Source of the DNA: Methanomassiliicoccales archaeon
GTDB lineage: Archaea > Thermoplasmatota > Thermoplasmata > Methanomassiliicoccales > UBA472
Direction of reading: 5' to 3'
NCBI GenBank assembly: GCA_036677555.1
Contig: JAVBWG010000006.1
Coordinates: 70,202 to 134,201 of the forward strand
DNA length: 64,000 nt
A program made the translations under genes and the position numbers. This document shows, one piece after another, positions 1 through 64,000 of this stretch (position 1 is its first letter; every line of letters starts with the position of its first letter). The notes under the pieces are model-generated. The model did no database searches. It was not told the origin of the DNA and was given only the letters and a program-made list of their open reading frames with translations.

Positions 1-603
1 TTCCGGTGCAGGGGGGGCATCGGCTTCAACATGAGGTGGTTCGACAACCTCATTCGCTTCTCCCTCCTCCGCAACGTCCTCCGCCGGCGTTGGTGATGGC
101 ACCGGTTCGATGACAGGGGGCTCCGGCTCGGAAGCTGCCTCCTTCGCCGGCGCGCTCAGGATCTCCGCTATGGTCGCCCCTCTGGCTGTAGTAATTGATT
201 CGTCCCGTCTCTTTTCCACCGGGGGAACCGATGGAGCTTCCTTGATCCTCAGCTTTTCCGGGACGGGCGGGTGACGGTCCCTCTCCTCCTTCAGCTCCCT
301 GTCCTTAGCCGGAGGCGCGTCCAGGTCCTTCAGGACCTTCCCGATGTTCCCCGCCTCCTTGATCTCCAGGTTCCGGTTCGCCGAGGCGTCCTTCCTGATG
401 ATTGTGGACTCGATCCGCTTGGAGGTCCGCTCGTCCAGAGGCCGGCGCAGCTCCATTTTGTTAAGGGACTCAAGGTCGCTTATATGCTGCTGCCAGTCGT
501 CGGAAGAACCGAGGTTCTGCCCGCAGAAATCACACTGAGTGGCGTTAGGCCTGTTGCGCAGGCCGCATTTCGGGCATTCCCGGAAACCGGTCTTCCGTTC
601 CAT
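1..603 (-). CDS. Hypothetical protein with N-terminal zinc ribbon; 3' end runs off the window (partial)
   Basis: Own translation of the minus strand from the ATG at 601-603 gives MERKTGFRECPKCGLRNRPNATQCDFCGQNL... It stays open with no stop to position 1 (201 codons). It has a CPKC-x10-CDFC zinc ribbon followed by a Lys/Glu/Pro-rich tail. It is absent from the ORF track because it is edge-truncated; track ORF 271..684(+) is its shadow. Confidence 0.55.
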   Translation of the reverse strand, partial: MERKTGFRECPKCGLRNRPNATQCDFCGQNLGSSDDWQQHISDLESLNKMELRRPLDERTSKRIESTIIRKDASANRNLEIKEAGNIGKVLKDLDAPPAKDRELKEERDRHPPVPEKLRIKEAPSVPPVEKRRDESITTARGATIAEILSAPAKEAASEPEPPVIEPVPSPTPAEDVAEEGEANEVVEPPHVEADAPPAPE

Positions 604-703
604 TTCAGCTACCTATACCAGAATCCCCAATTATACCTTTTTTCCCCGCGACGCATAAAAAAGTCTCATTTCTCAGGTCTCTGATTCAATAGTCATTGCA
701 TTA

Positions 704-713
704 TTTTTATATA
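704..713 (+). promoter_or_regulatory. TATA-like box for the DUF373-like gene
   Basis: TTTTTATATA is centred about 29 nt upstream of ATG 738, implying a very short or absent leader. Confidence 0.4.
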
Positions 714-737
714 GAAGGTTGCTGGATTGATAAGAAG

Positions 738-1892
738 ATGAAGGTCCTCATTCTGAGCGTCGATCGCGACGACGATTTCGGCAAGAAGGCCGGCCTGAAC
801 AGCCCATTCATCGGTCGCGAGGAGAACGCCAATGCCGTGATGGCCTTGGGTTTGAAGGACGCTGAGGATTCTGATGTGAACACGGTCATGGCCGCCCTGA
901 GCATGTACGACGAGATGCTCAGAAAGGGCGAGGACGTGGAGATCGCCACCATATGCGGCGACGTAAAGGTCGGCTATGAATCGGACCTGGTCCTCACGAC
1001 CCAGCTGGAGAACGTCCTGGAACTGGTGAAGCCGGACCGGGTCATCCTGGTCAGCGATGGGGCAGAGGACGAGTTCATCTATCCCATGGTCTTCTCCCGG
1101 GTCAAGGTGGATTCCGTCCGCAGGGTCTGGGTTAAACAGGCGCCCACCGTGGAGGGCACATATTACATCATCACCAAAATGATGGCTGATGATAAGATGA
1201 GGAAGCGGATATTCACCCCCTTGGGGTTGGTCCTCTCCGTTCTCGGGCTCTTCAACATCCTGCCTCAGCTCATCAAGCTGGTGGCTCAGGAGGCGAGCAT
1301 AGAGACGGTCGCCAGCATGGGATGGGGTATGATCGCCCTCGTTCTCGGCCTATACATGATTTTTTTCGCCTATCGCGTCGCCGAACGTTTGGACCAGTCG
1401 ATAAAGAACACTGGAACGGCGATCAAGAACGGCAGCCAGATGATCCCGTTCGTCATCGTATCGGCACTGCTTTTCATCGCGGGGATCATTTTCGCCGTGG
1501 ACACGGTCGCCAGCATGACCGAGGCCAGTTACTTCATCCAATCCTTCGGGGTGATGAGCATCCTGCTCTGGATGTGGTCATTCTCCCTGTTCTCATTCCA
1601 GATGGGAAAACTTATCAATCATTATCTGACGTTCAACAAGCTGTACGTCACCAGCCTGGTGGTCAGCGTCAGCCTGTTCGCCATCGCCTTCATTCTGCAG
1701 GCGGCTTTCGACCTGATAGCCCTGGTGTTCGACTATCCCCACCCCGGTGAGCAGTACATCATATTCATGGTGATCGTCGGCTTCCTTCTGGCCGGTTTCG
1801 GTGGTCTGATCAATATGAACATGAGGAACTACACCCGCACGGCCAAGGGACGGGAGGCCGAGCCCGAGCCGCAGAACTATCCTGAGGCCTGA
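738..1892 (+). CDS. DUF373-like archaeal integral membrane protein
   Basis: Soluble N-terminal domain MKVLILSVDRDDDFGKKAGL...GLKDAEDSDVN, followed by several hydrophobic helices. This matches my recollection of the archaeal DUF373 family. I chose ATG 738 rather than the track start 696. Confidence 0.6.
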   Translation: MKVLILSVDRDDDFGKKAGLNSPFIGREENANAVMALGLKDAEDSDVNTVMAALSMYDEMLRKGEDVEIATICGDVKVGYESDLVLTTQLENVLELVKPDRVILVSDGAEDEFIYPMVFSRVKVDSVRRVWVKQAPTVEGTYYIITKMMADDKMRKRIFTPLGLVLSVLGLFNILPQLIKLVAQEASIETVASMGWGMIALVLGLYMIFFAYRVAERLDQSIKNTGTAIKNGSQMIPFVIVSALLFIAGIIFAVDTVASMTEASYFIQSFGVMSILLWMWSFSLFSFQMGKLINHYLTFNKLYVTSLVVSVSLFAIAFILQAAFDLIALVFDYPHPGEQYIIFMVIVGFLLAGFGGLINMNMRNYTRTAKGREAEPEPQNYPEA

Positions 1893-1893
1893 T

Positions 1894-2541
1894 ATGGAAT
1901 GGGCTGAATGGAGTCCGCTTTACCTCGAGATCATGGACGATCTGGGCTTCGACATACGCGCTGACATTGAATCCGCAGAGAAGCTTTCGAGGCTGGTGGT
2001 CGATAAGCGAATTCCGGATCATAGTACGATTGTCGAAAAGTTGAGTGAACGGGTGTCGATAGCAGGGGCAGCCGCATCATTGGAGGCCGATCTTGGCACA
2101 TTGTCGGCCGAAGATAGTATTGTCTCCGCCGGTTCGGCGACAGGGCGTTTGATCGAGGCAGGACTGGTCCCCGACATGATCGTGACAGATCTGGATGGCG
2201 ATGTTGAGGCGGAGATAGAGGCTATCGATAGCGGTGCGTTAGCATTCATTCACGCCCATGGGGACAACATGGCCCGGATCGAGCAGGTGGTGCCCATTCT
2301 GACCAAGCCTTTCGTTCCCACGGTCCAATGCAAACCTTTCGGGAACGTGTACAATTTCGGGGGGTTCACGGACGGAGACCGGGCGGTGATGATCGCCTTG
2401 CATTTCGGGGCGAAACGAATCCGCACCATCGGCTGGGACTTCGACAGGCCGTATCCTAAACAGGGGTGCGACCCGGGCATGAAATCGAGGAAGCTCTTCT
2501 GGGCCCGAGAGGTGCTGTCTCGTACAATCGACAATAGGTAA
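1894..2541 (+). CDS. mptE: 6-hydroxymethyl-7,8-dihydropterin pyrophosphokinase, archaeal MptE-like (DUF115)
   Basis: Motifs IVTDLDGD and FIHAHGDN, and a size (215 aa) typical of the MptE/DUF115 family. The start lies 1 nt after the upstream stop. Confidence 0.6.
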   Translation: MEWAEWSPLYLEIMDDLGFDIRADIESAEKLSRLVVDKRIPDHSTIVEKLSERVSIAGAAASLEADLGTLSAEDSIVSAGSATGRLIEAGLVPDMIVTDLDGDVEAEIEAIDSGALAFIHAHGDNMARIEQVVPILTKPFVPTVQCKPFGNVYNFGGFTDGDRAVMIALHFGAKRIRTIGWDFDRPYPKQGCDPGMKSRKLFWAREVLSRTIDNR

Positions 2542-2746
2542 AACGCGCCCTCCCTTTCGATAATGAACGATGATTTTCATCGGAAGTTGCCTTTTAACAA
2601 TTTGTACGATAGGACGCCTAAATCTTTGTCATTATGACAAAAATCTTGGATAAATGTTGGACGATTAAGACGCTTTTTCTGGTGATAATTGGGCCGTTTT
2701 TTCGTACTGCTGGATAGTAATTTCGCACCCGGATAATCGACAAAGG

Positions 2747-2754
2747 TATTTATA
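2747..2754 (+). promoter_or_regulatory. BRE/TATA promoter of the opp-like operon
   Basis: CAAAGG-TATTTATA sits in a 270-bp AT-rich spacer, about 70 nt upstream of ATG 2822. The same AAAGG+TATA architecture recurs at 44029, 49048 and 61180. Confidence 0.45.
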
Positions 2755-2821
2755 GCATCAAATTGTTTAAAGAAGTCAATCTCCCAACCATTTATGGAAT
2801 GGGAGGAAAGGAGGATTGAGA

Positions 2822-4723
2822 ATGGAAGAAAGTGCTGCCGAACCCGTGAAGTCTGGTGGTTCAAAGGCGATCGTTTTCCTACTGGTCGGGCTCTTGATCG
2901 GAGCGGCCATAGGCGCCGGAATCATGATGGCTTTAGGAGGAGGCGATGACGACGGAGATGATGATATAGAAAAGAGTTATCTATCCGAGGGTTTCAAGCT
3001 CGAGCTGTTCTTCAACTCTGGCAATGCCAACAGGGAGTTGGCCTGCCTGATCATGAAGCAGAACCTTGAACTGCTCAACCCGGGAAAGATCCAGATCAAG
3101 GTGTCTGGAGTTGAGTGGTCCCAGTATCTTGAGCTCAGGGAACAGGGAGCCATGCCTGCCATGTTCCTCGGATGGGCCCCGGACTATGCCGACCCTGACA
3201 ACTACGTTCAGCCGTTCTATCACCAGTCTGGTACCTATGCCAGCATGATAGGCTACGGCAACGACACCCTTGACGCCATGATCGAGGATGCCGCCACCGA
3301 CATCGACCCGGTTTCCAGGGCCGCCAAGTACAAGGACATATCCATGGATATGTACCAGGAGTGCGTGTTCATCTGGACCGCCCAGGCCACCAACTTCCAC
3401 GCTGAGAGGGACTGGCTGACTGGATACGAGTTCAACCCGATGCACTCTGGTCTGATCTACTACCAGTACGACAAGCCGGACACCGCCCCTGCTGGAGCGC
3501 CTGCCGGATACAGCGGTGACACCTTCACTGCGGCCACCATCTCCGGAAACCCGGAGAGCCTGGACCCCGCCATCGGCTATGAGACCGCTGGTGGAGAGAT
3601 CATGCAGAACGTGTACGAGACCCTTCTGTTCTACAACGGGTCCTCCGCTTCCGAGCTGGTCCCTGTTCTGGCCAGCGAGATCCCGACCGTTGATAACGGC
3701 GGTATCCTGGACAACGGAACCAAGTACGTGTTCAACCTCAAGACCGGTGTCAAGTTCCACGACGGCACCAACATGACCTCCGAGGATGTCAGATACAGCC
3801 TCGAGCGCGCGCTGGCCATCAACGACCCGCACGGACCCGCCTGGATGCTCGGGCAGGTGCTCATACCGGACTTCTACACCTATGAGGCCGGATACTGGAA
3901 CACCACCCAGAGCAAGTACATCCCGGGAGTTCCCCTGGATGTCATCTCTGAGCACGTCTGGGCTGTTGACGCCGACACCATACAGCTGAACCTGACCAGC
4001 CCCTACCCGGCCTTCCTGTACGCCATGTGCTACAACGTCGGCTCGGTAATATCCAAGAGCTGGGTCGGACCCAACTATGGTTTCGACTTCAACGGAACCG
4101 CGGCCAACAACAAGCTGGCCACCGACATGTGCGGAACCGGTCCCTACACCTTTGAGTCTTGGACCAGGAACGTCAACATCATTCTGAAGGCGTTCCCCGA
4201 CTACCACATGGGTGAGGCGGCCATTGAGAACGTCGTGATCCAGCAGATCGGCTCCGGAGCCACCAGGATTCTGATGCTCAAGTCCGGAGAGGTTGACTGG
4301 GCGTTCATCGACAGGGCCTCCAAGGGAGAGGTTGAGGACTATGATGGTATCAACGTCACTCAGGGCATAGGTACCTTCAACGTCGACTTCCTCGGCCTGA
4401 ACCAGAACCTGAACCTGGATGCTCTGCCGAACCCGGAGAACACCAACGTTCCGGCTGACTTCTTCGCCGACCGCAATGTCAGGCTGGCGTTCGCTCACGC
4501 CTTCAACTACGACCAGTACATCGAGGACGGTCTTCTCGGAACCGCCATACAGCCCAACGGAGCTATTCCGAAGGGAATGTTCGCCTACTCCGAGGACATA
4601 CCGGTCTATGCATACAACCTCGAGTGGTCCAAGCTGTACCTGTCTCAGGCACTGATCGATGAAGATGAGGCAGGAGCCGAAGCGAACATCCTGACGGAGA
4701 TCATCGCGAGGATCAAGTTCTAA
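2822..4723 (+). CDS. ABC transporter substrate-binding protein, family 5 (Opp/Dpp/Nik type), membrane-anchored, apparently circularly permuted
   Basis: N-terminal TM anchor IVFLLVGLLIGAAIGAGIMMAL plus an acidic linker. Family-5 motifs: GVKFHDGTNMTSEDVRYSLER, GTGPYTFESW, GWAPDYADPDNY. GGAGGA lies 8 nt upstream of ATG 2822; the track start 2816 is TTG. Confidence 0.85.
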   Translation: MEESAAEPVKSGGSKAIVFLLVGLLIGAAIGAGIMMALGGGDDDGDDDIEKSYLSEGFKLELFFNSGNANRELACLIMKQNLELLNPGKIQIKVSGVEWSQYLELREQGAMPAMFLGWAPDYADPDNYVQPFYHQSGTYASMIGYGNDTLDAMIEDAATDIDPVSRAAKYKDISMDMYQECVFIWTAQATNFHAERDWLTGYEFNPMHSGLIYYQYDKPDTAPAGAPAGYSGDTFTAATISGNPESLDPAIGYETAGGEIMQNVYETLLFYNGSSASELVPVLASEIPTVDNGGILDNGTKYVFNLKTGVKFHDGTNMTSEDVRYSLERALAINDPHGPAWMLGQVLIPDFYTYEAGYWNTTQSKYIPGVPLDVISEHVWAVDADTIQLNLTSPYPAFLYAMCYNVGSVISKSWVGPNYGFDFNGTAANNKLATDMCGTGPYTFESWTRNVNIILKAFPDYHMGEAAIENVVIQQIGSGATRILMLKSGEVDWAFIDRASKGEVEDYDGINVTQGIGTFNVDFLGLNQNLNLDALPNPENTNVPADFFADRNVRLAFAHAFNYDQYIEDGLLGTAIQPNGAIPKGMFAYSEDIPVYAYNLEWSKLYLSQALIDEDEAGAEANILTEIIARIKF

Positions 4724-4728
4724 ACCCC

Positions 4729-4750
4729 TTTCCCTTTTAATTTTTTTAAT
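4729..4750 (+). terminator. T-rich tract after the SBP gene (possible intra-operon attenuator)
   Basis: CTTTCCCTTTTAATTTTTTTAATT lies directly after the stop at 4723 and before the permease gene at 4791. Archaeal termination commonly uses oligo-T. Confidence 0.3.
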
Positions 4751-4790
4751 TACGTAACGCAACACACAACAGGACTGGAGATCGAGACCA

Positions 4791-5810
4791 ATGCGATTAT
4801 TGAACTACGTGATAAAGAGATTGTTACTGTTAATACCAGTCTTGATCGGTGTCTCTATCATCGTATTCACTCTCACCAGGATCAGCGGCAACCCAGCCGC
4901 GGGTTACATCAACGAAAAGATGACTCCAACCCAGATCCAGCAGGTCATTGAAAAGTATCATTTCGATGAGCCGATCTATACGCAATACATATATTGGCTC
5001 GAGGGCATAATCGAGCTGGATTGGGGCTGGTCAAAGACCGCCGCCGCTCCGGTCACCGATGCCATAGCCATATTCTTCCCAGGTACGTTGGAACTCACTG
5101 TGGTCAGCATGGTGCTGGCAATCTTCATCGGGATCTACCTTGGGATCGTGTCCGCTGTAAAGCGGAACAAGCCTTTCGATCATGTGACCAGGGTAGTATC
5201 CCTCATCGGGGTCTCAATACCCATCTTCTGGCTTGCTCTGATATTGCAATTCTTGTTCGCTTACGTCTACCCGATATTTCCATTCGCCGGAAGGGTGGAC
5301 AACATCTATTACATCAATAAGGCGTTACCAGACATAACCGGCCTCATACTGGTGGATTCGCTTCTGGTAGGCAATCTGAAGATGTTCTTCAACGCCTTGG
5401 AACATATTTTCCTGCCTGCCGTCACACTGTCTTTCGGCACCATCGCCATTGTCACCCGCATCATGCGCAACAGCATGCTAGAGGTTCTGAGCCTGGATTA
5501 TATCAAGACCGCCAGGGCCAAAGGGTTGAACGAGCGGAGCATCGTATGGAAGCACGCTCGAAAGAACGCGATGATCCCCACCACAACCGTCATCGGCCTC
5601 TCGTTCGGAAGCCTGCTGGGAGGGGCCGTACTGACAGAGACCATATTCGGCTGGCAAGGCCTCGGCTCCTGGTCGGCCGATTCGATCAGGTCGTTCGATT
5701 ACAACTCCGTGCTAGGATTCTGCCTGCTGGTCGCGGTCATCTACGTATTGGTGAACCTGGTCGTCGATGTCATGTATGCATATCTTGACCCGAGGGTTCG
5801 ACTGGAGTGA
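4791..5810 (+). CDS. ABC transporter permease, DppB/OppB-like
   Basis: Multi-TM protein with the binding-protein-dependent transport loop DYIKTARAKGLNERSIVWKHARKNAMIP. Confidence 0.9.
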   Translation: MRLLNYVIKRLLLLIPVLIGVSIIVFTLTRISGNPAAGYINEKMTPTQIQQVIEKYHFDEPIYTQYIYWLEGIIELDWGWSKTAAAPVTDAIAIFFPGTLELTVVSMVLAIFIGIYLGIVSAVKRNKPFDHVTRVVSLIGVSIPIFWLALILQFLFAYVYPIFPFAGRVDNIYYINKALPDITGLILVDSLLVGNLKMFFNALEHIFLPAVTLSFGTIAIVTRIMRNSMLEVLSLDYIKTARAKGLNERSIVWKHARKNAMIPTTTVIGLSFGSLLGGAVLTETIFGWQGLGSWSADSIRSFDYNSVLGFCLLVAVIYVLVNLVVDVMYAYLDPRVRLE

Positions 5811-6832
5811 TGATCATGGTTGATGATAAGAACACGAATAAAACCGCTGTCAGCACCAAACCCGCTCCGAAAAAGAGCCCGTCAAAGGGTAGGTCCAACG
5901 ATTTCGGGTTCAACACCGATCGTTTGAAAAAGGAGATCCAGCCCAGGATTAAGGAGCTCCGATCCTCTTTCTCGTTGATAAAGGGGAACGTCACGGCCAT
6001 GGCCGGCCTGATAATGGTCATATTCATTGTCCTGGTGGCACTTTTTGCGCCATTGATCTGCCCGCCCACTCCCGGCGACCCGCTGGACATTCCCAAAGAC
6101 ATCAAGCCCCCGAAACCTCCGGGAGCCGACGGGCATCCGTTGGGCACCGGTCATTGGGGCTCGGACATGCTTTACGGTCTGGTCTGGGGTGCGAGAACTT
6201 CGATAACCACATCGCTGTTCGTGGTCGTCACAGGACTGCTGATAGGTCTGGTCGTGGGGGCCGTGGCAGGATACTATGGAGGCAGGATCGACAATCTGAT
6301 GATGCGCATAACGGACATCTTCCTGTCGCTGCCAGCCCTGATCCTGGCCATGGCCATCGCTTCCATCATGGAGAGGAATCTGCAGAACATGATGCTGGCT
6401 CTGATAATAGTGTGGTGGCCTTCATATGCCAGACTGATACGGGCACAGGTCATGTCCATCAAGGAGAACACCTACGTCGAAGCGGCCCGGGCGATAGGCG
6501 TCAAGAAGAGCAGCATTCTTTTCAAGCATATCATACCCAATTCGATATCCCCGCTCATAGTCAGTTCGACCATGGACATAGGTGCAGTGGTCCTGGTCGC
6601 GGCCGGTCTGAGCTTCATCGGGTTCGGCGTAAATGCCGGATATGCTGAGTGGGGCAGAATGATATCTGACGGTCAGGAGTACTTCCTGCGGCATGTGATA
6701 TACAATGGCAAGGAATACGTGGCCTGGTGGGTGGTCGTGCTGCCCGGTATAGCCATACTCATATTCACCATGGGATTCAGCCTGCTCGGCGATGCGCTCC
6801 GGGACATACTCGATCCCCGGCTTAGGAGGTAG
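5807..6832 (+). CDS. ABC transporter permease, DppC/OppC-like
   Basis: YVEAARAIGVKKSSILFKHIIPNSISPLIV loop and an N-terminal OppC-type extension. The start (GTG 5807 / ATG 5810) overlaps the upstream stop. Confidence 0.9.
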   Translation: MMIMVDDKNTNKTAVSTKPAPKKSPSKGRSNDFGFNTDRLKKEIQPRIKELRSSFSLIKGNVTAMAGLIMVIFIVLVALFAPLICPPTPGDPLDIPKDIKPPKPPGADGHPLGTGHWGSDMLYGLVWGARTSITTSLFVVVTGLLIGLVVGAVAGYYGGRIDNLMMRITDIFLSLPALILAMAIASIMERNLQNMMLALIIVWWPSYARLIRAQVMSIKENTYVEAARAIGVKKSSILFKHIIPNSISPLIVSSTMDIGAVVLVAAGLSFIGFGVNAGYAEWGRMISDGQEYFLRHVIYNGKEYVAWWVVVLPGIAILIFTMGFSLLGDALRDILDPRLRR

Positions 6833-6836
6833 AACG

Positions 6837-8216
6837 ATGAGCGAACAAGCGATACTTGAGATAGAAGACCTGGTCATCAATTTCTACACCAAAGCGGGGA
6901 TCGTGAAGGCCATTGACGGTGTCACCCTCTCCATAAACAAGGGTGAAACGTTCGGCCTGGTAGGCGAGAGCGGATGCGGCAAGAGCGTCACGGCCAATTC
7001 CATCATGGGGCTGGTCCAATCTCCGCCTGGAAAGATCGAGAACGGGATCATACGATTCTCCACGCCCAAGGAGATTTCCGACAGGGCGAACATCAAGAAA
7101 TCGCTCTGGAGGAAGAACATTGATGTGGATATGTATCGAAAACCAACGATCGACATCCTCAAATTGAACAAGAAGGACATACGGCTCATACGAGGCAGGG
7201 CGATCTCCATGATCTTCCAGGAACCGATGAGCGCCCTCAATCCGGTGTTCACCGCCGGGGATCAGATATCTGAGATAATCCTTCTGCATGAACGCAAGGA
7301 GCTGGCCCAATCCGTATTGAAGAAACTGGAGGAGAGCCGAAAGGCCAAGGTAAAGTACAAGCGTGCCACCAGGGAGATCGGGCAAAAGGGAGAGTCCATC
7401 TGCAGCAACTGCAAGGGCATAGTCCTTGACGATCAGAAGATCTGCCCGCAATGCAACTCCAGCTTTGTCAGGAACCCGCACGGGAAAAGGTATCGTTTCA
7501 CCTATGGTTTCTATAAGCGCATTTACACCATGATGGCTGCCAATCCCGACAACCGCATACTCACATTGATGGCCAAGGTCCCCCTGCTCCGCAGATACCG
7601 AAAGCCCATGATCAGGGAGGCCAACGAGAAGGCCCTTCGCATGCTGCGGCTCGTACGCATCCCCGACCCGAAGAACGTGATGAAATCCTTCCCGCACGAA
7701 CTGAGCGGAGGGATGCAGCAGAGGGTAATGATCGCCATAGCGTTGTCATGCCGACCGCAGCTGCTCATCGCGGACGAGCCGACGACCGCCTTGGACGTCA
7801 CCATCCAAGCCCAGATCCTGAAGCTCATACAGGAACTGCAGGACGAGATGGGCACCTCCGTGCTGATGATCACCCACAACCTCGGGATCGTGGCAGAGGT
7901 CTGCGACCGGGTGGGCGTCATGTATGCGGGCTGCATGGTGGAGAGGGCGGACACGGAGAGCGTGTTCAAGGAACCTCTGCACCCCTACACCCAGGGATTG
8001 ATGAACTCCATACCCAAGGTCGATCTGGAGATCACCCGCCTGGAGACCATCGAAGGAAACGTTCCGAACCTCATCAAGCCGCCGAGCGGCTGCCGCTTCC
8101 ACACCAGGTGCCCATATGCCATGGACCACTGTAAGAAGGTGAAGCCGGAGCTGATCGACATAAGGCCGGGGCATAGCGTGGCCTGCCATCTCTACGGAGG
8201 TGTTCAGAATGGATGA
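6837..8216 (+). CDS. ABC transporter ATP-binding protein, OppD/DppD-like, with large insertion
   Basis: Walker A GESGCGKS, signature LSGGMQQR, Walker B LLIADEPTTALD. C-terminal Cys motif CRFHTRCPYAMDHC...ACH. ATG 6837 lies 4 nt after the upstream TAG, with AGGAGG upstream. Confidence 0.9.
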   Translation: MSEQAILEIEDLVINFYTKAGIVKAIDGVTLSINKGETFGLVGESGCGKSVTANSIMGLVQSPPGKIENGIIRFSTPKEISDRANIKKSLWRKNIDVDMYRKPTIDILKLNKKDIRLIRGRAISMIFQEPMSALNPVFTAGDQISEIILLHERKELAQSVLKKLEESRKAKVKYKRATREIGQKGESICSNCKGIVLDDQKICPQCNSSFVRNPHGKRYRFTYGFYKRIYTMMAANPDNRILTLMAKVPLLRRYRKPMIREANEKALRMLRLVRIPDPKNVMKSFPHELSGGMQQRVMIAIALSCRPQLLIADEPTTALDVTIQAQILKLIQELQDEMGTSVLMITHNLGIVAEVCDRVGVMYAGCMVERADTESVFKEPLHPYTQGLMNSIPKVDLEITRLETIEGNVPNLIKPPSGCRFHTRCPYAMDHCKKVKPELIDIRPGHSVACHLYGGVQNG

Positions 8217-9309
8217 TATCCTGATCGAGACCAGGGGTATGAAGAAGCACTTCCCCATCCGCGGCGGCCTCATCAAAAAGAATTTGGGAAGCGTCAAGGC
8301 CGTGGACGGCATCGACCTCGTGATACGCAAGGGAGAGACCCTTGGTCTGGTGGGGGAGAGCGGATGCGGAAAGACCACTGCCGGCCGCTGCATGCTGATG
8401 CTCACCAAGCCCACCGATGGCCATGTCTATTACAAGATGCCCGAGGATGTCCGGCTGAAGCTGATCGAGCTCGAGCGTCAGCATGAGGCACTATTGGCCG
8501 AGGCAGCAAAGCAGAAGAAGCGCACCAAGAGAAAGGTCCCCATCAGCAAGGAGCACCAGGAAATAATCAACGAGTACGCCCTGGATGCCAAGGACAAGGA
8601 GGAGCTGCGCCGCCTGCGCCGCGACATGCAGATCGTGTTCCAGGACCCCTATTCGTCCCTGAACCCGCGCATGCTCATCAAGGACATACTCAGCGAACCC
8701 CTGCTCGTACATGGTCTGGCCAACCGGGACCGGGCCATGGAGCGGGTGTCCATGATGATCGAGAAGGTTGGATTAAGCCAGGACCACCTTTACCGCTATC
8801 CTCACGAGTTCAGCGGCGGGCAGCGCCAGCGCATCGGCGTCGCCAGAGCGCTCATGCTCAACCCAGACATGATCGTGCTGGATGAACCGACCTCCGCTTT
8901 GGACGTTTCGGTTCAAGCCCAGATACTGAACCTGTTGAACGACCTGCAGGCGGACTTCAAACTGACCTACACCTTCATATCCCATGACTTGAGCACCATC
9001 CAGTACATGTGCGATCGCGTATGCGTCATGTACCTCGGCAAGGTCGTCGAGGAGGCCAGCAAGAAGGACCTCTTCAACCACCCCATGCATCCGTACACGG
9101 AAGCCCTGCTCAGCTCCATCCCGGTCCCAGACCCGGACGCCAGGAAGCAGCGTGTGCTGCTCTCCGGGGACGTTCCGTCACCGGCCAATCCTCCCAAGGG
9201 ATGCCGGTTCCACACCCGCTGCCGCTATCGCGAGGCGATCTGTGAAGAGGTCGAGCCCCGGTTGGAGGACAAGGGCCACGGGCATATGGTGGCCTGCCAC
9301 TTCCGCTGA
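8209..9309 (+). CDS. ABC transporter ATP-binding protein, OppF/DppF-like
   Basis: GESGCGKT, FSGGQRQR, IVLDEPTSALD, and C-terminal CRFHTRCRYREAIC...ACH. ATG 8209 overlaps the upstream stop (ATGGATGA). Confidence 0.9.
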   Translation: MDDILIETRGMKKHFPIRGGLIKKNLGSVKAVDGIDLVIRKGETLGLVGESGCGKTTAGRCMLMLTKPTDGHVYYKMPEDVRLKLIELERQHEALLAEAAKQKKRTKRKVPISKEHQEIINEYALDAKDKEELRRLRRDMQIVFQDPYSSLNPRMLIKDILSEPLLVHGLANRDRAMERVSMMIEKVGLSQDHLYRYPHEFSGGQRQRIGVARALMLNPDMIVLDEPTSALDVSVQAQILNLLNDLQADFKLTYTFISHDLSTIQYMCDRVCVMYLGKVVEEASKKDLFNHPMHPYTEALLSSIPVPDPDARKQRVLLSGDVPSPANPPKGCRFHTRCRYREAICEEVEPRLEDKGHGHMVACHFR

Positions 9310-9315
9310 GGTCAC

Positions 9316-9651
9316 ATGGCCCGCAAGCGCAGGCTCGAGGTCCGATCGCCCGAGGAGGAGCACCAGGAGGAAGACGATGTACATGACGTGCGCAGTGATC
9401 GGGACATCGCCATCGAGGGCACCTGGACCGAATGGTTCAAAAAGGTGTTCGTGAAGTACTGCTACGCCATACTCGTGCTCTTCCTGGCCTGTGTCGTTCC
9501 GCTCGAGGTTCATCGGCAGCTGCACGGGGACCTCGGGCTGGGCGCGGCGTTCCTGGCATTGCTCATCATAGTCCCCCTGGGCCTGTTTGGGTATCTCAGG
9601 ATATGGGGCGATAATGGTCTGTGGGGTCCGGAGCAAGCTGACGATTTCTGA
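9316..9651 (+). CDS. Small hypothetical membrane protein
   Basis: Acidic/basic N-terminus followed by two hydrophobic helices (YCYAILVLFLACVV, AAFLALLIIVPLGLFGYL). GC3-rich codons. Lies 6 nt after the oppF-like stop. Confidence 0.4.
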   Translation: MARKRRLEVRSPEEEHQEEDDVHDVRSDRDIAIEGTWTEWFKKVFVKYCYAILVLFLACVVPLEVHRQLHGDLGLGAAFLALLIIVPLGLFGYLRIWGDNGLWGPEQADDF

Positions 9652-9717
9652 TCGATGCCCTGTTAACTGAGTTAATTTATACCTCGAACCTGATTCCGTC
9701 CTCGGGGGAGAGACAAC

Positions 9718-10101
9718 TTGACGGTGGTGACCTTGGACGACATGGTGAAGGCCTTGGCCAACACCATGGGCAAGAAGGGGATGTCCCGAGAGGACCAGGA
9801 GAAGCTCGCCGAGTGGATCCTTTCCTTCTTCGGCTACACCGACGAGGTCATCGACAACAAGCTCACCTCCGAAGACCGCGACGTCTTCTATTGGCTGGAG
9901 GAAGAGGGTTTCCTCACTACCACCCAGGAGGAGGTCCATCTCAAGAAGGGAAAGCTGTGGCGCATCCACTACTGGATCCTGAAGAAGGATCAGATACTGA
10001 GGATTGCGCATCAGTGCGAGGACCAGGTCTGCGGCCCAGACGACCCGTCCGCCGTCTATAACAATATGGACGACGAGATGTGGAAGGCGCGGGAGCGCTA
10101 G
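9718..10101 (+). CDS. Hypothetical soluble protein (archaeal conserved-looking, no family recognised)
   Basis: Coding-like composition. TTG start in the track; an alternative ATG is at 9742. The opposing 343-aa ORF has a shadow-type composition. Confidence 0.45.
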   Translation: MTVVTLDDMVKALANTMGKKGMSREDQEKLAEWILSFFGYTDEVIDNKLTSEDRDVFYWLEEEGFLTTTQEEVHLKKGKLWRIHYWILKKDQILRIAHQCEDQVCGPDDPSAVYNNMDDEMWKARER

Positions 10102-10135
10102 GTATTTTATACAGAGCCCCCTTTCCTGCAATCTG

Positions 10136-11749
10136 ATGTACGAAGACATACTCCTGGTCCTGCTGGCCATCATCGCGTTCGTCTTCTTTGTGCGCTTGGC
10201 CGACCGCAATGGATGGATCAGGAAGTATGGTATGAAGGCCTACGGGCCTTTCCTCATGTGGAGCACCCAGAGAGGAAAACGGGCCATAGATAAAATGGCC
10301 TCCCCTCGAAAGTTCTGGCTTGCGTATGCCGCGGTTGCCAAATGGGTGTGCGCAGTAGTCATGTTCCTGATGATGGCCCTGCTGCTGTGGGAGGCCACGA
10401 TCGTCGACCAGATACCGGCGGAGAGCGCTCCCGGCCTGGAGATGATGCTCGGCATCCCCGGCGTCAATCCGATTATCCCATTGTGGTATGGCATACTGGG
10501 TCTGTTGGTGGCCATAGTCATACACGAGGTCGCGCACGGCATCCTCACCAGGGTGGGCAATATGGACATCAGGTCCATGGGCCTTCTGCTCCTCATCGTC
10601 CCCATGGGCGCCTTCGTGGAGCCGGACGAGGAGGCGCTGGTCAAGGCGGACAAGCGCCGGCGTATGAACGTCTACGCGGTCGGACCGGCCACCAACATCA
10701 TCGTCGGCCTGGTCTGCGCGCTGATCTTCTCCTCGGCCATGATGGGTTCCGTTGAACCGGTGCGCGATAACCCCATCATCGTCAACGTGACGGATGACGG
10801 TCCGGCGGACATGGCCGGCCTGCGCTTTGGCGCCCAGATAGTGGAAATGGAAGGGACGCCCATCGCTACGTACGATGACTTCTACCAGTTCTCAGGCCCT
10901 GATCCGGGGGAAAAGGTGACCGTCTCATATTATTACGAAGGGGATCTGCGCACCGCCGAGATCTTCGCCGGCGTGCTGCTGACCTCCGTTTCGTCAGGTT
11001 ATCCGGCCGATGAGGCCGGTCTCGGACCTGGTATGATCATCTACTCATTGAACGACACAGTCATAAGGAACGACAGCGACCTGAAGTCCGTTCTGCGCTC
11101 GACCGTCGGCGGTCAGACCGTCAACGTGACCGCCCTCGTGTACGACCGTGACGCCGATGATTACGTCGCCGAACCGTCCGTCACCAGCGTGACATTGATG
11201 AGCCGGCTCGCCTATTATCAGGATGTCAGCCCGGGCACGGTCGACGATGATTTCGAGGACTACGGGTTCATGGGCATTAACTCCGCGTACATGGGTGCGG
11301 GGGTCAACGACCCAGGAATAATTCTGGAGCGGCTTGCCACTCCATATGCCGGAGCTGACGATTGGAGTTCCTACGTCACCTCCTCGCTAAGATACATAGC
11401 ATTGCCTTTCTACGGCCTGGCGCCTTTGACCGGAACCATAACCGACCTGTACGAACCGCAGGGTGCGTGGTCGGTGCTTCCGGACGGGGCGTTCTGGGTT
11501 CTGGCCAACTGCGCCTACTGGATCTTCTGGATCAACCTCATGGTAGGGATGACCAACGTCCTTCCGGCGGTGCCGTTGGATGGGGGATACCTCTTCCGCG
11601 ACGGTCTCGATGCCCTGGTCAAGAGGTTCAAGAGGAACGCCAGCGACGAGGAGCGCATGAGGTACGTGGGGAAGATCACCTACGCCCTGGCCATATTCGT
11701 TCTGTTCCTGATAATGTGGCAGCTCATCGGCCCGCGCCTGCTGGGATGA
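10136..11749 (+). CDS. Site-2 protease family (M50) zinc metalloprotease with PDZ-like insert
   Basis: HEVAHG (HExxH) and NVLPAVPLDGG motifs, multiple TM helices and a central soluble region. Start moved to ATG 10136 (MYEDILLVLLAII...). Confidence 0.85.
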   Translation: MYEDILLVLLAIIAFVFFVRLADRNGWIRKYGMKAYGPFLMWSTQRGKRAIDKMASPRKFWLAYAAVAKWVCAVVMFLMMALLLWEATIVDQIPAESAPGLEMMLGIPGVNPIIPLWYGILGLLVAIVIHEVAHGILTRVGNMDIRSMGLLLLIVPMGAFVEPDEEALVKADKRRRMNVYAVGPATNIIVGLVCALIFSSAMMGSVEPVRDNPIIVNVTDDGPADMAGLRFGAQIVEMEGTPIATYDDFYQFSGPDPGEKVTVSYYYEGDLRTAEIFAGVLLTSVSSGYPADEAGLGPGMIIYSLNDTVIRNDSDLKSVLRSTVGGQTVNVTALVYDRDADDYVAEPSVTSVTLMSRLAYYQDVSPGTVDDDFEDYGFMGINSAYMGAGVNDPGIILERLATPYAGADDWSSYVTSSLRYIALPFYGLAPLTGTITDLYEPQGAWSVLPDGAFWVLANCAYWIFWINLMVGMTNVLPAVPLDGGYLFRDGLDALVKRFKRNASDEERMRYVGKITYALAIFVLFLIMWQLIGPRLLG

Positions 11750-12028
11750 TCATTCCCGGCAGACCAGGCTGATGGTGGGAGAGCCCTTGTCGGAATGGTT
11801 GCACTCCGGGCACAGCTCATAGTACAATGAGCACAGGCTGCGGTAAGGGTCGTATATCCTTCCGCATTCCCGGCACTTCAGGAACACGGAAAGCACTGGA
11901 CGGAACTCAAAACATTCAGTGATCCGGCTGCCGTTGAATGAGGTGCAGTTGTGCACACAGCAGTTATCGCAGAGGCTGCTCCGGCGGATATTCACCAGCC
12001 GGTGCTCGGTCACCTGAATTCGGACCAT
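11750..12028 (-). CDS. Small cysteine-rich protein (11 Cys), hypothetical
   Basis: CDNCCVHNC, CRECG and CPEC motifs. Lies 108 nt downstream of nrdD on the same strand. Confidence 0.45.
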   Translation of the reverse strand: MVRIQVTEHRLVNIRRSSLCDNCCVHNCTSFNGSRITECFEFRPVLSVFLKCRECGRIYDPYRSLCSLYYELCPECNHSDKGSPTISLVCRE

Positions 12029-12136
12029 CGTCGATACCGTCCATGATATTTCGATGTCGACCCTACATATACGTTTGGAAGTTGCGATGAAAAGATGAAA
12101 AGAAAGTTAAGGTGAGGGGCGGACCCCTCATTGTTC

Positions 12137-14245
12137 TCAGGATATGATGTTCCTGGTCCTCTCCTTCAGCTCTCCCAGCTTGCCCTTGTTCCACCCGGAG
12201 GTTTTCGAGAAGAACCCGGTCACGCGGGTAATCCCTTCCACGTTCGGGGAATGGCAGTATGAGCAGGTGTCGGACAGTCCGCGGGCGGTCTTGCCGCAGC
12301 TGAGGCAGGATGTGAACTCCGGACTGAAGGCGATCTGCGAGTTCTGGGTGTTCTGGAAGGTCTTGATGACGAACGCCGCCAGGTTCTCTGCCGGGGGCTT
12401 GTGCTCCCCGAGCCATACGTGAGACAGCGCTCCGGCCTCCACCAGGGGGTGGAACAGCCCTTCCGCCTTGACCCGCTCGATGGCGCTGATCTGGGCGCCC
12501 ACGTTCAGGTAGGTGGAATTGGTATAGTAGACCTCTCCCGAGCTCTTGTTGCCGCGCATCACCGTGGGGGCCTGCAGCGGGTAGTACTTCATGTCCAGCT
12601 TGGCGAAGCGGTAGGCGGTGCTCTCGGCCGGGGTCTGCTCCAGGGGCATCTTGAGCCCGTACTTCTTGCCTATCTCCTCGGAGTGCTTCTTCATGACCGA
12701 GATGACCTTGAGGCCAAACTTGGTGGCCTCCTTGCTCTCGTGCATCTGCTGGCCAGTGTGGTACTGTACCAGCTCGTTGAGACCGACCATCCCTATCAGG
12801 AACGAGGCCTTGTTGAAGCGGTAGTACGGTTCGCCGTCCAGATTCATGGTGAGCAATGCAAGCGGGCCATACTTGCCCATGCCCAACAGCTTGCCTATGA
12901 ACTCCTTCTTCTGCAGGTGCGCCTGGGCGACCAGCTCAATTTTCTCCTCCAACAGGCGGAACAGCTTCTCGTCGTCCTGGTGCGCCTCGTAGGCGATGCG
13001 AGGCAGGTTGATGGTGACGTTCTGCATAGCCGAGTACCTCATCTTCCAAGGCGTCTTGGCGTCGTTGAGGTCGTTGTCATCCAGCTTGAAGGTGAGGCGG
13101 CAGCATTCGGAGATCTTGGCGGTTCCGCCCCTGTCGAACACGAAGTAGGTGTTACCCTTCTCTGTGGCGGTCTGGCAGATTTTGTTCAGGAACTCCTCGT
13201 GACCGTCGGTCTTGAAGAACTTCTCGGTCATGTGCACGTTCGGCTTGGGGAAGAAGAACGGGCGGCCCATGGCGTCCCCTTCGAGGTAAACGTCGAACAA
13301 GGCGTTGACGAACCTCTGGCTCTCCTCGGCGTAATCGCCGTAGACCTTTCCGGTGAATTTGCCGTTCGGACCGATGGCGTCCACGTTCTGGAAGTGGTCG
13401 GGCACTTCCCAGTAGAGGTTGAGGTCGCTGAATATGGACTGTCCTCCGCGAGCCACCGCCTGCTGGGCGAACTCGAACACCAGGATCTGAGCCAGCTGCT
13501 TCATGCGGGCGTCGTCCACGTTGGTCAGATAAGGGGCGAGGAAGAGGTTGAAGGCGTCCCAGCCAATGGCGCCGGCGAAGTTCCCCTGAAGCGCAGCGGA
13601 GAACTTGACAACCTGCTCTATGAGCACCTCGGGGTGCTTGGCGGGCTTGGCTATGGAAATGGCGTTGGGGAGATTCAGACCAAATTTCTTAACGTATTCA
13701 ATGGACTGACCGCTGCAGTAGGGGCGGTCGACCATTCCCAGGTCGTGAAGGTGTATGTCGCCGCGCATATGGGCGTCGGCAAGGTCCTGGCTGAACACCT
13801 CGAGCAGCGCGAACTCCTTCTTGATCTGCTCGGCCAGGGTGAGGTTGGTTGCTTCTGGACCATGAGGAACGTTGGCGTTCTCCTTGTTCGGGCTCATGAT
13901 GATCTGCCTGGCGTCGTAGAGTGGCACTCCCAGACGGGTATGCTGGCGGCGGATCTTGGCCAGGCCGTACTCGACCAGCTTGGCGTTGGTCAGCTCTCGT
14001 ATCAACGGGGCGGTTATGACGTCGAGCTGCAGTTCCCCTATCATCTTCTCGACCTCACGGGCCACGATGGAGGCGGCGTCCTCGCTGATGTCTGTCTCCC
14101 GCATCAGTGCGTCAAATATCCTGCTCTTGTCCCACTTCTTGATCTCTTCATCCGAAGTGCGGACGAACAGGGATATCTCGGTCGATTCTCGTTCGCTATT
14201 TGGGCTCGTATTACGGGGGGATTCTGCGCTTTTCATTTCACTCAC
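12137..14245 (-). CDS. nrdD: Anaerobic ribonucleoside-triphosphate reductase (class III)
   Basis: ATP-cone-like N-terminus, conserved ECCRL, C-terminal zinc site CLSCG...CSYC, and glycyl-radical motif RVTGFFS. 702 aa. Confidence 0.93.
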   Translation of the reverse strand: MSEMKSAESPRNTSPNSERESTEISLFVRTSDEEIKKWDKSRIFDALMRETDISEDAASIVAREVEKMIGELQLDVITAPLIRELTNAKLVEYGLAKIRRQHTRLGVPLYDARQIIMSPNKENANVPHGPEATNLTLAEQIKKEFALLEVFSQDLADAHMRGDIHLHDLGMVDRPYCSGQSIEYVKKFGLNLPNAISIAKPAKHPEVLIEQVVKFSAALQGNFAGAIGWDAFNLFLAPYLTNVDDARMKQLAQILVFEFAQQAVARGGQSIFSDLNLYWEVPDHFQNVDAIGPNGKFTGKVYGDYAEESQRFVNALFDVYLEGDAMGRPFFFPKPNVHMTEKFFKTDGHEEFLNKICQTATEKGNTYFVFDRGGTAKISECCRLTFKLDDNDLNDAKTPWKMRYSAMQNVTINLPRIAYEAHQDDEKLFRLLEEKIELVAQAHLQKKEFIGKLLGMGKYGPLALLTMNLDGEPYYRFNKASFLIGMVGLNELVQYHTGQQMHESKEATKFGLKVISVMKKHSEEIGKKYGLKMPLEQTPAESTAYRFAKLDMKYYPLQAPTVMRGNKSSGEVYYTNSTYLNVGAQISAIERVKAEGLFHPLVEAGALSHVWLGEHKPPAENLAAFVIKTFQNTQNSQIAFSPEFTSCLSCGKTARGLSDTCSYCHSPNVEGITRVTGFFSKTSGWNKGKLGELKERTRNIIS

Positions 14246-14419
14246 GTTCTTTCTGATCTCTCGTTCGCCATTGAATTAGTAAGGAGGGCCTATTTAGAAG
14301 GTCCCATTGCACCCATCCAACTCAGGGAATATGGCATTCGGCACACAGGTTTAAATGAATTTCTGAACTGAATCTGTTAACAATTAACGGACATAAACCA
14401 GTGGGGCAAACCTATATTA

Positions 14420-14449
14420 TTACCATATTTGTTACCATATCTGTTAACA
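14420..14449. promoter_or_regulatory. Tandem 12-mer repeat / GTTAAC palindrome, putative operator overlapping the promoter of the wHTH gene
   Basis: CCATATTTGTTA (14423-14434) is immediately repeated as CCATATCTGTTA (14435-14446). CTGTTAACA occurs at 14441-14449 and again at 14374-14382. TATATTAT at 14413-14420 is a possible TATA box. Confidence 0.4.
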
Positions 14450-14450
14450 C

Positions 14451-15029
14451 ATGTTCCATCCAGAGAGGGATCTGAAGCAGATAATCATCTCCATGCTGAC
14501 CGAAGACGGCCGGTCTATAAGTTATCTGTCGAGAGAATTGAAGAAGCAGGGCTACGATATGCACCGGCTCACCCTCACCGGATATCTTCGGGCATTGAGC
14601 GACATGAACATTCTGAAGGAAAAAGACGTTCCGCCCGCAAAGATCTACACACCAGTCAAGGGCAGGGAGCGGGACATATACCTCAGGGTCGTGGAGCAGG
14701 CCAAGGCAGCTTCACCTGATAAGTACCCGGAACTTGCCCTGTATGCCCTGTATAAGCTGTTCAAGCGACCCATTTTCAAAGAGGAGCTGGAAAGAGCTGG
14801 TATTCTTGAGTTCTCACCCGGCATTCAAGCCAAGGAGGATGAGATTTCAGATGCCCGCAAGTTCATGCAGAAGACCGGTTTCAAGATACCGACCAGCAGC
14901 AAAGCGTTCGTTCCTCCCAACAACGACCTGGAGTCCGCTTTCCAAGATCTTCTCGTTCAGATGCTGGTAAGCGATTCGGAATGTTCCTATCTGGTAAAAG
15001 AGACCAAACAGGCAAAACTGGACTTGTGA
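14451..15029 (+). CDS. Winged-helix DNA-binding protein, hypothetical regulator
   Basis: N-terminal HTH-like segment IIISMLTEDGRSISYLSRELKKQGYDMHRLTLTGYLRALSDMNILK. Divergent from nrdD. Confidence 0.5.
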   Translation: MFHPERDLKQIIISMLTEDGRSISYLSRELKKQGYDMHRLTLTGYLRALSDMNILKEKDVPPAKIYTPVKGRERDIYLRVVEQAKAASPDKYPELALYALYKLFKRPIFKEELERAGILEFSPGIQAKEDEISDARKFMQKTGFKIPTSSKAFVPPNNDLESAFQDLLVQMLVSDSECSYLVKETKQAKLDL

Positions 15030-15074
15030 TCTGTGCGAATAACGTATAAATCCCCTGAAGACCTTCCGCCCCAC

Positions 15075-16082
15075 ATGGAACTAAAGGGCCTGGTCGAATC
15101 CCTGAGGAACTTTCCAGGCGTGACCAGGAAGAAGAGCATATCATCTGTCATCAATTTCTTCCCTAAGCAAGCATGCTCCAAGGTACTTGCGTCCTATGGA
15201 GAGGATGCGGCAGTGGTGGAGCAGGACGGAAAGCTGCTGCTTCTGGCGGCCGACGGGATCATGCCCGCCTTAATGCGAGCCAATCCTTTCTTCGCCGGCT
15301 ACTATGCAGTACTGGTCAACATCCACGATATTTCTGCCATGGGCGGGGTTCCCATCGCCATGCTGGATATCCTGTCGGTAAAAGACAACAGGATATGCTC
15401 CCAGGTCATGAAGGGTATGGAATCGGCTGTCAAGAAGTTTGGCGTTCCCATAATCGGCGGCCATACCCACCCGGACTGCGATTACGATGCGATCGACATC
15501 GCGATCATCGGCACCGCAGAACCCGGCCAGGCGATCTTCAGTCACACCGCGCAGGCGGGGGACGACATCGTTGTGGGCATGGATCTGGAAGGTTATTATC
15601 CCGACGCGCTGCCGTACGCCTGGGACACCACCTCGAGAAAGGAAGCGCCCATCCTGCGCAGGCAGATGCTCATCATGAACAAGATCGCCAAGCAGGGTCT
15701 GGTGCGGTCCGGCAAGGATATCAGCAACCCCGGCACCTTGGGAACGCTGGGTATGCTGTTGGAGACCAGCGGAAAAGGCGCCAAGGTGGATATCGGCCGC
15801 ATACCCCTCCCGGAGAACGTGGATATGCTGCAATGGCTGAAATCCTACCAGGGTTTCGGATATGTGGTCACCTGCGACCCCTCCAATTCTCAGAAGGTCA
15901 TTGATATGTATGCTTCGGTGGGGATCACGGCCTCGGTCATCGGCAAGGTGACCGAGGAACCGAAGCTCGTGGTCATGGACGGGATCGACAGCGAGGTCAT
16001 GTTCGACTTCGAAAAGGAGATCATAACCGGGTGTAAACCCGCATCCACCGTCGGTTGGGAATCCATCGAGCTTGGGAAATAA
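15075..16082 (+). CDS. AIR synthase-related protein (PurM/ThiL/HypE superfamily; resembles 'methanogenesis marker 2' type proteins)
   Basis: GEDAAVV, LLLAADGI, VNIHDISAMGG and GGHTHPD motifs. Start moved to ATG 15075. Confidence 0.7.
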   Translation: MELKGLVESLRNFPGVTRKKSISSVINFFPKQACSKVLASYGEDAAVVEQDGKLLLLAADGIMPALMRANPFFAGYYAVLVNIHDISAMGGVPIAMLDILSVKDNRICSQVMKGMESAVKKFGVPIIGGHTHPDCDYDAIDIAIIGTAEPGQAIFSHTAQAGDDIVVGMDLEGYYPDALPYAWDTTSRKEAPILRRQMLIMNKIAKQGLVRSGKDISNPGTLGTLGMLLETSGKGAKVDIGRIPLPENVDMLQWLKSYQGFGYVVTCDPSNSQKVIDMYASVGITASVIGKVTEEPKLVVMDGIDSEVMFDFEKEIITGCKPASTVGWESIELGK

Positions 16083-16087
16083 GAAGT

Positions 16088-16398
16088 GCTAGGCCACGGG
16101 GGTTGCCGCCCGAACCGATAGAGGTTGACCGATCACCGACTCAGCCCCGCTCCCCTTCGAGCGTAGGTAGTCCGTGGTAAGGCTGTTCCCGTCAGGGCCT
16201 GACCCGTTCCCCACGATCAGAGCAAGGGGTGCCGCCCTCCAGCTGCACCGCGATGCTGCCACCGACCCCGTAGGACAGGGCCTCAACGCCAATGATCGGG
16301 CCTCTAGCGCTCCGGATACGACGTCCCCCGCTGTCACCCCCGCATATCGACGATTACGGTGTATAAGGACACGCCGAACGTCCCGGTCAAGCCTAGCG
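16088..16398 (-). ncRNA. Signal recognition particle RNA (archaeal 7S RNA)
   Basis: The ~311-nt region has only shadow-like ORFs. On the minus strand, 5' GCUAGGC pairs with 3' GCCUAGC (terminal helix). The internal GGUCAGGCCCUGACGGGAACAGCC parallels the SRP54-binding helix-8 consensus GGUCAGGUCCGGAAGGAAGCAGCC. The TATA box TTTTTAAATA (16420-16429, minus) is centred ~26 nt upstream of the proposed 5' end. Ends are approximate. Confidence 0.7.
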
Positions 16399-16419
16399 GG
16401 TGGTCTTATCAATCGAGCG

Positions 16420-16429
16420 TATTTAAAAA
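16420..16429 (-). promoter_or_regulatory. TATA box of the SRP RNA gene
   Basis: The minus strand reads TTTTTAAATA, about 26 nt upstream of the GCUAGGC 5' end. Confidence 0.5.
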
Positions 16430-16562
16430 TTCTGCATCGGAGGACGAACGGCCGCTATAGCCAACAGCAGGATATCAAGTAATAAATAGTTTATTTGTGT
16501 TTAACATTTTAAAATTGAGTGTAGAATCAAATAATATAAATTTTTATCAAAGGGGCAGCGAG

Positions 16563-17447
16563 ATGGATAAAAATGGATCATTGAAAAGGAAGGAGGCCAT
16601 TGAAAAGGCATTGAAGGACGGTCGCTCGCACTTTGAGTTCCGCCCGGAGGCCCGCAGGTTCTTTCTTGCCAACTCGGTCAATATCGCCATCGGGATAGCC
16701 CTGGTCATCGCCGTATGGTGGATCGTGGCGGAAGCGATGATCCACACCCGCGGCGCACTGTTCCCCACCCCCCCAGAAACTTTCTCCGCGCTATGGAACG
16801 CCCTCAACGGTGCTGAACTGAACGGAGAGACGATCTACTACCACACCGGTTCATCCATGCTGCGTTGGGGAACCGGGTACGCCATAGCCCTGGTCATCGG
16901 GATCGTGGTCGGCATATCCTTCGGAACCTTGAGCCGCCTGTACGATATGGGCATGGTGTCCATCTACGTGATACAGATGATACCCGGCCTGGCCTGGGTT
17001 CCCATCGCCATGCTCATTTTCGGATTGGGCGAATCGGCGACCATATTCATCATTCTGATGACGGCCATGCCCCCCATCATCATCAACACCGCCGGCGGCA
17101 TACGCCAAGTTCCCCCGGTCTATACCAGGGTGGCGCTCATGTCCGGAAAGGACAGGCTGTCCCTGTTCGCCAGTGTTCTGATCCCCGCCGCATCCCTTTC
17201 CATAATCGACGGGATGCGCATCGGCCTCGCCAACGGTTGGAGGGTGCTTATCGCCGCGGAGATGGTCTTGGGCGCCATGGTCGGTCTCGGGGCCACGATA
17301 TACGATTCCCGTTACAGCCTGGATTTCGTCTCCGCCTTCATCTGCATAATCGTGATATGCTTCATCGGACTGGCGATAGAAAAACTGTTCTTCGCCGGCC
17401 TGGAGAACGCGGTAAGGAACCGTCTCGGACTGGACAAGGAGGCCTGA
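16563..17447 (+). CDS. ABC transporter permease, SsuC/TauC (nitrate/sulfonate/taurine) family
   Basis: About 6 TM helices with a typical family layout. Start moved to ATG 16563. Confidence 0.85.
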   Translation: MDKNGSLKRKEAIEKALKDGRSHFEFRPEARRFFLANSVNIAIGIALVIAVWWIVAEAMIHTRGALFPTPPETFSALWNALNGAELNGETIYYHTGSSMLRWGTGYAIALVIGIVVGISFGTLSRLYDMGMVSIYVIQMIPGLAWVPIAMLIFGLGESATIFIILMTAMPPIIINTAGGIRQVPPVYTRVALMSGKDRLSLFASVLIPAASLSIIDGMRIGLANGWRVLIAAEMVLGAMVGLGATIYDSRYSLDFVSAFICIIVICFIGLAIEKLFFAGLENAVRNRLGLDKEA

Positions 17448-17448
17448 G

Positions 17449-18249
17449 ATGCTCGCCTCCCTCAGGAACGTGTCCAAGGTGTTCGCCAATCCCCGCACAG
17501 GTAAGGGATTGGTGGCCCTGAACGATGTCAGCATCGAGGTCGAGCAGGGAGATTTTCTATGCCTGATCGGACCAAGCGGTTGCGGTAAGAGCACCACCCT
17601 GAACCTGCTGGCCGGGTTCGAGCATCCCAGCGAGGGAGAGGTTAGGTTCAAAGGGAAGCCCATCGCCGGCCCTTCGCCGGAACGGGGCGTCGTTTTCCAG
17701 GAGTTCAGCCTCTACCCCTGGATGGATGTGCTTCACAACGTGGCCTTCTCGGTCAGGACGGGAAGCGGATCGGAGAGGGAGGAGGTGGCCAGGAGATATT
17801 TGGGAATGGTCGGCCTATTGGACTTCGCCCATGCGATGCCCAACGAGCTCTCGGGGGGCATGAAGCAGCGGGTGGCCATAGCCCGAACCTTGGCCATGGA
17901 CCCGGACCTGCTGCTGATGGACGAGCCGTTCGGTTCTCTGGACGAGCAGACCCGGCGCAAACTGGACAATGAGGTTCTCAGCTTGTGGGAAGGACAGGAG
18001 AAGACAGTGGTCTTCGTCACCCACAGCATAGAGGAGGCATTGATGCTGGGGACCAGGGTGGTCCTCATGTCCGCCTCACCCGGACGTGTAAACAAGGAAT
18101 GGAGGATCGAATCGGCATGGCCTCGCGATCCCCTGTCCCCGGAGATGACCGCACTGAAGAAGGACATCGTGAAGAGCCTGCAGGTATGCTCCTGCGCCAA
18201 CGGCTCCCCCAGGGGCGGGTTCATCACCATGGGCGGCCTGGAAGATTGA
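17449..18249 (+). CDS. ABC transporter ATP-binding protein, SsuB/TauB-like
   Basis: GPSGCGKST, LSGGMKQRVAIAR, LLLMDEPFGSLD. Starts 1 nt after the permease stop. Confidence 0.9.
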   Translation: MLASLRNVSKVFANPRTGKGLVALNDVSIEVEQGDFLCLIGPSGCGKSTTLNLLAGFEHPSEGEVRFKGKPIAGPSPERGVVFQEFSLYPWMDVLHNVAFSVRTGSGSEREEVARRYLGMVGLLDFAHAMPNELSGGMKQRVAIARTLAMDPDLLLMDEPFGSLDEQTRRKLDNEVLSLWEGQEKTVVFVTHSIEEALMLGTRVVLMSASPGRVNKEWRIESAWPRDPLSPEMTALKKDIVKSLQVCSCANGSPRGGFITMGGLED

Positions 18250-18276
18250 ATATTGGAATGAAGGGAGGAACCAGAA

Positions 18277-19242
18277 ATGAACAGAAAATCGGTGGCGATC
18301 GTCCTTGTGATCGTTGTGGTGATCGCAGCAGTCGGCGTGGCATTCCTCTTGATGCCCCCCGATGAGGGCGAGATGGACCTGACCGTGGCCTACTCGGAGA
18401 AGATGAACTATGAGACGCTGATGGTCGCCAACGACAAGGGATACTTCGATGATGTGGGATTGAACGTCACCCCGGCCATCGTGACCGGCGGCATCCAGGC
18501 TGCGGAGGCAATCGTGACCGGCTCGGCCGACGTGGCCGCGATGGGGGACGCGCCTGCCGTGCAGCTCATCAGCAAAGGCATCGGTGCCAAGATAATCGGT
18601 CGCATCGCCGGTGCCGAGGGAATGCACCGCATCATCTCGGACGTCAACATCACCGCACCTGAGGACCTGAACGGCAAGAAGGTGGGCATGCAGCAGAGCT
18701 CCAGCTCGCACGGGGCGTTCATACAGTGGTGCGACGCCAATGATGTCAACACCGGCAACCTGACCTTCGTTTACCTGAACCCCAGCTACCTGGCGGAGGC
18801 AATGTACTCGGGCGAGATCGATGCCATGGTCGGAAGCGAGCCATGGGCCATCAATACCGAGAACCTGTGCGGCGGCTCGGTGCACGAACTTGGCAGCTCG
18901 TCCGGTCTGGGGAGCTCTTTCCCCATTGTTCTGGTGGCATCTCATAAGGCCATTTCCGAGAAGGGCGAGGCGCTCTCCCGCCTGCTTGAAGCCATGGACA
19001 TGGCCAATGATCACATCAACGCCGAATGGAACGATTCCATGGCTATATGCGCATCCCTCACCGGCCTCAGCTTTGATGACCAGTCAAAGGGCAGCGGCCT
19101 GCAGTTCTTCGAGCTGGGGTTCAACGCCACCGATGTGCAGAGCATCACCATGACCGCCATGGGCCTGGTGGACTTCGGAAAGATCAACGCCGTGCCGGTC
19201 ATAATGGACCACGTGGACCTTACCCACCTGCCGGAGGAGTGA
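18277..19242 (+). CDS. ABC transporter substrate-binding protein, NMT1/THI5/SsuA-like, TM-anchored
   Basis: N-terminal anchor AIVLVIVVVIAAVGVAFLL, followed by an SsuA/NMT1-like pattern (LTVAYSEKMNYETLMVANDKGYFDDVGLNVT, GSADVAAMGDAP). Confidence 0.75.
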   Translation: MNRKSVAIVLVIVVVIAAVGVAFLLMPPDEGEMDLTVAYSEKMNYETLMVANDKGYFDDVGLNVTPAIVTGGIQAAEAIVTGSADVAAMGDAPAVQLISKGIGAKIIGRIAGAEGMHRIISDVNITAPEDLNGKKVGMQQSSSSHGAFIQWCDANDVNTGNLTFVYLNPSYLAEAMYSGEIDAMVGSEPWAINTENLCGGSVHELGSSSGLGSSFPIVLVASHKAISEKGEALSRLLEAMDMANDHINAEWNDSMAICASLTGLSFDDQSKGSGLQFFELGFNATDVQSITMTAMGLVDFGKINAVPVIMDHVDLTHLPEE

Positions 19243-19246
19243 ACCA

Positions 19247-20308
19247 TTGGGGAGCAACGGGCGCCAGCTGTTCATGCGTTCCCTTGGGGACGAAATCCCT
19301 GAGGTCCCGCCGGTGTTCCTGCGGGACCTCACCCTGGGCCTCGATGAGACGGGATATACCACGCCGGAGGTCTGCGCAGGCGCCTACGATGCGGACAAAT
19401 CTGCAAGGTCCGTTCTGGCGCTGCATGAGCGATTGGGCCAGGACGCAGTCGTCGGCTGCATTCACTACGTGGGGCTGGAGATAGGGGCCCTTGGGGGGCA
19501 GGTGAAGTATCCCGAGCGGGGGATACCGAGCGTGGTGCGCCACCCGTTCCAGGATTCCGCCGACCCTGACCTGGTCCAATTGGACATGCGCCGGGAGGCG
19601 CCCTTTCCGAACGTGGCAGGGAGCTATCGCCTGGTCAGGGAGGGTCTCCAGGGTTCGGCGGCTCTCGTCTGCAACATCGAAGGCCCGGTGACCAAGGCTG
19701 CGCTGCTCAGGGGGATGGAGAACCTGGCCATGGACATGTACTTCGACAAGGGCCTGGCCGCCGAATACGTCGATTATGCCACAGGCCTCTCCATGGAGTT
19801 CCTTAAGGTCATCGCCTCCGAGACGGAACTGGACTGCTCGTTCCTGGCCTCGGCTTCCGACAACCCTGACATCTTCGGCCAGGAGGCGTTCCGTCGATTC
19901 ACGGTTCCCAACCTGGGCCGTCTGGTGCGCACAGCGGACGAACTCGGCCTGCCGACGGTCTTTCATCCGCACGGTGATCTCAGTTCACCGCAGAACCTGC
20001 CGCTGATGGAGGACATCATCGCCACGGGCGCGAGGGCGTTCCAATTCGCGGAGCGCAACGACCATATGCTGCTCAGGGAGGCGGCGGGGGGAAGGATCTC
20101 CCTCATGGGGGGCATCGACGCCTTCTCCACCCTGCTGCTGGGGCCGGCGGACCGGATCGTCCGGGAGACGGAGGGATTCCTTAATGACTTCCGTCCCTGG
20201 GACCGCTATGTGTTCATGTGCTCGTGCTCGCTGCACCGCGGCATGCCCCTTCAGCATGTGGACGTCATGATGGAGGCCGTCAGGAGGTTCGCTAAGAAAG
20301 GCATATGA
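19247..20308 (+). CDS. Uroporphyrinogen decarboxylase (URO-D) family protein, MtaA/MT2-like
   Basis: Length and overall pattern fit URO-D/MT2 TIM-barrel proteins: GCIHYVGLE, VCNIEGPVT, FHPHGD, MGGID, FMCSCS. TTG 19247 lies 8 nt after GGAGGAG; an alternative ATG is at 19274. Confidence 0.6.
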   Translation: MGSNGRQLFMRSLGDEIPEVPPVFLRDLTLGLDETGYTTPEVCAGAYDADKSARSVLALHERLGQDAVVGCIHYVGLEIGALGGQVKYPERGIPSVVRHPFQDSADPDLVQLDMRREAPFPNVAGSYRLVREGLQGSAALVCNIEGPVTKAALLRGMENLAMDMYFDKGLAAEYVDYATGLSMEFLKVIASETELDCSFLASASDNPDIFGQEAFRRFTVPNLGRLVRTADELGLPTVFHPHGDLSSPQNLPLMEDIIATGARAFQFAERNDHMLLREAAGGRISLMGGIDAFSTLLLGPADRIVRETEGFLNDFRPWDRYVFMCSCSLHRGMPLQHVDVMMEAVRRFAKKGI

Positions 20309-21195
20309 ACCACGGGGTGCCATATGTCCGATGCATGGCCCCGCCGGACGTCTCCGAAAAACCGCCTTGGCTGAGGACCAGGGCCGGACTGGCATCGGGC
20401 ATCGGCGTCCGGGAGGCCTTGGGGGGCCTCCGAACGGTCTGCGATTCATCCCGCTGCCCCAATCTGGGTGAATGCTGGGGAAAGGGGCATGCCACCTTCA
20501 TAATCCTGGGAAGCAGATGCACGCGCTCCTGCGCCTTCTGCGCCGTTCCATCGGGAGAACCGTCCGATGCAGATGAGGGCGAAGCGGAGAGGGTGGCCGA
20601 GGCCGTGAAGCGGTTGCGCCTCCGCCACGCGGTGATCACCTCGGTGACCAGGGACGACCTCCCGGATGGCGGGGCGAGGATCTTCGCCGATACCGTCAGA
20701 CAGATCAGATGGAACTGTCCGGGCACGACCGTCGAACTGCTGATACCCGACCTGCAGGGTGACCGGAAGGCCCTGGAGACCATCCTGGAGTCATCGCCTG
20801 ACGTATTGGGCCACAACCTGGAGACGGTCCGTTCGCTGCAGTGGATAAGGGACAGGAGGGCCAGCTACCGCCGCTCCCTGAACGTCCTGGCCACGGTCAG
20901 GGAGATATCGCCGGCCGCCATCACAAAGAGCTCCCTGATGCTGGGCCTGGGCGAAGGCAGGGACGAGGTGCTGGAAGCGTTCAGGGACCTGCTGGAGGTT
21001 GGGGTGGACCTTCTGACCCTGGGGCAATACCTTCCGCCAAAAGGAAGCTCCCTCCCGCTGCGCAGGTACGTCCCGCCCGAGGAGTTCCAGGAGCTGGAAA
21101 GGACCGCCAGGGGCCTGGGGTTCAGGGGAGTCCGCTCCGGACCGCTGGTCCGATCATCGTATGACGCTTATGCATTGTTCAAAGAGGTGATGTAA
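20305..21195 (+). CDS. lipA: Lipoyl synthase
   Basis: N-terminal cluster CPNLGECW, radical-SAM CTRSCAFC, and C-terminal RSSY. The ATG overlaps the upstream stop (ATATGA). Confidence 0.9.
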   Translation: MNHGVPYVRCMAPPDVSEKPPWLRTRAGLASGIGVREALGGLRTVCDSSRCPNLGECWGKGHATFIILGSRCTRSCAFCAVPSGEPSDADEGEAERVAEAVKRLRLRHAVITSVTRDDLPDGGARIFADTVRQIRWNCPGTTVELLIPDLQGDRKALETILESSPDVLGHNLETVRSLQWIRDRRASYRRSLNVLATVREISPAAITKSSLMLGLGEGRDEVLEAFRDLLEVGVDLLTLGQYLPPKGSSLPLRRYVPPEEFQELERTARGLGFRGVRSGPLVRSSYDAYALFKEVM

Positions 21196-21196
21196 A

Positions 21197-22252
21197 ATGC
21201 TGACAGAGGAATTTGATCCGCTCAGGGGAGATATGTTCCGCGTGATGGATGAGGAAGGCAATGTCGAGAAAGGCCGTATGCCCAAGATATCCAAGGAGCT
21301 CCTGCTGAAAGCCTACCGCACCATGCTGCTCACCCGGATGGCGGACGAGAAGGCCGTCAAGCTGCAGAGGCAGGGCCGGTTGGGCGCCTATCCGCCCAGC
21401 AAGGGTCAGGAGGCCAGCCAGCTGGGGCCGGCCATGGCCCTGAAGGAGGAGGACTGGCTGGTGTGGGCCTTCCGGGAGATGGGCGCGTTGCTCTGGAAGG
21501 GCATACCGCTGAGCACCCTATACCTCTATTGGATGGGAAACGAACTTGGCAACGTCTATCCTGATGGAGCGAGAGCAACCCCGTCCGTTGTACCGGTGGG
21601 CTCCCAGATATCCCATGCGGTGGGTATTGCATACGCCAGCAAACTCAGGGGGGAGAAGAGCGTGAGCCTTGCCTACTTCGGAGACGGCGCCACCTCGGAG
21701 GGGGATTTCCACGAAGGGCTGAACTTCGCCGGGGTCTATCGGACGCCGAACGTGTTCGTATGCCAGAACAACCAGTTCGCCATATCCACCCGGAGGTCCA
21801 GGCAGACGGCGTCCCCCACCATCGCACAGAAGGCGGCGGCGTACGGATTCCCGGGAATCCTGGTGGACGGGAACGATATACTGGCCATGTATGCGGCGTC
21901 CAAGGAGGCCGTCGAGCGCGCCCGGAATGGGGAAGGTCCCACGCTGATCGAATCCTACACCTATCGTCTGAGCGACCATACCACCTCGGACGATTGGCGC
22001 AAATACCGTTCCAAGGAGGAGGTGGCCGAATGGGAGCGCAAGGACCCCCTCAAGAGGTTCGGGACGTACCTCGCCGCTCAGGGCATGCTCAAGGACCCTG
22101 AAGGATTGACCAGGGAGCTGGGCGAGCTGGTGGAGAAGGCGGCCGCGGAGGCGGAGGCCGTGCCTGCGCCCGGCCGATCCGATGTGTTCGTCCACACTTA
22201 CGCCGAGATGCCGCCCTACCTCCGGCGTCAGATGGGGGGTGACGGGCAATGA
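21197..22252 (+). CDS. 2-oxoacid (pyruvate/branched-chain) dehydrogenase E1 component alpha subunit
   Basis: Close pattern match to Gram-positive PdhA / Thermoplasma E1alpha: QRQGRLGAYPPSKGQEASQ, TPP motif GDGATSEGDFHEGLNFA...VCQNNQFAIST. Confidence 0.9.
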   Translation: MLTEEFDPLRGDMFRVMDEEGNVEKGRMPKISKELLLKAYRTMLLTRMADEKAVKLQRQGRLGAYPPSKGQEASQLGPAMALKEEDWLVWAFREMGALLWKGIPLSTLYLYWMGNELGNVYPDGARATPSVVPVGSQISHAVGIAYASKLRGEKSVSLAYFGDGATSEGDFHEGLNFAGVYRTPNVFVCQNNQFAISTRRSRQTASPTIAQKAAAYGFPGILVDGNDILAMYAASKEAVERARNGEGPTLIESYTYRLSDHTTSDDWRKYRSKEEVAEWERKDPLKRFGTYLAAQGMLKDPEGLTRELGELVEKAAAEAEAVPAPGRSDVFVHTYAEMPPYLRRQMGGDGQ

Positions 22253-23214
22253 TGATGAACATGGTGCAGGCCATCAATGCCGCTCTGGCCGGGGAGATGG
22301 AACGTGACCCTTCGGTGGTCATCCTGGGCGAGGATGTCGGCGTCGACGGCGGCGTCTTCCGGGTCACGGACGGGCTTCTGGATCGTTTCGGGGAGCAGCG
22401 GGTCATGGACACCCCCCTGGCCGAAGCCGGCATCGCCGGAGTGGCCATCGGGATGGCCTTCAACGGCCTCCGGCCTGTCGCCGAGATCCAGTTCATGGGC
22501 TTCTCGTATCTCACGCTCAATCAGATGATCAATCATGCTGCCCGCATGCGCAACCGCACCAGGGGAAGGATCACCGTGCCCATGGTGCTGCGCATGCCCT
22601 ACGGCGCCGGCGTCAAGGCCTTGGAGCACCATTCCGAGAGCACCGAGGCGCTGTACGCGCAGATACCGGGGCTCAAGGTCGTGGTCCCTTCCACGCCCCT
22701 GGAGGCCAAAGGGCTTTTGACGTCATCAATACGCGACCCGGACCCGGTCATCTTCCTGGAGCCCACCCGCTCGTACCGCATGCTCAAGGAGGAGGTGCCG
22801 GACGGCGAATACCTGGTGCCGCTGGGAAAGGCCAGGACCGTGCAGGAGGGCGATGACGTCACAGTCATCGGATGGGGGGCGATGATACCCCTCATCCAGA
22901 GGGCGGTGGCGGAGATGCAGGCATCGGTGGAGATAATCGACCTGCGCACCATCTCCCCCATGGATTCGGATGCGGTGGTCGATTCCGTCAGGCGCACCGG
23001 AAGGGCGGTGGTGGTGCATGAGGCCCCGCGCTCCTTCGGCCCCGGGGCGGAGATAGCCTCCCGCATATATGAGGGGGCGATCCTGCAGCTGGAAGCGCCC
23101 GTGGAGCGCGTGGCCGCCCCGGACATCACGGTTCCGCTGCCGAAGGGCGAGGACCACTATTATGTGAACGAGAGGATGATCAGGGACGGCATCGAACGAA
23201 CGCTGAGGTTCTAG
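22249..23214 (+). CDS. 2-oxoacid dehydrogenase E1 component beta subunit
   Basis: GEDVGVDGGVFRVT, RVMDTPLAEAGIAG and the transketolase C-terminal pattern. 4-nt overlap with E1alpha. Confidence 0.9.
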   Translation: MMMNMVQAINAALAGEMERDPSVVILGEDVGVDGGVFRVTDGLLDRFGEQRVMDTPLAEAGIAGVAIGMAFNGLRPVAEIQFMGFSYLTLNQMINHAARMRNRTRGRITVPMVLRMPYGAGVKALEHHSESTEALYAQIPGLKVVVPSTPLEAKGLLTSSIRDPDPVIFLEPTRSYRMLKEEVPDGEYLVPLGKARTVQEGDDVTVIGWGAMIPLIQRAVAEMQASVEIIDLRTISPMDSDAVVDSVRRTGRAVVVHEAPRSFGPGAEIASRIYEGAILQLEAPVERVAAPDITVPLPKGEDHYYVNERMIRDGIERTLRF

Positions 23215-24456
23215 GTGGTCATGATGGCAACTGAGTTCAGGTTTCCGGACCTAGGCGAGGGGATCGCCGAGGGGGAGGTCAAGAAATGGCTGGTGAAGGT
23301 CGGCGACACGATCGCCAAGGACCAGTCCCTGGCCGAGGTGGAGACGGACAAGGCGGTGGTGGAGATACCGTCGCCGGTGGCCGGAAAGGTCCTTCGTCTG
23401 GACCACAAGGAGGGGGAGCTGGTCAAAGTCGGCGAGGTGCTGGCGGTCATCGGCGATGATGGCGAGACCGTCCGAAGCGCGAAGGCCCCGGAGCCGGCGG
23501 CGATCGAGGAGAGGCCTCCATCGGTGTCCGTGGTGGGCGAACTCCCCACGGATGAGGTGGTGGTCACCTCGGTAACCCAGAAGCGGTCGCCGCGGGACGT
23601 CAGGGCCATGCCGGCGGTGCGCAGGGCCGCCCGCGACCAGGGTGCGGACATAACTGCCGCCCGGGCGAGCGGTCCCAGCGGGCAGGTGCTGATATCTGAC
23701 CTGGAGTCCAGGCCGGCCCCCAGGACGGTGCCGAAGTTCGACATCTACGGCTATGTGGACAGGGTGCCCATACGCGGCATCCGGCGCACCACGGCCAAGA
23801 GGATGCTCGAATCGCAGGCGCGCACGGCCGCCGTCACCAGCATGGAGCAGGCCGACGTGACGCGGTTGGTGGGGATGAGGGAGAGGCTCAAGGGGCCGAT
23901 GAAGGAGCAGAAGGGGGTGAATCTCACCTACATGCCGTTCATCGTCACCGCCATCGTCCGAGCGCTCAAGATGCATCCCCTGCTGAACTCGATGATCGAT
24001 GATGAGCGCGAAGAGCTGATCATCAAGAAATATTACAACATCGGGGTGGCGGTGGCCATCGACGACGGGCTGATGGTGCCGGTGATAAAGGCCGCCGACC
24101 AGAAGTCCCTCTGGGAACTGGCCGAGGAGATTGCGCTCCTGGCGAAGAGCGCCCAGGAACGCAAGATAGACCTGGCGGACCTGAAGGGGGGAACGTTCAG
24201 CATCACCAATTACGGCGTGTTCGGCGGCACGTACGGAACGCCGATAATCAACTACCCGGAGACGGCCATACTGGGGATAGGGAGGATAATGGACGGGCCG
24301 CTGGCGGTTGACGGGGTGGTGAAGGTGCGCAAGGTCCTGCCCCTGTCCCTGACCTTCGACCACCGCGCTTACGATGGGGCGGTGGCCGCCAAGTTCCTGC
24401 GCGACCTGGTGAGGTTGCTGGAGAACCCGGAGGAGCTGCTGCTGAACATGGAATGA
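23215..24456 (+). CDS. Dihydrolipoamide acyltransferase (E2) of the 2-oxoacid dehydrogenase complex
   Basis: Lipoyl domain (EVETDKAVVEIPSP), peripheral subunit-binding domain (AMPAVRRAARDQGADI), catalytic motif DHRAYDG. Start is GTG 23215 or ATG 23221/23224. Confidence 0.9.
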   Translation: MVMMATEFRFPDLGEGIAEGEVKKWLVKVGDTIAKDQSLAEVETDKAVVEIPSPVAGKVLRLDHKEGELVKVGEVLAVIGDDGETVRSAKAPEPAAIEERPPSVSVVGELPTDEVVVTSVTQKRSPRDVRAMPAVRRAARDQGADITAARASGPSGQVLISDLESRPAPRTVPKFDIYGYVDRVPIRGIRRTTAKRMLESQARTAAVTSMEQADVTRLVGMRERLKGPMKEQKGVNLTYMPFIVTAIVRALKMHPLLNSMIDDEREELIIKKYYNIGVAVAIDDGLMVPVIKAADQKSLWELAEEIALLAKSAQERKIDLADLKGGTFSITNYGVFGGTYGTPIINYPETAILGIGRIMDGPLAVDGVVKVRKVLPLSLTFDHRAYDGAVAAKFLRDLVRLLENPEELLLNME

Positions 24457-25206
24457 TCAGCGTTCGAACGTCCAATCGTCATTGGCATAGCGCAGCTTGG
24501 CGATGACCTCCGCCCTTGCCAGCTCATCGGAGGTGAGGTCCCCGGCGTACCATTCCCGGTTCATGATGAAGGCGTTGGCAATGGCCGCCGCCACATACTC
24601 CCAGGGGACCTTCCTCTGCTCCCTCACGCTGGTGACGCGTTCCGCCGGGTCGGCCAGGGAATGGGATTCCAGCTTGTCCTTCGGCACCTTGAGCACGGAG
24701 AACATCTTGGCCCGGTCCAGGTCGTAGATGAGCGTGCCATGCTGCATGAAGATCCCCTTTCGGCGGGACTGCGCGCTCCCGCTGATCTTCTTGCCGTTCA
24801 CCAGCACGTCGTTGATCGGCTCGAACGTCCCATCGATGCCGATGAGCTTGAGAGCATTTACCGTCCAGCCGCCTATCTCACGGTACGCTTCGTTGATGTC
24901 GGCCGGCATCATCTCCTCCGGGCAGATGACGCTGTAGGTGATCTCCCGGTCGTGGAACACCGCGCCTCCGCCGGTGCTCCTCCGCACAACGTCGACGCCG
25001 AGCCGCCGGCACCCTTCCAGGTCCACGACCTCGTCCAGCTTCTGGAAGCGGCCGATGCTCACCGCAGCGGGCTCCCAGCCGTAGAAACGCAAGGTCGGGC
25101 CGGCGACCCGGAAGGATACCGCCTCTGCGATCGCCTCGTCCAGCGCCATGTTGTAGGCCGCGCCGGCCTTCTCGTATCCGAGGACCCTCCATCTCTTTCT
25201 CAGCAT
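24457..25206 (-). CDS. lplA: Lipoate-protein ligase A, catalytic domain protein
   Basis: RRSTGGGAVFHD and GKKISGSAQ motifs. 249 aa without the C-terminal accessory domain, as in Thermoplasma LplA. Confidence 0.85.
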   Translation of the reverse strand: MLRKRWRVLGYEKAGAAYNMALDEAIAEAVSFRVAGPTLRFYGWEPAAVSIGRFQKLDEVVDLEGCRRLGVDVVRRSTGGGAVFHDREITYSVICPEEMMPADINEAYREIGGWTVNALKLIGIDGTFEPINDVLVNGKKISGSAQSRRKGIFMQHGTLIYDLDRAKMFSVLKVPKDKLESHSLADPAERVTSVREQRKVPWEYVAAAIANAFIMNREWYAGDLTSDELARAEVIAKLRYANDDWTFER

Positions 25207-25475
25207 CTCAATCCCCTCAGCAGGAAGGCCAGGTCAGACGGGCCGAAGCCCGCCGTCCGGCATCCGTTCCTTGACAGGTAATCAGATATATCGCCTTCCG
25301 GGTCCTCGGACCTCCAGACCTTCCTTTCGACAAGAAAGGTCTCCAGTCCCTCCAGCCCTTCCTCGGGATGAAAGAAGAAATCGCCGCTGATCCTGATGGC
25401 CTCGACCTCATCGTTCTGACAGGTGATGTCCAGGATCAGGGTCTTTCCTCCGGGGACCCTGAGCCTCCGTTCCAA
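25200..25475 (-). CDS. lplB: Lipoate-protein ligase accessory (C-terminal domain) protein, LplB-like
   Basis: 91-aa protein that overlaps the lplA start by 7 nt. Its position and size match the separate LplB of the bipartite Thermoplasma ligase. Assigned mainly by context. Confidence 0.6.
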   Translation of the reverse strand: MERRLRVPGGKTLILDITCQNDEVEAIRISGDFFFHPEEGLEGLETFLVERKVWRSEDPEGDISDYLSRNGCRTAGFGPSDLAFLLRGLRC

Positions 25476-25479
25476 CGGT

Positions 25480-25764
25480 TCACCCCTTGGCCCAGGCCAC
25501 CAGCTTGGCCATGTCGATGCGGCCGCAGATGGCCTTTCCCGTGACCTCGTTATAAAAGGCAGGAACGCCCAGGTCCCCGCCGCAGGCCGGGGCGATGGTG
25601 TCCGCCAGGGAGCGCATTAGCTTGGCGTTCTCCTCGTTGTGCCATACTTCCAGCCTCTCCAGCTTGATCCCCGTCTCGGCCTCGAACTGGTCGACCACCG
25701 GCGTCAGCTTGCGACAGTGGGGGCATTCCCTTCCATGGAACCAGATCAGTCTACTTCCGCTCAT
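25480..25764 (-). CDS. Thioredoxin-fold protein (CPHC active site), glutaredoxin/thioredoxin-like
   Basis: WFHGRECPHCRKL near the N-terminus, 94 aa. 4-nt overlap with the upstream FTR-like gene. Confidence 0.7.
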   Translation of the reverse strand: MSGSRLIWFHGRECPHCRKLTPVVDQFEAETGIKLERLEVWHNEENAKLMRSLADTIAPACGGDLGVPAFYNEVTGKAICGRIDMAKLVAWAKG

Positions 25765-26192
25765 TTGTCATCCCTCTTGACGAAAAGCCCGCACCAGCAT
25801 TCCCCCTCCTCCTTGAAGGTCGGCTGCCGGATGAAGTTGCATGGGCAGATGAGATTGAGGTCCTTGCCGCGATCGCCGGTGGTGATTCGGCAGGGGCAGT
25901 AGCGCTGCCCCTTCCCATTCAGGTTCTCCAGGACCCCTCTTGAAAGAAGCTCCACCTCGTCGGCCTTGTCCGTCAGCTTGATGGTCGCGCTCCGCTCGGA
26001 GAACTGCCTCCAGGCCGCCACGACCTTTGACTGGTCATCCAGGGGCGCGTGGTCCTTGCCGATTATCTCCAACGCCTCGCCGAGGTCCGAGAGCACGAAG
26101 GCGTTCTTCGCACCGCAGGTAGGACATACCTCCGGCGGCTTGTTGCCGAGGTGTATGTCATTGCAGACGTGGCATCTCCAAAGCTTCTTCAT
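25761..26192 (-). CDS. Rubredoxin-like domain fused to ferredoxin:thioredoxin reductase catalytic-subunit-like domain (FTRc/FDR-like)
   Basis: N-terminal CHVC-x14-CPTC rubredoxin-type knuckles. C-terminal CPC-x14-CPC-x13-CWCGLF resembles the FTRc CPC...CPC...CHCMLF motif. Confidence 0.7.
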   Translation of the reverse strand: MKKLWRCHVCNDIHLGNKPPEVCPTCGAKNAFVLSDLGEALEIIGKDHAPLDDQSKVVAAWRQFSERSATIKLTDKADEVELLSRGVLENLNGKGQRYCPCRITTGDRGKDLNLICPCNFIRQPTFKEEGECWCGLFVKRDDK

Positions 26193-26238
26193 TCTATCCC
26201 GGTAGCATACCGTGCCGCCAAGATAAAATGCTTAAGGT

Positions 26239-26745
26239 TCACCATCTCTCGCGATGCACCCTTCCTTCATCATACCGGTCGATGAGCTTGCGCTCCTCGG
26301 CCGGATGGCCGAAAGGAATGAGGGAGAAGGGGATCACCGTATCAGGAACGCCCACGAGATCGCGCAGCCCCTTCACCCTCTCCTCGATCGGGTATATGCC
26401 CAGCCACACTGCCCCCAGATTGAGCTGGGTGGCCATTATCAGCACGTTCTCGGTGGCGGCCGAGCAGTCCTGCACCCAGAACCCGGGATACTTCTCCAGC
26501 GATGGATCGCCGCAGATCAGGATGGCCCCGGCGCATTCCTTGAGCATCTTGGCGTAGGGATGGAACTCCATGACCCTCTCGAGCGTAGAGCGGTCCTGGA
26601 CGACCACGAAGTGCCAAGGTTTTTCGTTACCGGCGGAAGGGGCGGACATACCTGCCTCCAGAAGCTTTCTCACATCCTTCTCCTCCACGTCCTGCGCCGT
26701 ATAGCGCCGGACGCTCCTCCTTGCAAGGATAGGGTCCTTCCTCAT
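26239..26745 (-). CDS. Nitroreductase family protein
   Basis: RRSVRRYT, SAPSAGNEKPWHFVVV, and a size of 168 aa. Confidence 0.85.
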   Translation of the reverse strand: MRKDPILARRSVRRYTAQDVEEKDVRKLLEAGMSAPSAGNEKPWHFVVVQDRSTLERVMEFHPYAKMLKECAGAILICGDPSLEKYPGFWVQDCSAATENVLIMATQLNLGAVWLGIYPIEERVKGLRDLVGVPDTVIPFSLIPFGHPAEERKLIDRYDEGRVHRERW

Positions 26746-26828
26746 CGATTATGCTAGGCGGCGGGGGAGACAAATAATTATCGAGGCGGAACGAAAAATG
26801 GATATTGACCCTGCGGTTACTGAGATTC

Positions 26829-27446
26829 ATGCCGGGTTTCGAAGAGCTCCTGTACGCCACGACCTTGCTGTTCTTCATCTTCGACCCGTTCGCCACCGTC
26901 CCCATGTTCATCACCCTGACCAGGGACCAGACCCAGAAGGAGCAGATGGCCTCCGCAAACAAGGCGGTGCTGGTGGCTGGAATATTGTTCGTCATCTTCG
27001 CCCTGATAGGGACCGAGCTTCTGGCGCTCTTCAGCATATCCGTCGACGCCTTCCGCATCGCCGGTGGCATCGTCCTGCTACTGATGGCCATGGAGATCAT
27101 CTTCTCCCTGCAGATGAGCAAGAAGGAGGAGACCAGCGTGGCCTGGGTGATAATAGCCACCCCGCTGCTCAGCGGTCCCGGAGTGATAACCACCGCCATC
27201 CTTCTGGTGCACCTGTATGGCCACTTCACCGTGCTCATCGCGGGAGTGATAAGTCTGGCCATAACCTGGGGCATCATGCGCAACTCCCTGCTGATATCCC
27301 AGAAGGTCGGCAACAACGCCATCGACGTCTTCTCGAAGATCATCGGGATGCTGCTGGCGGCCATAGCCGTGGAGTTCATCATGCGCGGCTCGGTGGACTA
27401 CGTGCTCAACAGCCTGAACCTGGGCCTCACGCTTCTCCCGCTTTGA
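26829..27446 (+). CDS. MarC family (UPF0056) integral membrane protein
   Basis: FFIFDPFATVPMFITLT and FRIAGGIVLLLMAMEI motifs. Start moved to ATG 26829. Confidence 0.8.
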   Translation: MPGFEELLYATTLLFFIFDPFATVPMFITLTRDQTQKEQMASANKAVLVAGILFVIFALIGTELLALFSISVDAFRIAGGIVLLLMAMEIIFSLQMSKKEETSVAWVIIATPLLSGPGVITTAILLVHLYGHFTVLIAGVISLAITWGIMRNSLLISQKVGNNAIDVFSKIIGMLLAAIAVEFIMRGSVDYVLNSLNLGLTLLPL

Positions 27447-27503
27447 TGCGATTAAGCAAAGTTTATTATCATTCGCGCACGAACGTGGTGCTAGGTTAAC
27501 CCC

Positions 27504-27764
27504 ATGGCCGACTGCAAGAAGTGCGACAGCAGCCTAGACGCGATCCAATTGGACGAGACCCCTAAGTTGATGGTAAAGGGGAGGGAGATAGGCATCAATG
27601 CCTTGGACGACATCATGAAGGACGTCCGTTCCCGCGATCTACACGAGCCAGAGCTTGGAACGACCCTGCTAAACGAGGTCAAGCGCCTGGACTACGTCCC
27701 GCCGTCCATGGAGAAGGATTACCGGGCCGCGCTGCTGGAGGACTACCAGCGCCGATTCGGCTGA
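27504..27764 (+). CDS. Small hypothetical protein (CKKC N-terminus)
   Basis: Coding-like composition. No family recognised. Confidence 0.4.
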   Translation: MADCKKCDSSLDAIQLDETPKLMVKGREIGINALDDIMKDVRSRDLHEPELGTTLLNEVKRLDYVPPSMEKDYRAALLEDYQRRFG

Positions 27765-27798
27765 AACAGGTTACCATTTACAACTGTCAAGTGATCAC

Positions 27799-28530
27799 AT
27801 GACGAAATGCACTGTATGCAACAGCGATGAGCACCCGGCCAGGACCGGACCGGTGAAGATGACCGCCGTCTCCGGCGGAACCGACCTGCGGTTGGAGATC
27901 AACGAGGCGCACCTTCGGGTGTTGGACATGTCGGTGCATCTCCTGGGCTACGTCAACGCCTATCGAGCCCTCTCGGAGCTTCCTGACTACCTTGGCAGGA
28001 GACGCACCAGGTACGCCATGGTCCTGGTCATGCTTGACGAACTGGCGCCCTTGATGGAACTGATGAAGGAGTGCGAGCGCGGCATAACCGAGCATTCCGC
28101 GGAGGTCTCGATCGACGGATACTTCTCACCCCAGGGACGTCAGGATCGCGTGGAGCGGGTGCTGGACGAGATAGGGAAGTCGGAAGTGCTGTTCCTGAAG
28201 GTGAAGAAGAACCTGGGACGCGAGCCTTCGGCCATCGATTTCTCGGTCTTCCGGGACCAGTTCCGTCGGACCGAAGGAAGCATGTTCCCCACGGTGGAGA
28301 AGGTGCTCCGTTACGACTGGAGCTGCAATTGCGACGATCTGCCCAACGACGAGCAGGTCGAGATGCTGTTCATGGCCATAGAGCTGACCGTACGCGGGGC
28401 GGCGGAGTTCAGCCACCAATGGGCCATGGCCAACGAGTATGACATCGACTTCAAGCTGGAGACCCGCTACAGCAAGGACGGGGTCGACAGGCGCAAGGAA
28501 AAGGGTTATTGGGTCAAGACGCCCCTATGA
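27799..28530 (+). CDS. Hypothetical protein (CTVC N-terminus), no family recognised
   Basis: 243-aa ORF with normal codon bias. Lies 6 nt upstream of the thioredoxin gene. Confidence 0.5.
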   Translation: MTKCTVCNSDEHPARTGPVKMTAVSGGTDLRLEINEAHLRVLDMSVHLLGYVNAYRALSELPDYLGRRRTRYAMVLVMLDELAPLMELMKECERGITEHSAEVSIDGYFSPQGRQDRVERVLDEIGKSEVLFLKVKKNLGREPSAIDFSVFRDQFRRTEGSMFPTVEKVLRYDWSCNCDDLPNDEQVEMLFMAIELTVRGAAEFSHQWAMANEYDIDFKLETRYSKDGVDRRKEKGYWVKTPL

Positions 28531-28536
28531 GATGAC

Positions 28537-28923
28537 ATGGCCGGCGACATCAAGGACGTGAGCGACGAGCTGTTCCTGGACCTGCTGCGCAAGGAGAAGC
28601 GCTTCATCGTGCTGGAGTTCTGGTCCCCGGGGTGCTCCGTGTGCAAGGAGGTGGAGCCCGAGGTCCTCAGGGCCCAGAAGGAGCTGGGTCCGGATACGGT
28701 GTTCATGAGGATAAACACCGACCACAACACGCAGCTGGCCTCCAGGTACCAGATAACAGGCACCCCGACCTTCGTCTACTTCTGCAAGGGCGAGAAGATC
28801 GGCGGCGCCGTCGGTTACATCAACGCCACGGTGCTTCGGAACACCGTCAAGGACCTAATCCGGCATTCGGCGTCCTGCCCCCCGGGGAAGCGCGTCAGCT
28901 ACGAGATGGATGGCTACGGCTGA
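28537..28923 (+). CDS. Thioredoxin family protein
   Basis: FWSPGCSVCKEVEPEV active-site region (CxxC) and GTPTFVYF cis-Pro region. Confidence 0.75.
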   Translation: MAGDIKDVSDELFLDLLRKEKRFIVLEFWSPGCSVCKEVEPEVLRAQKELGPDTVFMRINTDHNTQLASRYQITGTPTFVYFCKGEKIGGAVGYINATVLRNTVKDLIRHSASCPPGKRVSYEMDGYG

Positions 28924-28956
28924 GCTTTTATCTAATACCGCATCAATCACCCCTTC

Positions 28957-30204
28957 ATGTGGCAAGCCCTGTCCGTCGAGTCCTGGAAGGCCCGGGGACG
29001 CTCCGACCTCAGCAAGGTCTTTCCGACCGTCAGCGACATCATCGAGCAGGTGCGCAGCGAGGGAGATGTGGCCGTGCTCAGGCTCACCGCCCGCTTCGAC
29101 AAGGTCGAGCTGACCGACCTCCGGGTGAGCAGGGCGGAGATCGACGAGGCTTACTCCAAGGTCGATCAGCAGCTTCTTGACGCCTTGAACTTCGCCCGGA
29201 CGCGTATCGAGGCATACCATGTGATGCAGCGTCCCGATGACGTCACGCTGTTCAAGGACGGGGAGAGCTCCCTGGGATGGAAATACTCGCCGTTGTCATC
29301 GATGGGCATCTACATCCCAGGAGGGAAGGCCTCCTATCCCAGCACGGCGCTCATGTGCGCCGTTCCGGCCAAGGTGGCCGGCGTTCGCAACGTGATAGCG
29401 TGCACACCCCCGCCGGTACATCCTTTGACACTAGTGGCTTTGGACATGGCCGGTGTGGACACCATATTCAAGTGCGGCGGCGCCCAGGCCATAGCGGCCA
29501 TGGGGCTCGGTACTCAAACCGTGCCCAAGGTCCAGAAGATCGTTGGACCTGGCAACATCTACGTCACCGCCGCCAAGGTGCTGCTTCGGCAGGACGTGGA
29601 GATGGACTTCCCGGCCGGGCCCAGCGAGATAGCGGTCCTGGCCGATCGGACGGCGAGACCGGAGAACGTGGCGGCGGACATCCTTGCTCAGGCGGAGCAT
29701 GGTCCCGATTCGGCCTGCGCACTGGTCACTGACGATATGGAACTGGTGAAGAAGGTCGGAAAGATCATTGAGGAGAGCGCCCTGAAAAGCGAGCGCCAGG
29801 AACTTATCCGCTCGTCATTGAAGAACAGCGGTTACATCATCGTGAAGGACATGATGGACGGCGTGGCGGTATGCAACGAGCTGGCGCCGGAGCACCTGTC
29901 CGTGCAGACCTCTGATCCCATGTCCATCCTCCCCTCGATCGAGACGGCCGGGGCGATATTCCTCGGTGATGATTCTCCGGTAGCTTGCGGTGATTACACC
30001 ACCGGGACGGACCACGTCCTGCCGACGGCCGGTAACGCCGCGGTGCACTCCGGTCTGGACGTTCTGCACTTCATGAAGCGCTCGTCGGTGCAGATGCTGG
30101 ACAAGAGAACGCTGGAGGACCTTGCCCCGGCGACAGTGAGATTGGCGGAGACGGAAGGTTTGCGCGCGCACGCCGAATCGGTGCGCGTGCGATTGAAAAA
30201 GTAA
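28957..30204 (+). CDS. hisD: Histidinol dehydrogenase
   Basis: GGAQAIAAMGLGT, IVGPGNIYVTAAK, AEHGPDS and HLSVQT patterns. 415 aa. Confidence 0.9.
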   Translation: MWQALSVESWKARGRSDLSKVFPTVSDIIEQVRSEGDVAVLRLTARFDKVELTDLRVSRAEIDEAYSKVDQQLLDALNFARTRIEAYHVMQRPDDVTLFKDGESSLGWKYSPLSSMGIYIPGGKASYPSTALMCAVPAKVAGVRNVIACTPPPVHPLTLVALDMAGVDTIFKCGGAQAIAAMGLGTQTVPKVQKIVGPGNIYVTAAKVLLRQDVEMDFPAGPSEIAVLADRTARPENVAADILAQAEHGPDSACALVTDDMELVKKVGKIIEESALKSERQELIRSSLKNSGYIIVKDMMDGVAVCNELAPEHLSVQTSDPMSILPSIETAGAIFLGDDSPVACGDYTTGTDHVLPTAGNAAVHSGLDVLHFMKRSSVQMLDKRTLEDLAPATVRLAETEGLRAHAESVRVRLKK

Positions 30205-30214
30205 GGGATGGTCC

Positions 30215-30625
30215 TCAGACCATCTTGGTGCCGGCGGAATAGTTGGCGCTCTGGTTCCAGACTTCCTTGACCTCGAACACCCAAACTCCGCTCGCTTTCA
30301 TGCCCATCTTGGACAGCTCGGCGTTCATGCCGTCGAAGATCGGCCCGGACGTGGCCAGGTCCTTGACCTTCGCCCTGATCTCGTAGGAGTTCAAAGCGCT
30401 GCCGGCCAAAATGGAGACCAGCTCCCCCTTGGCCTTCATTCCTTCCAGGTTCTTCCCGGTGCGCTTCATCAGGATCGCCCCGATGATCACGGTGTCCGGG
30501 GCCGGGGCCTTTATGCTTCCGGCCTGGATGATGTGAACATCGCCCTTGTCTGATTTCGTGGCTAGGACCCTCACCGACGCGGGGTCGTTGAGGACCTTCA
30601 TGACCTCATCCGGTATCGCTACCAT
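30215..30625 (-). CDS. Pyridoxamine 5'-phosphate oxidase-like FMN-binding split-barrel family protein (tentative)
   Basis: Size and N-terminal pattern (IPDEVMKVLNDP...VRVLATKSDKGDVHII) are typical of small archaeal PNPOx-like proteins. Confidence 0.45.
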   Translation of the reverse strand: MVAIPDEVMKVLNDPASVRVLATKSDKGDVHIIQAGSIKAPAPDTVIIGAILMKRTGKNLEGMKAKGELVSILAGSALNSYEIRAKVKDLATSGPIFDGMNAELSKMGMKASGVWVFEVKEVWNQSANYSAGTKMV

Positions 30626-30754
30626 GTTTTATTCACCTGGATAGAAATGAGGAACAGGCATTATAAACATTTGCAACAGAAATATGACCCTGGAACATCT
30701 GGCACTCGTTCGAGAGCCAGTATGTCGTTGTGATTGCCATGACCATTTAGGTTA

Positions 30755-31606
30755 TTAAAATGACCTCAGGGCGGGGATGCATCCCCGGTCGCGCATGATC
30801 CTTATGGCCGAACGCACCGCCTCTTCGGTCTTTACCTCGACCAGCACGGACATGTCGTTATCGTTCGCCAAGCGCAGGTATCGATCGCACTGCAATTGCC
30901 CGCTGAAGGGTATCTGATGATCGCTCTTCCCGTCCCAGTCGTGGAAATGCATGTGCCACACCTTGTCGATGTGGGAGAGCATGAAGTCCTCCTCCTTCAT
31001 CCCCGAGCGCCCGTCGTGGCCAATATCCCAGCACAGACCGACCGAGGGCAGGTCTAGTATCGAACCGGCGGCCTTGCGCATGAAAGGCAGGGCGAAATGC
31101 CCGGTGTTCTCGACGCATATCCTAATGCCTAGCGACTCGGCCAGGGAGGATAGCCTGGTGAACGATCGGTTCAAGGACTCGATGTACTCCTCCAGGTAAC
31201 GCTCGTACACCCAGACCTTGCGATCGGGCAAGGTGAAGTACACCCCTGGATTGAGGTGCAGGTTGATCAGGAACACGCCGTGTCGGGACCCCCAGCGCAG
31301 CGCCTCCTCGCATCTATCGAGATGACCCTGCCGGACCGAAGGTTGCAGGGAGCCGAGATCGAGCTCGTCATGCAGGTGCACGCTGAAGCGCATGCCGTCC
31401 TTGATGGCCGTCCGAAGGTCCCGGGAGTTGATGTTCTCCGGGAACGAGTAGGGTAAGTTGACGTTCAGCTCCACGAAGTCCAGCCCTAGTTCCTTGCCCA
31501 GGTCGAGGTTCGGCCGGAGGTCCTGGTAGCCGATGAGGACGGGTATCCCGAATACGGTCATTCGAACCTCGACGCCCGGGATAGTAGATAAAACGAACGA
31601 ACTCAC
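30755..31606 (-). CDS. Sugar phosphate isomerase/epimerase (xylose isomerase-like TIM barrel) family protein
   Basis: VELNVN, FSVHLHDELD, LINLHLNPG, VENTG and HMHFHDWDG metal-ligand-like pattern. The true start may be the internal Met at 31558. Confidence 0.7.
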   Translation of the reverse strand: MSSFVLSTIPGVEVRMTVFGIPVLIGYQDLRPNLDLGKELGLDFVELNVNLPYSFPENINSRDLRTAIKDGMRFSVHLHDELDLGSLQPSVRQGHLDRCEEALRWGSRHGVFLINLHLNPGVYFTLPDRKVWVYERYLEEYIESLNRSFTRLSSLAESLGIRICVENTGHFALPFMRKAAGSILDLPSVGLCWDIGHDGRSGMKEEDFMLSHIDKVWHMHFHDWDGKSDHQIPFSGQLQCDRYLRLANDNDMSVLVEVKTEEAVRSAIRIMRDRGCIPALRSF

Positions 31607-32199
31607 TTGACTAGCAGGAACCGGCGCTCCTGCCTCACTTCGGCCTTGCCGAGGATGCGCTTCTCCATCCGCCTCTCCCAGACCTTGATGGTCTTGAGAT
31701 CGGGGAACATCTCAGGCACCTCGTTCTCCAGGAAGTAGTGGGTGATCACCCCGTTCCCCCTCTTGAAGGTGCGTGGCTCCACCTCCTCACCTTTTCCGAA
31801 ACGCATGTCCTCTTCGCCGAAGACGGATACGTAAAGGACGCCTCCTTTCTGCAGGACCCGCTCGATCTCCTCGGACGCCGTGCACATCGATGCCCGGTCC
31901 AGATGCCCAAGGACGTGGGACGCTGCGACGTTCGCAAAACTTCGGTCACGGAACGGCAGCGCCGTAACGTCCGCCTGCAGCAAAGGTATCTGGTACTTCC
32001 TGGCGCAGGCCTTTAACGCCGGTCTTGAGAAGTCCAGGCCGATTATCTCAGCGCTGGAGGTGAAGGAGGTCAGGTTCTTCCCGTTGCCTATGCCTAGCTC
32101 CAGCACCAGGCCGTGCATCGGAAGCTCTTCATCGCTGCTTCCTTTCCAGGGACGAGAGTCCCTTTCGTACAGACGGTCCCAGCTTTCCCTGGTGCTCAT
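31603..32199 (-). CDS. Class I SAM-dependent methyltransferase
   Basis: Motif I VLELGIGNGKN and post-I DFS. 4-nt overlaps on both sides. Confidence 0.8.
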   Translation of the reverse strand: MSTRESWDRLYERDSRPWKGSSDEELPMHGLVLELGIGNGKNLTSFTSSAEIIGLDFSRPALKACARKYQIPLLQADVTALPFRDRSFANVAASHVLGHLDRASMCTASEEIERVLQKGGVLYVSVFGEEDMRFGKGEEVEPRTFKRGNGVITHYFLENEVPEMFPDLKTIKVWERRMEKRILGKAEVRQERRFLLVK

Positions 32200-32762
32200 T
32201 CCCGGCGCAGCTCCAGATGATAGTATTCCGGATCATCGTAACTTTTCTCCAGAACGAACCCAGGGAAGTACGAAGACGCTTCTGCCAACGGCACCCTTAG
32301 GTGCATCGGAGGTCCTTTCTCGGTCTCTCTTGCCTGCCAGTCGACAAGAGTGATCATTCCTTCCGACCTCAGGACCCGGGAGATCTCCTTCGCCAGGCGC
32401 TTCTTGTCCTCCACCTCGTGGAACACGTTGACCATGACCGCCCTGTCCAGCGAGGCGTCGGGCAGCGGGATCTCCGGAAGGGTCGCTCTCACCAAACGTA
32501 TCCGACCTAGTCCGTTGTCCCTCTCTCGCAGGCCGTCTAGCATGTCCTGCTGGAGGTCCAGGGCGATGACGGTCGCTCCCTCGTCAGCTAGCGGGATAGA
32601 CAGATAACCTACGCCGGCGCCGAGGTCGGCGATGATCTCTCCCACCTTAGGGGCGATTCGTTGAACGATGACCTCCACCGGTTGCCTCTTCCGGCGGTCC
32701 TCATTGACCAGGCGATGGCTTTCGGACGCCGGGAACTGGTTGGGATGAAGGTGCTGATGCAT
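32196..32762 (-). CDS. Class I SAM-dependent methyltransferase
   Basis: Motif I IADLGAGVGYLSIPLA, followed by ALDLQ. Confidence 0.8.
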   Translation of the reverse strand: MHQHLHPNQFPASESHRLVNEDRRKRQPVEVIVQRIAPKVGEIIADLGAGVGYLSIPLADEGATVIALDLQQDMLDGLRERDNGLGRIRLVRATLPEIPLPDASLDRAVMVNVFHEVEDKKRLAKEISRVLRSEGMITLVDWQARETEKGPPMHLRVPLAEASSYFPGFVLEKSYDDPEYYHLELRRE

Positions 32763-32787
32763 GCCTTCTCATTTCCAAGGCAATATT

Positions 32788-34599
32788 TCAATCATCGTCT
32801 TCCTGCGGTGGAGCCTTACGCACCTTCTTCAGCTCCGTGCCGGGGACCTTCTTCAGCTTGCCGTTGTCCAGGGCCCAACGGAAGTTCTCGATCTCCGACT
32901 TGGCGATGGTGACCTTGTCTCCCTCTTTATACGTCACCTTGTTCACCCAGTCCTTGAAACCGGCCACGGCCTTGTACACTTCGGCCACCTCTATTCCTTG
33001 GGCGAACTTCTGCCGCCCCTTCATCTCCGAGTACGTTCCATTGAACACCTTCAACTTGCCGTCGCGCAGTTCGCCGACCTTGGTGCACACCGCGTCCAGC
33101 AGATAACGGTCATGGGTGACTATGATGATCGAGCCGGTGTATTCCCTGAGCGCTTCCTCCACCGCCTCCTTGCTCGGAATATCAAGGTAGTTCGACGGCT
33201 CATCGAGTATGAGCAGGTTCTTGTGCTGGGCCAGAAGGATCGCTATCGCCAGTCTTGCCCTTTCACCCCCAGAGAGCGTGCTGATGGGGCGCTCGACGTC
33301 CTTCCCGGTGAGAAGCAGCCTTGCCAAGATGGCACGGGCCTCCACGGCCTGCTGGCCCAGGGCCTTCTTCATCTGCTGCTCTGCCGTGAGCTCGGGGTCC
33401 AGAAGGTCATGCTCCTGGGCGAAGTAGCCGATCTTCACTCCAGGGGAGACGTACAGTTCCCCCAGGTAGGGCAGCTTGGATTGGAGGGCCTTGAGCAGGG
33501 TGGTCTTGCCGCTACCGTTCGGTCCGAATATGCCGAGCTTATCGCCCTTCTCCACCTCCAGGTCCACCTTGTCCAGGACCTTGCGTTTGCCTCTGGCCAC
33601 CTCCAGCTCCTTGGCGGTTATGACGTTCTTGCCCGATTTTCCAAGGGCGTATATGCGCACCTGCAGTTCCTTCTCCTGCACCGGAGGATCGGGCACCTCC
33701 ACCCTATCGGCCATCCTTTCCCGGGTCTTGTGATATGATTTGAACTTGTACTTGGCGTGAAGCTCGTCGGCTATCCTCTCCTGGCGCTCCTTCTCCTTCA
33801 CCGCCTTATCGTGCGCCATCATCAGCCTTTCCCGGTCCAAGGCCTTCTTCTCCATGAAGACCGAGTAGTTGCCGGTGTAGTGCGTCAACCGCCCGTTCTC
33901 CAGCTCGATTATCCTGGTGGCCACATTGTCCAGGAAGTAACGGTCGTGGGAGATGATGATCACCGCCCCCTTCAGCTTGAGCAGCTGGTCCTCCAGCCAC
34001 TCCACCGTCTCGATGTCCAGATGGCTGGTGGGCTCGTCAAGGAATATGAGGTCGGCCTGCTCCGCTTGGGCCAAGACCCGGGAGAGCATGACCTTGGTCC
34101 TCTCACCCCCGCTCAGCTCCCCCATCTTCCCCTTGGCCTTGTGCTCCAGCCCGAACTCCTCCAATATGCCCATGGCCTTGCCCTTGGTCTGCTGCGGTGC
34201 CAACCGGGCCAGTTCCTCCTGTATCGAGGCGTACTCCGATGACAGGGCGTTCCAATCTGTCTCGGAATCGCCACCGGACGACATGACCTCCTCGATCTCC
34301 GCCGCCCTCTTGCGCAGAGGCGACTCCTCCTCGCTCAGGAAGGCCACGGTGGAATCGACCGAGGCGGAGTGGTCCACCTCCACGAACTGCGACAGATAGC
34401 ATACCTTGTTGGTGCGCATGCTGAGCGTTCCCAGGTCAGGCTTCACCTGGCCCATGAGAAGCTTGATCAAAGTGGTCTTCCCAGCCCCGTTGCGACCGAC
34501 GAGCCCGATCCGGTCCCCCAGCTCGATCTGGATGTCCACCTCTTTGAGGACCTCCTTGGGACCGAAGGATTTGCCGACCGCTTCTGCTTTGAGGAGCAT
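32788..34599 (-). CDS. ABC-F family ATPase (two fused NBDs, no TMD)
   Basis: NBD1: GRNGAGKTTL / LSGGERTKV / IFLDEPTSHLD. NBD2: GPNGSGKTTL / LSGGERARL / LILDEPSNYLD. Also an ~80-aa Lys/Glu/Arg-rich inter-domain linker, an arm-like insertion in NBD1, and an ~70-aa C-terminal extension. Confidence 0.85.
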   Translation of the reverse strand: MLLKAEAVGKSFGPKEVLKEVDIQIELGDRIGLVGRNGAGKTTLIKLLMGQVKPDLGTLSMRTNKVCYLSQFVEVDHSASVDSTVAFLSEEESPLRKRAAEIEEVMSSGGDSETDWNALSSEYASIQEELARLAPQQTKGKAMGILEEFGLEHKAKGKMGELSGGERTKVMLSRVLAQAEQADLIFLDEPTSHLDIETVEWLEDQLLKLKGAVIIISHDRYFLDNVATRIIELENGRLTHYTGNYSVFMEKKALDRERLMMAHDKAVKEKERQERIADELHAKYKFKSYHKTRERMADRVEVPDPPVQEKELQVRIYALGKSGKNVITAKELEVARGKRKVLDKVDLEVEKGDKLGIFGPNGSGKTTLLKALQSKLPYLGELYVSPGVKIGYFAQEHDLLDPELTAEQQMKKALGQQAVEARAILARLLLTGKDVERPISTLSGGERARLAIAILLAQHKNLLILDEPSNYLDIPSKEAVEEALREYTGSIIIVTHDRYLLDAVCTKVGELRDGKLKVFNGTYSEMKGRQKFAQGIEVAEVYKAVAGFKDWVNKVTYKEGDKVTIAKSEIENFRWALDNGKLKKVPGTELKKVRKAPPQEDDD

Positions 34600-34636
34600 G
34601 CCAAGGCAATCGTGACGCGGACTTTATTCCTTTCCC

Positions 34637-35371
34637 TCAGATGGTGACGATCATGTCGTCCTTGGAGATGGTCAGCTCGTTGGGGTAACGCTCCTCGATC
34701 TCCTCCCTGTCCCTCAGCGTGGGGTACTTGAAGGCGTCGAAGTGGGTGAGCACCAGGCGCTTGGCCCCCGACGTCCTCTTGATATCAAGGGCGTCCTCCG
34801 GGGTGAGGTGCGGCCAGAGGTCGCTGCTCTCCCCGGTGCGGAAGGAGCTCTCGGTGATGAGCAGGTCGGCGTTCCTGGCCAGTTCAATGGCGTTCTTGCA
34901 CGGGCCTGTGTCCGTGCAGAAGGCTATGGAGCGCCCGTCCAGTTCAAGACGATAACCGAGGCAGGGAGAGGAATGGAACAGCAGCCGGCTATGGAATGTG
35001 AAAGGCCTTTCGTGCACGCCTTCCTTGACCTCCATCATCTCTATGTTGTAGGGGAGCAGCCCCAGGGGCACGGAGTAGGGGTCCCGCAGCAGTTCGTGCA
35101 GGATGTCATGCGTGCCGATGATCCCCACCACCGTGACCTTGTTCTTGAAGCGGAAGCGGGCCAGCTGGTGAAAGCCGATCAGATGGTCCAGGTGATGATG
35201 GGAGAGCATGAAGACCGTCGGTTTTGTGAGATCGGCGTAGCGGTCCAGCTTGTGCAGCCCTCCGCCCGCGTCCAACACCACGTTGAGCTCCTTGGCCCTT
35301 ATCAGGACGCTCAGCGTGTTACCCGTGTCCGTATCGTACCAGCCGTTCGTGCCCATGAATACAATGTCCAC
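34637..35371 (-). CDS. MBL-fold metallo-hydrolase (RNase Z/beta-lactamase-like)
   Basis: DAGGG and SHHHLDH motifs. Start uncertain. I prefer GTG 35371 ((M)DIVFMGTNG...) because a minus-strand TATA-like TTTTTATGA lies at ~35403-35412. The track start is TTG 35482. Confidence 0.75.
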   Translation of the reverse strand: MDIVFMGTNGWYDTDTGNTLSVLIRAKELNVVLDAGGGLHKLDRYADLTKPTVFMLSHHHLDHLIGFHQLARFRFKNKVTVVGIIGTHDILHELLRDPYSVPLGLLPYNIEMMEVKEGVHERPFTFHSRLLFHSSPCLGYRLELDGRSIAFCTDTGPCKNAIELARNADLLITESSFRTGESSDLWPHLTPEDALDIKRTSGAKRLVLTHFDAFKYPTLRDREEIEERYPNELTISKDDMIVTI

Positions 35372-35467
35372 CGGACCACCGGATATACTATGTTGGTCCA
35401 CTTCATAAAAATTGTTCGACACGAGCGCCCAAAGATTATTAAGGAACGAAGTCTCCTTACAACCTTG

Positions 35468-35635
35468 ATGATCGACGATCAAACAATCTTGCTACAACAG
35501 ATACTTGAAGAACTGAAGCAGCAGAATCAGTACCTTTTCGACCTTCGCCAGCGCCTGGAGTCTTTTGAAAGCACCATGGACAAGGACCTCACCCATATGG
35601 AGAGCGCCATCGGTAGCATGCGGGTTCGGGGGTGA
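35468..35635 (+). CDS. Small coiled-coil protein (55 aa), hypothetical
   Basis: MIDDQTILLQQILEELKQQNQYLFDLRQRLESFESTMDKDL... AAAG-ATTATTAA (35431-35442) is centred ~28 nt upstream of the ATG, suggesting a leaderless start. Its stop TGA overlaps GTG 35632 of the next gene. Confidence 0.4.
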   Translation: MIDDQTILLQQILEELKQQNQYLFDLRQRLESFESTMDKDLTHMESAIGSMRVRG

Positions 35636-36498
35636 TCGATATGTCTAGCGATGGGCGAATGGGCATCGTGGGCTGTCCAATCCTGGAAGATGAGATAGTT
35701 TACATACTGAACAGGGACCGGGGCCTGCGGGACATTTTCGTGGTAGAAGATGAGCATTCCGAGAACTTGCTGAGGAAATTGCGCCCCTTGCGACCTGACG
35801 TCCATACCATCAGGGAGACGGAGATCGCTGAACTGCCAAAAGGTGAAGGTCGGACCTGCCTGGTCTGGATGAAGCCCTTTGGACTTCATGAATACCCGAA
35901 GGAACTGGCAAAGGAGGTGGTGAGCGCGGTCAAGCAGATAGACCGCCAATGCTCAGCAATATTGCTTGGCTATGGACTGTGCGGAAACGCCTTCAAGGAC
36001 ATGGACATGCTATTTGAGGACGTGCGATCGCCAGTGGTCATACTGACCGATGAAAGAGGACAGATCGTGGATGACTGCATCGCCGCCCCATTAGGGGGAA
36101 CGGACGGTTACCTGCGGCTGTTGAAGCGCTATGCTGGCGTGTTCTATATGACCCCGGCCTGGGCCGAGAACTGGCGGGGCCTCATCAACAAGATGGAGTT
36201 CACCAAGGGTACGGAGAACGGGAACCTGGAAACGCTAAAGATGCTCTTTGATTATGCCGGATACAACCGGGTCTTGCGCATTGATACCGGGATAGGAGAT
36301 AGGGAGCACTTCCACGAAAAAGTCAGGGAGTTCAGCGAAGAGTTCAATTTCAGAGAAGTGGACCTGGAACCGGGATTCGTTTCTACCAAGGTAATCGAGG
36401 ATGCTTACGATAAATGTCTGCATCTGATGGAAAAAGGCCATAGGGTGACGGAAGAACAGAGCTCTGGACCGGAATCGGTCCTAATCTCCCATCAATAG
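35632..36498 (+). CDS. DUF1638-like protein
   Basis: IVGCPILEDEIVYIL and LLGYGLCGNA motifs match my recollection of DUF1638, a family often found near corrinoid methyltransferase genes. Confidence 0.55.
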   Translation: MIDMSSDGRMGIVGCPILEDEIVYILNRDRGLRDIFVVEDEHSENLLRKLRPLRPDVHTIRETEIAELPKGEGRTCLVWMKPFGLHEYPKELAKEVVSAVKQIDRQCSAILLGYGLCGNAFKDMDMLFEDVRSPVVILTDERGQIVDDCIAAPLGGTDGYLRLLKRYAGVFYMTPAWAENWRGLINKMEFTKGTENGNLETLKMLFDYAGYNRVLRIDTGIGDREHFHEKVREFSEEFNFREVDLEPGFVSTKVIEDAYDKCLHLMEKGHRVTEEQSSGPESVLISHQ

Positions 36499-36831
36499 TA
36501 TAGCATAGTCAACACGAAATTGTAAATCAGTACCATCATCAGGCCTTCAGAAGGTCGCTATGGCATGTCATCTGCTTTAGATGATTTCCTGTCCGTTCAT
36601 ATTATCCTTACCTTTGGAACGCAGAGGAACCATGATAATTGGCATTTTTAGTTGGTGAGAAGAGACGATTTATACCTGCATAAGAAATGACCAGTATGAT
36701 AGGGCATCGGGGACAACAAGAGATTTCAATGATCATTTGACCTATACGTATTAGTAAAGAGTGTTAGATAATTGAGATATTAAAAGAAGAAGTAAGTAAA
36801 AGGGAAGTGGTTTGTAAGTTTTTATTCAGGT

Positions 36832-37014
36832 TTAGAACCTGTCCTTCGGCTTGTGCTTCTGGAAGCAGTCCCTGCAGTAGACAGGCCTGCCCTCAGTCGG
36901 CTTGAAAGGAACCTGGGTCTTTGCTCCACAGTCGGAGCAGGTGACATCGTGCATCTCGCGGGGCCCGTCGTTTCTGGGGCGGTTGTATCCGCCCGACCTC
37001 TGTCGTCCGTACAT
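36832..37014 (-). CDS. CxxC-x17-CxxC zinc-ribbon small basic protein
   Basis: CSDCGAKTQVPFKPTEGRPVYCRDC with an Arg/Gly-rich N-terminus. Start moved to ATG 37014 (MYGRQRSGGYNRP...). Confidence 0.6.
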   Translation of the reverse strand: MYGRQRSGGYNRPRNDGPREMHDVTCSDCGAKTQVPFKPTEGRPVYCRDCFQKHKPKDRF

Positions 37015-37219
37015 TACTAATCTACCTATTGTTGTTAGCAAAGATCAGCTGACCCTTGTAACGAATTATGCGAAGCAGTTACTAGTATTTATATTGAGCA
37101 CTCAGGTATAGTGTAAATGAACAGGTCTCGGCACCTTGCCCCACAGGGGGGTGTCCAGCCCCCTTCTTACGGCGACGGTTCGGTTGGTTTTATCTACCTT
37201 GGACTTCCTGTTTTTCACC

Positions 37220-38737
37220 ATGAAGAAGACATCCCCCAAGAAGCGGACCTTCACCGATAGCTTCGGGAAGCCCGTGGAGGACGACCAGAACAGCATGACC
37301 GCCGGACGAAACGGTCCGACGTTGGTCCAGGATGTGCATCTGATCGAGAAGCTGGCCCATTTTGACCGGGAACGCATTCCGGAAAGGGTGGTCCATGCAA
37401 AAGGCGCCGGCGCCTACGGATACTTCGAGGTGACAGCTGACGTCACCAAGTATACCAAGGCCAAGTTCCTCAACAAGGTGGGAAAGAAAACCGACGTTTT
37501 CGTCAGGTTCTCCACCGTGGGCGGCGAGAAGGGCTCGGCGGACTCGGAGAGGGACCCCCGGGGTTTTGCGGTCAAGTTCTACACCGAGGAGGGGAACTAT
37601 GACATGGTCGGCAACAACACTCCGGTGTTCTTCATCCGCGACGCCATCAAATTCCCGGACTTCATCCACACCCAGAAGAGGAACCCGGCGACCAATCTCA
37701 AGGACCCCAACATGTTCTGGGACTTCCTATCGTTGACTCCGGAATCCATTCATCAGGTGACCATCCTGTTCTCGGACCGCGGCACGCCGGCCACTTATCG
37801 GAACATGAACGGATATACCAGCCACACCTACAAATGGTACAATGACAAAGGGGAATACTACTGGATCAAGCTGCATTTCAAGACCGAGCAGGGCATTAAG
37901 AACCTGACCGCCGCCGAGGCGGAGGGGATGAAGAGCAAGGACCCGGACCACGCCACCCGGGACCTTGCCGAATCGATCTCCAGGGGCGATTTCCCATCCT
38001 GGAAGGTCGAGGTTCAGATCATGACCCCCGAGCAGGCCGAGAAGTATCGCTTCGACCCCTTCGACATCACCAAGGTCTGGCCGCATGGCGATGTGCCGCC
38101 GATGACCATCGGCCGCATGGTGCTGAACCGCAACCCCGACAATTACTTCGCGGAGGTGGAACAATCGGCGTTCTCGCCGGGTAACTTCGTGCCTGGCATC
38201 GCCGCCTCTCCCGACAAGCTGCTGCAGGGCCGCCTGTTCTCCTATCATGACACGCACCGCCACCGGCTCGGCGCCAACTATCACCTGATCCCGGTCAACC
38301 AGCCCAAGGGCACGGTCGCCAATACGTATCAGCGCGACGGGCCAATGATGACCGGGGAGAACGGCGGGTCCGGGCCGAACTACTACCCGAACTCCTTCAA
38401 CGGCCCCGAGGCGGTCCCTGGATCGGGGGAGCCCGCCTTCGACCTGAAGGGCAAGGCGGCAAGGCAGCGCCACGACCACCCGAACTCGGACTTCGTTCAG
38501 GCCGGAGACCTCTATTCCAAGGTTATGAGCGACACCGACCGGAAGCACCTGGTGAGCAACATAGTAGGCCATCTCGGAGGAGCCGAGCAGCGACTCCAGT
38601 ACCGTCAGGTCGCCATATTCTATCTGGCAAACGCCGATTACGGCAAGCAGGTTGCCAAAGGCCTCAAGCTAGACCTCAAAAAGGTGAGGGAGCTGGCGGC
38701 GATGACTCAGGAGGAAAGGGTGAAGGCCACATCCTGA
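37220..38737 (+). CDS. Monofunctional haem catalase
   Basis: [22 protein letters not shown] (distal His region), [12 protein letters not shown], and the proximal Tyr region [17 protein letters not shown]. Start moved to ATG 37220. Confidence 0.95.
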
Positions 38738-38746
38738 ACGAAACAC

Positions 38747-38766
38747 TTTTTTATTTTTATTTTATT
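38747..38766 (+). terminator. Oligo-T tract downstream of the catalase gene
   Basis: TTTTTTATTTTTATTTTATT begins 10 nt after the stop. Confidence 0.4.
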
Positions 38767-39210
38767 CAATATTATATTTACCAATTTTGACGTATACTTT
38801 TTTATGAAATAATTTTGTAAAAATATTCATCCTGGTTGGAATATCCATATTATACATATATTACAATTATTATATTATATGATTATCATGATATTCATGC
38901 GCGAAAATTATATTTATGATGGGCTTTTTTAAGGAAATTGCGATTAGAAAAATTTGAATATATTATTATCGGAAGTATATAATTGGTGTTTGATTTGAAT
39001 AGTTCATCAGATTTAGATGTAAAGGGGGCTGGGTTGCGGAATCGCTCTTTGAAAGGACGCATCGCGGGAGCGAAAAGAGGCATAGAGAAGGTGGAGGGCC
39101 GCCTGGACCATGGCCTGCAAACCTTGGTCTCTCCGGTTTGGATGTCTGTGCAGGAGTTCCTGATAGGCCTGAGCCGCAAGGACCCGGTGGATGATGCGAA
39201 CGTCGAAACA

Positions 39211-40416
39211 ATGACCGACGGCGATGAGAAGATTGTGGTCAAAGAACTTTCCAAGGTCTTCAACTCCCACAACCCGGAAAAGGTGCTGAGGATGATGTCA
39301 TCCGGCTCAACGAAAGAGGAGATCCTCAATGCTACCGGGGCGACCGTGGGGCTCTATGACATAAACTTCACGGTAAGACAAGGCGAGCTCTTCGTTCTCA
39401 TGGGGCTGTCCGGCAGTGGGAAGTCCACTCTGGAGAGATGCCTGAACCGGCTTGTGGAACCCACTCATGGCGAGGTCGTTATCGATGGAAAGGATGTTCT
39501 GAGAATGAACCGCACCGACCTCAGGGAGTTCAGAAAGCGACGCATCGGCATGGTGTTCCAGAATTTCGCCCTGTTGCCGCACAGGTCCGTTCTCGACAAT
39601 GTCGCTTTTGGATTAGAGGTGCAGGGCGTGGGGCGCGATGAACGCTTCGCATCTGCTTTGAAGGCCATAGAGAACGTGGGCCTGAAAGGCTACGAGGGCA
39701 TGCTACCGTCCCAGCTGAGCGGGGGCATGAAGCAGCGTGTGGGACTGGCCAGGGCCCTGGCGACCGACGCGGACATATTGTTGATGGACGAGGCATTCAG
39801 CGCTCTGGACCCTTTGATTAGGAAGGATATGCAGGACGAACTGCTGGAACTTCAGCAGAGGATGAGGAAGACCATAATCTTCGTGACCCACGACCTCGAA
39901 GAGGCCTTGAGACTGGGGGACCGCATCGCACTGATGAACGACGGGCGGATCGTGCAGATAGGCACCGCCGAAGAGATACTGACCAATCCCGCGGACGATT
40001 TCATCTCCCGCTTCGTGGACGGAGTGGACCGCGACAAGGTGCTGACCTGTCAGAACGTAATGATGAGGCCGGAGCAGACCGTGACCATCGGACAGGGTCT
40101 GAGGACCGCCCTGGTCATCATGAGGGATTCCAACCTATCCAATGTGCCCGTCATCGACAGGGAGCACAGGTTCATGGGGCTGCTCTATGCCGACGACGCC
40201 TTGAAGGGTGTCAAGGAAGGCATGACCAAGATAATGGAAGCGGCTCAGACGGATATTCGCACCGTTCACCCGGACACATCTCTGGATGAACTGGTATCCA
40301 TTCTCATAGTGACCGATTATCCGATCCCGGTCATCTCGGACGAAGGCAAGCTGAATGGCATGATAGTGCCCGGGAACGTGCTTCCATTCCTCAACTCACA
40401 CCGGGGTGGTAACTGA
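39211..40416 (+). CDS. opuAA: Glycine betaine/proline betaine ABC transporter ATP-binding protein with tandem CBS domains
   Basis: From MTDGDEKIVVKELSKVF the sequence aligns with the N-terminus of Bacillus OpuAA as I recall it. GLSGSGKST, LSGGMKQRVGLARAL, ILLMDEAFSALD, and a CBS pair at the C-terminus. Confidence 0.9.
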   Translation: MTDGDEKIVVKELSKVFNSHNPEKVLRMMSSGSTKEEILNATGATVGLYDINFTVRQGELFVLMGLSGSGKSTLERCLNRLVEPTHGEVVIDGKDVLRMNRTDLREFRKRRIGMVFQNFALLPHRSVLDNVAFGLEVQGVGRDERFASALKAIENVGLKGYEGMLPSQLSGGMKQRVGLARALATDADILLMDEAFSALDPLIRKDMQDELLELQQRMRKTIIFVTHDLEEALRLGDRIALMNDGRIVQIGTAEEILTNPADDFISRFVDGVDRDKVLTCQNVMMRPEQTVTIGQGLRTALVIMRDSNLSNVPVIDREHRFMGLLYADDALKGVKEGMTKIMEAAQTDIRTVHPDTSLDELVSILIVTDYPIPVISDEGKLNGMIVPGNVLPFLNSHRGGN

Positions 40417-41243
40417 TGGTCGACAAGATACCCTGGGGAGAGTGGGCGGAAGGACTGGTCGACGTGGTAAAGGACAACCTCGAACCCGTTCTGGACGCCA
40501 CCTACAATGCCCTGGATGGCATGATGGACGTCACGCTCAAGGTGATGACCTCGCTGCCGGACCTGGCCATGATTGTGGCCATCGTCGTCTTCTCACTTCT
40601 GCTTACGAGGAAGATTCTCCTTTCCGCCGCCATCGGAGCGGCCCTTCTGGTGATCTGGAACATGGGGCTCTGGGAGCTATCGATGCTAACCCTGACCCTG
40701 GTCATCGTGGCCACGCTGATATCGTTGCTGGTAGGGATACCGCTCGGAATCATCAGTGCCAAGAACGATTGGTTCAATTCGATTATGAAGGTGGTACTGG
40801 ACTTCATGCAGACCATGCCCTCGTTCGTATATCTCATCCCGGTGGTCATCCTGTTCCGGCTCGGTGACGTGCCGGGCATAATCGCCACCGTGATCTTCGC
40901 CATCCCGCCGGTGGTCCGATTCACGAACCTCGGGATACGTGAGGTGCCCAAGGAGCTCAAGGAGGTCTCGGACTCCTTCGGAACGACCTGGCTGCAGAAG
41001 CTGACTAAGGTCGAGATCCCGATGGCCAAACCGACCATTATGGCCGGCATCAACCAATGCATCATGCTCTCGCTGTCAATGGTGGTCATTGCTTCCATGA
41101 TCGGCGCGACAGGGCTGGGCAGGAACGTGCTCATCGCCATCCAGAGAGTGGACGTTGCCCTTGGATTTGAAGCAGGATTGGCGGTGGTCCTCTTGGCAAT
41201 AATCTTGGACCGGCTCACCCAGAGCCTGGGGTCCAAACGATGA
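40416..41243 (+). CDS. opuAB: Glycine betaine ABC transporter permease
   Basis: ProW/OpuAB-like multi-TM protein with the loop EVSDSFGTTWLQKLTKVEIPMAKPTIMAGINQ. The start overlaps the upstream stop (TGATG). Confidence 0.9.
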   Translation: MVDKIPWGEWAEGLVDVVKDNLEPVLDATYNALDGMMDVTLKVMTSLPDLAMIVAIVVFSLLLTRKILLSAAIGAALLVIWNMGLWELSMLTLTLVIVATLISLLVGIPLGIISAKNDWFNSIMKVVLDFMQTMPSFVYLIPVVILFRLGDVPGIIATVIFAIPPVVRFTNLGIREVPKELKEVSDSFGTTWLQKLTKVEIPMAKPTIMAGINQCIMLSLSMVVIASMIGATGLGRNVLIAIQRVDVALGFEAGLAVVLLAIILDRLTQSLGSKR

Positions 41244-41304
41244 CGATTTCTCCCTTCACAAGGACCGGTCCCGCCGGTCCGGAGAGATAGGTAGGTGAAA
41301 TAGA

Positions 41305-42186
41305 ATGGATTCGAAACAGAAGAAGACCTTGATCGGCGTTGCCCTTGTGGCCGCGGTGGTCATAGTAGCCGCGATCGCGGCGCTCGGAAACAACGGGAAC
41401 GATGATGAGAACGACAAGATCCGCTTCGGATATGTGCTGTGGGAGGGCGAGATCGCCTCTACCAACGTGCTCACGCTGGTGCTTGAAGAGGCCGGCTTTG
41501 AGGTGGAGATGATCAACAGTGATGCGGGCATCATGTACGAATCATTGGCTAGCGGAGACATTGACATAAGCGTGTCCGCCTGGCTTCCTGTCACCCAAGG
41601 TAATTATTGGGATGTCTATGGAGATGACATTGTCGATGTCGGAGCAAATCTGGAAGGCTGTGTCATAGGGCTAGTGGTCCCGACCTACCTCACCGAGGTC
41701 AACTCGATCTATGACCTGGCGAACTACTCTAGCGAGTTCCAGGACCGAATAGTCGGTATCGACCCGGGCGCCGGTATGATGACCAACACCGAGGATGCCA
41801 TTGACCTGTACGATCTGGACTTTGACCTGTTGGCCAGCAGCAGCGCAGGCATGCTCGCCGAACTGACGGCCGCCTATGAGGATGGGGAACACATCGTGGT
41901 CACACTATGGTCTCCGCACTATGCCTTCGCCAAGTGGGATCTGAAATACCTTGAGGACCCGCAGGGAGTGTTCGGCGAGGAGGAGTTCGTCCACTCATTG
42001 ACCCGCGAAGGTTTCCAGGAGGACAACCCGGAGGCCTACGCCATTCTGGAAAGGTTTAACTGGACCCAGGATGACATCCAGACCGTCATGGGTTATATCT
42101 TCAACGATGGCATGACGGAGAAGGCCGCGGCCCAGAAATGGATAGATGATAACCGCGATACGGTAGACCAATGGCTGGGCCTCTGA
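41305..42186 (+). CDS. opuAC: Glycine betaine ABC transporter substrate-binding protein, TM-anchored
   Basis: N-terminal anchor, then IRFGYVLWEGEIASTNVLTLVLEEAGFEVE and GDIDISVSAWLPVTQ, typical of OpuAC/ProX. Confidence 0.85.
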   Translation: MDSKQKKTLIGVALVAAVVIVAAIAALGNNGNDDENDKIRFGYVLWEGEIASTNVLTLVLEEAGFEVEMINSDAGIMYESLASGDIDISVSAWLPVTQGNYWDVYGDDIVDVGANLEGCVIGLVVPTYLTEVNSIYDLANYSSEFQDRIVGIDPGAGMMTNTEDAIDLYDLDFDLLASSSAGMLAELTAAYEDGEHIVVTLWSPHYAFAKWDLKYLEDPQGVFGEEEFVHSLTREGFQEDNPEAYAILERFNWTQDDIQTVMGYIFNDGMTEKAAAQKWIDDNRDTVDQWLGL

Positions 42187-42197
42187 ACGGTCAAAAC

Positions 42198-42211
42198 TTT
42201 TTTCCTTTTTT
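42198..42211 (+). terminator. Oligo-T terminator after the opuA operon
   Basis: TTTTTTCCTTTTTT lies 12 nt after the stop. Confidence 0.45.
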
Positions 42212-42368
42212 ACCACAGGTCTAATTAAAGGTCCGTGGTCGTTTTCTTTGATGTGTAAGCTTGTTTCATTGAGGAGCATCACCTTGGGATACACACATCG
42301 GTACAAGATCCCCTGACGATCAGAGAAATGATGGTAATAATGAATATGGTTCAGAGAATTGTGGTCGC

Positions 42369-43079
42369 ATGAACATTGAGGAAGCGATCAGGAACGCCCT
42401 CAACGGAGAGAACGACTATCTGGGCTTCGCGGACCTGACCCAGGTCGATCCGGGGAATCTGTCCCCGGCAGGTATCGATCTCAGCGTGTACCCCCGGGCG
42501 GTGTCTGTCGGTGTGCGGCTCATCGATGACGTGGTCGACCTGGTACCTCGGCAGGAGGAGAGATGGGCCGCGATAATGTATGACAGTATGGCCTACGATT
42601 CCACAAACATCATATTGGACCGCATCGGCGCACGTGTGGCAAGCGTCCTCCAAAGGAACGGATACCATGCCCTTCCTATCCCCGCTTCCAGAAGGGTCGA
42701 TGATGGCAGGATATGCGGCCTTTTCTCGCATAAGATGGCGGCGCACCTAGCCGGACTTGGTTGGATAGGCAAGAGCTGCCTGCTGGTCACCCCCGACCAC
42801 GGACCAAGGGTGCGATGGACCACCGTGCTCACCGACGCCCCCCTTGCCCCGTTGGGAACGCCCTTGGAGCAGCGTTGCGGTGATTGCATGGAATGCGTGA
42901 AGAACTGCCCCACATCAGCCATTATGGGCCGCAACTTCGTTGAGGACGAGCCCAGGGAGGTCAGATTTGATGCCCGGCTATGTGACGAGAACTACAAGAG
43001 AATGAAGGCGGAGGGAAAAGTGCAGGTGTGCGGCATGTGCCTGTATGCCTGCCCTTACGGGAGGAAGAGCGACCGTTGA
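42369..43079 (+). CDS. 4Fe-4S dicluster domain protein, epoxyqueuosine reductase (QueG)/reductive dehalogenase-like
   Basis: SHKMAAHLAGLGWIGKSCLLVTP, CGDCMECVKNCPTSAI and CGMCLYACP motifs. Confidence 0.6.
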   Translation: MNIEEAIRNALNGENDYLGFADLTQVDPGNLSPAGIDLSVYPRAVSVGVRLIDDVVDLVPRQEERWAAIMYDSMAYDSTNIILDRIGARVASVLQRNGYHALPIPASRRVDDGRICGLFSHKMAAHLAGLGWIGKSCLLVTPDHGPRVRWTTVLTDAPLAPLGTPLEQRCGDCMECVKNCPTSAIMGRNFVEDEPREVRFDARLCDENYKRMKAEGKVQVCGMCLYACPYGRKSDR

Positions 43080-43101
43080 CGGTCATCAGCCGGTGAGGCC
43101 C

Positions 43102-43818
43102 TCATTTCCTTGCCCATACCACCGCACCCATATGGTCCTTCCATATCACATCTACCTTGGAGAAACCCGCCTCCCTGAGCCATTCCAGCTGGTCCATGAG
43201 CATGGGCAGGGAATCTTCCCTGCGATGCCGGTCCAATATCGCCTGAACGTCCGTCTCGCTCATCGTTTGCCGCATGAACTCTTTCCATTTGTGTTTGTAC
43301 AGCTGTTCCAAACATTCATCCGAACCAAGTACGGCGTCGGCGTTGACGAAGACGCCCCCTGGTCGCAGACACTCAAACACCCTGGTATTGAAGCGGCGTT
43401 TGTCGTCGTCAGTAATCAGATGATGCAACGCCAACGATGATACCACGGCGTCAGTGTTCCCGGGCAGTTCGAGTTCGTAGAAATCCTTGAGCACGAATTG
43501 CACATCGGACGCAGGGTCCAATCGCTGCCGGGCCTTGTCAAGCATATCACTGGTCATGTCCACACAGGTCAAGTGGCAACCTGGATAGCGCTGAAGGACA
43601 AGTTCGGCCAGGGCACCTGTTCCGGTCCCCAGGTCAATGATGTGTAAATCATCGGATTCGAAAGGCAGGGAATCGATGGCGGATTCGAGCATCCTGCGGT
43701 AATGGGGGACGCTTCTGGCTATCTCTAGGTCGTATTCATCCTTCCGGCTGGAAAAGTCGTTCCGTATGGAACGCATCTTCATCGTGCGCTCATCGCTCAT
43801 TCTTTCAAAGGGAGGCAT
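43102..43818 (-). CDS. Class I SAM-dependent methyltransferase
   Basis: Motif I IIDLGTGTGALAELV, then CVDMTSDMLDKA. Confidence 0.8.
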   Translation of the reverse strand: MPPFERMSDERTMKMRSIRNDFSSRKDEYDLEIARSVPHYRRMLESAIDSLPFESDDLHIIDLGTGTGALAELVLQRYPGCHLTCVDMTSDMLDKARQRLDPASDVQFVLKDFYELELPGNTDAVVSSLALHHLITDDDKRRFNTRVFECLRPGGVFVNADAVLGSDECLEQLYKHKWKEFMRQTMSETDVQAILDRHRREDSLPMLMDQLEWLREAGFSKVDVIWKDHMGAVVWARK

Positions 43819-43926
43819 TTCCAGGCAATGAACATTTTGCTTGGCCGGATCGGATTTTTAACATCTGGGGAAGAAAATTGACATCTCTGCATCGGGCGCG
43901 GCAATTTTCTAAGAAGTCAGAGGAAA

Positions 43927-44001
43927 TGGTGGACACTGGGGGATTTGAACCCCCGGCCTCCGCCTTGCGAAGGCGGCGATCTTCCGCTGATCTAAGTGCC
44001 C
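43927..44001 (-). tRNA. tRNA-Ala (anticodon CGC), CCA encoded
   Basis: Manual fold of the minus strand: GGGCACU-UA-GAUC AGCGGAA GAUC-G-CCGCC UUCGCAA GGCGG-AGGCC-GGGGG UUCAAAU CCCCC-AGUGUCC-A-CCA. The G3:U70 alanine identity pair is present. Confidence 0.9.
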
Positions 44002-44028
44002 GTGCGAACGTCAGGAAACATACCCAGG

Positions 44029-44036
44029 TTTATAAT
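44029..44036 (-). promoter_or_regulatory. BRE/TATA promoter of tRNA-Ala
   Basis: The minus strand reads GCAAAGG-ATTATAAA, centred ~32 nt upstream of the tRNA 5' end. Confidence 0.5.
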
Positions 44037-44046
44037 CCTTTGCTGC

Positions 44047-45405
44047 TCACCCCAGCAGCTTCCTGGCCTTGGCCACCGCGTCATCGGTCATCTGCGGCGC
44101 GAAGCCCAGATAGTTCGCCGGGTCCATAATCTCGGCCAGCTCATCCTTGGTGAAGTGCTTCTTGACCTCGGGGTTCTGCCACAGGGCCTTTTCCAAGTCC
44201 CAGCCCTTCTCCTCGGCCTTCATGCTGGTGGAGCGCACGATCTCGTGGGCGTCCTGCCGGCCTATGCCCTTTCCTGTCAAAGCCATCATCACAGGCTCGG
44301 CCATGATCATCCCCTTGGCCGCCTTGATGTTCCTAAGCATGTTCTGCTCGTTGACGGAAATCCCGCGGAACACCGTCTCCATCTTGGCCAGGACATCGTC
44401 CGTAAGTATCATGACATGCGGCAGCGTGAAACGCTCCGCGGAGGAGTTGCTGAGGTCCCTCTCGTGCCACAGGACCATGTTCTCGAAGGTCGGGGTGATG
44501 AAACCACGGACAACGCGGCTCAGGCCGCAGATGTTCTCCGATATTATCGGGTTCCGCTTCTGGGCCATGGTCGAGCTTCCGACCTGCTTCTTGGCGTCGA
44601 AGGATTCGGCCACTTCGGCGATCTCCGAACGCTGCAGGTTGCGGACCTCCGTAGCGTACCTTTCGCATGATGTACATATGTTGGCCATAAGGCACACCAG
44701 TTCCGTGTACCGGTCCCGGCAGACCACCTGTGTGGCCGCCTCCTCGAAGCCCAGCCCGAGGTCCTTCATCATGAAAGACTGGACCTCTCTTGCCTTCGGA
44801 CCGAGCGCAGCGGCGGTGCCTATCGCTCCGGACAGCTTTCCGACGCATGCGCGTTTGCGCACCTCACGCACCCGCTCGATGTGCCTCATGACCTCAGAGA
44901 CGTAGCCGGCCACCTTGAAGCCGTAAGTGGTGGGAATGGCGTTCTGTCCGTGCGTTCGCCCCATGCACATGGTGGAACGGTGCCGCTCGGCCAGGTCCGC
45001 CAAAGTGGAAAGGAGCGCCAACAGATCCGCCTCCACGATCTCCAGGGCGGCCTTCACCTGCAGCGCGGTCGTGGTGTCAATGATATCGTTGGACGTCGCA
45101 CCCAGGTGCACGTAGTTTCCAGCTGTCCCGCACTTTTCCGAGAGCGCCTTCACCACAGCCATCACATCATGCCTGGTCTCCGCCTCGATCTCGTACACCC
45201 TCTCCCTGGTGACGACATCGATCGAAGCTGCGCAGGTGATCTCCCTTGCCGCGGAGCGAGGGATGTTTCCGGCCTTGGCATGGGCACGGGCAAGCGCCGC
45301 CTCGACCTTCAGCTGGATGTCTATCCTGCGGTCCTCGGAGAATATGGCCTTTATCTCCTTGCGCCCATAACGGAAGTCTAAGGGACAGATAAGCATCGAA
45401 CACAC
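44047..45405 (-). CDS. purB: Adenylosuccinate lyase
   Basis: PLDFRYG N-terminus and fumarate-lyase signature GSSTMAQKRNP. 452 aa; the true start may be Met-4. Confidence 0.92.
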   Translation of the reverse strand: MCSMLICPLDFRYGRKEIKAIFSEDRRIDIQLKVEAALARAHAKAGNIPRSAAREITCAASIDVVTRERVYEIEAETRHDVMAVVKALSEKCGTAGNYVHLGATSNDIIDTTTALQVKAALEIVEADLLALLSTLADLAERHRSTMCMGRTHGQNAIPTTYGFKVAGYVSEVMRHIERVREVRKRACVGKLSGAIGTAAALGPKAREVQSFMMKDLGLGFEEAATQVVCRDRYTELVCLMANICTSCERYATEVRNLQRSEIAEVAESFDAKKQVGSSTMAQKRNPIISENICGLSRVVRGFITPTFENMVLWHERDLSNSSAERFTLPHVMILTDDVLAKMETVFRGISVNEQNMLRNIKAAKGMIMAEPVMMALTGKGIGRQDAHEIVRSTSMKAEEKGWDLEKALWQNPEVKKHFTKDELAEIMDPANYLGFAPQMTDDAVAKARKLLG

Positions 45406-45502
45406 CGTTCACGATAGAGTTCAAGTGATGATGCTCTTGACATATAAGCTTACTATCGCGCGAAGAATGCACCCTCTGATAATTGAGGGGTTATCCATTA
45501 AT

Positions 45503-47041
45503 ATGCCCTATCGGAATATATTCGCCAGGTGCGATGTGAGCTCAGCAACGACAGGGGCATTGCCTCGGGAGATAATCGAATTCCTGCTATCGCCAGGAGG
45601 ACATTCGCTTCTTATCAAAGGAGATGCGGGCACTGGGAAGACCACCATGGCCCTGCAGACAATCGAGTTGCTTTCCGACAGGCAGCCAGAATACTACCTT
45701 TCATCCCGCGTTTCCGACGTGGCGCTTTATCAGCAGTTCCCCTGGCTGAAGGACCGCGTGGAAAAGAACCAGCTGATGAAGGCCGGCATGGCCTTCCTAC
45801 GCCGCTCCTGGAGCAAAGATGGTGGGAAAAGGACGGTCCTGGAGAGCGTGGAGCTGCACGTCGACCGGAGGGAGCTGAACCGCCTGGAGGGTCAGATAGA
45901 GGCGGGTGAGATGGGCATGGAGGATGATGAGGGGCCGCAGATCAACCCTGACGGGTCCGTCACGGTGGAGGTCGGCTCCATGCTTCCCGAGCTGGAGATG
46001 GCCTATGATGTCGTTGAGACCAACCTCCCCAAGAAGACCCTCATGGTCCTTGATTCCGTGGAGGCCCTGGCCGAGAACTACGGCATTCCCGCCTATCGGA
46101 TAATGACCACCTTGCAGAAGGACCTGGTTGAAAAGGCGGGGACCAACATCATTTTCGTCATGGAGACGGCTGAGAAGAGCCATCTGGACTACCTGGGCGA
46201 CGGCATCGTAATCCTTCGCAACTCGATGCACGGCAACAATCGCGTGAGGACGATGGACATCGAGAAGCTGCGCGGCTCGTCGATAAACAACTGGAGATAC
46301 CTGTTCACCCTGGAAGGCGGAAGGGTGACCGTGATGGACCGGGACCTCAACCTGCAGGACGCACGCTTCGCCAGGAACGATTCGGCAGCACCAGCCGGAA
46401 GGGGTTCCTTCGGATGGTCGGAGCTGGACCGTCTCTTCGGCGGTGCGCCGCTCGGCTCCCTCACCCTGGTGGAGATCGGGAACGGCTTGCCTATGGAGCT
46501 CCTGGAGAGCATCGAGGCCGCCTTGGTGGGCGAGCACCTCCGGCAAGGAAGGGGAGTGCTCTGGTACCCTCAGCGGACCCTGGACCACTCCTCCCTCCCG
46601 GAAAGGCTGGGAAAGGTCCCCCTGGACACGCTGCATGTTCTGGATGCCAGCGAGGCCGACGATCCCCGCCCGTTCGTGAAGAAGATGGAGGGGGCGGACC
46701 TGGCCAACGACCTGCGCTGGGATTCGCTGAAGTATCTGCTCAAGGACTCCAAGGAGCCCTACCTGTCCCTGATGGGGCTGGATGCCCTGGAGTCCGTTTA
46801 CGGGAAGGTGATCCCGAAGCTGATGCAGCATGTGGACCTCATGCGCCGCGGAGGGCACATGGTGGTTCTCGAGGCCACTGACGGATCGGCAGGACTGGAG
46901 ACGCTGAGCCATCAGGCGAGGCTGCATATAAGGCTGGAGAACCTGAACGGTTCGGTGCTTCTTCGCGGGATCAAGCCCACGACCATATGCCACTGCCTCG
47001 ACATGACCCAAGGCGCCCCCATCTGGAAGCCGATGCTCTGA
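45503..47041 (+). CDS. RecA-superfamily P-loop ATPase, KaiC/GvpD-like, two-domain
   Basis: Walker A LIKGDAGTGKTTMALQ and Walker B-like LMVLDSVEAL in the N-terminal half. The C-terminal half is similar in size but lacks a P-loop. Start moved to ATG 45503. Confidence 0.6.
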   Translation: MPYRNIFARCDVSSATTGALPREIIEFLLSPGGHSLLIKGDAGTGKTTMALQTIELLSDRQPEYYLSSRVSDVALYQQFPWLKDRVEKNQLMKAGMAFLRRSWSKDGGKRTVLESVELHVDRRELNRLEGQIEAGEMGMEDDEGPQINPDGSVTVEVGSMLPELEMAYDVVETNLPKKTLMVLDSVEALAENYGIPAYRIMTTLQKDLVEKAGTNIIFVMETAEKSHLDYLGDGIVILRNSMHGNNRVRTMDIEKLRGSSINNWRYLFTLEGGRVTVMDRDLNLQDARFARNDSAAPAGRGSFGWSELDRLFGGAPLGSLTLVEIGNGLPMELLESIEAALVGEHLRQGRGVLWYPQRTLDHSSLPERLGKVPLDTLHVLDASEADDPRPFVKKMEGADLANDLRWDSLKYLLKDSKEPYLSLMGLDALESVYGKVIPKLMQHVDLMRRGGHMVVLEATDGSAGLETLSHQARLHIRLENLNGSVLLRGIKPTTICHCLDMTQGAPIWKPML

Positions 47042-47102
47042 CGTTATCAGCCCTGATATCCGGGGAGGGGGAATTATATTCCCATCGGTGTTTCCAGAAA
47101 AT

Positions 47103-47435
47103 ATGGCCAAAGGCACTCTGAAGCTGTCGAGGCTTTTGGCGGACGAATATTCCGGCCGCATCCTCAGCCTCACATTCTCCCAGCCCCGCTCTGTTCAGGA
47201 GATCTGCATGATGTCCGGGATACCCATCGCCGTCGCCTATCGCCGCATGAACTCCCTGGAGGCCGCCGGCCTGGTGAAATGCCTTCGCACGGACATATCA
47301 CCGAACGGGAAGAAATGCAAATACTACATGTGCCAGGTCGATGTCGCTCGCCTCACTTTCCGGGAGGGCCGCTTCGAGGTCGAAATTGAGTGGAGGGACC
47401 ACGGCAGGACGGAGATGCTCCCGGTCCATGATTGA
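47103..47435 (+). CDS. Winged-helix (ArsR/TrmB-like) DNA-binding protein
   Basis: HTH segment RSVQEICMMSGIPIAVAYRRMNSLEAAGLV. Confidence 0.6.
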   Translation: MAKGTLKLSRLLADEYSGRILSLTFSQPRSVQEICMMSGIPIAVAYRRMNSLEAAGLVKCLRTDISPNGKKCKYYMCQVDVARLTFREGRFEVEIEWRDHGRTEMLPVHD

Positions 47436-47480
47436 GGTCCGCAACAATTTTTATCTTTGTAAGGCGTTGCAAGTCCCCAG

Positions 47481-47849
47481 ATGGGGAACGAGGACCTTTT
47501 AGGGAAGTCCCGGCTGCTTACGGACGAGTATGCGGTCAAGATACTGATGGCCACGGTACGTTCCGCCCGCAGCGCCCTGCAGATATCCGAGCAGTTCGGC
47601 ATACCCATCGCCGCGTGCTATCGGCGCATAAGGGACCTGGAGGTGGCCGGCCTCATCATCTGCACCGAACGCCGGCTTTCCAGGCAGGGGAAGCGCGTCT
47701 GCTTCTACCAGTCCAGGGTGAGAACGGCCGCCCTGCAGTACGAGAATGGCCATCTGAAGGTGCGCTTCACCATGACGGATGAGGCGCCGAACGATGACTG
47801 GCAGGACGTGGACCTGGACGAGGAGCGTGAGGAGGACGACAGAAGATGA
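47481..47849 (+). CDS. Winged-helix (ArsR/TrmB-like) DNA-binding protein, paralogue of 47103..47435, acidic tail
   Basis: RSALQISEQFGIPIAACYRRIRDLEVAGLI. By eye roughly 35-40% identical to the upstream neighbour over ~90 aa. Confidence 0.6.
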   Translation: MGNEDLLGKSRLLTDEYAVKILMATVRSARSALQISEQFGIPIAACYRRIRDLEVAGLIICTERRLSRQGKRVCFYQSRVRTAALQYENGHLKVRFTMTDEAPNDDWQDVDLDEEREEDDRR

Positions 47850-47967
47850 GCCGCCGCTCCGATACTGGATAGATGAACCGCGGTATCGAAAAAGTTATAA
47901 ACGAAATCCCTTATGCCTCTTTCCAGGCTTGAGTCTTATTTAATTTAACATTTGAGCGTGAACGTTT

Positions 47968-48840
47968 ATGACAGAACTCTTGGAGGACCTCGACCAGAAG
48001 CGTCAATTTAACAACAACGAGGCGGAGAAGCACCGCCGGCTCAGGGATGAACTGAACGACAAGACCAAGGAATGGGTTCAGAAGAGGGACGAACTCAACG
48101 CCAAGGTCCGTGAGCTGGTGGACAGTGCTGCCAAGCACCGCGAGAACCGCGACAAGATGAACGAACAGGTGCGAGCCGCCAAGGACGCCCGCGACAAGTT
48201 CAATGAACAGGTCAGCGAGTTCAACAAGAAGGTCATGGCCCTGAAGAAGGACAACGTCCCCCAGGAGGGGCCGTCCGTGGCCAAGCTGAAGAAAGACCTG
48301 AAGCAGCTCGAGTTCATCCACATGACCTCCGGAGACCTGAAGAGGGACAAGGAGAAGGCTCTCGTCGAACAGATGAAGGCTCTTCAGATCCAGATCAGGG
48401 AGAGGGAGAAGTCCCTGGAGGCCAACGACGAGGTCCGCCAGGCCGTCACCCTGCTGCGCGAGGCCAAGGACAAGGCCGAGGAGCAGCACCGCCTGGTCAG
48501 CGAACTGGCCGAGGGCGCCCAGAACGAGCACGACGCCATGATAAAGATCTACGAGGAGGCGGACAAGCTCAGGAAGGAGGCGGACGAGGCCCAGGAGAAG
48601 TTCATAGAGACCAAGGGCAAGGCCGACGAGGAGCACCGCCGCCATATCGACCATATCAGACAGGTGCACGATTACGACAAGATAATCACCGGCCTCCGGC
48701 AGAAGGCCCGCAAGGCCCGCAAGAAGAAGGACGAGAGCGTGGCCATGAAAGAGTCTGAGGAGATCTTCGACAAGTTCAAGCGCGGAGAGAAGCTCAGCAC
48801 CGAGGACCTGATGGTCCTTCAGAAGTCGGGCTACCTCTGA
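47968..48840 (+). CDS. Archaeal coiled-coil protein (COG1340-like)
   Basis: 290 aa, Lys/Glu/Asp/Arg-rich heptad-like sequence throughout. The opposing 315-aa ORF is a low-complexity shadow. Confidence 0.65.
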   Translation: MTELLEDLDQKRQFNNNEAEKHRRLRDELNDKTKEWVQKRDELNAKVRELVDSAAKHRENRDKMNEQVRAAKDARDKFNEQVSEFNKKVMALKKDNVPQEGPSVAKLKKDLKQLEFIHMTSGDLKRDKEKALVEQMKALQIQIREREKSLEANDEVRQAVTLLREAKDKAEEQHRLVSELAEGAQNEHDAMIKIYEEADKLRKEADEAQEKFIETKGKADEEHRRHIDHIRQVHDYDKIITGLRQKARKARKKKDESVAMKESEEIFDKFKRGEKLSTEDLMVLQKSGYL

Positions 48841-48867
48841 AAACCATTTAACACTCAATATTCCTTA

Positions 48868-48911
48868 ACCGGCTGGCTGCTGGCAGCTGCCGGTTCTTTC
48901 CTTGTTTTTTA
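48868..48911 (+). terminator. Hairpin plus oligo-T terminator
   Basis: AACCGGC-TG-GCTG-CTGG-CAGC-T-GCCGGTT stem-loop, followed by CTTTCCTTGTTTTTT. Confidence 0.5.
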
Positions 48912-49047
48912 GAAAAATGGCAAACTATATATATCGTCGAAAAGATAGTAGTGTTCGGGAAGGTCTGGGCTGGTTTTCAGAGTGCATCCCATCCCTTCTG
49001 ACAGGACTGGTCCTTCCCAAACCCCTTTTTCCTGTTCTCCACGTAGC

Positions 49048-49060
49048 AAAGGTTATCTAA
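49048..49060 (+). promoter_or_regulatory. BRE/TATA promoter of srp54
   Basis: AAAGG-TTATCTAA is centred ~34 nt upstream of ATG 49091. Confidence 0.45.
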
Positions 49061-49090
49061 CCCGGTTGGATTGTCAATGAAGGTCTGAAG

Positions 49091-50434
49091 ATGGTATTGG
49101 AAGGATTGGGCCAATCGTTGCGGGACGTCCTGAAGAAGGTAGCCAACTCCAGCAATGTCGACGAAAAGCTGATCAAGGAGGTGTCCAAGGACATACAGCG
49201 GGCGCTCCTGCAGGCGGACGTCAACGTAAAGATGGTCCTGGAGATAACCAAGGAGGTCGAGCGCCGGGCGCTCACCGAGAAGCCCCCTGCCGGCAAGTCC
49301 GGGAGGGAGCATGTCATCAAGATCATCTATGACGAGCTGGTCAAGATCCTGGGGGAGCAGCGGACGTTGCCCTTGGGAAAACAGGTCATAATGATGGTCG
49401 GCCTGTACGGTCAGGGCAAGACCACCAGCGCCGGAAAGCTGGGGCGTTACTTTCACAAGAAGGGGCTGAAGGTCGGGCTCATCGCAGCGGACGTGCACCG
49501 CCCGGCCGCCTACGATCAGCTGAAGCAGATCGGGGACAAGGTGGGCGTGCAGGTGTATGGCTCGCCCGGCGAACGCTCTGCAGTCAAGATCGTCGAAGGC
49601 GGCATGAAGGAGTTCAGCAACCTGGACGTCATCATCGTAGACACCTCGGGAAGGCACGCCCTGGAAGGCGACCTCATCGAGGAGATCAAGGCGGTGGCCA
49701 AGGTCGCAAATCCCTCGGAGAGGGTCCTGGTCCTGGACGCCAGCGTCGGTCAGCAGGCCGGTCCGCAGGCGCAGGCCTTCCATGACGCGGTGGGGGTCAC
49801 ATCTGTAATATTGACCAAGATGGACGGAACCGCCAAGGGCGGCGGCGCTCTTTCCGCCGTATCACGCACCAAGGCGCCGATAGTGTTCATAGGCGTGGGG
49901 GAGCACCTGGAGGACCTGGACCCCTTCATACCGTCCCGGTTCATCTCCCGCTTGCTGGGAATGGGCGACCTGCAGTCCCTGATGGAGACGGCGAAGGAGA
50001 CCATCACCGAGGAGCAGGCGCTGGAAACGACCAAGAAGATCATGTCCGGAAAGTTCTCCCTCAAGGAGATGTACGAGCAGATGGAGATGCTGACCAGCAT
50101 GGGCCCGCTGAAGAAGCTCATGAGCATGCTCCCGGGCATGGGCGGCGGACTGCAGGACAAGGTCAACATCGAGGAGACGCAGGAGCGCCTGCGCCGCTTC
50201 CGCATCATCATGGACTCCATGACCGAGGAGGAGATGGAGAACCCCAAGCTCATCAAGTCATCCCGGGTGATGCGCATCGCCCGCGGCTCGGGCATGGATG
50301 CGAAGCATGTCCGCGAGCTGCTGCAGCAGTACAACACATCCAAGAAGGCCGTCCGCGGTTTCATGGGTAACCGCAAGCTGCGCAAGCAGCTCATGAAGCA
50401 GATGCAGGGCGGCGGCCTGGAGGGTCTGCAGTGA
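49091..50434 (+). CDS. srp54: Signal recognition particle protein SRP54
   Basis: N domain, G domain motifs GLYGQGKTT, DTSGR and TKMDGTAKGG, and a Met-rich M domain (MEMLTSMGPLKKLMSMLPGMGG). Confidence 0.95.
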   Translation: MVLEGLGQSLRDVLKKVANSSNVDEKLIKEVSKDIQRALLQADVNVKMVLEITKEVERRALTEKPPAGKSGREHVIKIIYDELVKILGEQRTLPLGKQVIMMVGLYGQGKTTSAGKLGRYFHKKGLKVGLIAADVHRPAAYDQLKQIGDKVGVQVYGSPGERSAVKIVEGGMKEFSNLDVIIVDTSGRHALEGDLIEEIKAVAKVANPSERVLVLDASVGQQAGPQAQAFHDAVGVTSVILTKMDGTAKGGGALSAVSRTKAPIVFIGVGEHLEDLDPFIPSRFISRLLGMGDLQSLMETAKETITEEQALETTKKIMSGKFSLKEMYEQMEMLTSMGPLKKLMSMLPGMGGGLQDKVNIEETQERLRRFRIIMDSMTEEEMENPKLIKSSRVMRIARGSGMDAKHVRELLQQYNTSKKAVRGFMGNRKLRKQLMKQMQGGGLEGLQ

Positions 50435-51015
50435 GGCGCTACGTGATCATCGGTCACAAGGCGGCCACCGCAGCCGACTTCAAGCTGGACGACCTGGCCG
50501 GAGGCGCTGGCCGTCTGGATGTGCTGCTCAGGTGCATCAATTCCGCCTTCTTCCTCAGCCACAACATCCGCAAGGACGTGGAGGTCATACTGGTTCTGCA
50601 GGGTCCGCCGGGACCGGCGCGGACCATCCGTTTGGTGGGAAGCGAGCTGCGCTATCTGAACCCCGACGAAAGGAGCACCGGGGCGCTCATCCGAAACGCG
50701 CTGATGAGGGACGCCCGCAGCGAGGAGAGGAGCACGCCCGGCATCTACGTGAGCACGAGGAACTATCAGGATGTCCTCGGCCTGCTGGGGGAGACGGAGA
50801 TCGTGTACCTCAAGGAGGACGGCACGGACATCCGGGACACGGAACTGACGGACAACGTCACATTCGTGCTGAGCGATCACATGGACCTCACCCCGGACGA
50901 GGAGGGGCTCCTGCTTCAGTACCGTCCCAAGGTCGTCAAGCTCGGTCCTATCTCCTATCACGCCGACCATTGCATCACCATCGTGAACAACGAGTTGGAC
51001 CGCCGTTCTCCCTGA
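50431..51015 (+). CDS. trmY: tRNA (pseudouridine54-N1)-methyltransferase TrmY (SPOUT, DUF358)
   Basis: DLAGGAGRLDVLLRCINSAFFLSHNIRKDV and LVGSELRYLNPDERS match the Mj1640 family as I recall it. 4-nt overlap with srp54. Confidence 0.75.
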   Translation: MRRYVIIGHKAATAADFKLDDLAGGAGRLDVLLRCINSAFFLSHNIRKDVEVILVLQGPPGPARTIRLVGSELRYLNPDERSTGALIRNALMRDARSEERSTPGIYVSTRNYQDVLGLLGETEIVYLKEDGTDIRDTELTDNVTFVLSDHMDLTPDEEGLLLQYRPKVVKLGPISYHADHCITIVNNELDRRSP

Positions 51016-51046
51016 CCGAATCTTTATATCCCCCCTGGAAGGTCCG

Positions 51047-51247
51047 ATGTCCATGAACCAGAAGATCGCCCAGCATCGTCATTGCAGGTCCTGCGGCAAG
51101 GCCTTCGTGGGCGATGACCGCTATTGTTCCGAGGAATGCGAGACGGGGAACGAGCAGTCGCTCAAGAAGAAGAAAAGGCAGCTGCTCATCCTCTACGTGC
51201 TGAGCGTGGTCATAATGATAGGCGCTCTGCTGCTGTCGGTGCTATGA
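51047..51247 (+). CDS. DUF2116-like zinc-ribbon protein with C-terminal TM helix
   Basis: CRSCGKAFVGDDRYCSEEC, then a basic stretch and a hydrophobic tail. Confidence 0.55.
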   Translation: MSMNQKIAQHRHCRSCGKAFVGDDRYCSEECETGNEQSLKKKKRQLLILYVLSVVIMIGALLLSVL

Positions 51248-52206
51248 TGAAGGTGGGCTTGGGCGGCACGTTCAACGTCCTTCACAGGGGACACCGGAGG
51301 CTCCTCGAGGTCGCCATATCCAACGGCGACGAGCTCGCCGTCGGCCTGATGAGCGACGATTACTGCCGAAGGCACAAGAACCTGGTCCTTCCCTATGCCG
51401 AGCGGGAGAGGGCTCTGCGCGAGCACCTGGCCGCCAAGGGAGTGAAGTTCACGATTGTTCCTCTGAACGCCAAGGAGGGCACGGCGCCCTCCGATCCCGA
51501 CCTGGACGCCCTGGTCGTCTCCCAGGAGACCCACGGGCTGGGACCGAGGATCAACGACATGAGGCTTCGCAATGGTCTGAAAGCGGTACGCCTGATAGTG
51601 GTGCCATACGTTCTTGCCGAAGACTATCGTCCGATCAGTTCCACCCGGGTCCTGCAGGGGGAGATAGATATCGATGGCCGCCTCCTGCGGCCGCTCGTGG
51701 TTAACGTGGGCTCGGAGAACCCGGTGAAAACGGCTGCGGTACGCGAGGTGCTGAGAAGGTTCCATCCTCAGCTTGCCGTCAATGCCGTTCCCGTAAGCAG
51801 CACGGTTGGGGAGCAGCCCTGGGGCAGGGAGGCGGAGCGGGGGGCGGAGGCCCGGGCCAGGGAAAGCCTTGGAAGGGGCGACCTGGGCATCGGGATCGAG
51901 GCCGGGGTGGTGGAAAGGGAGGACGGGCTTTACGACGTGCAGCACTGCGCCATCGTGGACGGGATGGGCTGGACCACCAGAGGCCACGGCATGGGATTCC
52001 GTTATCCGCCGGCGGTCGCCGAGCTGGTGCGCAAGGGGATGACCGTGGGGGATGCCTGCGCCCAGCTCTTCGAGGAGGGCGACCAGGGTTCGGGAAAGGG
52101 TGCCATTGGGATCCTGACCGGTGACGTCATGGATAGGAAGGCCTTGACGGAGCAGGCCGTGCTGGCGGCCATGGTCCCCCGGGTCAGGAAGGAACTTTAC
52201 GTCTAG
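51244..52206 (+). CDS. coaD: Fusion protein: archaeal phosphopantetheine adenylyltransferase + YjjX/DUF84-type inosine/xanthosine triphosphatase
   Basis: N-terminal half: GGTFNVLHRGHRRLLE (nucleotidyltransferase HxGH) and ISSTRV. C-terminal half: VGSENPVKTAAV, GEQPWG, GIEAGV and GAIGILTG, colinear with E. coli YjjX as I recall it. The ATG overlaps the upstream stop. Confidence 0.75.
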   Translation: MMKVGLGGTFNVLHRGHRRLLEVAISNGDELAVGLMSDDYCRRHKNLVLPYAERERALREHLAAKGVKFTIVPLNAKEGTAPSDPDLDALVVSQETHGLGPRINDMRLRNGLKAVRLIVVPYVLAEDYRPISSTRVLQGEIDIDGRLLRPLVVNVGSENPVKTAAVREVLRRFHPQLAVNAVPVSSTVGEQPWGREAERGAEARARESLGRGDLGIGIEAGVVEREDGLYDVQHCAIVDGMGWTTRGHGMGFRYPPAVAELVRKGMTVGDACAQLFEEGDQGSGKGAIGILTGDVMDRKALTEQAVLAAMVPRVRKELYV

Positions 52207-52439
52207 ACCATCGCCCGGTCCCTGGCCCTGCGGATGAAGGCCAGGTACTCCTCCTTGGTGGCGCAGTTCTTTGGACCTACGCAGCCGAAGCGGCCGTACT
52301 TGAGGCAGTAGTCGCCGCCTATGCAGTTGGGGCAGGAGGCGTCGCGGTCCTCCATGCGGCACTTGTCCTTTATGCAGGCGAAGCCATAGTAGAGCCCGTT
52401 GCATCTCCCGTCCGCGCCCAGTCGGGGACAGCCGCTCAT
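52203..52439 (-). CDS. Small cysteine-rich protein, hypothetical
   Basis: MSGCPRLGADGRCNGLYYGFACIKDKCRMEDRDASCPNCIGGDYCLKYGRFGCVGPKNC... (10 Cys in 78 aa). Start moved to ATG 52439. Confidence 0.4.
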   Translation of the reverse strand: MSGCPRLGADGRCNGLYYGFACIKDKCRMEDRDASCPNCIGGDYCLKYGRFGCVGPKNCATKEEYLAFIRRARDRAMV

Positions 52440-52680
52440 TCCCTCCACACCCCTGGATATGACATATCGTGACGGCGGTACCAGCCCTGGCGCCCCAAAA
52501 AAACGGATGGGGAGCGCTCGCGCAGAGGGCACCGGCCATCCCCCAGGCATCTCATGCTAGGCACCTTTCCGTTGGCGCAATAGCTATCCCTGTATCGATA
52601 TTCGCACATCGAGCTCCCATCCTACTCTGACAGCAGGGACATATTGATCCTGGGGTGTTAAATAATTTGCCCGGAATTTA

Positions 52681-53055
52681 TCAGAACGGCGAGCCGGGCT
52701 TGCTCTCCCAAAGACCGAACTTGTTGCCTTCGGTGTCGATGCATACCGCCAAGTATCCGAACTCTCCGACCTCGGTTTTCGCCAGCACGACCTTGCCGCC
52801 TATCTCGACCAGCCTCTTCAGCGTCTCCTCCACCGAGGCGACGCCGACATAGTTGGTTATGCCGGTGTCCCATTCGTTCTTTTTGCCCATCCCCCCGCCC
52901 AGGGACGCCTTGCCATTCTCGTCGAAGGTGGTGATGCCGAAGTATTCGATCGGACCGGGCACGCGCTCGAACTTCCATCCGAAGAGCTTTCCGTAGAAGG
53001 ATGCGGCCCTTTCCAGGTCTTCGGCCGGAAGGTCAAAATGTACTATGGTGGCCAT
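52681..53055 (-). CDS. VOC (glyoxalase/bleomycin resistance/dioxygenase) family protein
   Basis: IVHFDLPAEDLERAASFYGKLFGW and GYLAVCIDTEGNKFGLWE patterns. Start moved to ATG 53055. Confidence 0.75.
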   Translation of the reverse strand: MATIVHFDLPAEDLERAASFYGKLFGWKFERVPGPIEYFGITTFDENGKASLGGGMGKKNEWDTGITNYVGVASVEETLKRLVEIGGKVVLAKTEVGEFGYLAVCIDTEGNKFGLWESKPGSPF

Positions 53056-53184
53056 GTTCTTTCCCCCGGTCATCCTAGCGAATGGGGTCTTAAATCCTTT
53101 ATCGTGTCCATGGCGAAAATGCCCTGGGCAATGAGATGGGACTCTTCGAAAATGCATAAATAATCGCCTTCATCTCAAGACCGC

Positions 53185-54249
53185 ATGGTCGATGGGGAAG
53201 AGCTTCGGAGGGCAGCACGGATAGCGCTTACGGAATGCCTTGCGGTCAAGGAGGGGGAGCGGGTGCTCATCATCACCAACCTGGGAGGCGATGTCTTCGA
53301 GATAAGCCAGGAGCTCTTCCGTCAGGCTGCGGACCTCAAAGCGGTCCCAGCAATGGTCGTCCAGCAGGACAAGGACAACTTCACCATGGCCGATCCGGCG
53401 GTGCTCGAGGCCATTCGCGGCGAGCCGGAGGTCATCATATCCATCTGCCGCGGGCGCATAGGAAAGGACCCGTACGGCATGCGCATCGGCTATGTCGGCA
53501 GGGACGGGGAGAAATATTCCCACGTATACGATAAGGTCCTGGACGGCGACAGGCGCAGCCGCTCGTTCTGGTCACCCAACCTTACCAGGGAGATCTTCGA
53601 GAGGAGCGTGCAGATCGACTATGCGCTGCTCAGAAAGAACGCCAAGGCGCTGAAGGAGATGATCGATGCCGGCCGGACCGTCAGAGTGACCTCCCCGGGA
53701 GGAACCGATGTCCGCTTCAGCATCGAAGGTCGCAAGGGCCATTACGACGACGGAGATTTCACCCAGCCGGGCAAGGGCGGGAACCTTCCGACCGGAGAGG
53801 TGTACGTCTCCCCGGCCAACGGGTCCGCCGAAGGCATCATCGTCTTCGACGGGACGGTGGACCTGGACACGCATGCGGAGATGCCTGACGTCCCCGTGCG
53901 CGTGAGATTTGAGAAAGGCTACGCCGTGGAGATCACCGGAGGGGAGACCGCCGACAAGCTGGATGCGCTTCTGGACCGTTCCGCGGCCATGGCCAGGGAC
54001 CAGGGGAAGAAGGATGAGGAAAGGAATGCCCGGCACCTCGGCGAGCTGGGCATAGGCCTGAACCCCAGTGCCAAGATGTCCTGCAACACCCTGGAGGATG
54101 AGAAGGTCGGGGGGACCGTCCATTTCGCCATCGGCATGAACCTGGAGAACGACGCGCACGCCCTGATTCACCTGGACTGCCTGGTGCTGAGTCCGGACGT
54201 CTATGTGGACGACGTTCCGGTGATCAGGGAAGGGAGACCGCTGGTCTGA
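53185..54249 (+). CDS. Aminopeptidase, M29 (AmpS/PepS)-like
   Basis: GGNLPTGEVYVSP, GTVHFAIGMN and IHLDCL patterns. Confidence 0.7.
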   Translation: MVDGEELRRAARIALTECLAVKEGERVLIITNLGGDVFEISQELFRQAADLKAVPAMVVQQDKDNFTMADPAVLEAIRGEPEVIISICRGRIGKDPYGMRIGYVGRDGEKYSHVYDKVLDGDRRSRSFWSPNLTREIFERSVQIDYALLRKNAKALKEMIDAGRTVRVTSPGGTDVRFSIEGRKGHYDDGDFTQPGKGGNLPTGEVYVSPANGSAEGIIVFDGTVDLDTHAEMPDVPVRVRFEKGYAVEITGGETADKLDALLDRSAAMARDQGKKDEERNARHLGELGIGLNPSAKMSCNTLEDEKVGGTVHFAIGMNLENDAHALIHLDCLVLSPDVYVDDVPVIREGRPLV

Positions 54250-54323
54250 GATGACCCGATGCCATGTAAAGACATCCTGATGGACCACATATGTTTAAAG
54301 AGACGCTGGGAGGGTGAGTCGTC

Positions 54324-55529
54324 ATGGTTCTAGGCTACCGGGGATTCGACCGGAGGATGTGGGTCCTCTTCTGGTCCATGCTCATCGACGGCGTAGGCTA
54401 CAGCCTGATCAGCCCTTACATCCTGCTGTTCCTGAAGCAGGACCTGGGGGTCTCCATGGCCATGGGCGGCCTGGTGCTGACCATTGCCGGTGTTGTCGGC
54501 GCCGCCGGGAACATGGTAGGAGGGCTGATGGCCGATCGGTACGGCCGAAGAGGGGTCATGGTGGCCTCCATGCTCCTGCGCTGTCTCACGTTCATTCTTC
54601 TGGCCTTGATCGTCACCTACAGCCCCGACTTCATCTCCATAGCCGTGCTGCTGACCCTCAGCTACTTCTTCGGAGGAGTGTTCCAGCCGGCCAACAACGC
54701 CATGGTGGCGGATGTCACGGAGCCGTCCAAGCGCATGGAGGCGTACGGGCTTCTGCGAGTGGCCTGGAACCTTGGATTCGCGGTCGGACCGATCATCGGC
54801 GGGGCGCTCATACTCATCTCCTTCCCACTCACCTTCAGCATATCGGCGGTCATCTCCTTCTTCGCCGCGCTCTTGGTGGCGATGATGCTCACCGAATCTT
54901 ATGTGCCGGTGCCCAGGGAGAAGAAGGAGCCCGGGCTCAGGGGTCTGGGAAGCCTAAAGCCGATATTCCTCCTGTTCTGCCTGTTCACCTTACCGCTGTT
55001 CATCATGTCCGGGCAGTTCGGATCCACCTACACAGTCTACGCCAACGAACGGGTGGGCATCGACACCGCCACCATCGGACTGGTGTTCGGGTTGAACGGC
55101 ATCATGGTGGTCCTCATGCAGATGCCCATCAGCCGGTGGCTGACGGAACGCAACGCATACATGGGGATGCTGGCCGGATCGGTGGTGTACTCCATAGGAT
55201 ATCTGCTGGTGGCAGCGGTGACGGACGGCTATTGGTTGGCCTTGACCATGATAATCATCACCGTAGGGGAGATGATCGTGGTGCCGGTGTCCAACGCCCT
55301 GACGGTGCTGTTGGCGCCGGACGATTCCCGCGGCAAGTACCTGGGGGTGTTCGGCGTCGTCTCGTCGTTCGGCTGGTTCGGCTCCACCTTCATCGGCGGC
55401 ATTCTCTACGACACGTTCGACAACGGATGGATCATGTGGGGGATACTGGCGTCCTTGGGGGTACTCACCGCATTGGCGATGATACCGCTGTGGCTGAGCA
55501 CCAAGGATGCCGTTCCGGATAAGAATTGA
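54324..55529 (+). CDS. MFS transporter
   Basis: About 12 TM helices and the MFS loop motif GGLMADRYGRRGVM. The overlapping 402-aa ORF in another frame is Arg/Gly/His-rich junk. Confidence 0.85.
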   Translation: MVLGYRGFDRRMWVLFWSMLIDGVGYSLISPYILLFLKQDLGVSMAMGGLVLTIAGVVGAAGNMVGGLMADRYGRRGVMVASMLLRCLTFILLALIVTYSPDFISIAVLLTLSYFFGGVFQPANNAMVADVTEPSKRMEAYGLLRVAWNLGFAVGPIIGGALILISFPLTFSISAVISFFAALLVAMMLTESYVPVPREKKEPGLRGLGSLKPIFLLFCLFTLPLFIMSGQFGSTYTVYANERVGIDTATIGLVFGLNGIMVVLMQMPISRWLTERNAYMGMLAGSVVYSIGYLLVAAVTDGYWLALTMIIITVGEMIVVPVSNALTVLLAPDDSRGKYLGVFGVVSSFGWFGSTFIGGILYDTFDNGWIMWGILASLGVLTALAMIPLWLSTKDAVPDKN

Positions 55530-55595
55530 AACTGAGCATCTTATTGAGACCGGTTCGTTCTTTGAAATGGAAAGAAAAAGGTTTGATCGAGCAGC

Positions 55596-57113
55596 CTACT
55601 CCTTCCTTTTAAGGTAGATCATACTGACGACGATGGCGACAATGACCACGACGATCGCCACGTACAATATGATATAGCCATCATCCCCCGACGCCACTGT
55701 GAAATTGGCGGAGGTCTCGCCGAAATTTCCAAGGGCATCATATGCTCGGACATAGGCCGTATATTCGCCATCATCGAGGTCGCTGAACGTATGGACTATT
55801 CCGTCCGTCTTGTTGACCGTGATCCAGTTCACGCCATCGATGCTGACCTCGTAGTATGCTATCGCCATCACATTCATCTTGGGAAACCATGTCACATGAA
55901 CATCGTCCGAGAACACGTTCAACTGTTCGCTCGGTCTCATGATCTCTACAAGCAAGGATAAGGGGCGACCATCGACACTGTCGCCGCCATCGATGACGTA
56001 TGGAACATCGACTATGCCGTCCAAGTCGACGTCGGGGGCCCTCCAATCGCTCCAATAGTTAGTAGAAAAAAACCAATTGTTCGTACCGGCGTCATAAGCC
56101 TGTACGTGGGATGAATTGTATTCCGATGAGGCGCCGTGATTGTTCAGCAGATAATTAAAAGTGAATTCATTATCATCGCTCGAGTTGTCGAGGTAGATGC
56201 CGTACTCGGTCATGTTGCGGATGGTGTTCTCATATATCCTGTTCTGATCGGATGATGCCAGATAGAGGCCGTATCCATCGCCATCGATGATATCGTTCTT
56301 CTCGACCTTGGTGTCATAAGTGTTGTTGAGATAGATGGCGAAATCAAGGCATCCGCTGCAATCGTTCTTCATGATGGAGTTGTTGCCCGAGAAATACGAG
56401 TAGATGCTGTAATTCCCTCCGCTGAAATCATTGTTGCTAACGATGTTATGATCGCTGTACCATTCCAGGGAAATACCGCAAAAGTTCCCGCTGCAGTTGT
56501 TGTCGGATATGGTATTGTTATTGCTCGACGAATAAAGGTAGACGCCCATCACATTTCCGTTGCAGGAATTGTTCGTTACCGTGACATTGCATGAACCTAT
56601 CAGGGTAATGCCCCACCATACGTTGGAACATGTGTTGTTGTTTATCGTGATCAGGTTCGATTCAAGAACATCGATGCCGTCGCCAGATCCGGATCTGCAA
56701 TCGTGACAGTTGTTGTTTTCGATGACGATGTTCGTTGCATTGTATGCGGTGATGGCACCGCCGCTCATGTACTGAATATCATCATAAACGGTACCGGAAA
56801 CGTCGCAGTCCCTGATGACAAGGAAGGCAGTGGTATTGCCGATGAAGATCCCGTTGCTCTCGCCGGCAGCGTCGATCCGCAGGTTCTCGATGATGTACGG
56901 TTCGTCGGCAGTACCGCTTCCGTTCCAAAGATTCGTTGCGATCAGAGTTTCCAGTTCGGTGTCGCTGTTGATACGGATGGTCCCATGCATCGTGTATGAT
57001 GAGACGTTCAACTCACCGGCATCGGCCGCGACGATCATACTGGACGATATGAACACCGCGACCGTGATGACCGCCAATGCAATACCGAACATCCCTCTCA
57101 CAACGGTTTTCAT
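55596..57113 (-). CDS. Secreted right-handed parallel beta-helix repeat (NosD/PbH1-like) surface protein with C-terminal TM anchor
   Basis: Signal/anchor FGIALAVITVAVFISS. Repeated ~22-aa N/I/S/G-rich units (NNNCHDC..., INNNTCSN..., VTNNSCNGN..., ISDNNCSGN..., VSNNDFSG...). C-terminal Ig-like segment, then YVAIVVVIVAIVVSMIYLKRKE. Visibly lower GC than its neighbours. Confidence 0.8.
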   Translation of the reverse strand: MKTVVRGMFGIALAVITVAVFISSSMIVAADAGELNVSSYTMHGTIRINSDTELETLIATNLWNGSGTADEPYIIENLRIDAAGESNGIFIGNTTAFLVIRDCDVSGTVYDDIQYMSGGAITAYNATNIVIENNNCHDCRSGSGDGIDVLESNLITINNNTCSNVWWGITLIGSCNVTVTNNSCNGNVMGVYLYSSSNNNTISDNNCSGNFCGISLEWYSDHNIVSNNDFSGGNYSIYSYFSGNNSIMKNDCSGCLDFAIYLNNTYDTKVEKNDIIDGDGYGLYLASSDQNRIYENTIRNMTEYGIYLDNSSDDNEFTFNYLLNNHGASSEYNSSHVQAYDAGTNNWFFSTNYWSDWRAPDVDLDGIVDVPYVIDGGDSVDGRPLSLLVEIMRPSEQLNVFSDDVHVTWFPKMNVMAIAYYEVSIDGVNWITVNKTDGIVHTFSDLDDGEYTAYVRAYDALGNFGETSANFTVASGDDGYIILYVAIVVVIVAIVVSMIYLKRKE

Positions 57114-57394
57114 CACTGGACCTCCTGAAAGAACGATCAATTATTATAACGACTGATAATAACTAATTGTCGATTCGGTTCTCCTGCGTGAATAAAAATC
57201 CTGTATCAATCGAGCTCACATCGTGATCTTCAGAGTGCTTTTATTGACAAGAGAACCTTCTGGAGAAATCCGTATACGTCAAAATCTTCTAGCTTTTTTT
57301 ATGATGGCTATCAGAAAGATCGATCGGAATGTAACCGATGAAAAGTTGAAAGGGGACATTTTAGATTTCCGTATATATCCCCTGAAAAGGGAAG

Positions 57395-57480
57395 CGCCGA
57401 GGGGGAGATTCGAACTCCCGAGGTACAGGTACCACCGGTTTTCAAGACCGGCGCCGTTGTCCGGGCTTGGCTACCTCGGC
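57395..57480 (-). tRNA. tRNA-Ser (anticodon UGA), long variable arm, no encoded CCA
   Basis: Minus strand: GCCGAGG-UA-GCC AAGCCCGGACAAC GGC-G-CCGGU CUUGAAA ACCGG-UGGUACCUGUACCUCG-GGAGU UCGAAUC UCCCC-CUCGGC-G. Confidence 0.9.
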
Positions 57481-57484
57481 TTGT

Positions 57485-59140
57485 TTAAACGATTTTCTCT
57501 CCGCGGCCGGACATGAGGTCCTGCAGGTCCAGCTCGAAGGCTATGACCGGATGGCCCAGTTCGTAGGCGGTTATGACCTGAGGATGCAGCTCACCGAAAT
57601 GCCCGACGGTGCGACCGTTGACCTTGACCATGGCGCAGCGACCGGGGATGAACATGCCCATCTCCCCGGGGACGAGCGAGCACTGGACCCCCAGCTCCTT
57701 GAGCACGCCCTCCGCCAGCGACTTCATCTCGGTGAAACCGGCCTTGGAGTGGATGGACATCACCGCCAGATGCTTTCGGCGCTTGGTATCGATGACCACG
57801 TCGCCCACCTCGAAGACGCGCTGCGGAAGATCGCGGTGCCTGCTCCTGCGCAGCACCGTCAGCAATGACGGGATGAGCTGGACCCTCAGACAGTTATGGT
57901 CCTCGCTGACCGGGTTCAGGACCTCGACGGCCGGAACCTCTGGGAAGGGCACCTTGCAGAACTGCTCGTCCATAGAGGAAAGCGTCAGGGTGGTCACTTC
58001 CCAATGCCCGTAGCCGACCAGCATCTGGCGGACCAGGTCCGCCACGCGCTCCATCCGCCTCTCGCCACCGACGGTCCGGGAGATCGGCTTGGAATTTCCG
58101 AAGTTCTCGTAACCGTAGCCTATGGCCACGTCCTCCACCACGTCAGCCACGTGAATGAGGTCCATGCGCACCGGGGACGAGGATACCTTGACCTTGCGGC
58201 CCTTGGGCTCCGCGGAATAGCCCATGCGGGTCAGGCACTGGCACATGGCCAGAGGTTCAAGCTCGAGGCCGAGGGCGGCGTTAGTCCTGTCCACATCCAG
58301 CAGCCATTGCTTCGGCCGCAGGTTGGGGGTCATCCCCTTCTCCTCGCCACGGAGGGAGATCGTCTCGATCACTCCGCCCCTTTCGGCGATGGAGGTGCAC
58401 ACGATGTTCAGAACGCCGTTGATGGTGTTCTGGTCCGTCCCGGTGACATCGATGAACAGGTTCCTGGTATCAGTGGTGACGGTGGTCAGCCGGCCGTTGA
58501 TTATCGGCGGGAACGAAAGCACTTCGTTCCGGGCGTCGAGGATTATCGGGTACAGGTCCTTTCCGTCCAGGAGCTGCCGGTAGTCCCTGCCCTTCTCATG
58601 TTTTTCCAGCACCTCGGCCAGGGTCATCCGCTCCTCTTTGGCCAGGGGAACAAAGGATATTGATTCGGGGGGTACAGCCCGATAAACGAACGGAGGATGG
58701 ACCTTGTCGAGGTCGTGGACGCCGATGGCCACCTTGGCCCGCTTGCGCCCGACGGTCAGGTGAAGCTTCTCCTGCAGTTCCATCAGGGAACGGATGCTCT
58801 TGTCATCCAGGTTTACGCCCTTTATGACCGCCCCTACGACGTAAGGGCGGACGTTCTTCACCGACGGTTCCACCCTCATGACGATGTCCGAAGCGGAGAT
58901 GTCGTAGGTGCGCAGCCCCAGTTCGATATCGAAGAAGGCGCGCAGCGCCCTAGCCAGCCCTTCGACCGAATACAGGTCCGGCCGGTTGGGGAAGAACTCG
59001 ATGGATGCCTCCTTGGTGGAGGGGTCGAAATCGTGGAAGTCCGCCCCGATCATCGGTATGCGGTCCAGGAGCTCGTGGTCCTCCATCTTGGTACCCATCA
59101 GGGACTTCAAGTCCTCCAGGTTGAAGTTGATGACTGGCAT
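57485..59140 (-). CDS. pheT: Phenylalanine--tRNA ligase beta subunit (archaeal type)
   Basis: MPVINFNLEDL..., EFFPNRPDLYSVEGLARAL. 551 aa, typical of archaeal PheT. Confidence 0.92.
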   Translation of the reverse strand: MPVINFNLEDLKSLMGTKMEDHELLDRIPMIGADFHDFDPSTKEASIEFFPNRPDLYSVEGLARALRAFFDIELGLRTYDISASDIVMRVEPSVKNVRPYVVGAVIKGVNLDDKSIRSLMELQEKLHLTVGRKRAKVAIGVHDLDKVHPPFVYRAVPPESISFVPLAKEERMTLAEVLEKHEKGRDYRQLLDGKDLYPIILDARNEVLSFPPIINGRLTTVTTDTRNLFIDVTGTDQNTINGVLNIVCTSIAERGGVIETISLRGEEKGMTPNLRPKQWLLDVDRTNAALGLELEPLAMCQCLTRMGYSAEPKGRKVKVSSSPVRMDLIHVADVVEDVAIGYGYENFGNSKPISRTVGGERRMERVADLVRQMLVGYGHWEVTTLTLSSMDEQFCKVPFPEVPAVEVLNPVSEDHNCLRVQLIPSLLTVLRRSRHRDLPQRVFEVGDVVIDTKRRKHLAVMSIHSKAGFTEMKSLAEGVLKELGVQCSLVPGEMGMFIPGRCAMVKVNGRTVGHFGELHPQVITAYELGHPVIAFELDLQDLMSGRGEKIV

Positions 59141-59201
59141 TGCGTCCGCACCATGGGGTAGAAGGTATATGAGGGTTTTTAATTACGGCCGGGAGGGGAG
59201 T

Positions 59202-60362
59202 TCATCTTCCCAGAGCCTTATGCGCCTTGCCAAGCTCGCCTGCGGATTGGGCGGCCAGGGTCGACAGTTCCCCGGCTAGTACCAGTGCTCCGGCGATCTC
59301 CGCCAGTTTTTTCGCCTTCCCGGCTCCCAGGCAGTCCATCATCGAGAGCGCCTCGCTCTGGCATGGAAGACGGGTGCCTCCTCCGACCGTACCGACCTCG
59401 ATGCAGGGCAGCCGGACAGATAGGTACACGCCCTCCTCGCACGCCTCGCAGGTGGTGCTGGCCATGCTTCCCTCGACCACCTGGGCGGCGTCCTGGCCCG
59501 TGGCGATGTAGAGTGCCGCCAGCATATTGGCGGCATGGGCGTTGAAACCGTACGATAGCGACATGGAACTGCCGATCAGGTTCTTGCGATAGCAAGTTTC
59601 GACCATCGCCTCCGGGGTGGTGTGCAGCTTCTCCCTGACCAGATCCGCAGGTATCCTGACGTCGGCAAGGACCGTCTTCCCCCGGCCATCGATGAAATTG
59701 ATGGCGGCCGGCTTCTTGTCCACGCACATGTTGCCGGAGACAGATATGAGCTTGATTCCGACCTTCTCCTCGATGAGCCGGCAGGCTGCTTCCGTAGCTA
59801 TGGTGCACATGTTCATCCCCATGGCATCCCCCGTGTCGTAGGAGAATCGCAGGAACAGAGACCGGCCGGAGGCGAAAGCCCTCACCTTCACCAACTTGCC
59901 ATGCCTGGTGGTGGCCTCCGCTGCGGCCTTTATCTCCCCATAGTTCTCATTCACCCAATCGGCCGCTCGCCGGCTGTCCCTGACGCCTCTGGTCCGGAAC
60001 ACCGGAGCCCTGGTCATCTCGTCCTTGATGATGATGACCTCGGAACCGCCGCTGGCGCTTATGATGGAAGCGCCGCGGTTCACTGATGCGACCAGTGCCC
60101 CCTCGGTCGTGGCCAGCGGTACCAGGAACTCGCCGTCGGCGTGATCGCCCTTGACCTTAAGCGGCCCAACGAAGCCCAGAGGGACCTGTATGGTCCCGAT
60201 CATGTTCTCCACGTTCTTCTCCGCAACCATGGGGTCGTAGGAACAACGGCCAGCGTGCACCAATTTGGCCCCGGTGAACGATTCGACGGCCTCTCGGCGC
60301 TCTTCCATGTCCGCCCGGGTCTTTCCCTTGTTCCTGAGGCCGTCTTTGGAGCTCATCGGCAT
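59202..60362 (-). CDS. hmgA: Hydroxymethylglutaryl-CoA reductase (NADPH)
   Basis: VPLATTEGALVASVNRG, DAMGMNM and GTVGGGT motifs. Confidence 0.92.
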   Translation of the reverse strand: MPMSSKDGLRNKGKTRADMEERREAVESFTGAKLVHAGRCSYDPMVAEKNVENMIGTIQVPLGFVGPLKVKGDHADGEFLVPLATTEGALVASVNRGASIISASGGSEVIIIKDEMTRAPVFRTRGVRDSRRAADWVNENYGEIKAAAEATTRHGKLVKVRAFASGRSLFLRFSYDTGDAMGMNMCTIATEAACRLIEEKVGIKLISVSGNMCVDKKPAAINFIDGRGKTVLADVRIPADLVREKLHTTPEAMVETCYRKNLIGSSMSLSYGFNAHAANMLAALYIATGQDAAQVVEGSMASTTCEACEEGVYLSVRLPCIEVGTVGGGTRLPCQSEALSMMDCLGAGKAKKLAEIAGALVLAGELSTLAAQSAGELGKAHKALGR

Positions 60363-60594
60363 GGAATCATGGTCGACTTTAATAACCTTCTCGCCCTTGG
60401 CGGGAATGGATAAGGTCGGTTCAAGAATTCTTTTAATAAAACCGGGGATAATTAATTAAAGGCAATGCCTTAAAATTCTTTTTTCCGCTCAAATTGTTTT
60501 TCAATTCTACATATAGTTACGGGTTAAACTTTAATATCAGAAGCGTTCATGCGGACGATTCAAGGTGCGGTGCACCTAGAGGGCGTTACCAGAA

Positions 60595-61017
60595 ATGTAT
60601 ACCATGAGTCCTATGTCGGGCAAGCTTCTGAACGATGATGAAGCGATGGTTAAGTACGTGAAGGAGAACCAGTGGGGACTGGCTACCGCGATCGACCTGA
60701 GAAAATGCGACCCGGAGAAGATCCGGAGCAAAGAGGTCATCACCCAGTTCGCCATCGACCTTTGCGAGTATATCAATATGAACAGGTTCGGAGACCCCAT
60801 CGTGGTCCGCTTCGGTCCCATCCCCAAGGTGGAGGGATATTCCCTGTGTCAGCTGATCGAGACCTCCATGATCTCAGGTCACTTCGCAGAGGACACTGAC
60901 CGCGCGTTCCTCGACGTGTTCAGCTGCCGTGAGTACCCTCCCAAGAAGACCGCCGAGTTCTGCCAGAAGTACTTCGGCGCCAAGGAGATGGAGTACTCCG
61001 TATCCTTCAGGAACTAA
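60595..61017 (+). CDS. S-adenosylmethionine decarboxylase (SpeH/SpeD class 1) fold protein, divergent
   Basis: Colinear with archaeal SpeH: G.ATAIDLRKCD ... VRFGP..EGYSLCQLIETSMISGHFAE ... FLDVFSC. The processing motif reads E-T-S rather than E-S. The exact start is uncertain (60595/60604/60613). Confidence 0.6.
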   Translation: MYTMSPMSGKLLNDDEAMVKYVKENQWGLATAIDLRKCDPEKIRSKEVITQFAIDLCEYINMNRFGDPIVVRFGPIPKVEGYSLCQLIETSMISGHFAEDTDRAFLDVFSCREYPPKKTAEFCQKYFGAKEMEYSVSFRN

Positions 61018-61179
61018 AACGCCCGCCTGAAATACAGGACCCAAAGATCTTACGCCCCAGCTGCGGCCACCACCGCAGTCTGGTCATAACCCCTTCCCCA
61101 TCCTTCTCGCTGATCTTCCTTGCAGGAACAAGGTTTTTCCCTGCAGGAAGGGCTTTTCAATGCCAGGACAATGGAAAGG

Positions 61180-61187
61180 TTTAAAAT
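61180..61187 (+). promoter_or_regulatory. BRE/TATA promoter of tRNA-Ile
   Basis: GGAAAGG-TTTAAAAT is centred ~30 nt upstream of tRNA position 1. Confidence 0.5.
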
Positions 61188-61213
61188 TGAATGCCGCATT
61201 CGCCACTTTACTT

Positions 61214-61288
61214 GGGCCCATAGCTTAGCCTGGTTGGAGCGCCCGGCTGATAACCGGGAGGTCAGGTGTTCGAATCACCTTGGGCCCA
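61214..61288 (+). tRNA. tRNA-Ile (anticodon GAU)
   Basis: GGGCCCA-UA-GCUU AGCCUGGUUGG AGC-G-CCCGG CUGAUAA CCGGG-AGGUC-AGGUG UUCGAAU CACCU-UGGGCCC-A. CCA is not encoded (followed by TCC). Confidence 0.9.
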
Positions 61289-61438
61289 TCCATCTCCTCT
61301 TTTCTTAAATGACTTCTCTCCGCCGATGTGGGTTATTCCTTTGAAGATCTGATCTCAAGAGATGAGAATATTGATAGCGCCCTAAATGATCCTTCGAAGG
61401 GCGATTCCGTTCCGTCCTTTACCAAAAGCCAAACGACC

Positions 61439-62572
61439 TCAGCGCTTTTCTATTGGCACGAACGGCCTTCCGAACTCCCCGACGTAATTCGAGAGCGGCC
61501 GAAGCAGCACTGCGTCCTCGTACTGCTCGATTATGTGCGCCACCCAGCCGACGACCCGGCTGGCGGCAAAGAAGGGCGTGTAATAGTCCTTGGGTATGCC
61601 CAGTGCGTCCATCGCCACCGCGGCATAGAAGTCCACGTTGGGATAGATGTTCTTCCTCTGATGGACGATGCTCTCGATTGTGGTGCACTTGTTGTAGAGG
61701 TCCATGGTCCTCTTCTGATTGCACAGGTTCTGAACGATGTGCCTGAGATGCTTGGTGCGGGGGTCCTCGGCGCGATAGACGCGGTGGCCGAAGCCCATGA
61801 TCTTCTTACCGTCGCCCAATAGCCCGTATATGTACTCCTCGACCTCCGCCTCCAGGCCTATGTCGTCCAGCATCTCCATGACCTTCTGGCTGGCTCCTCC
61901 GTGGATCGGGCCTCTCAGTGTGCCGATGGCGGTGGTGACCGCCGAATACATGTCGGCGTTGGTGCTGGCCGTGACTCGGGCGGCGAACGTCGATGCGTTG
62001 AAGCCATGATCAGCGTGAAGTATCATTATGCGGTGCATGACATCCGCCTCCGCCTTGTCGGGGACCCTGCCGTTGAACAGGTACAGGAAGTTCTCCGCGA
62101 AGGTGAGGTCGGGTAGGGGCTCGGGAACATCATGGCCCTGACGGGTGCGGTGGATGGTGGCCACGATGGTCGGCACCTGGGCTATGAGCTTGACCGCTTT
62201 CCGAAGGTTCTCCTTAGGGGATATGTCCAGCAGATCCGTGTCGAACTCTCCCAGATTCGAGACCTCGGTGCGCAGGATGTCCATGGGGTGAGCTTGTTTC
62301 GGTGACGTCCTTATGGATTCAACCACCTCCTCAGGCAGCCGCATGTTCGATATCAGCTCGGAGTTGAAGGCGTCCAGTTCGACCTTGTTAGGGAACCTCT
62401 TGTGAACGAGGAGATACGCCACCTCGGAATAGACGACCTGGCCGATGAGGTCGTCGATATCATAACCCAAATAGTAGAGGGAGCCGGAGGGATCGATGTA
62501 ACTAATGCGGGTCTCCGCAGCGGCCACGTCCTTCAATCCCCTAACCACGTCCTTGGAGCTGTTCCCGGTCAT
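61439..62572 (-). CDS. gltA: Citrate synthase
   Basis: GFGHRVYRAEDPRTKHL, HADHGFNASTF and GPIHGGA motifs. 377 aa. Confidence 0.92.
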   Translation of the reverse strand: MTGNSSKDVVRGLKDVAAAETRISYIDPSGSLYYLGYDIDDLIGQVVYSEVAYLLVHKRFPNKVELDAFNSELISNMRLPEEVVESIRTSPKQAHPMDILRTEVSNLGEFDTDLLDISPKENLRKAVKLIAQVPTIVATIHRTRQGHDVPEPLPDLTFAENFLYLFNGRVPDKAEADVMHRIMILHADHGFNASTFAARVTASTNADMYSAVTTAIGTLRGPIHGGASQKVMEMLDDIGLEAEVEEYIYGLLGDGKKIMGFGHRVYRAEDPRTKHLRHIVQNLCNQKRTMDLYNKCTTIESIVHQRKNIYPNVDFYAAVAMDALGIPKDYYTPFFAASRVVGWVAHIIEQYEDAVLLRPLSNYVGEFGRPFVPIEKR

Positions 62573-62680
62573 GATGCATCATCCTTTCGGGTCCACGCGG
62601 CGGGGCGACATCCCGCGCGGGACCTTTCAATGGATTTGGTTAACTGGGCATCACTTAAAACCTTTTTTATCAGCCCAGGT

Positions 62681-63133
62681 TCAAAGTATCGGCCAGTACA
62701 TTCGGGTCATGAGCTTTTCAGGCGGAACCTCATCCGGGCTGTTGAGGTACTCCTCCCACATGTACGAAGCGGGGGTGTGCCCGTTGGCCTTCATCCATTC
62801 CAGCATGAGGTTGTAAGTGTCCATCAGGCGGTCGTAGGGGCCGATGTGCATGGCCATGGCAGCGCGAACCGCCGGCAGCTTGACGGTCTTCACATTTCCA
62901 GCCTCGATACCTTTTCCGGCTATCGGAAAACCGACCTCCATGTCAATGAGTTCGCCCTCCCAGCTGAAATAGAGCGCGAACGGCGGGCCGGCGCATTGGA
63001 CATCCTTTCCCAGGTGCGGGAAAAGTTCTCCGAACATCCGGCCCATGGCTGCAGGTATCTCGGTCGCCTTCACATTGTCCCGGATAGCTATGGCCGGGGT
63101 CTCCTTGGTGTTCACGATCTCAAAGTCGGTCAT
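62681..63133 (-). CDS. GyrI-like small-molecule-binding domain protein
   Basis: 150 aa with the pattern ...IPAAMGRMFGELFPHL... GPYDRLMDTYNLMLEWMKANG ... EEYLNSPDEVPPEKLMT, typical of the GyrI/AraC effector-binding fold. Confidence 0.55.
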   Translation of the reverse strand: MTDFEIVNTKETPAIAIRDNVKATEIPAAMGRMFGELFPHLGKDVQCAGPPFALYFSWEGELIDMEVGFPIAGKGIEAGNVKTVKLPAVRAAMAMHIGPYDRLMDTYNLMLEWMKANGHTPASYMWEEYLNSPDEVPPEKLMTRMYWPIL

Positions 63134-63204
63134 TATGATCGTGGAAAAACAAGAAAGGGGGGGAAATAAAGGATTTGGTGAGGGGTGATTGAAAGTGTCC
63201 CCGC

Positions 63205-63588
63205 CTACATCGCTTCGTACGGAAGCGCCTGGTGATCGATGTCCCTTTCCTTTTTCTCGGCGGTCTCGATGGCCTCATCAGCCATGGATCGCTTCAGCAC
63301 GCACACGGTGCGTTGCAGGGCGATGATGTCGTCCAGCATCGATTGCGCGATCCAGACGGCGGAGAGAAGCTCTTCGAACTTCTTGCGTTGCGCCATGGCC
63401 TCGATCTCGTGCAGGACCGCCGGATTGTACAGGGTGTTGCGGTTCACCCTCCCCAGCGATGACACTTCATCTATCTGCCTCTCGTATGCGTTGAGCTGGT
63501 TGGAGTACATCTCCTGCAGGACCTTGAGGGCCACGATCTTGTTCTCCGTACCATCCACGACCGCGGTTTCGACCTTCTCTTCTTCCAT
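63205..63588 (-). CDS. Hypothetical helical protein
   Basis: Coding-like composition. Start moved to ATG 63588 (MEEEKVETAVV...). No family recognised. Confidence 0.4.
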   Translation of the reverse strand: MEEEKVETAVVDGTENKIVALKVLQEMYSNQLNAYERQIDEVSSLGRVNRNTLYNPAVLHEIEAMAQRKKFEELLSAVWIAQSMLDDIIALQRTVCVLKRSMADEAIETAEKKERDIDHQALPYEAM

Positions 63589-63713
63589 GTTCTCACCTGT
63601 GCGCGCCAACCGTACGTTAGGCGGCCAGGCCAACTGCGTTCAACATCATATGTTTTTCCGACGGAGCGCCGGATAGGGTATTAATTCCCCTTAGTCATTC
63701 ACGATGCGATATC

Positions 63714-64000
63714 ATGGCCCGCGATTTCAGCCAGAGGTCCCGATCCATCGTCCAGTCCGAGATAAGGAACATGACGCTGGAATGCACCAGGTTGGGAGGG
63801 ATAAACCTGGCCCAGGGAGTCTGCGACACAGACACCCCGCGAGAGGTCATCGAGGGGGCGCACCGGGCGGCCTTGGATGGCGTGAACGCCTACACCCGAT
63901 ATGACGGACTGCCTGTCCTTCGCAACGCCATATCCAAGAAGTTCAAGGACCTGAACCGGCTTGAGGTGGACCCCGAGAGCGAAGTGGTCTGTTCTGCCGG
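63714..64000 (+). CDS. Pyridoxal-phosphate-dependent aminotransferase class I/II, 5' part (partial, runs off window)
   Basis: Own translation from ATG 63714: MARDFSQRSRSIVQSEIRNMTLECTRLGGINLAQGVCDTDTPREVIEGAHRAALDGVNAYTRYDGLPVLRNAISKKF... This is the typical N-terminus of Asp/Met aminotransferases (INLAQG, YT.Y.G). The track ORF 63704..63904 is in a different frame. Confidence 0.7.
   Translation, partial: MARDFSQRSRSIVQSEIRNMTLECTRLGGINLAQGVCDTDTPREVIEGAHRAALDGVNAYTRYDGLPVLRNAISKKFKDLNRLEVDPESEVVCSA

Follow-up and report, generated by a model that had tools for sequence, protein, structure and literature searches.

A NitT/TauT-type importer and an MtaA-fold enzyme packed against a lipoate-dependent dehydrogenase operon in a Methanomassiliicoccales methanogen

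Why would genes for an ABC importer and an enzyme of the URO-D fold lie directly upstream of those for a lipoyl synthase and a lipoate-dependent 2-oxoacid dehydrogenase? Eight such genes are packed at 16563-24456 on the + strand of the 64,000-nucleotide stretch of DNA analysed here (the window), from the 1.98 Mb genome of a Methanomassiliicoccales methanogen in which mcrA was found. A sequence-only reading had found the arrangement consistent with a single transcription unit and had offered two possible roles, either a catabolic route ending in oxidative decarboxylation or an importer for lipoate- or octanoate-like precursors.

A compact array and its boundaries

All open reading frames, junctions and domain calls of the head-to-tail array were reproduced (Table 1). 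The ATG at 16563 gives the first protein the same length as the permease called in relatives. Upstream, the eight-gene unit is bounded by the SRP RNA gene, which shows very high depth in two RNA libraries; a 107-aa open reading frame over this gene is spurious. Downstream, LplA is convergent to E2 and the stop codons of the two genes abut, with the LplB-like gene adjoining LplA throughout the order.

Table 1. Features of the locus, with window positions and the distance from each array gene to the next (negative values are overlaps)
Feature	Position	Strand	Basis	Distance to next gene (nt)
Archaeal SRP (7S) RNA gene	16087..16398	-	Rfam RF01857, 168 bits vs gathering score 96.5	
AT-rich spacer containing TATA-like boxes	16420..16547	.	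Between SRP RNA gene and gene 1	
ABC importer permease, NitT/TauT type, 294 aa	16563..17447	+	PF00528	1
ABC importer ATPase, 266 aa	17449..18249	+	PF00005; TauB/NtrCD-like, 224 bits, under cut-offs	27
Substrate-binding protein (SBP), NMT1/SsuA family, 321 aa	18277..19242	+	PF09084/PF13379	4
URO-D/MtaA-fold enzyme, 'HPH' subfamily, 353 aa, TTG start	19247..20308	+	URO-D domain, motifs, AlphaFold model	-4
Lipoyl synthase LipA, 296 aa	20305..21195	+	NF004019, 354 bits vs cut-off 203; radical SAM PF04055	1
2-oxoacid dehydrogenase E1 alpha, PDH type, 351 aa	21197..22252	+	TIGR03181, 447 vs 411	-4
E1 beta, 321 aa	22249..23214	+	PF02779 + PF02780; NF006667, 297 vs 321, slightly under cut-off	0
E2 dihydrolipoyl acyltransferase, 413 aa	23215..24456	+	Lipoyl, E3-binding (PSBD) and catalytic domains	
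Lipoate-protein ligase large subunit LplA	24457..25206	-	PF21948, 171 bits; NF053750-like	
Lipoate-protein ligase small subunit, LplB-like, 91 aa	25200..25475	-	NF053749, 42 bits, cut-off 65 not reached	
Thioredoxin-like 94-aa protein and rubredoxin-fused FTR catalytic-subunit homologue	25480..26192	-	Kept with LplAB behind E2	

The window holds 24 AT-rich stretches defined by an A/T-only 10-mer, three of which fall at 16420-16547, directly upstream of gene 1. Here, TATTTAAAAATT at 16420 lies ~25 nt from the SRP RNA 5' end, and AAATAATATAAATTTTTAT at 16529-16547 lies 16-34 nt ahead of the first ATG. This region is probably a divergent promoter and holds the sole promoter-like signal for the eight genes. 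The array itself contains no run of five or more T, in agreement with the earlier reading, no A/T-only 10-mer and no sequence signal of an internal promoter or terminator. No A/T-rich 8-mer occurs in 19800-20305, ahead of lipA, and a conserved 14-mer found upstream of lipA in other genera is absent at the present locus. A scan for bacterial-type terminators gave 7 matches against 7.1 expected. Each of the eight genes is preceded by a ribosome-binding motif resembling GGAGG or GAGGT.

Packing alone is weak evidence for an operon: genome-wide, no more than 30 nt separate the two genes in 45% of neighbouring pairs on one strand (rough gene calls of at least 100 aa). About three tight runs of eight genes would be expected by chance in the genome, and only the present one was seen. 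At the URO-D/lipA junction, the lipA start overlaps the URO-D stop in an ATGA, and a single RNA-library contig of 418 nt (20184-20601) bridges the two genes; this is metatranscriptome material, in which DNA carry-over is possible and contigs cannot show transcript ends. As judged from sequence signals, co-transcription of the eight genes in the genus (g1) is plausible, because internal signals are lacking, the URO-D and lipA genes overlap, the 14-mer is missing and an RNA-library contig crosses the junction. The proposal of one transcription unit thus holds as plausible within the genus; that of a single pathway is not supported, as the modules are distributed separately.

Two modules across the order

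A comparison of 261 Methanomassiliicoccales genomes revealed a conserved backbone that runs NrdD, unk-Mmp2, SRP RNA, a variable slot and LipA-E1alpha-E1beta-E2, with LplA-LplB-Trx-FTR/rubredoxin converging on the last. This backbone is kept in families f1, f2, f3, f4 and f6. The slot may be empty or contain isochorismatase, frd/fumarase genes or the permease-ATPase-SBP-URO-D cassette, the latter only in g1 and, loosely, in two other genera. The cassette adjoins lipA in g1, where the array is kept in at least 10 genomes and is therefore not peculiar to one, in two of six g7 genomes and in one g10 genome, where isochorismatase and a T-run lie between cassette and lipA.

In most genomes with both modules, these are far apart or on separate contigs; the cassette lies 0.7-1.8 Mb from lipA or on other contigs in G243, G218, G025, G035 and others. 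E2 was found in none of the 174 genomes of family f7, 11 of which carry the cassette SBP gene. Within g1, losses have affected one module at a time: three genomes (L042-L044) have the cassette and lack lipA-E2, and one (G246) retains lipA-E2 with only a frameshifted permease/URO-D remnant of the cassette. What is conserved is the linkage of importer and URO-D enzyme: of the 39 genomes with an SBP match, 34 have the URO-D gene immediately after the SBP gene. The cassette is also found in bacteria, in Armatimonadota, Bacillota and sulfate reducers.

Judged by gene order, the cassette is an apparently mobile set of four genes inserted into the variable slot that precedes the conserved lipA-E1-E2 unit. 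One pathway made up of both modules is not supported, given that the cassette is accessory, stands mostly apart from lipA, is lost separately and occurs in family f7, in which E2 was not found.

Cassette and lipA are neighbours in three genera of archaea and, as an independent case, in Desulfosarcina cetonica, where the cassette follows an LplA-LipA fusion gene. This is more than would be expected from unrelated modules.

Importer, HPH enzyme and dehydrogenase

The ntrB, TauC and SsuC models match the permease under their cut-offs (TauC, 100 against 342). The ATPase misses the TauB cut-off of 357, and the SBP reaches 108 bits with TIGR01728 (SsuA_fam), for which the cut-off is 163.5. Membership of SsuABC/TauABC was rejected, as SBP, permease and ATPase miss all equivalog and subfamily cut-offs, and the importer is assigned by its model matches to the wider NitT/TauT-NMT1 family only. 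With SsuABC and TauABC it shares the three components, and the best family and structure matches of all three proteins are to these systems; the nearest solved structures of the SBP are SsuA-type and TauA binders. Unlike in these systems, the enzyme encoded with the importer has a methyltransferase fold and is not a desulfonating oxygenase, and bacterial versions of the cassette add an OprO/P-like porin.

The AlphaFold model of the URO-D-fold enzyme (pLDDT 92) aligns to MtaA (4AY7/4AY8) at TM 0.85-0.89 and to true uroporphyrinogen decarboxylases at TM 0.79-0.82. MtaA (4AY7) is also the best solved sequence match, at 22% identity. The enzyme resembles MtaA, MtbA and MtsA in its TIM-barrel fold and aligned metal-ligand positions, with H240-P-H242 at the MtaA zinc motif H-x-C and C327 aligned with the third MtaA ligand. 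It differs from them in having H-x-H...C where the MtaA/CmuA family has its H-x-C...C zinc site, and it scores 103 bits with the model of that family, TIGR01463, whose cut-off is 235. Neither the MetE/MtaA-like ligand pattern (H240, H242 and C327, to which E269 may add a fourth) nor the motifs FLRDLT, FHPHG and SCSLHR vary within the subfamily; 10 diverse members all have the H-x-H...C site, which occurs in ~50 loci. A long, well-supported branch splits these proteins from the genome's own MtaA-like paralogues. Motifs and phylogeny place the enzyme in a distinct subfamily, here called HPH. Identity with HemE was rejected, as no HemE model is among the NCBIfam matches and phmmer aligns HemE chains with residues 254-350 only.

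HPH genes adjoin corrinoid proteins in Bacillota, Armatimonadia, Methanohalarchaeum, Methanosuratus and on other contigs (at least eight loci in several phyla; the corrinoid gene is adjacent in L070, L072, L073, L081 and L100-L102, and L102 also has a second URO-D paralogue). The transporters beside HPH genes elsewhere are of ABC, MFS or TRAP type. In one genome (G181), a gene for an MtrA-like corrinoid-binding protein takes the place of the URO-D gene behind the same importer. In none of the Methanomassiliicoccales loci seen does the cassette contain or adjoin a gene for a corrinoid protein; elsewhere in the present genome, there are seven matches to B12-binding domains and one MtrA-like gene.

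In characterised corrinoid methyltransferases of the superfamily, His-Cys-Cys serves S-methyl and carboxylates serve O-methyl transfer (bioRxiv 10.1101/2023.07.31.551370); the HPH zinc motif differs from that of every one of them, so its chemistry could differ. Type 1 mlp clusters, which are widespread in bacteria and archaea (Kountz & Balskus, bioRxiv 10.1101/2023.07.31.551370), likewise encode MtaA-like UroD-superfamily proteins with corrinoid proteins, their physiological substrate not being established. However, Mlp1-3 retain His-Cys-Cys and the clusters have a RamA/RACE activase, whereas HPH proteins have His-His-Cys and are defined as a subfamily by transporter linkage; the text of that paper mentions no ABC transporter or SBP.

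For the dehydrogenase, the best solved match of E1alpha is Geobacillus PDH E1alpha (303 bits, against 219-229 for BCKDH-type chains) and that of E2 is Geobacillus PDH E2 (320 bits). E1alpha-E1beta-E2 is accordingly named here a Geobacillus-type pyruvate/2-oxoacid dehydrogenase set, of predicted specificity. It shares with the PDH of Geobacillus stearothermophilus (pdhABCD; 1W85, 3DUF) a heterotetramer-type E1alpha/E1beta and an E2 made of one lipoyl domain, PSBD and catalytic domain, and its E1alpha passes the PDH equivalog model. It differs in that lipA leads the operon, that the cluster contains no gene for an E3 dihydrolipoyl dehydrogenase, that lplA-lplB, thioredoxin-like and FTR/rubredoxin genes converge on it, and that the host is a strictly anaerobic methanogen. 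A candidate E3-like flavoprotein is encoded on contig C12 (TIGR01350, 332 against 409; NF004947, 578 against a cut-off of 592); this gene occurs in most genomes with E2 and also in some without.

Functional readings of the array

We consider it probable that two functionally independent modules have been joined in one compact array, with the cassette combining an importer with corrinoid-type methyl transfer and the PDH-type set standing separate. This account is anchored in the gene content, the synteny pattern, the sequence motifs and the fold.

Alternatively, the cargo of the SsuA-like importer could be CoM, methyl-CoM or a sulfonate related to them, which the MtaA-like enzyme would methylate or demethylate as an MT2. 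In favour of this, the nearest relatives of the SBP are the aliphatic-sulfonate and taurine binders SsuA and TauA, and CoM itself belongs to the aliphatic thiol-sulfonates; among characterised enzymes, MtaA, a methylcobamide:CoM methyltransferase, is the closest. Against this, the soft His-Cys-Cys site typical of S-methyltransferases is His-His-Cys here, and the cassette also occurs in bacterial groups (Armatimonadota, Bacillota, sulfate reducers) for which we know of no use of CoM. CoM biosynthesis is moreover predicted in Methanomassiliicoccales (PMC4153887), and we regard CoM scavenging as unlikely.

A further possibility is that the cassette supplies LplA/LipA, either by taking up lipoate, octanoate or a precursor that carries sulfur or by recycling a lipoyl compound in modified form. 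The adjacency to lipA in g1, g7 and g10 and the fusion gene ahead of the D. cetonica cassette speak for this, as does family f7: an LplA-like gene is present in all 11 holders of the SBP gene, against 50 of 174 f7 genomes overall, all eight f7 genomes with the E3-like flavoprotein are among these holders, and the five holders tested have LplA and no LipA above cut-off, so that they would depend on salvage. However, the f7 co-occurrences span only 3-5 genera and can be explained by shared ancestry, most genomes holding both modules keep them apart, and the SBP resembles sulfonate/taurine binders, not fatty-acid binders. The lipoate/octanoate importer of the earlier reading is outweighed by the repeated occurrence of the enzyme subfamily beside corrinoid proteins and other transporter types, and a role in lipoylation seems quite improbable.

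Even less can be said for a single catabolic route, in which the URO-D-fold enzyme would convert an imported compound to a 2-oxoacid or its precursor for oxidative decarboxylation by E1/E2. The tight packing, the translational overlap at URO-D/lipA and the conservation within g1 would suit such a route, but the phyletic pattern largely refutes it: the modules are distributed and lost independently, with the cassette in bacteria and in f7 genomes where E2 was not found. Nor does the complex need an exotic substrate, given that E1alpha scores above the PDH equivalog cut-off and that the nearest match of E1/E2 is an ordinary Geobacillus PDH; we judge this route very unlikely. That the enzyme decarboxylates an imported compound without a cofactor, much as HemE does with acetate side chains, would agree with its Pfam URO-D match and its structural similarity to true uroporphyrinogen decarboxylases, but is scarcely credible given the missing HemE models, the match to solved HemE chains over the last ~100 residues only, the invariant MetE/MtaA-like ligands and the frequent corrinoid neighbours.

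For the preferred two-module reading, a parallel is offered by Methanosarcina, in which Fu and Metcalf reportedly described, in 2015, the transporter MtpP and the operon order MtpC-MtpA-MtpP. MtpC-MtpA of Methanosarcina acetivorans is a methylmercaptopropionate:cob(I)alamin methyltransferase system (bioRxiv 10.1101/548461). The cassette would share with MtpCAP an MT2-homologous, MtaA-like substrate-specific methyltransferase for an anionic methyl compound and a dedicated transporter, and the layout corrinoid protein-enzyme-MFS transporter is seen in HPH loci of Methanohalarchaeum, Methanosuratus and a related contig. It differs in its ABC system with an SsuA-like SBP and in having no corrinoid gene; no Methanosarcina protein was among the relatives found.

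In the two-module reading, the second module (20305-24456 and the convergent LplA-LplB) would comprise E1alpha-E1beta-E2 with its own lipoyl synthase and ligase, the E3-like flavoprotein being encoded on another contig. For the cassette, we infer that the enzyme depends on a corrinoid protein in this genome, which way the methyl group moves and what class of substrate is used; the best reading is uptake and corrinoid-dependent demethylation of an anionic methyl compound, with an MtpCAP-like gene layout. The first module (16563-20308), a NitT/TauT-type ABC importer with an SsuA-like SBP, would take up a small anionic methylated compound. The HPH enzyme would then transfer the methyl group of this compound to a corrinoid protein whose gene lies elsewhere in the genome, and the methyl group would in this way feed H2-dependent methyl-reducing methanogenesis.

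Organisation of the gene array

Re-checking of open reading frames and junctions bears out the array as it had been read from the sequence alone: eight plus-strand genes packed head-to-tail, with exactly the junctions reported there. The first four encode an ABC permease, an ATPase, a binding protein and a URO-D-family protein (together, the cassette). The URO-D-family protein is termed the HPH enzyme, after a motif described below. LipA and the E1alpha, E1beta and E2 proteins of a 2-oxoacid dehydrogenase (the dehydrogenase module) follow. A GGAGG/GAGGT-like motif precedes the start of each gene. The sequence-only reading had seen no T-rich terminator between the genes, and indeed a sequence scan found neither T runs of five or more nor A/T-only 10-mers within the array. 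The window holds 24 AT-only stretches, three of them directly before gene 1.

Upstream, the array is bounded by an archaeal SRP RNA gene, beyond which lie the genes for methanogenesis marker protein 2 and a 192-aa unknown protein. A TATA-like box is located about 25 nt from the SRP RNA 5' end. Downstream, lplA, an lplB-like gene, a thioredoxin-like gene and a rubredoxin-fused FTR catalytic-subunit homologue converge on the E2 stop. The host genome (Methanomassiliicoccales; 1.98 Mb, 13 contigs, 99.9% complete) contains mcrA.

Features of the array, its surroundings and the compared loci. Positions without prefix refer to the window; L, fetched locus; C, contig of the host genome (G000).
Feature	Location	Strand	Remark
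Eight-gene array	16563-24456	+	cassette 16563-20308; dehydrogenase module 20305-24456
ABC permease	start ATG 16563	+	294 aa; this start gives the length called in relatives
ABC ATPase	array gene 2	+	domain call
NMT1/SsuA-family binding protein	18277-19242	+	domain call
URO-D-family protein	array gene 4	+	domain call
LipA, E1alpha, E1beta, E2	array genes 5-8	+	domain calls
Archaeal SRP RNA gene	16087-16398	-	between methanogenesis marker protein 2 gene and cassette
ORF, rejected as spurious	16089-16412		107 aa; overlaps SRP RNA gene
TATA-like box TATTTAAAAATT	16420
Three AT-only stretches	16420-16547
Contig bridging URO-D/lipA junction	20184-20601		wastewater metatranscriptome
Patchy contig cover, lipA to lplA	20184-25600		depth 2-6
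Almost no contig cover	16548-20180
14-mer AAAGTAGTAAAACC	L017:7285, L048:1386, L020:6695, L022:6018, L032:7216, L034:6320		5' of lipA
Isochorismatase-family genes	L018:6304-6906, L026:7455-8165, L028:5252-5887, L032:7254-7856		5' of lipA
Cassette remnant, genome G246	L033:4838-6111		frameshifted
Desulfosarcina cetonica JCM 12296 neighbourhood	L078:1065-8053		LplA-LipA fusion to HPH enzyme
E3-like gene	C12:166934-168331 (L006:1459-2859)	-	outside window
MtrA-like gene, host genome	C6:228815-229222 (L107)		about 95 kb past window end
MtrA-like corrinoid-binding protein, genome G181	L105:3624-4397		257 aa; PF04208

Synteny across the order

The URO-D protein, E2, the binding protein, LplA and the E3 candidate were queried against all 261 species genomes of the order, and 20 E2 and 63 URO-D loci were fetched for comparison. 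Five families (f1, f2, f3, f4 and f6) keep a common backbone, in which NrdD, the unknown protein with methanogenesis marker protein 2, and the SRP RNA gene are followed by a variable slot and then by LipA-E1alpha-E1beta-E2, converging with LplA-LplB-thioredoxin-FTR/rubredoxin. The slot can be empty, at about 0.5 kb (G243, G218, G234, G240, G224, G225), or hold an isochorismatase-family gene (G001, G014, G005), fumarate reductase and fumarase-like genes (G025), or the four-gene cassette. Most g1 genomes (the genus of the window; at least ten contain both modules) have the cassette there, as do two of the six genomes of genus g7 and one genome of another family (G002), so that the linkage is not confined to the genome in which it was noticed. 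Between cassette and lipA, G002 has an isochorismatase gene, a T7 run and an AT-rich stretch. The isochorismatase-family hydrolase gene, which adjoins lipA upstream on the same strand in f2, f3 and f4, may be the older slot occupant.

The two modules also occur apart. They share a contig at distances of 0.2-1.8 Mb in G243, G218 and G025, and the cassette stands alone beside unrelated genes in Methanomassiliicoccus luminyensis (URO-D identity 45%), in family f6 and in another chromosome-level assembly (L015, the record matching G218), where integrase and TnsD-like genes are among its neighbours. None of the 174 genomes of family f7 yielded E2, yet 11 of them carry the binding-protein gene of the cassette. 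Within g1, three loci (L042, L043, L044) have the cassette without lipA-E1-E2, and G246 has kept lipA-E1-E2 with a remnant between SRP RNA and lipA that joins permease residues 3-124 to URO-D residues 226-349. This frameshifted remnant is what an internal deletion of ~3 kb has left of the cassette. In a quick tree with SH-aLRT support (the G002 copy, L018, failed the motif filter and is absent), the G243 copy located elsewhere clusters with the in-slot copies of g7, and the position of the cassette has therefore shifted among close relatives.

The variable slot, the separated modules, the f7 genomes without E2 and the separate losses in g1 argue strongly against an obligatory functional tie between importer/URO-D enzyme and LipA/dehydrogenase. 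The common pathway proposed from the sequence alone, in which an imported substrate is catabolised through to the dehydrogenase, is thus unsupported. Instead, an accessory uptake/methyltransferase cassette has become fused, in this lineage, to a conserved lipoylation/PDH unit. The stable linkage is that of importer and URO-D enzyme: of 39 genomes matching the binding protein, 34 have the URO-D gene directly 3' of the binding-protein gene.

A minor rival, likewise raised from the sequence, casts the cassette as an importer of lipoate or octanoate-type precursors for lipoylation. In line with this, each of the 11 f7 genomes with the binding-protein gene also has an LplA-like gene, and the only eight f7 genomes with an E3-like gene are among them. 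Among five such holders tested, no LipA scored above the cut-off, so that these would rely on salvage. However, the f7 co-occurrences span few genera and are sufficiently explained by shared ancestry. A point in favour comes from Desulfosarcina cetonica, where a bifunctional LplA-LipA fusion and an FAD-dependent oxidoreductase lie directly 5' of permease, ATPase, binding protein and HPH enzyme, with transposases 3'. This is a second, independent lipA/cassette neighbourhood. Overall, we consider lipoate import improbable.

Transcription and the dehydrogenase module

The fusion may still be read as one transcript. Packing exceeds chance only weakly: rough gene calls place 45% of same-strand neighbours in this genome no more than 30 nt apart, and chance alone predicts about three packed runs of eight genes (each of at least 100 aa), against one seen, which is this array. 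Tight packing in a compact archaeal genome can stem from secondary operon fusion, without shared function. A scan for sigma-70 promoters and intrinsic terminators, inapplicable to archaea, gave matches at shuffle expectation and was left unused.

In six loci of genera g3, g6, g7 and g11, a 14-mer (with at most two mismatches) is positioned 40-65 nt 5' of lipA, falling within the URO-D/lipA spacer in both g7 loci. This element may serve the lipA-PDH unit as promoter or operator. It was found neither in the window nor in any g1 locus. In g1 loci, lipA either overlaps the end of the URO-D gene or abuts it; here lipA has apparently lost an upstream element of its own and would be read from farther upstream. 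What is left in G246 is precisely the two ends of the cassette, promoter-proximal and lipA-proximal, which would fit such read-through.

One metatranscriptome contig bridges the URO-D/lipA junction; the contigs show no transcript ends. Cover from lipA to lplA is drawn from three metatranscriptomes of two studies, and its near absence over the cassette says nothing on silence or a separate promoter. The matching contigs, from anaerobic digester and wastewater samples, are at least 95% alike (most at least 99%) and cover lipA, E1, E2 and lplA. The organism or close kin therefore occurs in such samples, although contigs from RNA libraries do not by themselves prove transcription. Taken together, the single transcription unit suggested by the sequence-only reading is plausible in g1, where the missing 14-mer, the URO-D/lipA overlap and the bridging contig point to it.

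The dehydrogenase is of PDH type by several measures. E1alpha passes the PDH equivalog model, and E1alpha and E2 match Geobacillus PDH at 303 and 320 bits, respectively, far above branched-chain enzymes or Thermoplasma E2. E2 carries an E3-binding domain. An E3-like pyridine-nucleotide disulfide oxidoreductase is encoded on another contig beside a PHP-domain gene and scores 578 bits with NF004947 (cut-off 592). Most E2 genomes encode it, as do genus g13 and eight f7 genomes that yielded no E2; it tracks E2 only loosely across the order, which neither proves nor disproves its role. A full set of lipoylation and PDH-type genes is retained by many non-host-associated Methanomassiliicoccales. An archaeal survey, by contrast, reported that obligately anaerobic methanogens have lost OADHC lipoylation (PMC3904984), and for the order there is only a passing mention of a PDH complex, in an environmental Methanomassiliicoccus MAG (PMC7824343).

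The HPH enzyme and a proposed role for the cassette

HemE identity is ruled out for the HPH enzyme, which matches no HemE model and resembles solved HemE chains only at the C-terminus. Its best solved relative is MtaA (4AY7), on which the AlphaFold model (pLDDT 92) superposes at TM 0.85-0.89. Membership of the MtaA family itself failed (TIGR01463, 103 bits vs a cut-off of 235), and in the quick tree a long, well-supported branch parts the HPH group from the genome's own MtaA-like paralogues. The H-x-C zinc motif of MtaA is replaced by H240-P-H242, with C327 aligned to the third ligand. In this superfamily, S-methyltransferases have His-Cys-Cys sites, and in O-demethylases carboxylates replace Cys (Kountz & Balskus, bioRxiv 10.1101/2023.07.31.551370); His-His-Cys is not among the sites described there. 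About 50 loci share the motifs P-x-F-[LP]-R-D-L-T, F-H-P-H-G and S-C-S-[LVI]-H-R, with Methanomassiliicoccales, Methanohalarchaeum, Armatimonadota, Bacillota, Thermodesulfobacteriota and others represented, and a 66%-identical relative carries the label Methanosuratus.

An ESM Atlas look-up returned only generic 'URO-D family' clusters, and our literature search found no paper joining uroporphyrinogen decarboxylase, Methanomassiliicoccales and corrinoid; Borrel et al. 2014 (PMC4153887) mention neither the cassette nor lipoate nor OADH. The cassette is apparently a variant of corrinoid-linked methyltransferase systems without earlier description.

Five loci of Methanomassiliicoccus-type MAGs (L054, L057, L058, L059, L066) encode longer HPH enzymes of 435-461 aa with a Cys-rich zinc-ribbon C-terminal extension, and four of the five lack ABC genes. 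In L054 and L058 the long gene is followed by genes for proteins of ~125, ~540 and ~465 aa, annotated in L054 as a zinc-ribbon protein, an unknown protein and a radical SAM/SPASM protein.

Elsewhere, HPH enzymes adjoin transporters and corrinoid proteins. The order is corrinoid protein, HPH enzyme, MFS transporter in Methanohalarchaeum and a related contig, and MFS transporter, HPH enzyme, corrinoid protein in a Methanosuratus-like contig. Bacillota, Armatimonadia and other bacteria combine an ABC importer, one or two binding proteins, an OprO/P-like porin, the HPH enzyme and a corrinoid protein, in one case (L102) followed by a second URO-D paralogue. TRAP transporters stand beside the HPH enzyme in two deltaproteobacterial loci. 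In the f7 genome G181, an MtrA-like corrinoid-binding protein follows the same type of ABC importer as in the cassette in place of the HPH enzyme; in G184 (f7; L103) the same importer has no HPH enzyme after it, and a URO-D gene was not detected. Where a transporter, an MtaA-like enzyme and a corrinoid carrier are joined, the HPH-subfamily loci resemble the MtpC-MtpA-MtpP layout of Methanosarcina. No Methanosarcina proteins surfaced in our homologue searches; MtpA has been described (bioRxiv 10.1101/548461).

The cassette binding protein is nearest to SsuA and TauA. OprO/P-like porins belong to an anion-selective family, and TRAP systems usually carry organic anions. On these three grounds, the substrate is probably a small anion. 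We propose that the cassette would import an anionic methylated compound and that the HPH enzyme would transfer the methyl group of this compound to a corrinoid protein whose gene lies elsewhere. The host genome has seven B12-binding-domain matches and a single MtrA-like gene, located near mcrA and two MtaA-like paralogues; Methanomassiliicoccales have been reported to lack the Mtr complex (PMC4153887). Tentatively, and as a possibility rather than an expectation, HPH enzyme and importer could form the entry point for an unrecognised methanogenic substrate, with methylthio-, methoxy- or methyl-ester-bearing sulfonates or carboxylates as candidates. This entry point would serve methyl-reducing methanogens of three lineages (Methanomassiliicoccales, Methanohalarchaeum and Methanosuratus), be shared with anaerobic bacteria, and use a His-His-Cys metal site so far undescribed in corrinoid methyltransferases.

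With the importer-to-dehydrogenase pathway unsupported, no new catabolic route is to be built on the operon. The importer/HPH cassette is, however, a conserved, mobile and apparently undescribed unit of methyl-reducing methanogens and anaerobic bacteria, and is carried by the cultured M. luminyensis. It merits biochemical study: if it does feed methyl groups to corrinoid proteins, it would point to an unrecognised precursor of methane.

What the first reader, a model, noticed from the sequence alone, without database searches (positions are those of the whole stretch)
21197..26192. E3-less 2-oxoacid dehydrogenase operon abutted by an FTR-like / thioredoxin / lplB / lplA operon: a possible ferredoxin-linked lipoyl redox system
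In Thermoplasma and in bacteria, E1alpha-E1beta-E2 is normally followed by the E3 dihydrolipoamide dehydrogenase gene. Here E2 ends at 24456 and the very next base is the stop of a convergent operon (TGATCA junction). That operon encodes, in order, a rubredoxin-fused ferredoxin:thioredoxin-reductase catalytic-subunit homologue, a CPHC thioredoxin-fold protein, LplB and LplA. Its junctions are a 4-nt overlap, a 4-nt gap and a 7-nt overlap. Co-transcribing a disulfide reductase/thioredoxin pair with lipoate ligase, next to an E3-less complex, suggests a specific role in a strict anaerobe. The dihydrolipoyl/lipoyl couple on E2 may be cycled via thioredoxin and an Fe-S disulfide reductase to ferredoxin rather than to NAD+ via a flavoprotein E3. 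A precedent for lipoyl-thioredoxin-fold electron transfer is the Lpd-SucB-AhpD-AhpC system of M. tuberculosis.
Basis: inference. Interest (0 to 1): 0.7.

Follow-up and report, generated by a model that had tools for sequence, protein, structure and literature searches.

The report
E3-less oxoacid dehydrogenase with Fe-S/thioredoxin partner
A strictly anaerobic methanogen carries a complete 2-oxoacid dehydrogenase gene set that lacks its usual flavoprotein third enzyme and sits, in three phyla, next to an iron-sulfur disulfide reductase and a small thioredoxin-like protein that may do that enzyme's job, though this is unproven.

Summary
On the + strand lie lipA, E1alpha, E1beta and E2. Converging on them on the - strand are a rubredoxin-fused FTR/FDR-like Fe-S protein, a CPHC thioredoxin-fold protein, LplB and LplA. 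The TGATCA junction and the 4-nt, 4-nt and 7-nt junctions are as described.

The window comes from a Methanomassiliicoccales archaeon. No E3 gene is present in the 64-kb window, in 80 related loci (10 kb each side) or in 3 loci chosen by E2. A published comparison of Euryarchaeota orders reports lpdA absent from this order.

The FTR-like/Trx pair adjoins E1/E2 in 38 of 46 Methanomassiliicoccales species, 4 of 4 Bathyarchaeia and 3 of 18 bacteria. One bacterium has a tight oadA-oadB-FTRlike-Trx-E1alpha-E1beta-E2 operon.

My best reading (about 0.45) is that the pair replaces E3 by re-oxidising dihydrolipoyl-E2. Four points count against it:
- The pair also occurs without any dehydrogenase nearby.
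- Known FDRs run in the reductive direction.
- Ferredoxin is thermodynamically a poor acceptor.
- A class III ribonucleotide reductase is a regional neighbour.

I found no prior description of this link. I rate it a new variant of a known kind that is directly testable.

The parts
20305..21195 (+). lipA, lipoyl synthase (radical SAM); ends one base before E1alpha
   Evidence: NCBIfam NF004019 lipoyl synthase 354 bits, above the 203 cutoff. Pfam Radical_SAM. Conserved next to E1alpha in 37 of 42 Methanomassiliicoccales loci.
21197..22252 (+). E1alpha, ThDP-dependent 2-oxoacid decarboxylase subunit
   Evidence: Pfam E1_dh 8e-89. TIGR03181 PDH_E1_alph_x 446.9 bits, above the 411.35 cutoff. The GDG...NN ThDP motif is present in the translation.
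22249..23214 (+). E1beta; 4-nt overlap with E1alpha
   Evidence: Pfam Transket_pyr 3e-47 and Transketolase_C 4e-30.
23215..24456 (+). [quoted passage not shown]
   Evidence: Pfam Biotin_lipoyl 4e-24, E3_binding 5e-9 and 2-oxoacid_dh 6e-86. Motifs read from the translation. Public gene calls start at 23224 (410 aa).
24457..25206 (-). LplA, catalytic subunit of the lipoate-protein ligase; its stop abuts the E2 stop (TGATCA)
   Evidence: Pfam LplA-B_cat 3e-50. Junction read.
25200..25475 (-). Probable LplB, small subunit of the lipoate-protein ligase (TTG start)
   Evidence: NCBIfam LplB 6.6e-11 but 42 bits, below the 65 cutoff. Pfam Lip_prot_lig_C 0.008. The position is conserved in most Methanomassiliicoccales loci.
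25480..25764 (-). Small thioredoxin-fold protein with active site E-C-P-H-C, an invariant EVWH motif and a second invariant cysteine pair (C61, C80)
   Evidence: AF2 pLDDT 93.2. Foldseek TM-scores of 0.6-0.7 to thioredoxins. Invariant columns. Adjacent to the FTR-like gene in 78 of 79 loci. Fused to it in L047.
25761..26192 (-). Rubredoxin-like domain (CxxC...CxxC, residues 7-26) fused to the N-terminus of an FTR-catalytic/FDR-type [4Fe-4S] disulfide reductase domain (CPC-x14-CPC-x13-CWC)
   Evidence: Pfam RUBY_RBDX 1e-9 and FeThRed_B 4e-15. All ten cysteines are invariant in 22 homologues. Closest solved structures are 4tpu (M. acetivorans FDR, 1e-19) and 7pwe (Grx-FDR fusion, 5e-16).
26193..26238 (-). 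46-nt spacer upstream of the FTR-like gene containing an A/T-rich TTTTATC element; possibly the operon's own archaeal promoter (inference only)
   Evidence: Sequence read. No test was possible because the promoter scanner is sigma-70 only.
26239..26745 (-). Nitroreductase-family (FMN) protein immediately upstream on the same strand; conserved there only in the closest relatives
   Evidence: Pfam Nitroreductase 8.5e-23. Present upstream of the FTR-like gene in 12 of loci L006-L018 (absent in L011 and L016) and in no locus beyond them.

Best explanation
The region encodes a 2-oxoacid (probably pyruvate or branched-chain) dehydrogenase complex together with its own lipoylation machinery: LipA, and LplA with LplB. 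The canonical flavoprotein E3 is missing.

I propose that the two small proteins encoded opposite E2 replace E3, in three steps:
1. The CPHC thioredoxin-fold protein, in its disulfide form, oxidises dihydrolipoyl-E2 by thiol-disulfide exchange. This regenerates the dithiolane that E1 needs.
2. The reduced Trx-like protein is re-oxidised by the active-site disulfide of the FTR/FDR-type [4Fe-4S] enzyme. This enzyme class couples a two-electron dithiol/disulfide to one-electron carriers without flavin or NAD.
3. Electrons leave one at a time through the fused rubredoxin-like Fe(Cys)4 domain to an unidentified acceptor. That acceptor could be a ferredoxin kept largely oxidised, or a higher-potential carrier.

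Shown here: the gene content, intact catalytic motifs, the folds, the absence of E3 locally, and the conserved linkage.

Inferred: the physical interaction with the lipoyl domain, the direction of electron flow and the acceptor.
For: 1. E1alpha, E1beta and E2 are intact, with the ThDP, ETDKA and DHRxxDG motifs, and are conserved at 55-93% identity across the order. They are presumably functional, yet they cannot turn over without an oxidant for dihydrolipoyl.
2. No E3 is present in the 64-kb window, within 10 kb in 80 loci from about 80 species, or in 3 loci chosen through E2 alone. lpdA is reported absent from Methanomassiliicoccales (PMC10804542).
3. The FTR-like/Trx pair adjoins E2 in 38 of 46 Methanomassiliicoccales loci (39 counting the frameshifted E2 of L021), in 4 of 4 Bathyarchaeia loci and in 3 of 18 bacterial loci. 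It does so in three different gene orders.
4. In bacterium L076 the order is oadA-oadB-FTRlike-Trx-E1alpha-E1beta-E2, with gaps of 2, 49, -4 and 1 nt between the five genes from FTRlike to E2 and about 120 nt between oadB and FTRlike. Here the pair occupies the place of an E3 gene, directly downstream of a pyruvate-producing decarboxylase.
5. The pair is a redox couple. It is adjacent in 78 of 79 loci and fused into one ORF in L047. A Grx-FDR fusion has been crystallised (7pwe).
6. There is a precedent for a thioredoxin system standing in for a missing E3 in a strict anaerobe: E. acidaminophilum (PMC4056300, citing Meyer et al. 1991).
7. The active site is CPHC, the DsbA-type motif, and some relatives are membrane-anchored or secreted. 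Both are compatible with a disulfide-donating role, but this is weak evidence.
Against: 1. The module is not dedicated to the dehydrogenase. It stands alone in 15 of 18 bacterial loci and in L008, L017 and L034. It is kept with lplA but without E1/E2 in L013, L016, L018 and L046. It also exists as a split Rd / Trx / FTRc trio, with no dehydrogenase nearby, in other bacteria.
2. The characterised FDRs run from ferredoxin to disulfide (PMC6262447). Standard potentials make dihydrolipoyl to ferredoxin uphill by about 100-130 mV (established values, not computed here). The scheme works only if E1 drives the lipoyl pool very reduced, or if the acceptor has a higher potential.
3. A class III ribonucleotide reductase gene (12137-14245) is a conserved regional neighbour in 26 Methanomassiliicoccales loci. 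FDR plus an NrdH-like protein is the known reductant of the Methanosarcina barkeri enzyme (Wei et al. 2015, as cited in PMC6262447).
4. Genome-wide absence of E3 rests on one published presence/absence matrix. I could not scan whole genomes.
5. There are no interaction or activity data.
Confidence: 0.45

Rival explanations
1. The pair is a general ferredoxin-driven disulfide reductase system: ferredoxin to the Rd domain, to the FDR [4Fe-4S]/disulfide, to the Trx-like protein, to various targets. Its main clients lie elsewhere, for example the class III ribonucleotide reductase, peroxiredoxins or methionine sulfoxide reductase. Its position next to the dehydrogenase genes in Methanomassiliicoccales would be regional synteny, or at most reflect lipoyl-E2 being one of several substrates.
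For: - Known FDRs act in this direction and serve NrdH-like or Trx-like partners in Methanosarcina (PMC6262447).
- nrdD is a conserved neighbour 2-9 kb away in 26 loci.
- The pair persists where E1/E2 are deleted (L008, L017, L034) and in most bacterial loci.
- A split trio without any dehydrogenase occurs in L090 and L091.
- The pair lies next to rubrerythrin and desulfoferrodoxin in L074, and peroxiredoxin or Msr genes lie nearby in L087 and L089.
Against: - It does not explain how an E3-less complex turns over.
- It does not explain why the pair re-appears directly beside E1/E2 in three phyla in different gene orders, including the tight five-gene bacterial operon.
- nrdD is never adjacent to the pair, and it is absent from the Bathyarchaeia and bacterial loci.
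Confidence: 0.2
2. The dehydrogenase complex acts as an electron source for thiol-based defence. E1 reduces lipoyl-E2 at the expense of a 2-oxoacid, and the Trx-like protein carries these electrons to peroxidases or other disulfide targets. This would be analogous to lipoyl-SucB to AhpD to AhpC in M. tuberculosis. The FTR-like enzyme would be a second, ferredoxin-linked entry into the same Trx pool.
For: - The first step has the same chemistry as in the best explanation.
- Peroxiredoxin, Msr, rubrerythrin and superoxide reductase genes occur near the module in some loci.
- Borziak et al. suggested that lipoylation retained in some methanogens may serve oxygen tolerance (PMC3904984).
Against: - No peroxiredoxin is conserved in the cluster.
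- The FTR-like gene is strictly coupled to the Trx-like gene (78 of 79 loci, and fused in L047). That coupling is unnecessary if the Trx simply passes electrons onward.
- No AhpD-like protein is present.
Confidence: 0.12
3. Redox regulation or maintenance. As in chloroplast FTR/Trx signalling, the pair reports the ferredoxin redox state to the complex. For example, it could reduce or re-activate the lipoyl group or regulatory cysteines of E1, E2 or LipA, without being part of the catalytic cycle.
For: FTR/Trx is the classical ferredoxin-dependent regulatory system (established knowledge). In Methanomassiliicoccales the pair is co-transcribed with lplB-lplA.
Against: - It leaves the catalytic cycle without an oxidant.
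- The link to lplAB is lineage-specific, whereas the link to E1/E2 is not.
- No regulatory cysteine pair was identified.
Confidence: 0.1
4. The neighbourhood is functionally irrelevant. Dihydrolipoyl-E2 is re-oxidised by an unrecognised flavoprotein encoded elsewhere, such as an NADH oxidase or CoA-disulfide reductase-type enzyme, thioredoxin reductase or a divergent E3. Alternatively, the complex performs only a non-cycling or non-oxidative reaction.
For: - E3 genes are often unlinked to E1/E2 in bacteria (established knowledge).
- I could not scan whole genomes.
- The published absence is based on orthologue annotation.
- E2 retains a peripheral-subunit-binding (E3_binding) domain.
Against: - lpdA is reported absent from the order.
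- The peripheral-subunit-binding domain also binds E1 in alpha2beta2-type complexes (established knowledge).
- The repeated cross-phylum adjacency of the pair would be left unexplained.
Confidence: 0.1

Closest known systems
Ferredoxin:disulfide reductase (FDR) of Methanosarcina acetivorans (PDB 4tpu) and the Grx-FDR fusion of Desulfotalea psychrophila (PDB 7pwe)
   Same: Both share the FTR-catalytic-type domain with the CPC...CPC...CxC cysteines (profile E-values 1e-19 and 5e-16). Both have an accessory rubredoxin-type Fe(Cys)4 domain (4tpu) and a small Trx/Grx-fold partner, which is fused in 7pwe and in L047.
   Different: - The rubredoxin domain is N-terminal here and C-terminal in 4tpu.
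- The third motif is an invariant CWC here, against CYC in 4tpu and 7pwe and CHC in plant FTR.
- The partner is a distinct ECPHC/EVWH family.
- The genomic partner here is an E3-less 2-oxoacid dehydrogenase. I found no report of that for any FDR.
Canonical 2-oxoacid dehydrogenase complexes (for example the Thermoplasma acidophilum E1alpha-E1beta-E2-E3 operon, or Geobacillus PDH)
   Same: Heterotetrameric-type E1alpha/E1beta. [quoted passage not shown] Dedicated LplA/LplB and LipA lipoylation.
   Different: There is no FAD/NAD-dependent E3 in the operon, the window or the neighbourhood, and it is reported absent from the order. The host is a strictly anaerobic methanogen, whereas obligately anaerobic archaea generally lack these complexes and lipoylation (PMC3904984).
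Thioredoxin system substituting for the missing E3 (P3 / L-protein) of glycine decarboxylase in Eubacterium acidaminophilum
   Same: A strict anaerobe whose genome lacks dihydrolipoamide dehydrogenase. A thioredoxin-type protein is proposed to take electrons from a dihydrolipoyl protein (PMC4056300, citing Meyer et al. 1991).
   Different: In that case the reductase partner is an NADP-linked flavoprotein thioredoxin reductase, and the lipoyl protein is GcvH. Here the partner is a flavin-free Fe-S enzyme, and the lipoyl protein is an E2.
Lpd-SucB-AhpD-AhpC antioxidant chain of Mycobacterium tuberculosis
   Same: A lipoyl-E2 exchanges electrons with a CxxC protein outside the classical catalytic cycle.
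   Different: AhpD is not thioredoxin-fold. Electrons there enter from NADH through a normal E3. No AhpD or AhpC homologue is part of the cluster here.
Plant and cyanobacterial ferredoxin:thioredoxin reductase (FTR)
   Same: The same catalytic-subunit fold and six-cysteine cluster/disulfide site (Pfam FeThRed_B; PDB 7bzk and 2pvd hits).
   Different: No variable subunit is encoded nearby. The His of CHC is replaced by Trp. A rubredoxin domain is fused. The partner is not a WCGPC thioredoxin.

Membership tests
2-oxoacid dehydrogenase complex (E1/E2/E3) | ThDP-dependent E1alpha/E1beta | tested here: met
   E1_dh 8e-89. TIGR03181 446.9 bits, above the 411.35 cutoff. Transket_pyr and Transketolase_C.
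2-oxoacid dehydrogenase complex (E1/E2/E3) | E2 with a lipoyl domain (lipoyl-lysine motif) and a catalytic domain with DHRxxDG | tested here: met
   Biotin_lipoyl 4e-24, E3_binding 5e-9 and 2-oxoacid_dh 6e-86. ETDKA and DHRAYDG read in the translation.
2-oxoacid dehydrogenase complex (E1/E2/E3) | FAD/NAD-dependent dihydrolipoamide dehydrogenase (E3) | tested here: not met
   No GxGxxG...CxxxxC ORF in the window. No tblastn or motif hit in 80 loci within 10 kb. No Pyr_redox gene in 3 further loci. lpdA reported absent from the order. Whole genomes could not be scanned.
FTR catalytic subunit / ferredoxin:disulfide reductase (FDR) | Six cysteines in CPC...CPC...CxC that bind the [4Fe-4S] cluster and form the active disulfide | tested here: met
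   C99, C101, C116, C118, C132 and C134 are invariant in 22 sequences. Pfam FeThRed_B 56 bits, above the 22 cutoff. 4tpu and 7pwe are the best PDB matches.
FTR catalytic subunit / ferredoxin:disulfide reductase (FDR) | His in the CHC motif (plant FTR), and a variable subunit | tested here: not met
   Trp133 is invariant in place of His. No FTR variable-subunit gene lies in the operon. This makes the protein FDR-like rather than a plant-type FTR.
FTR catalytic subunit / ferredoxin:disulfide reductase (FDR) | Ferredoxin-dependent disulfide reduction, with the [4Fe-4S] cluster present | not testable with these tools
   This needs protein chemistry. The AF2 model has only moderate confidence around the cluster site (pLDDT about 58 for residues 91-120).
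Thioredoxin superfamily | Thioredoxin fold with CxxC at the N-terminus of helix 1 and a cis-Pro loop | tested here: met
   AF2 pLDDT 93.2 with beta-alpha-beta ... beta-beta-alpha topology. CPHC at residues 14-17, before helix 15-31. P68 invariant. Foldseek probability 1.0 and TM-scores of 0.6-0.7 to many thioredoxins.
Thioredoxin superfamily | Canonical thioredoxin sequence family (WCGPC motif; Pfam PF00085 above threshold) | tested here: not met
   The motif is ECPHC. PF00085 scores 18 bits, below the 23.5 cutoff. This is a distinct small family: 226 representatives at E <= 1e-10 among 1.84 billion proteins.
Bipartite lipoate-protein ligase LplA/LplB | A catalytic LplA domain plus a separate small C-terminal-domain protein | tested here: inconclusive
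   LplA-B_cat 3e-50 is clear. The LplB assignment is weak: NF053749 scores 42 bits against a 65 cutoff, and Pfam gives 0.008. Its position and size are conserved.
Lipoyl synthase LipA | Radical-SAM CX3CX2C motif plus N-terminal CX4CX5C auxiliary-cluster motif; family HMM above cutoff | tested here: met
   NF004019 scores 354 bits, above the 203 cutoff. CDSSRCPNLGEC and CTRSCAFC are present in the translation.
M. tuberculosis Lpd-SucB-AhpD-AhpC type system | An AhpD-type CxxC protein and AhpC peroxiredoxin coupled to a lipoyl-E2 that is reduced by Lpd | tested here: not met
   No AhpD, AhpC or Lpd homologue lies in the cluster. A peroxiredoxin appears near the cluster only in one relative (L087).

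The most novel reading that the evidence does not exclude
This would be a previously unrecognised type of 2-oxoacid dehydrogenase complex. Its third component is not a flavoprotein using NAD+. It is a flavin-free two-protein relay: a CPHC thioredoxin-fold protein plus a rubredoxin-fused FDR-type [4Fe-4S] disulfide reductase. The relay re-oxidises dihydrolipoyl-E2 and releases the electrons one at a time to ferredoxin or another iron-sulfur carrier. That would let a lipoate-dependent, 'aerobic-type' complex operate in strict anaerobes (methanogens, Bathyarchaeia and some Aminicenantes-like bacteria). The whole cassette appears to move between phyla as a unit.
Probability: 0.35. Interest if true: 0.85.

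Novelty: new variant of a known kind. Interest (0 to 1): 0.72.

Why it matters
2-Oxoacid dehydrogenase complexes are textbook three-enzyme machines that always end in an NAD-linked flavoprotein. They are regarded as a hallmark of aerobic metabolism, and obligately anaerobic archaea were reported to have lost them (PMC3904984).

Here a whole order of strictly anaerobic methanogens keeps E1, E2 and the lipoylation enzymes but no E3. It always has the same Fe-S disulfide reductase/thioredoxin pair next door. If that pair closes the catalytic cycle, three things follow:
- It would define a new electron outlet for lipoate chemistry, one-electron Fe-S carriers instead of NAD+.
- It would give the widespread but poorly understood FDR family a concrete metabolic client.
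- It would explain how lipoate-dependent oxidative decarboxylation can function in ferredoxin-based anaerobic metabolism.

It would also change how pyruvate and branched-chain oxoacid metabolism is reconstructed in Methanomassiliicoccales, which are gut and rumen methanogens of applied interest. The hypothesis is directly testable with four small recombinant proteins from a cultured organism, Methanomassiliicoccus luminyensis.

Tried and rejected
1. I looked for E3 in three ways. A motif scan of the window in six frames found none. tblastn with E. coli Lpd at E <= 1, plus a motif scan, was run on 80 loci. It gave only a 25%-identity FAD protein without CxxxxC in a Methanosarcinales locus (L068) and a 55-residue fragment in L033.

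2. I searched for prior art linking FTR/FDR to lipoyl proteins or to Methanomassiliicoccales dehydrogenases. Nothing was found. The library lacks many subscription papers, and the original FDR papers (Kumar 2015, Wei 2015, Meyer 1991) could not be opened. may have been weakened by the 'oxoacid' word-start rule.

3. I tested whether co-transcription with lplAB is the key link, and rejected it. That arrangement is specific to Methanomassiliicoccales, whereas E1/E2 is the common denominator.

4. I looked for another lipoyl protein (GcvH- or LbpA-like) near the pair in loci that lack E1/E2. None was found.

5. The E2 homologue search gave only Methanomassiliicoccales E2s at >= 56% identity. I therefore obtained no E3-containing outgroup operon and no archaeal E3 query.

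6. I considered a reversed (reductive carboxylating) complex driven by ferredoxin through the pair. I rejected it on thermodynamic grounds, because electrons arriving at lipoyl (about -290 mV) cannot drive acyl-CoA carboxylation (about -500 mV).

7. The sigma-70 promoter and terminator scan is uninformative for an archaeon.

8. Using the CPHC motif as proof of an oxidising potential is not safe. As I recall, small archaeal thioredoxins such as MJ0307 also carry CPHC yet are reducing.

Full report
WHAT IS IN THE SEQUENCE

On the + strand:
- lipA, 20305-21195. Lipoyl synthase NF004019 at 354 bits, above the 203 cutoff.
- E1alpha, 21197-22252. E1_dh 8e-89; TIGR03181 at 446.9 bits, above its cutoff.
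- E1beta, 22249-23214.
- E2, 23215-24456. It has a lipoyl domain with ETDKA, an E3_binding/peripheral-subunit-binding domain, and a catalytic domain with DHRAYDG.

On the - strand, converging on E2:
- A 143-aa protein (26192-25761). It has an N-terminal rubrerythrin-type rubredoxin domain and an FTR-catalytic domain.
- A 94-aa ECPHC protein (25764-25480).
- A probable LplB (25475-25200).
- LplA (25206-24457).

The junctions are exactly as described. TGATCA lies at 24454-24459. The other junctions are an ATGA overlap, a 4-nt gap and an ATGCTGA overlap.

An MtaA/URO-D-family gene overlaps lipA by 4 nt, so the + strand operon is longer than stated.

ORGANISM

Exact and near-exact copies of the proteins lie on contigs of Methanomassiliicoccales MAGs. 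The closest is UBA472, at 92% identity. These are H2-dependent methylotrophic methanogens and strict anaerobes (established knowledge).

IS E3 REALLY MISSING?

No frame of the 64-kb window contains a dinucleotide-binding motif followed by CxxxxC.

In 80 loci from the genome collection, each extending up to 10 kb either side of the FTR-like gene, tblastn with E. coli Lpd at E <= 1 and the motif scan found no E3. Three further loci reached through E2 homologues, chosen without regard to the FTR-like gene, show the same gene order and no Pyr_redox gene.

I could not scan whole genomes myself, so genome-wide absence rests on that paper.

THE TWO SMALL PROTEINS

The FTR-like protein keeps all six cysteines of the FTR cluster/disulfide site, as CPC-x14-CPC-x13-CWC. 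It also keeps the four rubredoxin cysteines. All of these are invariant in 22 homologues.

Its nearest solved relatives are two FDRs:
- The Methanosarcina acetivorans ferredoxin:disulfide reductase, 4tpu, E = 1e-19. Its rubredoxin domain is at the other end of the protein.
- The Desulfotalea Grx-FDR fusion, 7pwe.

Plant FTRs are more distant. The His of the plant CHC motif is an invariant Trp here and a Tyr in the two FDR structures.

The 94-aa protein is below Pfam's thioredoxin threshold but folds confidently as a thioredoxin. The AF2 model has pLDDT 93, and Foldseek gives TM-scores of 0.6-0.7 to many thioredoxins.

Its family is small: 226 representatives at E <= 1e-10 among 1.84 billion proteins. 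The family signature is ECPHC, EVWH, a second invariant cysteine pair (C61, C80) and a cis-Pro. Some distant members are membrane-anchored or secreted.

The two genes are adjacent in 78 of 79 loci and fused into one ORF in a Bathyarchaeota genome (L047). They are therefore almost certainly a redox pair.

CONSERVED LINKAGE

tblastn of the window's proteins against the 80 loci gave the following.

| Lineage | Linkage found |
|---|---|
| Methanomassiliicoccales | LplA follows the pair in 47 of 50 informative loci; E2 in 38 of 46 (39 counting a frameshifted E2 in L021); LipA in 37 of 42 |
| Bathyarchaeia | The pair converges on E2-E1beta-E1alpha-LplA in 4 of 4 loci |
| Bacteria (Aminicenantes-like MAGs) | The pair usually stands alone at a guaB...panD site; in 3 of 18 loci it is followed by E1alpha-E1beta-E2 on the same strand |

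In L076 the bacterial genes form a tight operon, oadA-oadB-FTRlike-Trx-E1alpha-E1beta-E2. It runs directly from an oxaloacetate decarboxylase, which makes pyruvate, into the dehydrogenase.

The common denominator across phyla is therefore E1/E2 and not the lipoate ligase. The E1 and E2 proteins of these bacteria are 47-64% identical to the archaeal ones. This suggests that the cassette has moved between phyla as a unit.

EVIDENCE THAT TEMPERS THE CLAIM

1. The pair is kept where the dehydrogenase is locally absent. This applies to L008, L017 and L034. It also applies, with lplA retained, to L013, L016, L018 and L046. No other lipoyl protein lies nearby in those loci.

2. In more distant bacteria the same three modules occur as separate Rd, Trx-like and FTRc genes with no dehydrogenase nearby (L090, L091). 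One Iainarchaeum locus places the pair beside rubrerythrin and desulfoferrodoxin. The module is therefore older and more general than its link to the dehydrogenase.

3. A class III ribonucleotide reductase (12137-14245) is a conserved regional neighbour in 26 Methanomassiliicoccales loci. An FDR with an NrdH-like partner is the known reductant of the M. barkeri enzyme (cited in PMC6262447).

4. Characterised FDRs work from ferredoxin towards disulfides. With textbook potentials (lipoyl about -290 mV, ferredoxin about -420 mV), the flow from dihydrolipoyl to ferredoxin is uphill.

On point 4, the flow could still run if the strongly exergonic E1 step keeps the lipoyl pool almost fully reduced and ferredoxin is kept oxidised. 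It could also run if the rubredoxin domain hands electrons to a higher-potential acceptor. This is reasoning, not a result.

MOST LIKELY MECHANISM (confidence about 0.45)

The Trx-like protein, in its disulfide form, re-oxidises dihydrolipoyl-E2. The FDR-type enzyme re-oxidises the Trx-like protein at its cluster-linked disulfide. Electrons then leave singly through the rubredoxin domain.

This follows the classical logic of a missing enzyme plus a conserved neighbour with the right chemistry. A biochemical precedent exists in Eubacterium acidaminophilum. It lacks E3, and the thioredoxin system is thought to take electrons from the glycine decarboxylase lipoyl protein (PMC4056300, citing Meyer et al. 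1991).

The rivals, scored in the rivals section, are:
- A general ferredoxin-driven reductase system with other clients, such as RNR or peroxidases.
- A 2-oxoacid-fuelled antioxidant chain.
- Redox regulation of the complex.
- An unrecognised flavoprotein encoded elsewhere.

COMPARISON WITH WHAT IS KNOWN, AND NOVELTY

The parts are members of known families: an E1/E2 dehydrogenase core, LipA, LplA, an FDR-type reductase and a thioredoxin-fold protein. The complex fails the E3 criterion of a canonical 2-oxoacid dehydrogenase complex. The reductase fails the plant-FTR criteria (CHC His, variable subunit). The Trx fails the canonical thioredoxin sequence criteria.

Obligately anaerobic archaea were reported to have lost lipoylation and these complexes (PMC3904984). 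That study did not mention Methanomassiliicoccus.

I found no paper connecting FDR/FTR-like proteins with lipoyl proteins or with this order's dehydrogenase genes. The library is incomplete, however.

I classify the finding as a new variant of a known kind. It has a credible and cheaply testable hypothesis that, if true, would add a new kind of third component to a textbook enzyme complex.

Noticed in passing
window 12137-14245 (-): A class III anaerobic ribonucleotide reductase, NrdD (Pfam NRDD 6e-143, with an ATP-cone). It is a conserved regional neighbour of the cluster in 26 Methanomassiliicoccales loci. It comes within about 2-4 kb of the FTR-like/Trx pair in species that have deleted the dehydrogenase genes. 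This matters because FDR plus an NrdH-like protein reduces the Methanosarcina barkeri class III RNR.
   Followed up: partly
window 11750-12028 (-): A 92-aa Cys-rich ORF (…SLCDNCCVHNC…) just downstream of nrdD. It has no Pfam match and is conserved next to nrdD in L008 and L016. Its function is unknown.
   Followed up: no
window 16087-16398 (-): Archaeal SRP RNA (Rfam RF01857, 168 bits). A spurious ORF of about 100 aa ('MVRLFPSGPDPF…') that overlaps this SRP RNA locus recurs in ORF lists of related loci.
   Followed up: yes
window 19247-20308 (+), with 16497-19242 upstream: An MtaA/CmuA-family (URO-D fold) methyltransferase-like gene overlaps lipA by 4 nt. It follows three ABC-transporter genes (NMT1-type binding protein). 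The + strand operon may therefore be transporter-MtaA-like-lipA-E1alpha-E1beta-E2. This link is seen only in the closest relatives (10 of loci L006-L018).
   Followed up: partly
window 28537-28923 (+): A second, conventional thioredoxin (Pfam Thioredoxin 2e-17) with the atypical active site GCSVC. It lies 2.3 kb from the cluster and is conserved at that position in 17 related loci.
   Followed up: partly
window 26239-26745 (-): A nitroreductase-family FMN protein lies 46 nt upstream of the FTR-like gene on the same strand. It is conserved there only in the closest relatives (12 of loci L006-L018). It could be an additional electron-transfer partner, or it could be unrelated.
   Followed up: partly
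L047 9968-10777 (+): In one Bathyarchaeota MAG the rubredoxin-FDR protein and the Trx-like protein are fused in frame into one 269-aa ORF. This may be a Rosetta-stone fusion or an assembly artefact.
   Followed up: partly
L076 6882-14041 (+): A bacterial MAG (labelled Eubacteriales) has oxaloacetate decarboxylase alpha and beta genes immediately upstream of FTRlike-Trx-E1alpha-E1beta-E2. This suggests an oxaloacetate to pyruvate to acetyl-CoA module without E3.
   Followed up: partly
L090 5741-6545 and L091 2520-3318: A split form of the module, with separate genes of about 90 aa for rubredoxin, the Trx-like protein and the FTR catalytic domain, in the order Rd, Trx, FTRc. No dehydrogenase genes lie nearby.
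   Followed up: partly
P0314, P0332, P0331, P0355: Distant members of the Trx-like family carry N-terminal signal or transmembrane segments and large extracytoplasmic domains. The ECPHC/EVWH family therefore also has secreted or membrane-anchored forms.
   Followed up: no
P0020, P0022, P0035, P0043, P0052; loci L044, L061-L063: A subclade of the FTR-like protein (about 191 aa) carries two tandem rubredoxin-like domains instead of one. It keeps the same Trx / LplBA / E2 neighbourhood.
   Followed up: partly
L066 9421-9903 and equivalent genes in L070, L079 and L085: In Aminicenantes-like bacteria a small DUF2769 protein with a lipoprotein-like or Tat-like N-terminus is conserved immediately upstream of the FTR-like gene.
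   Followed up: no
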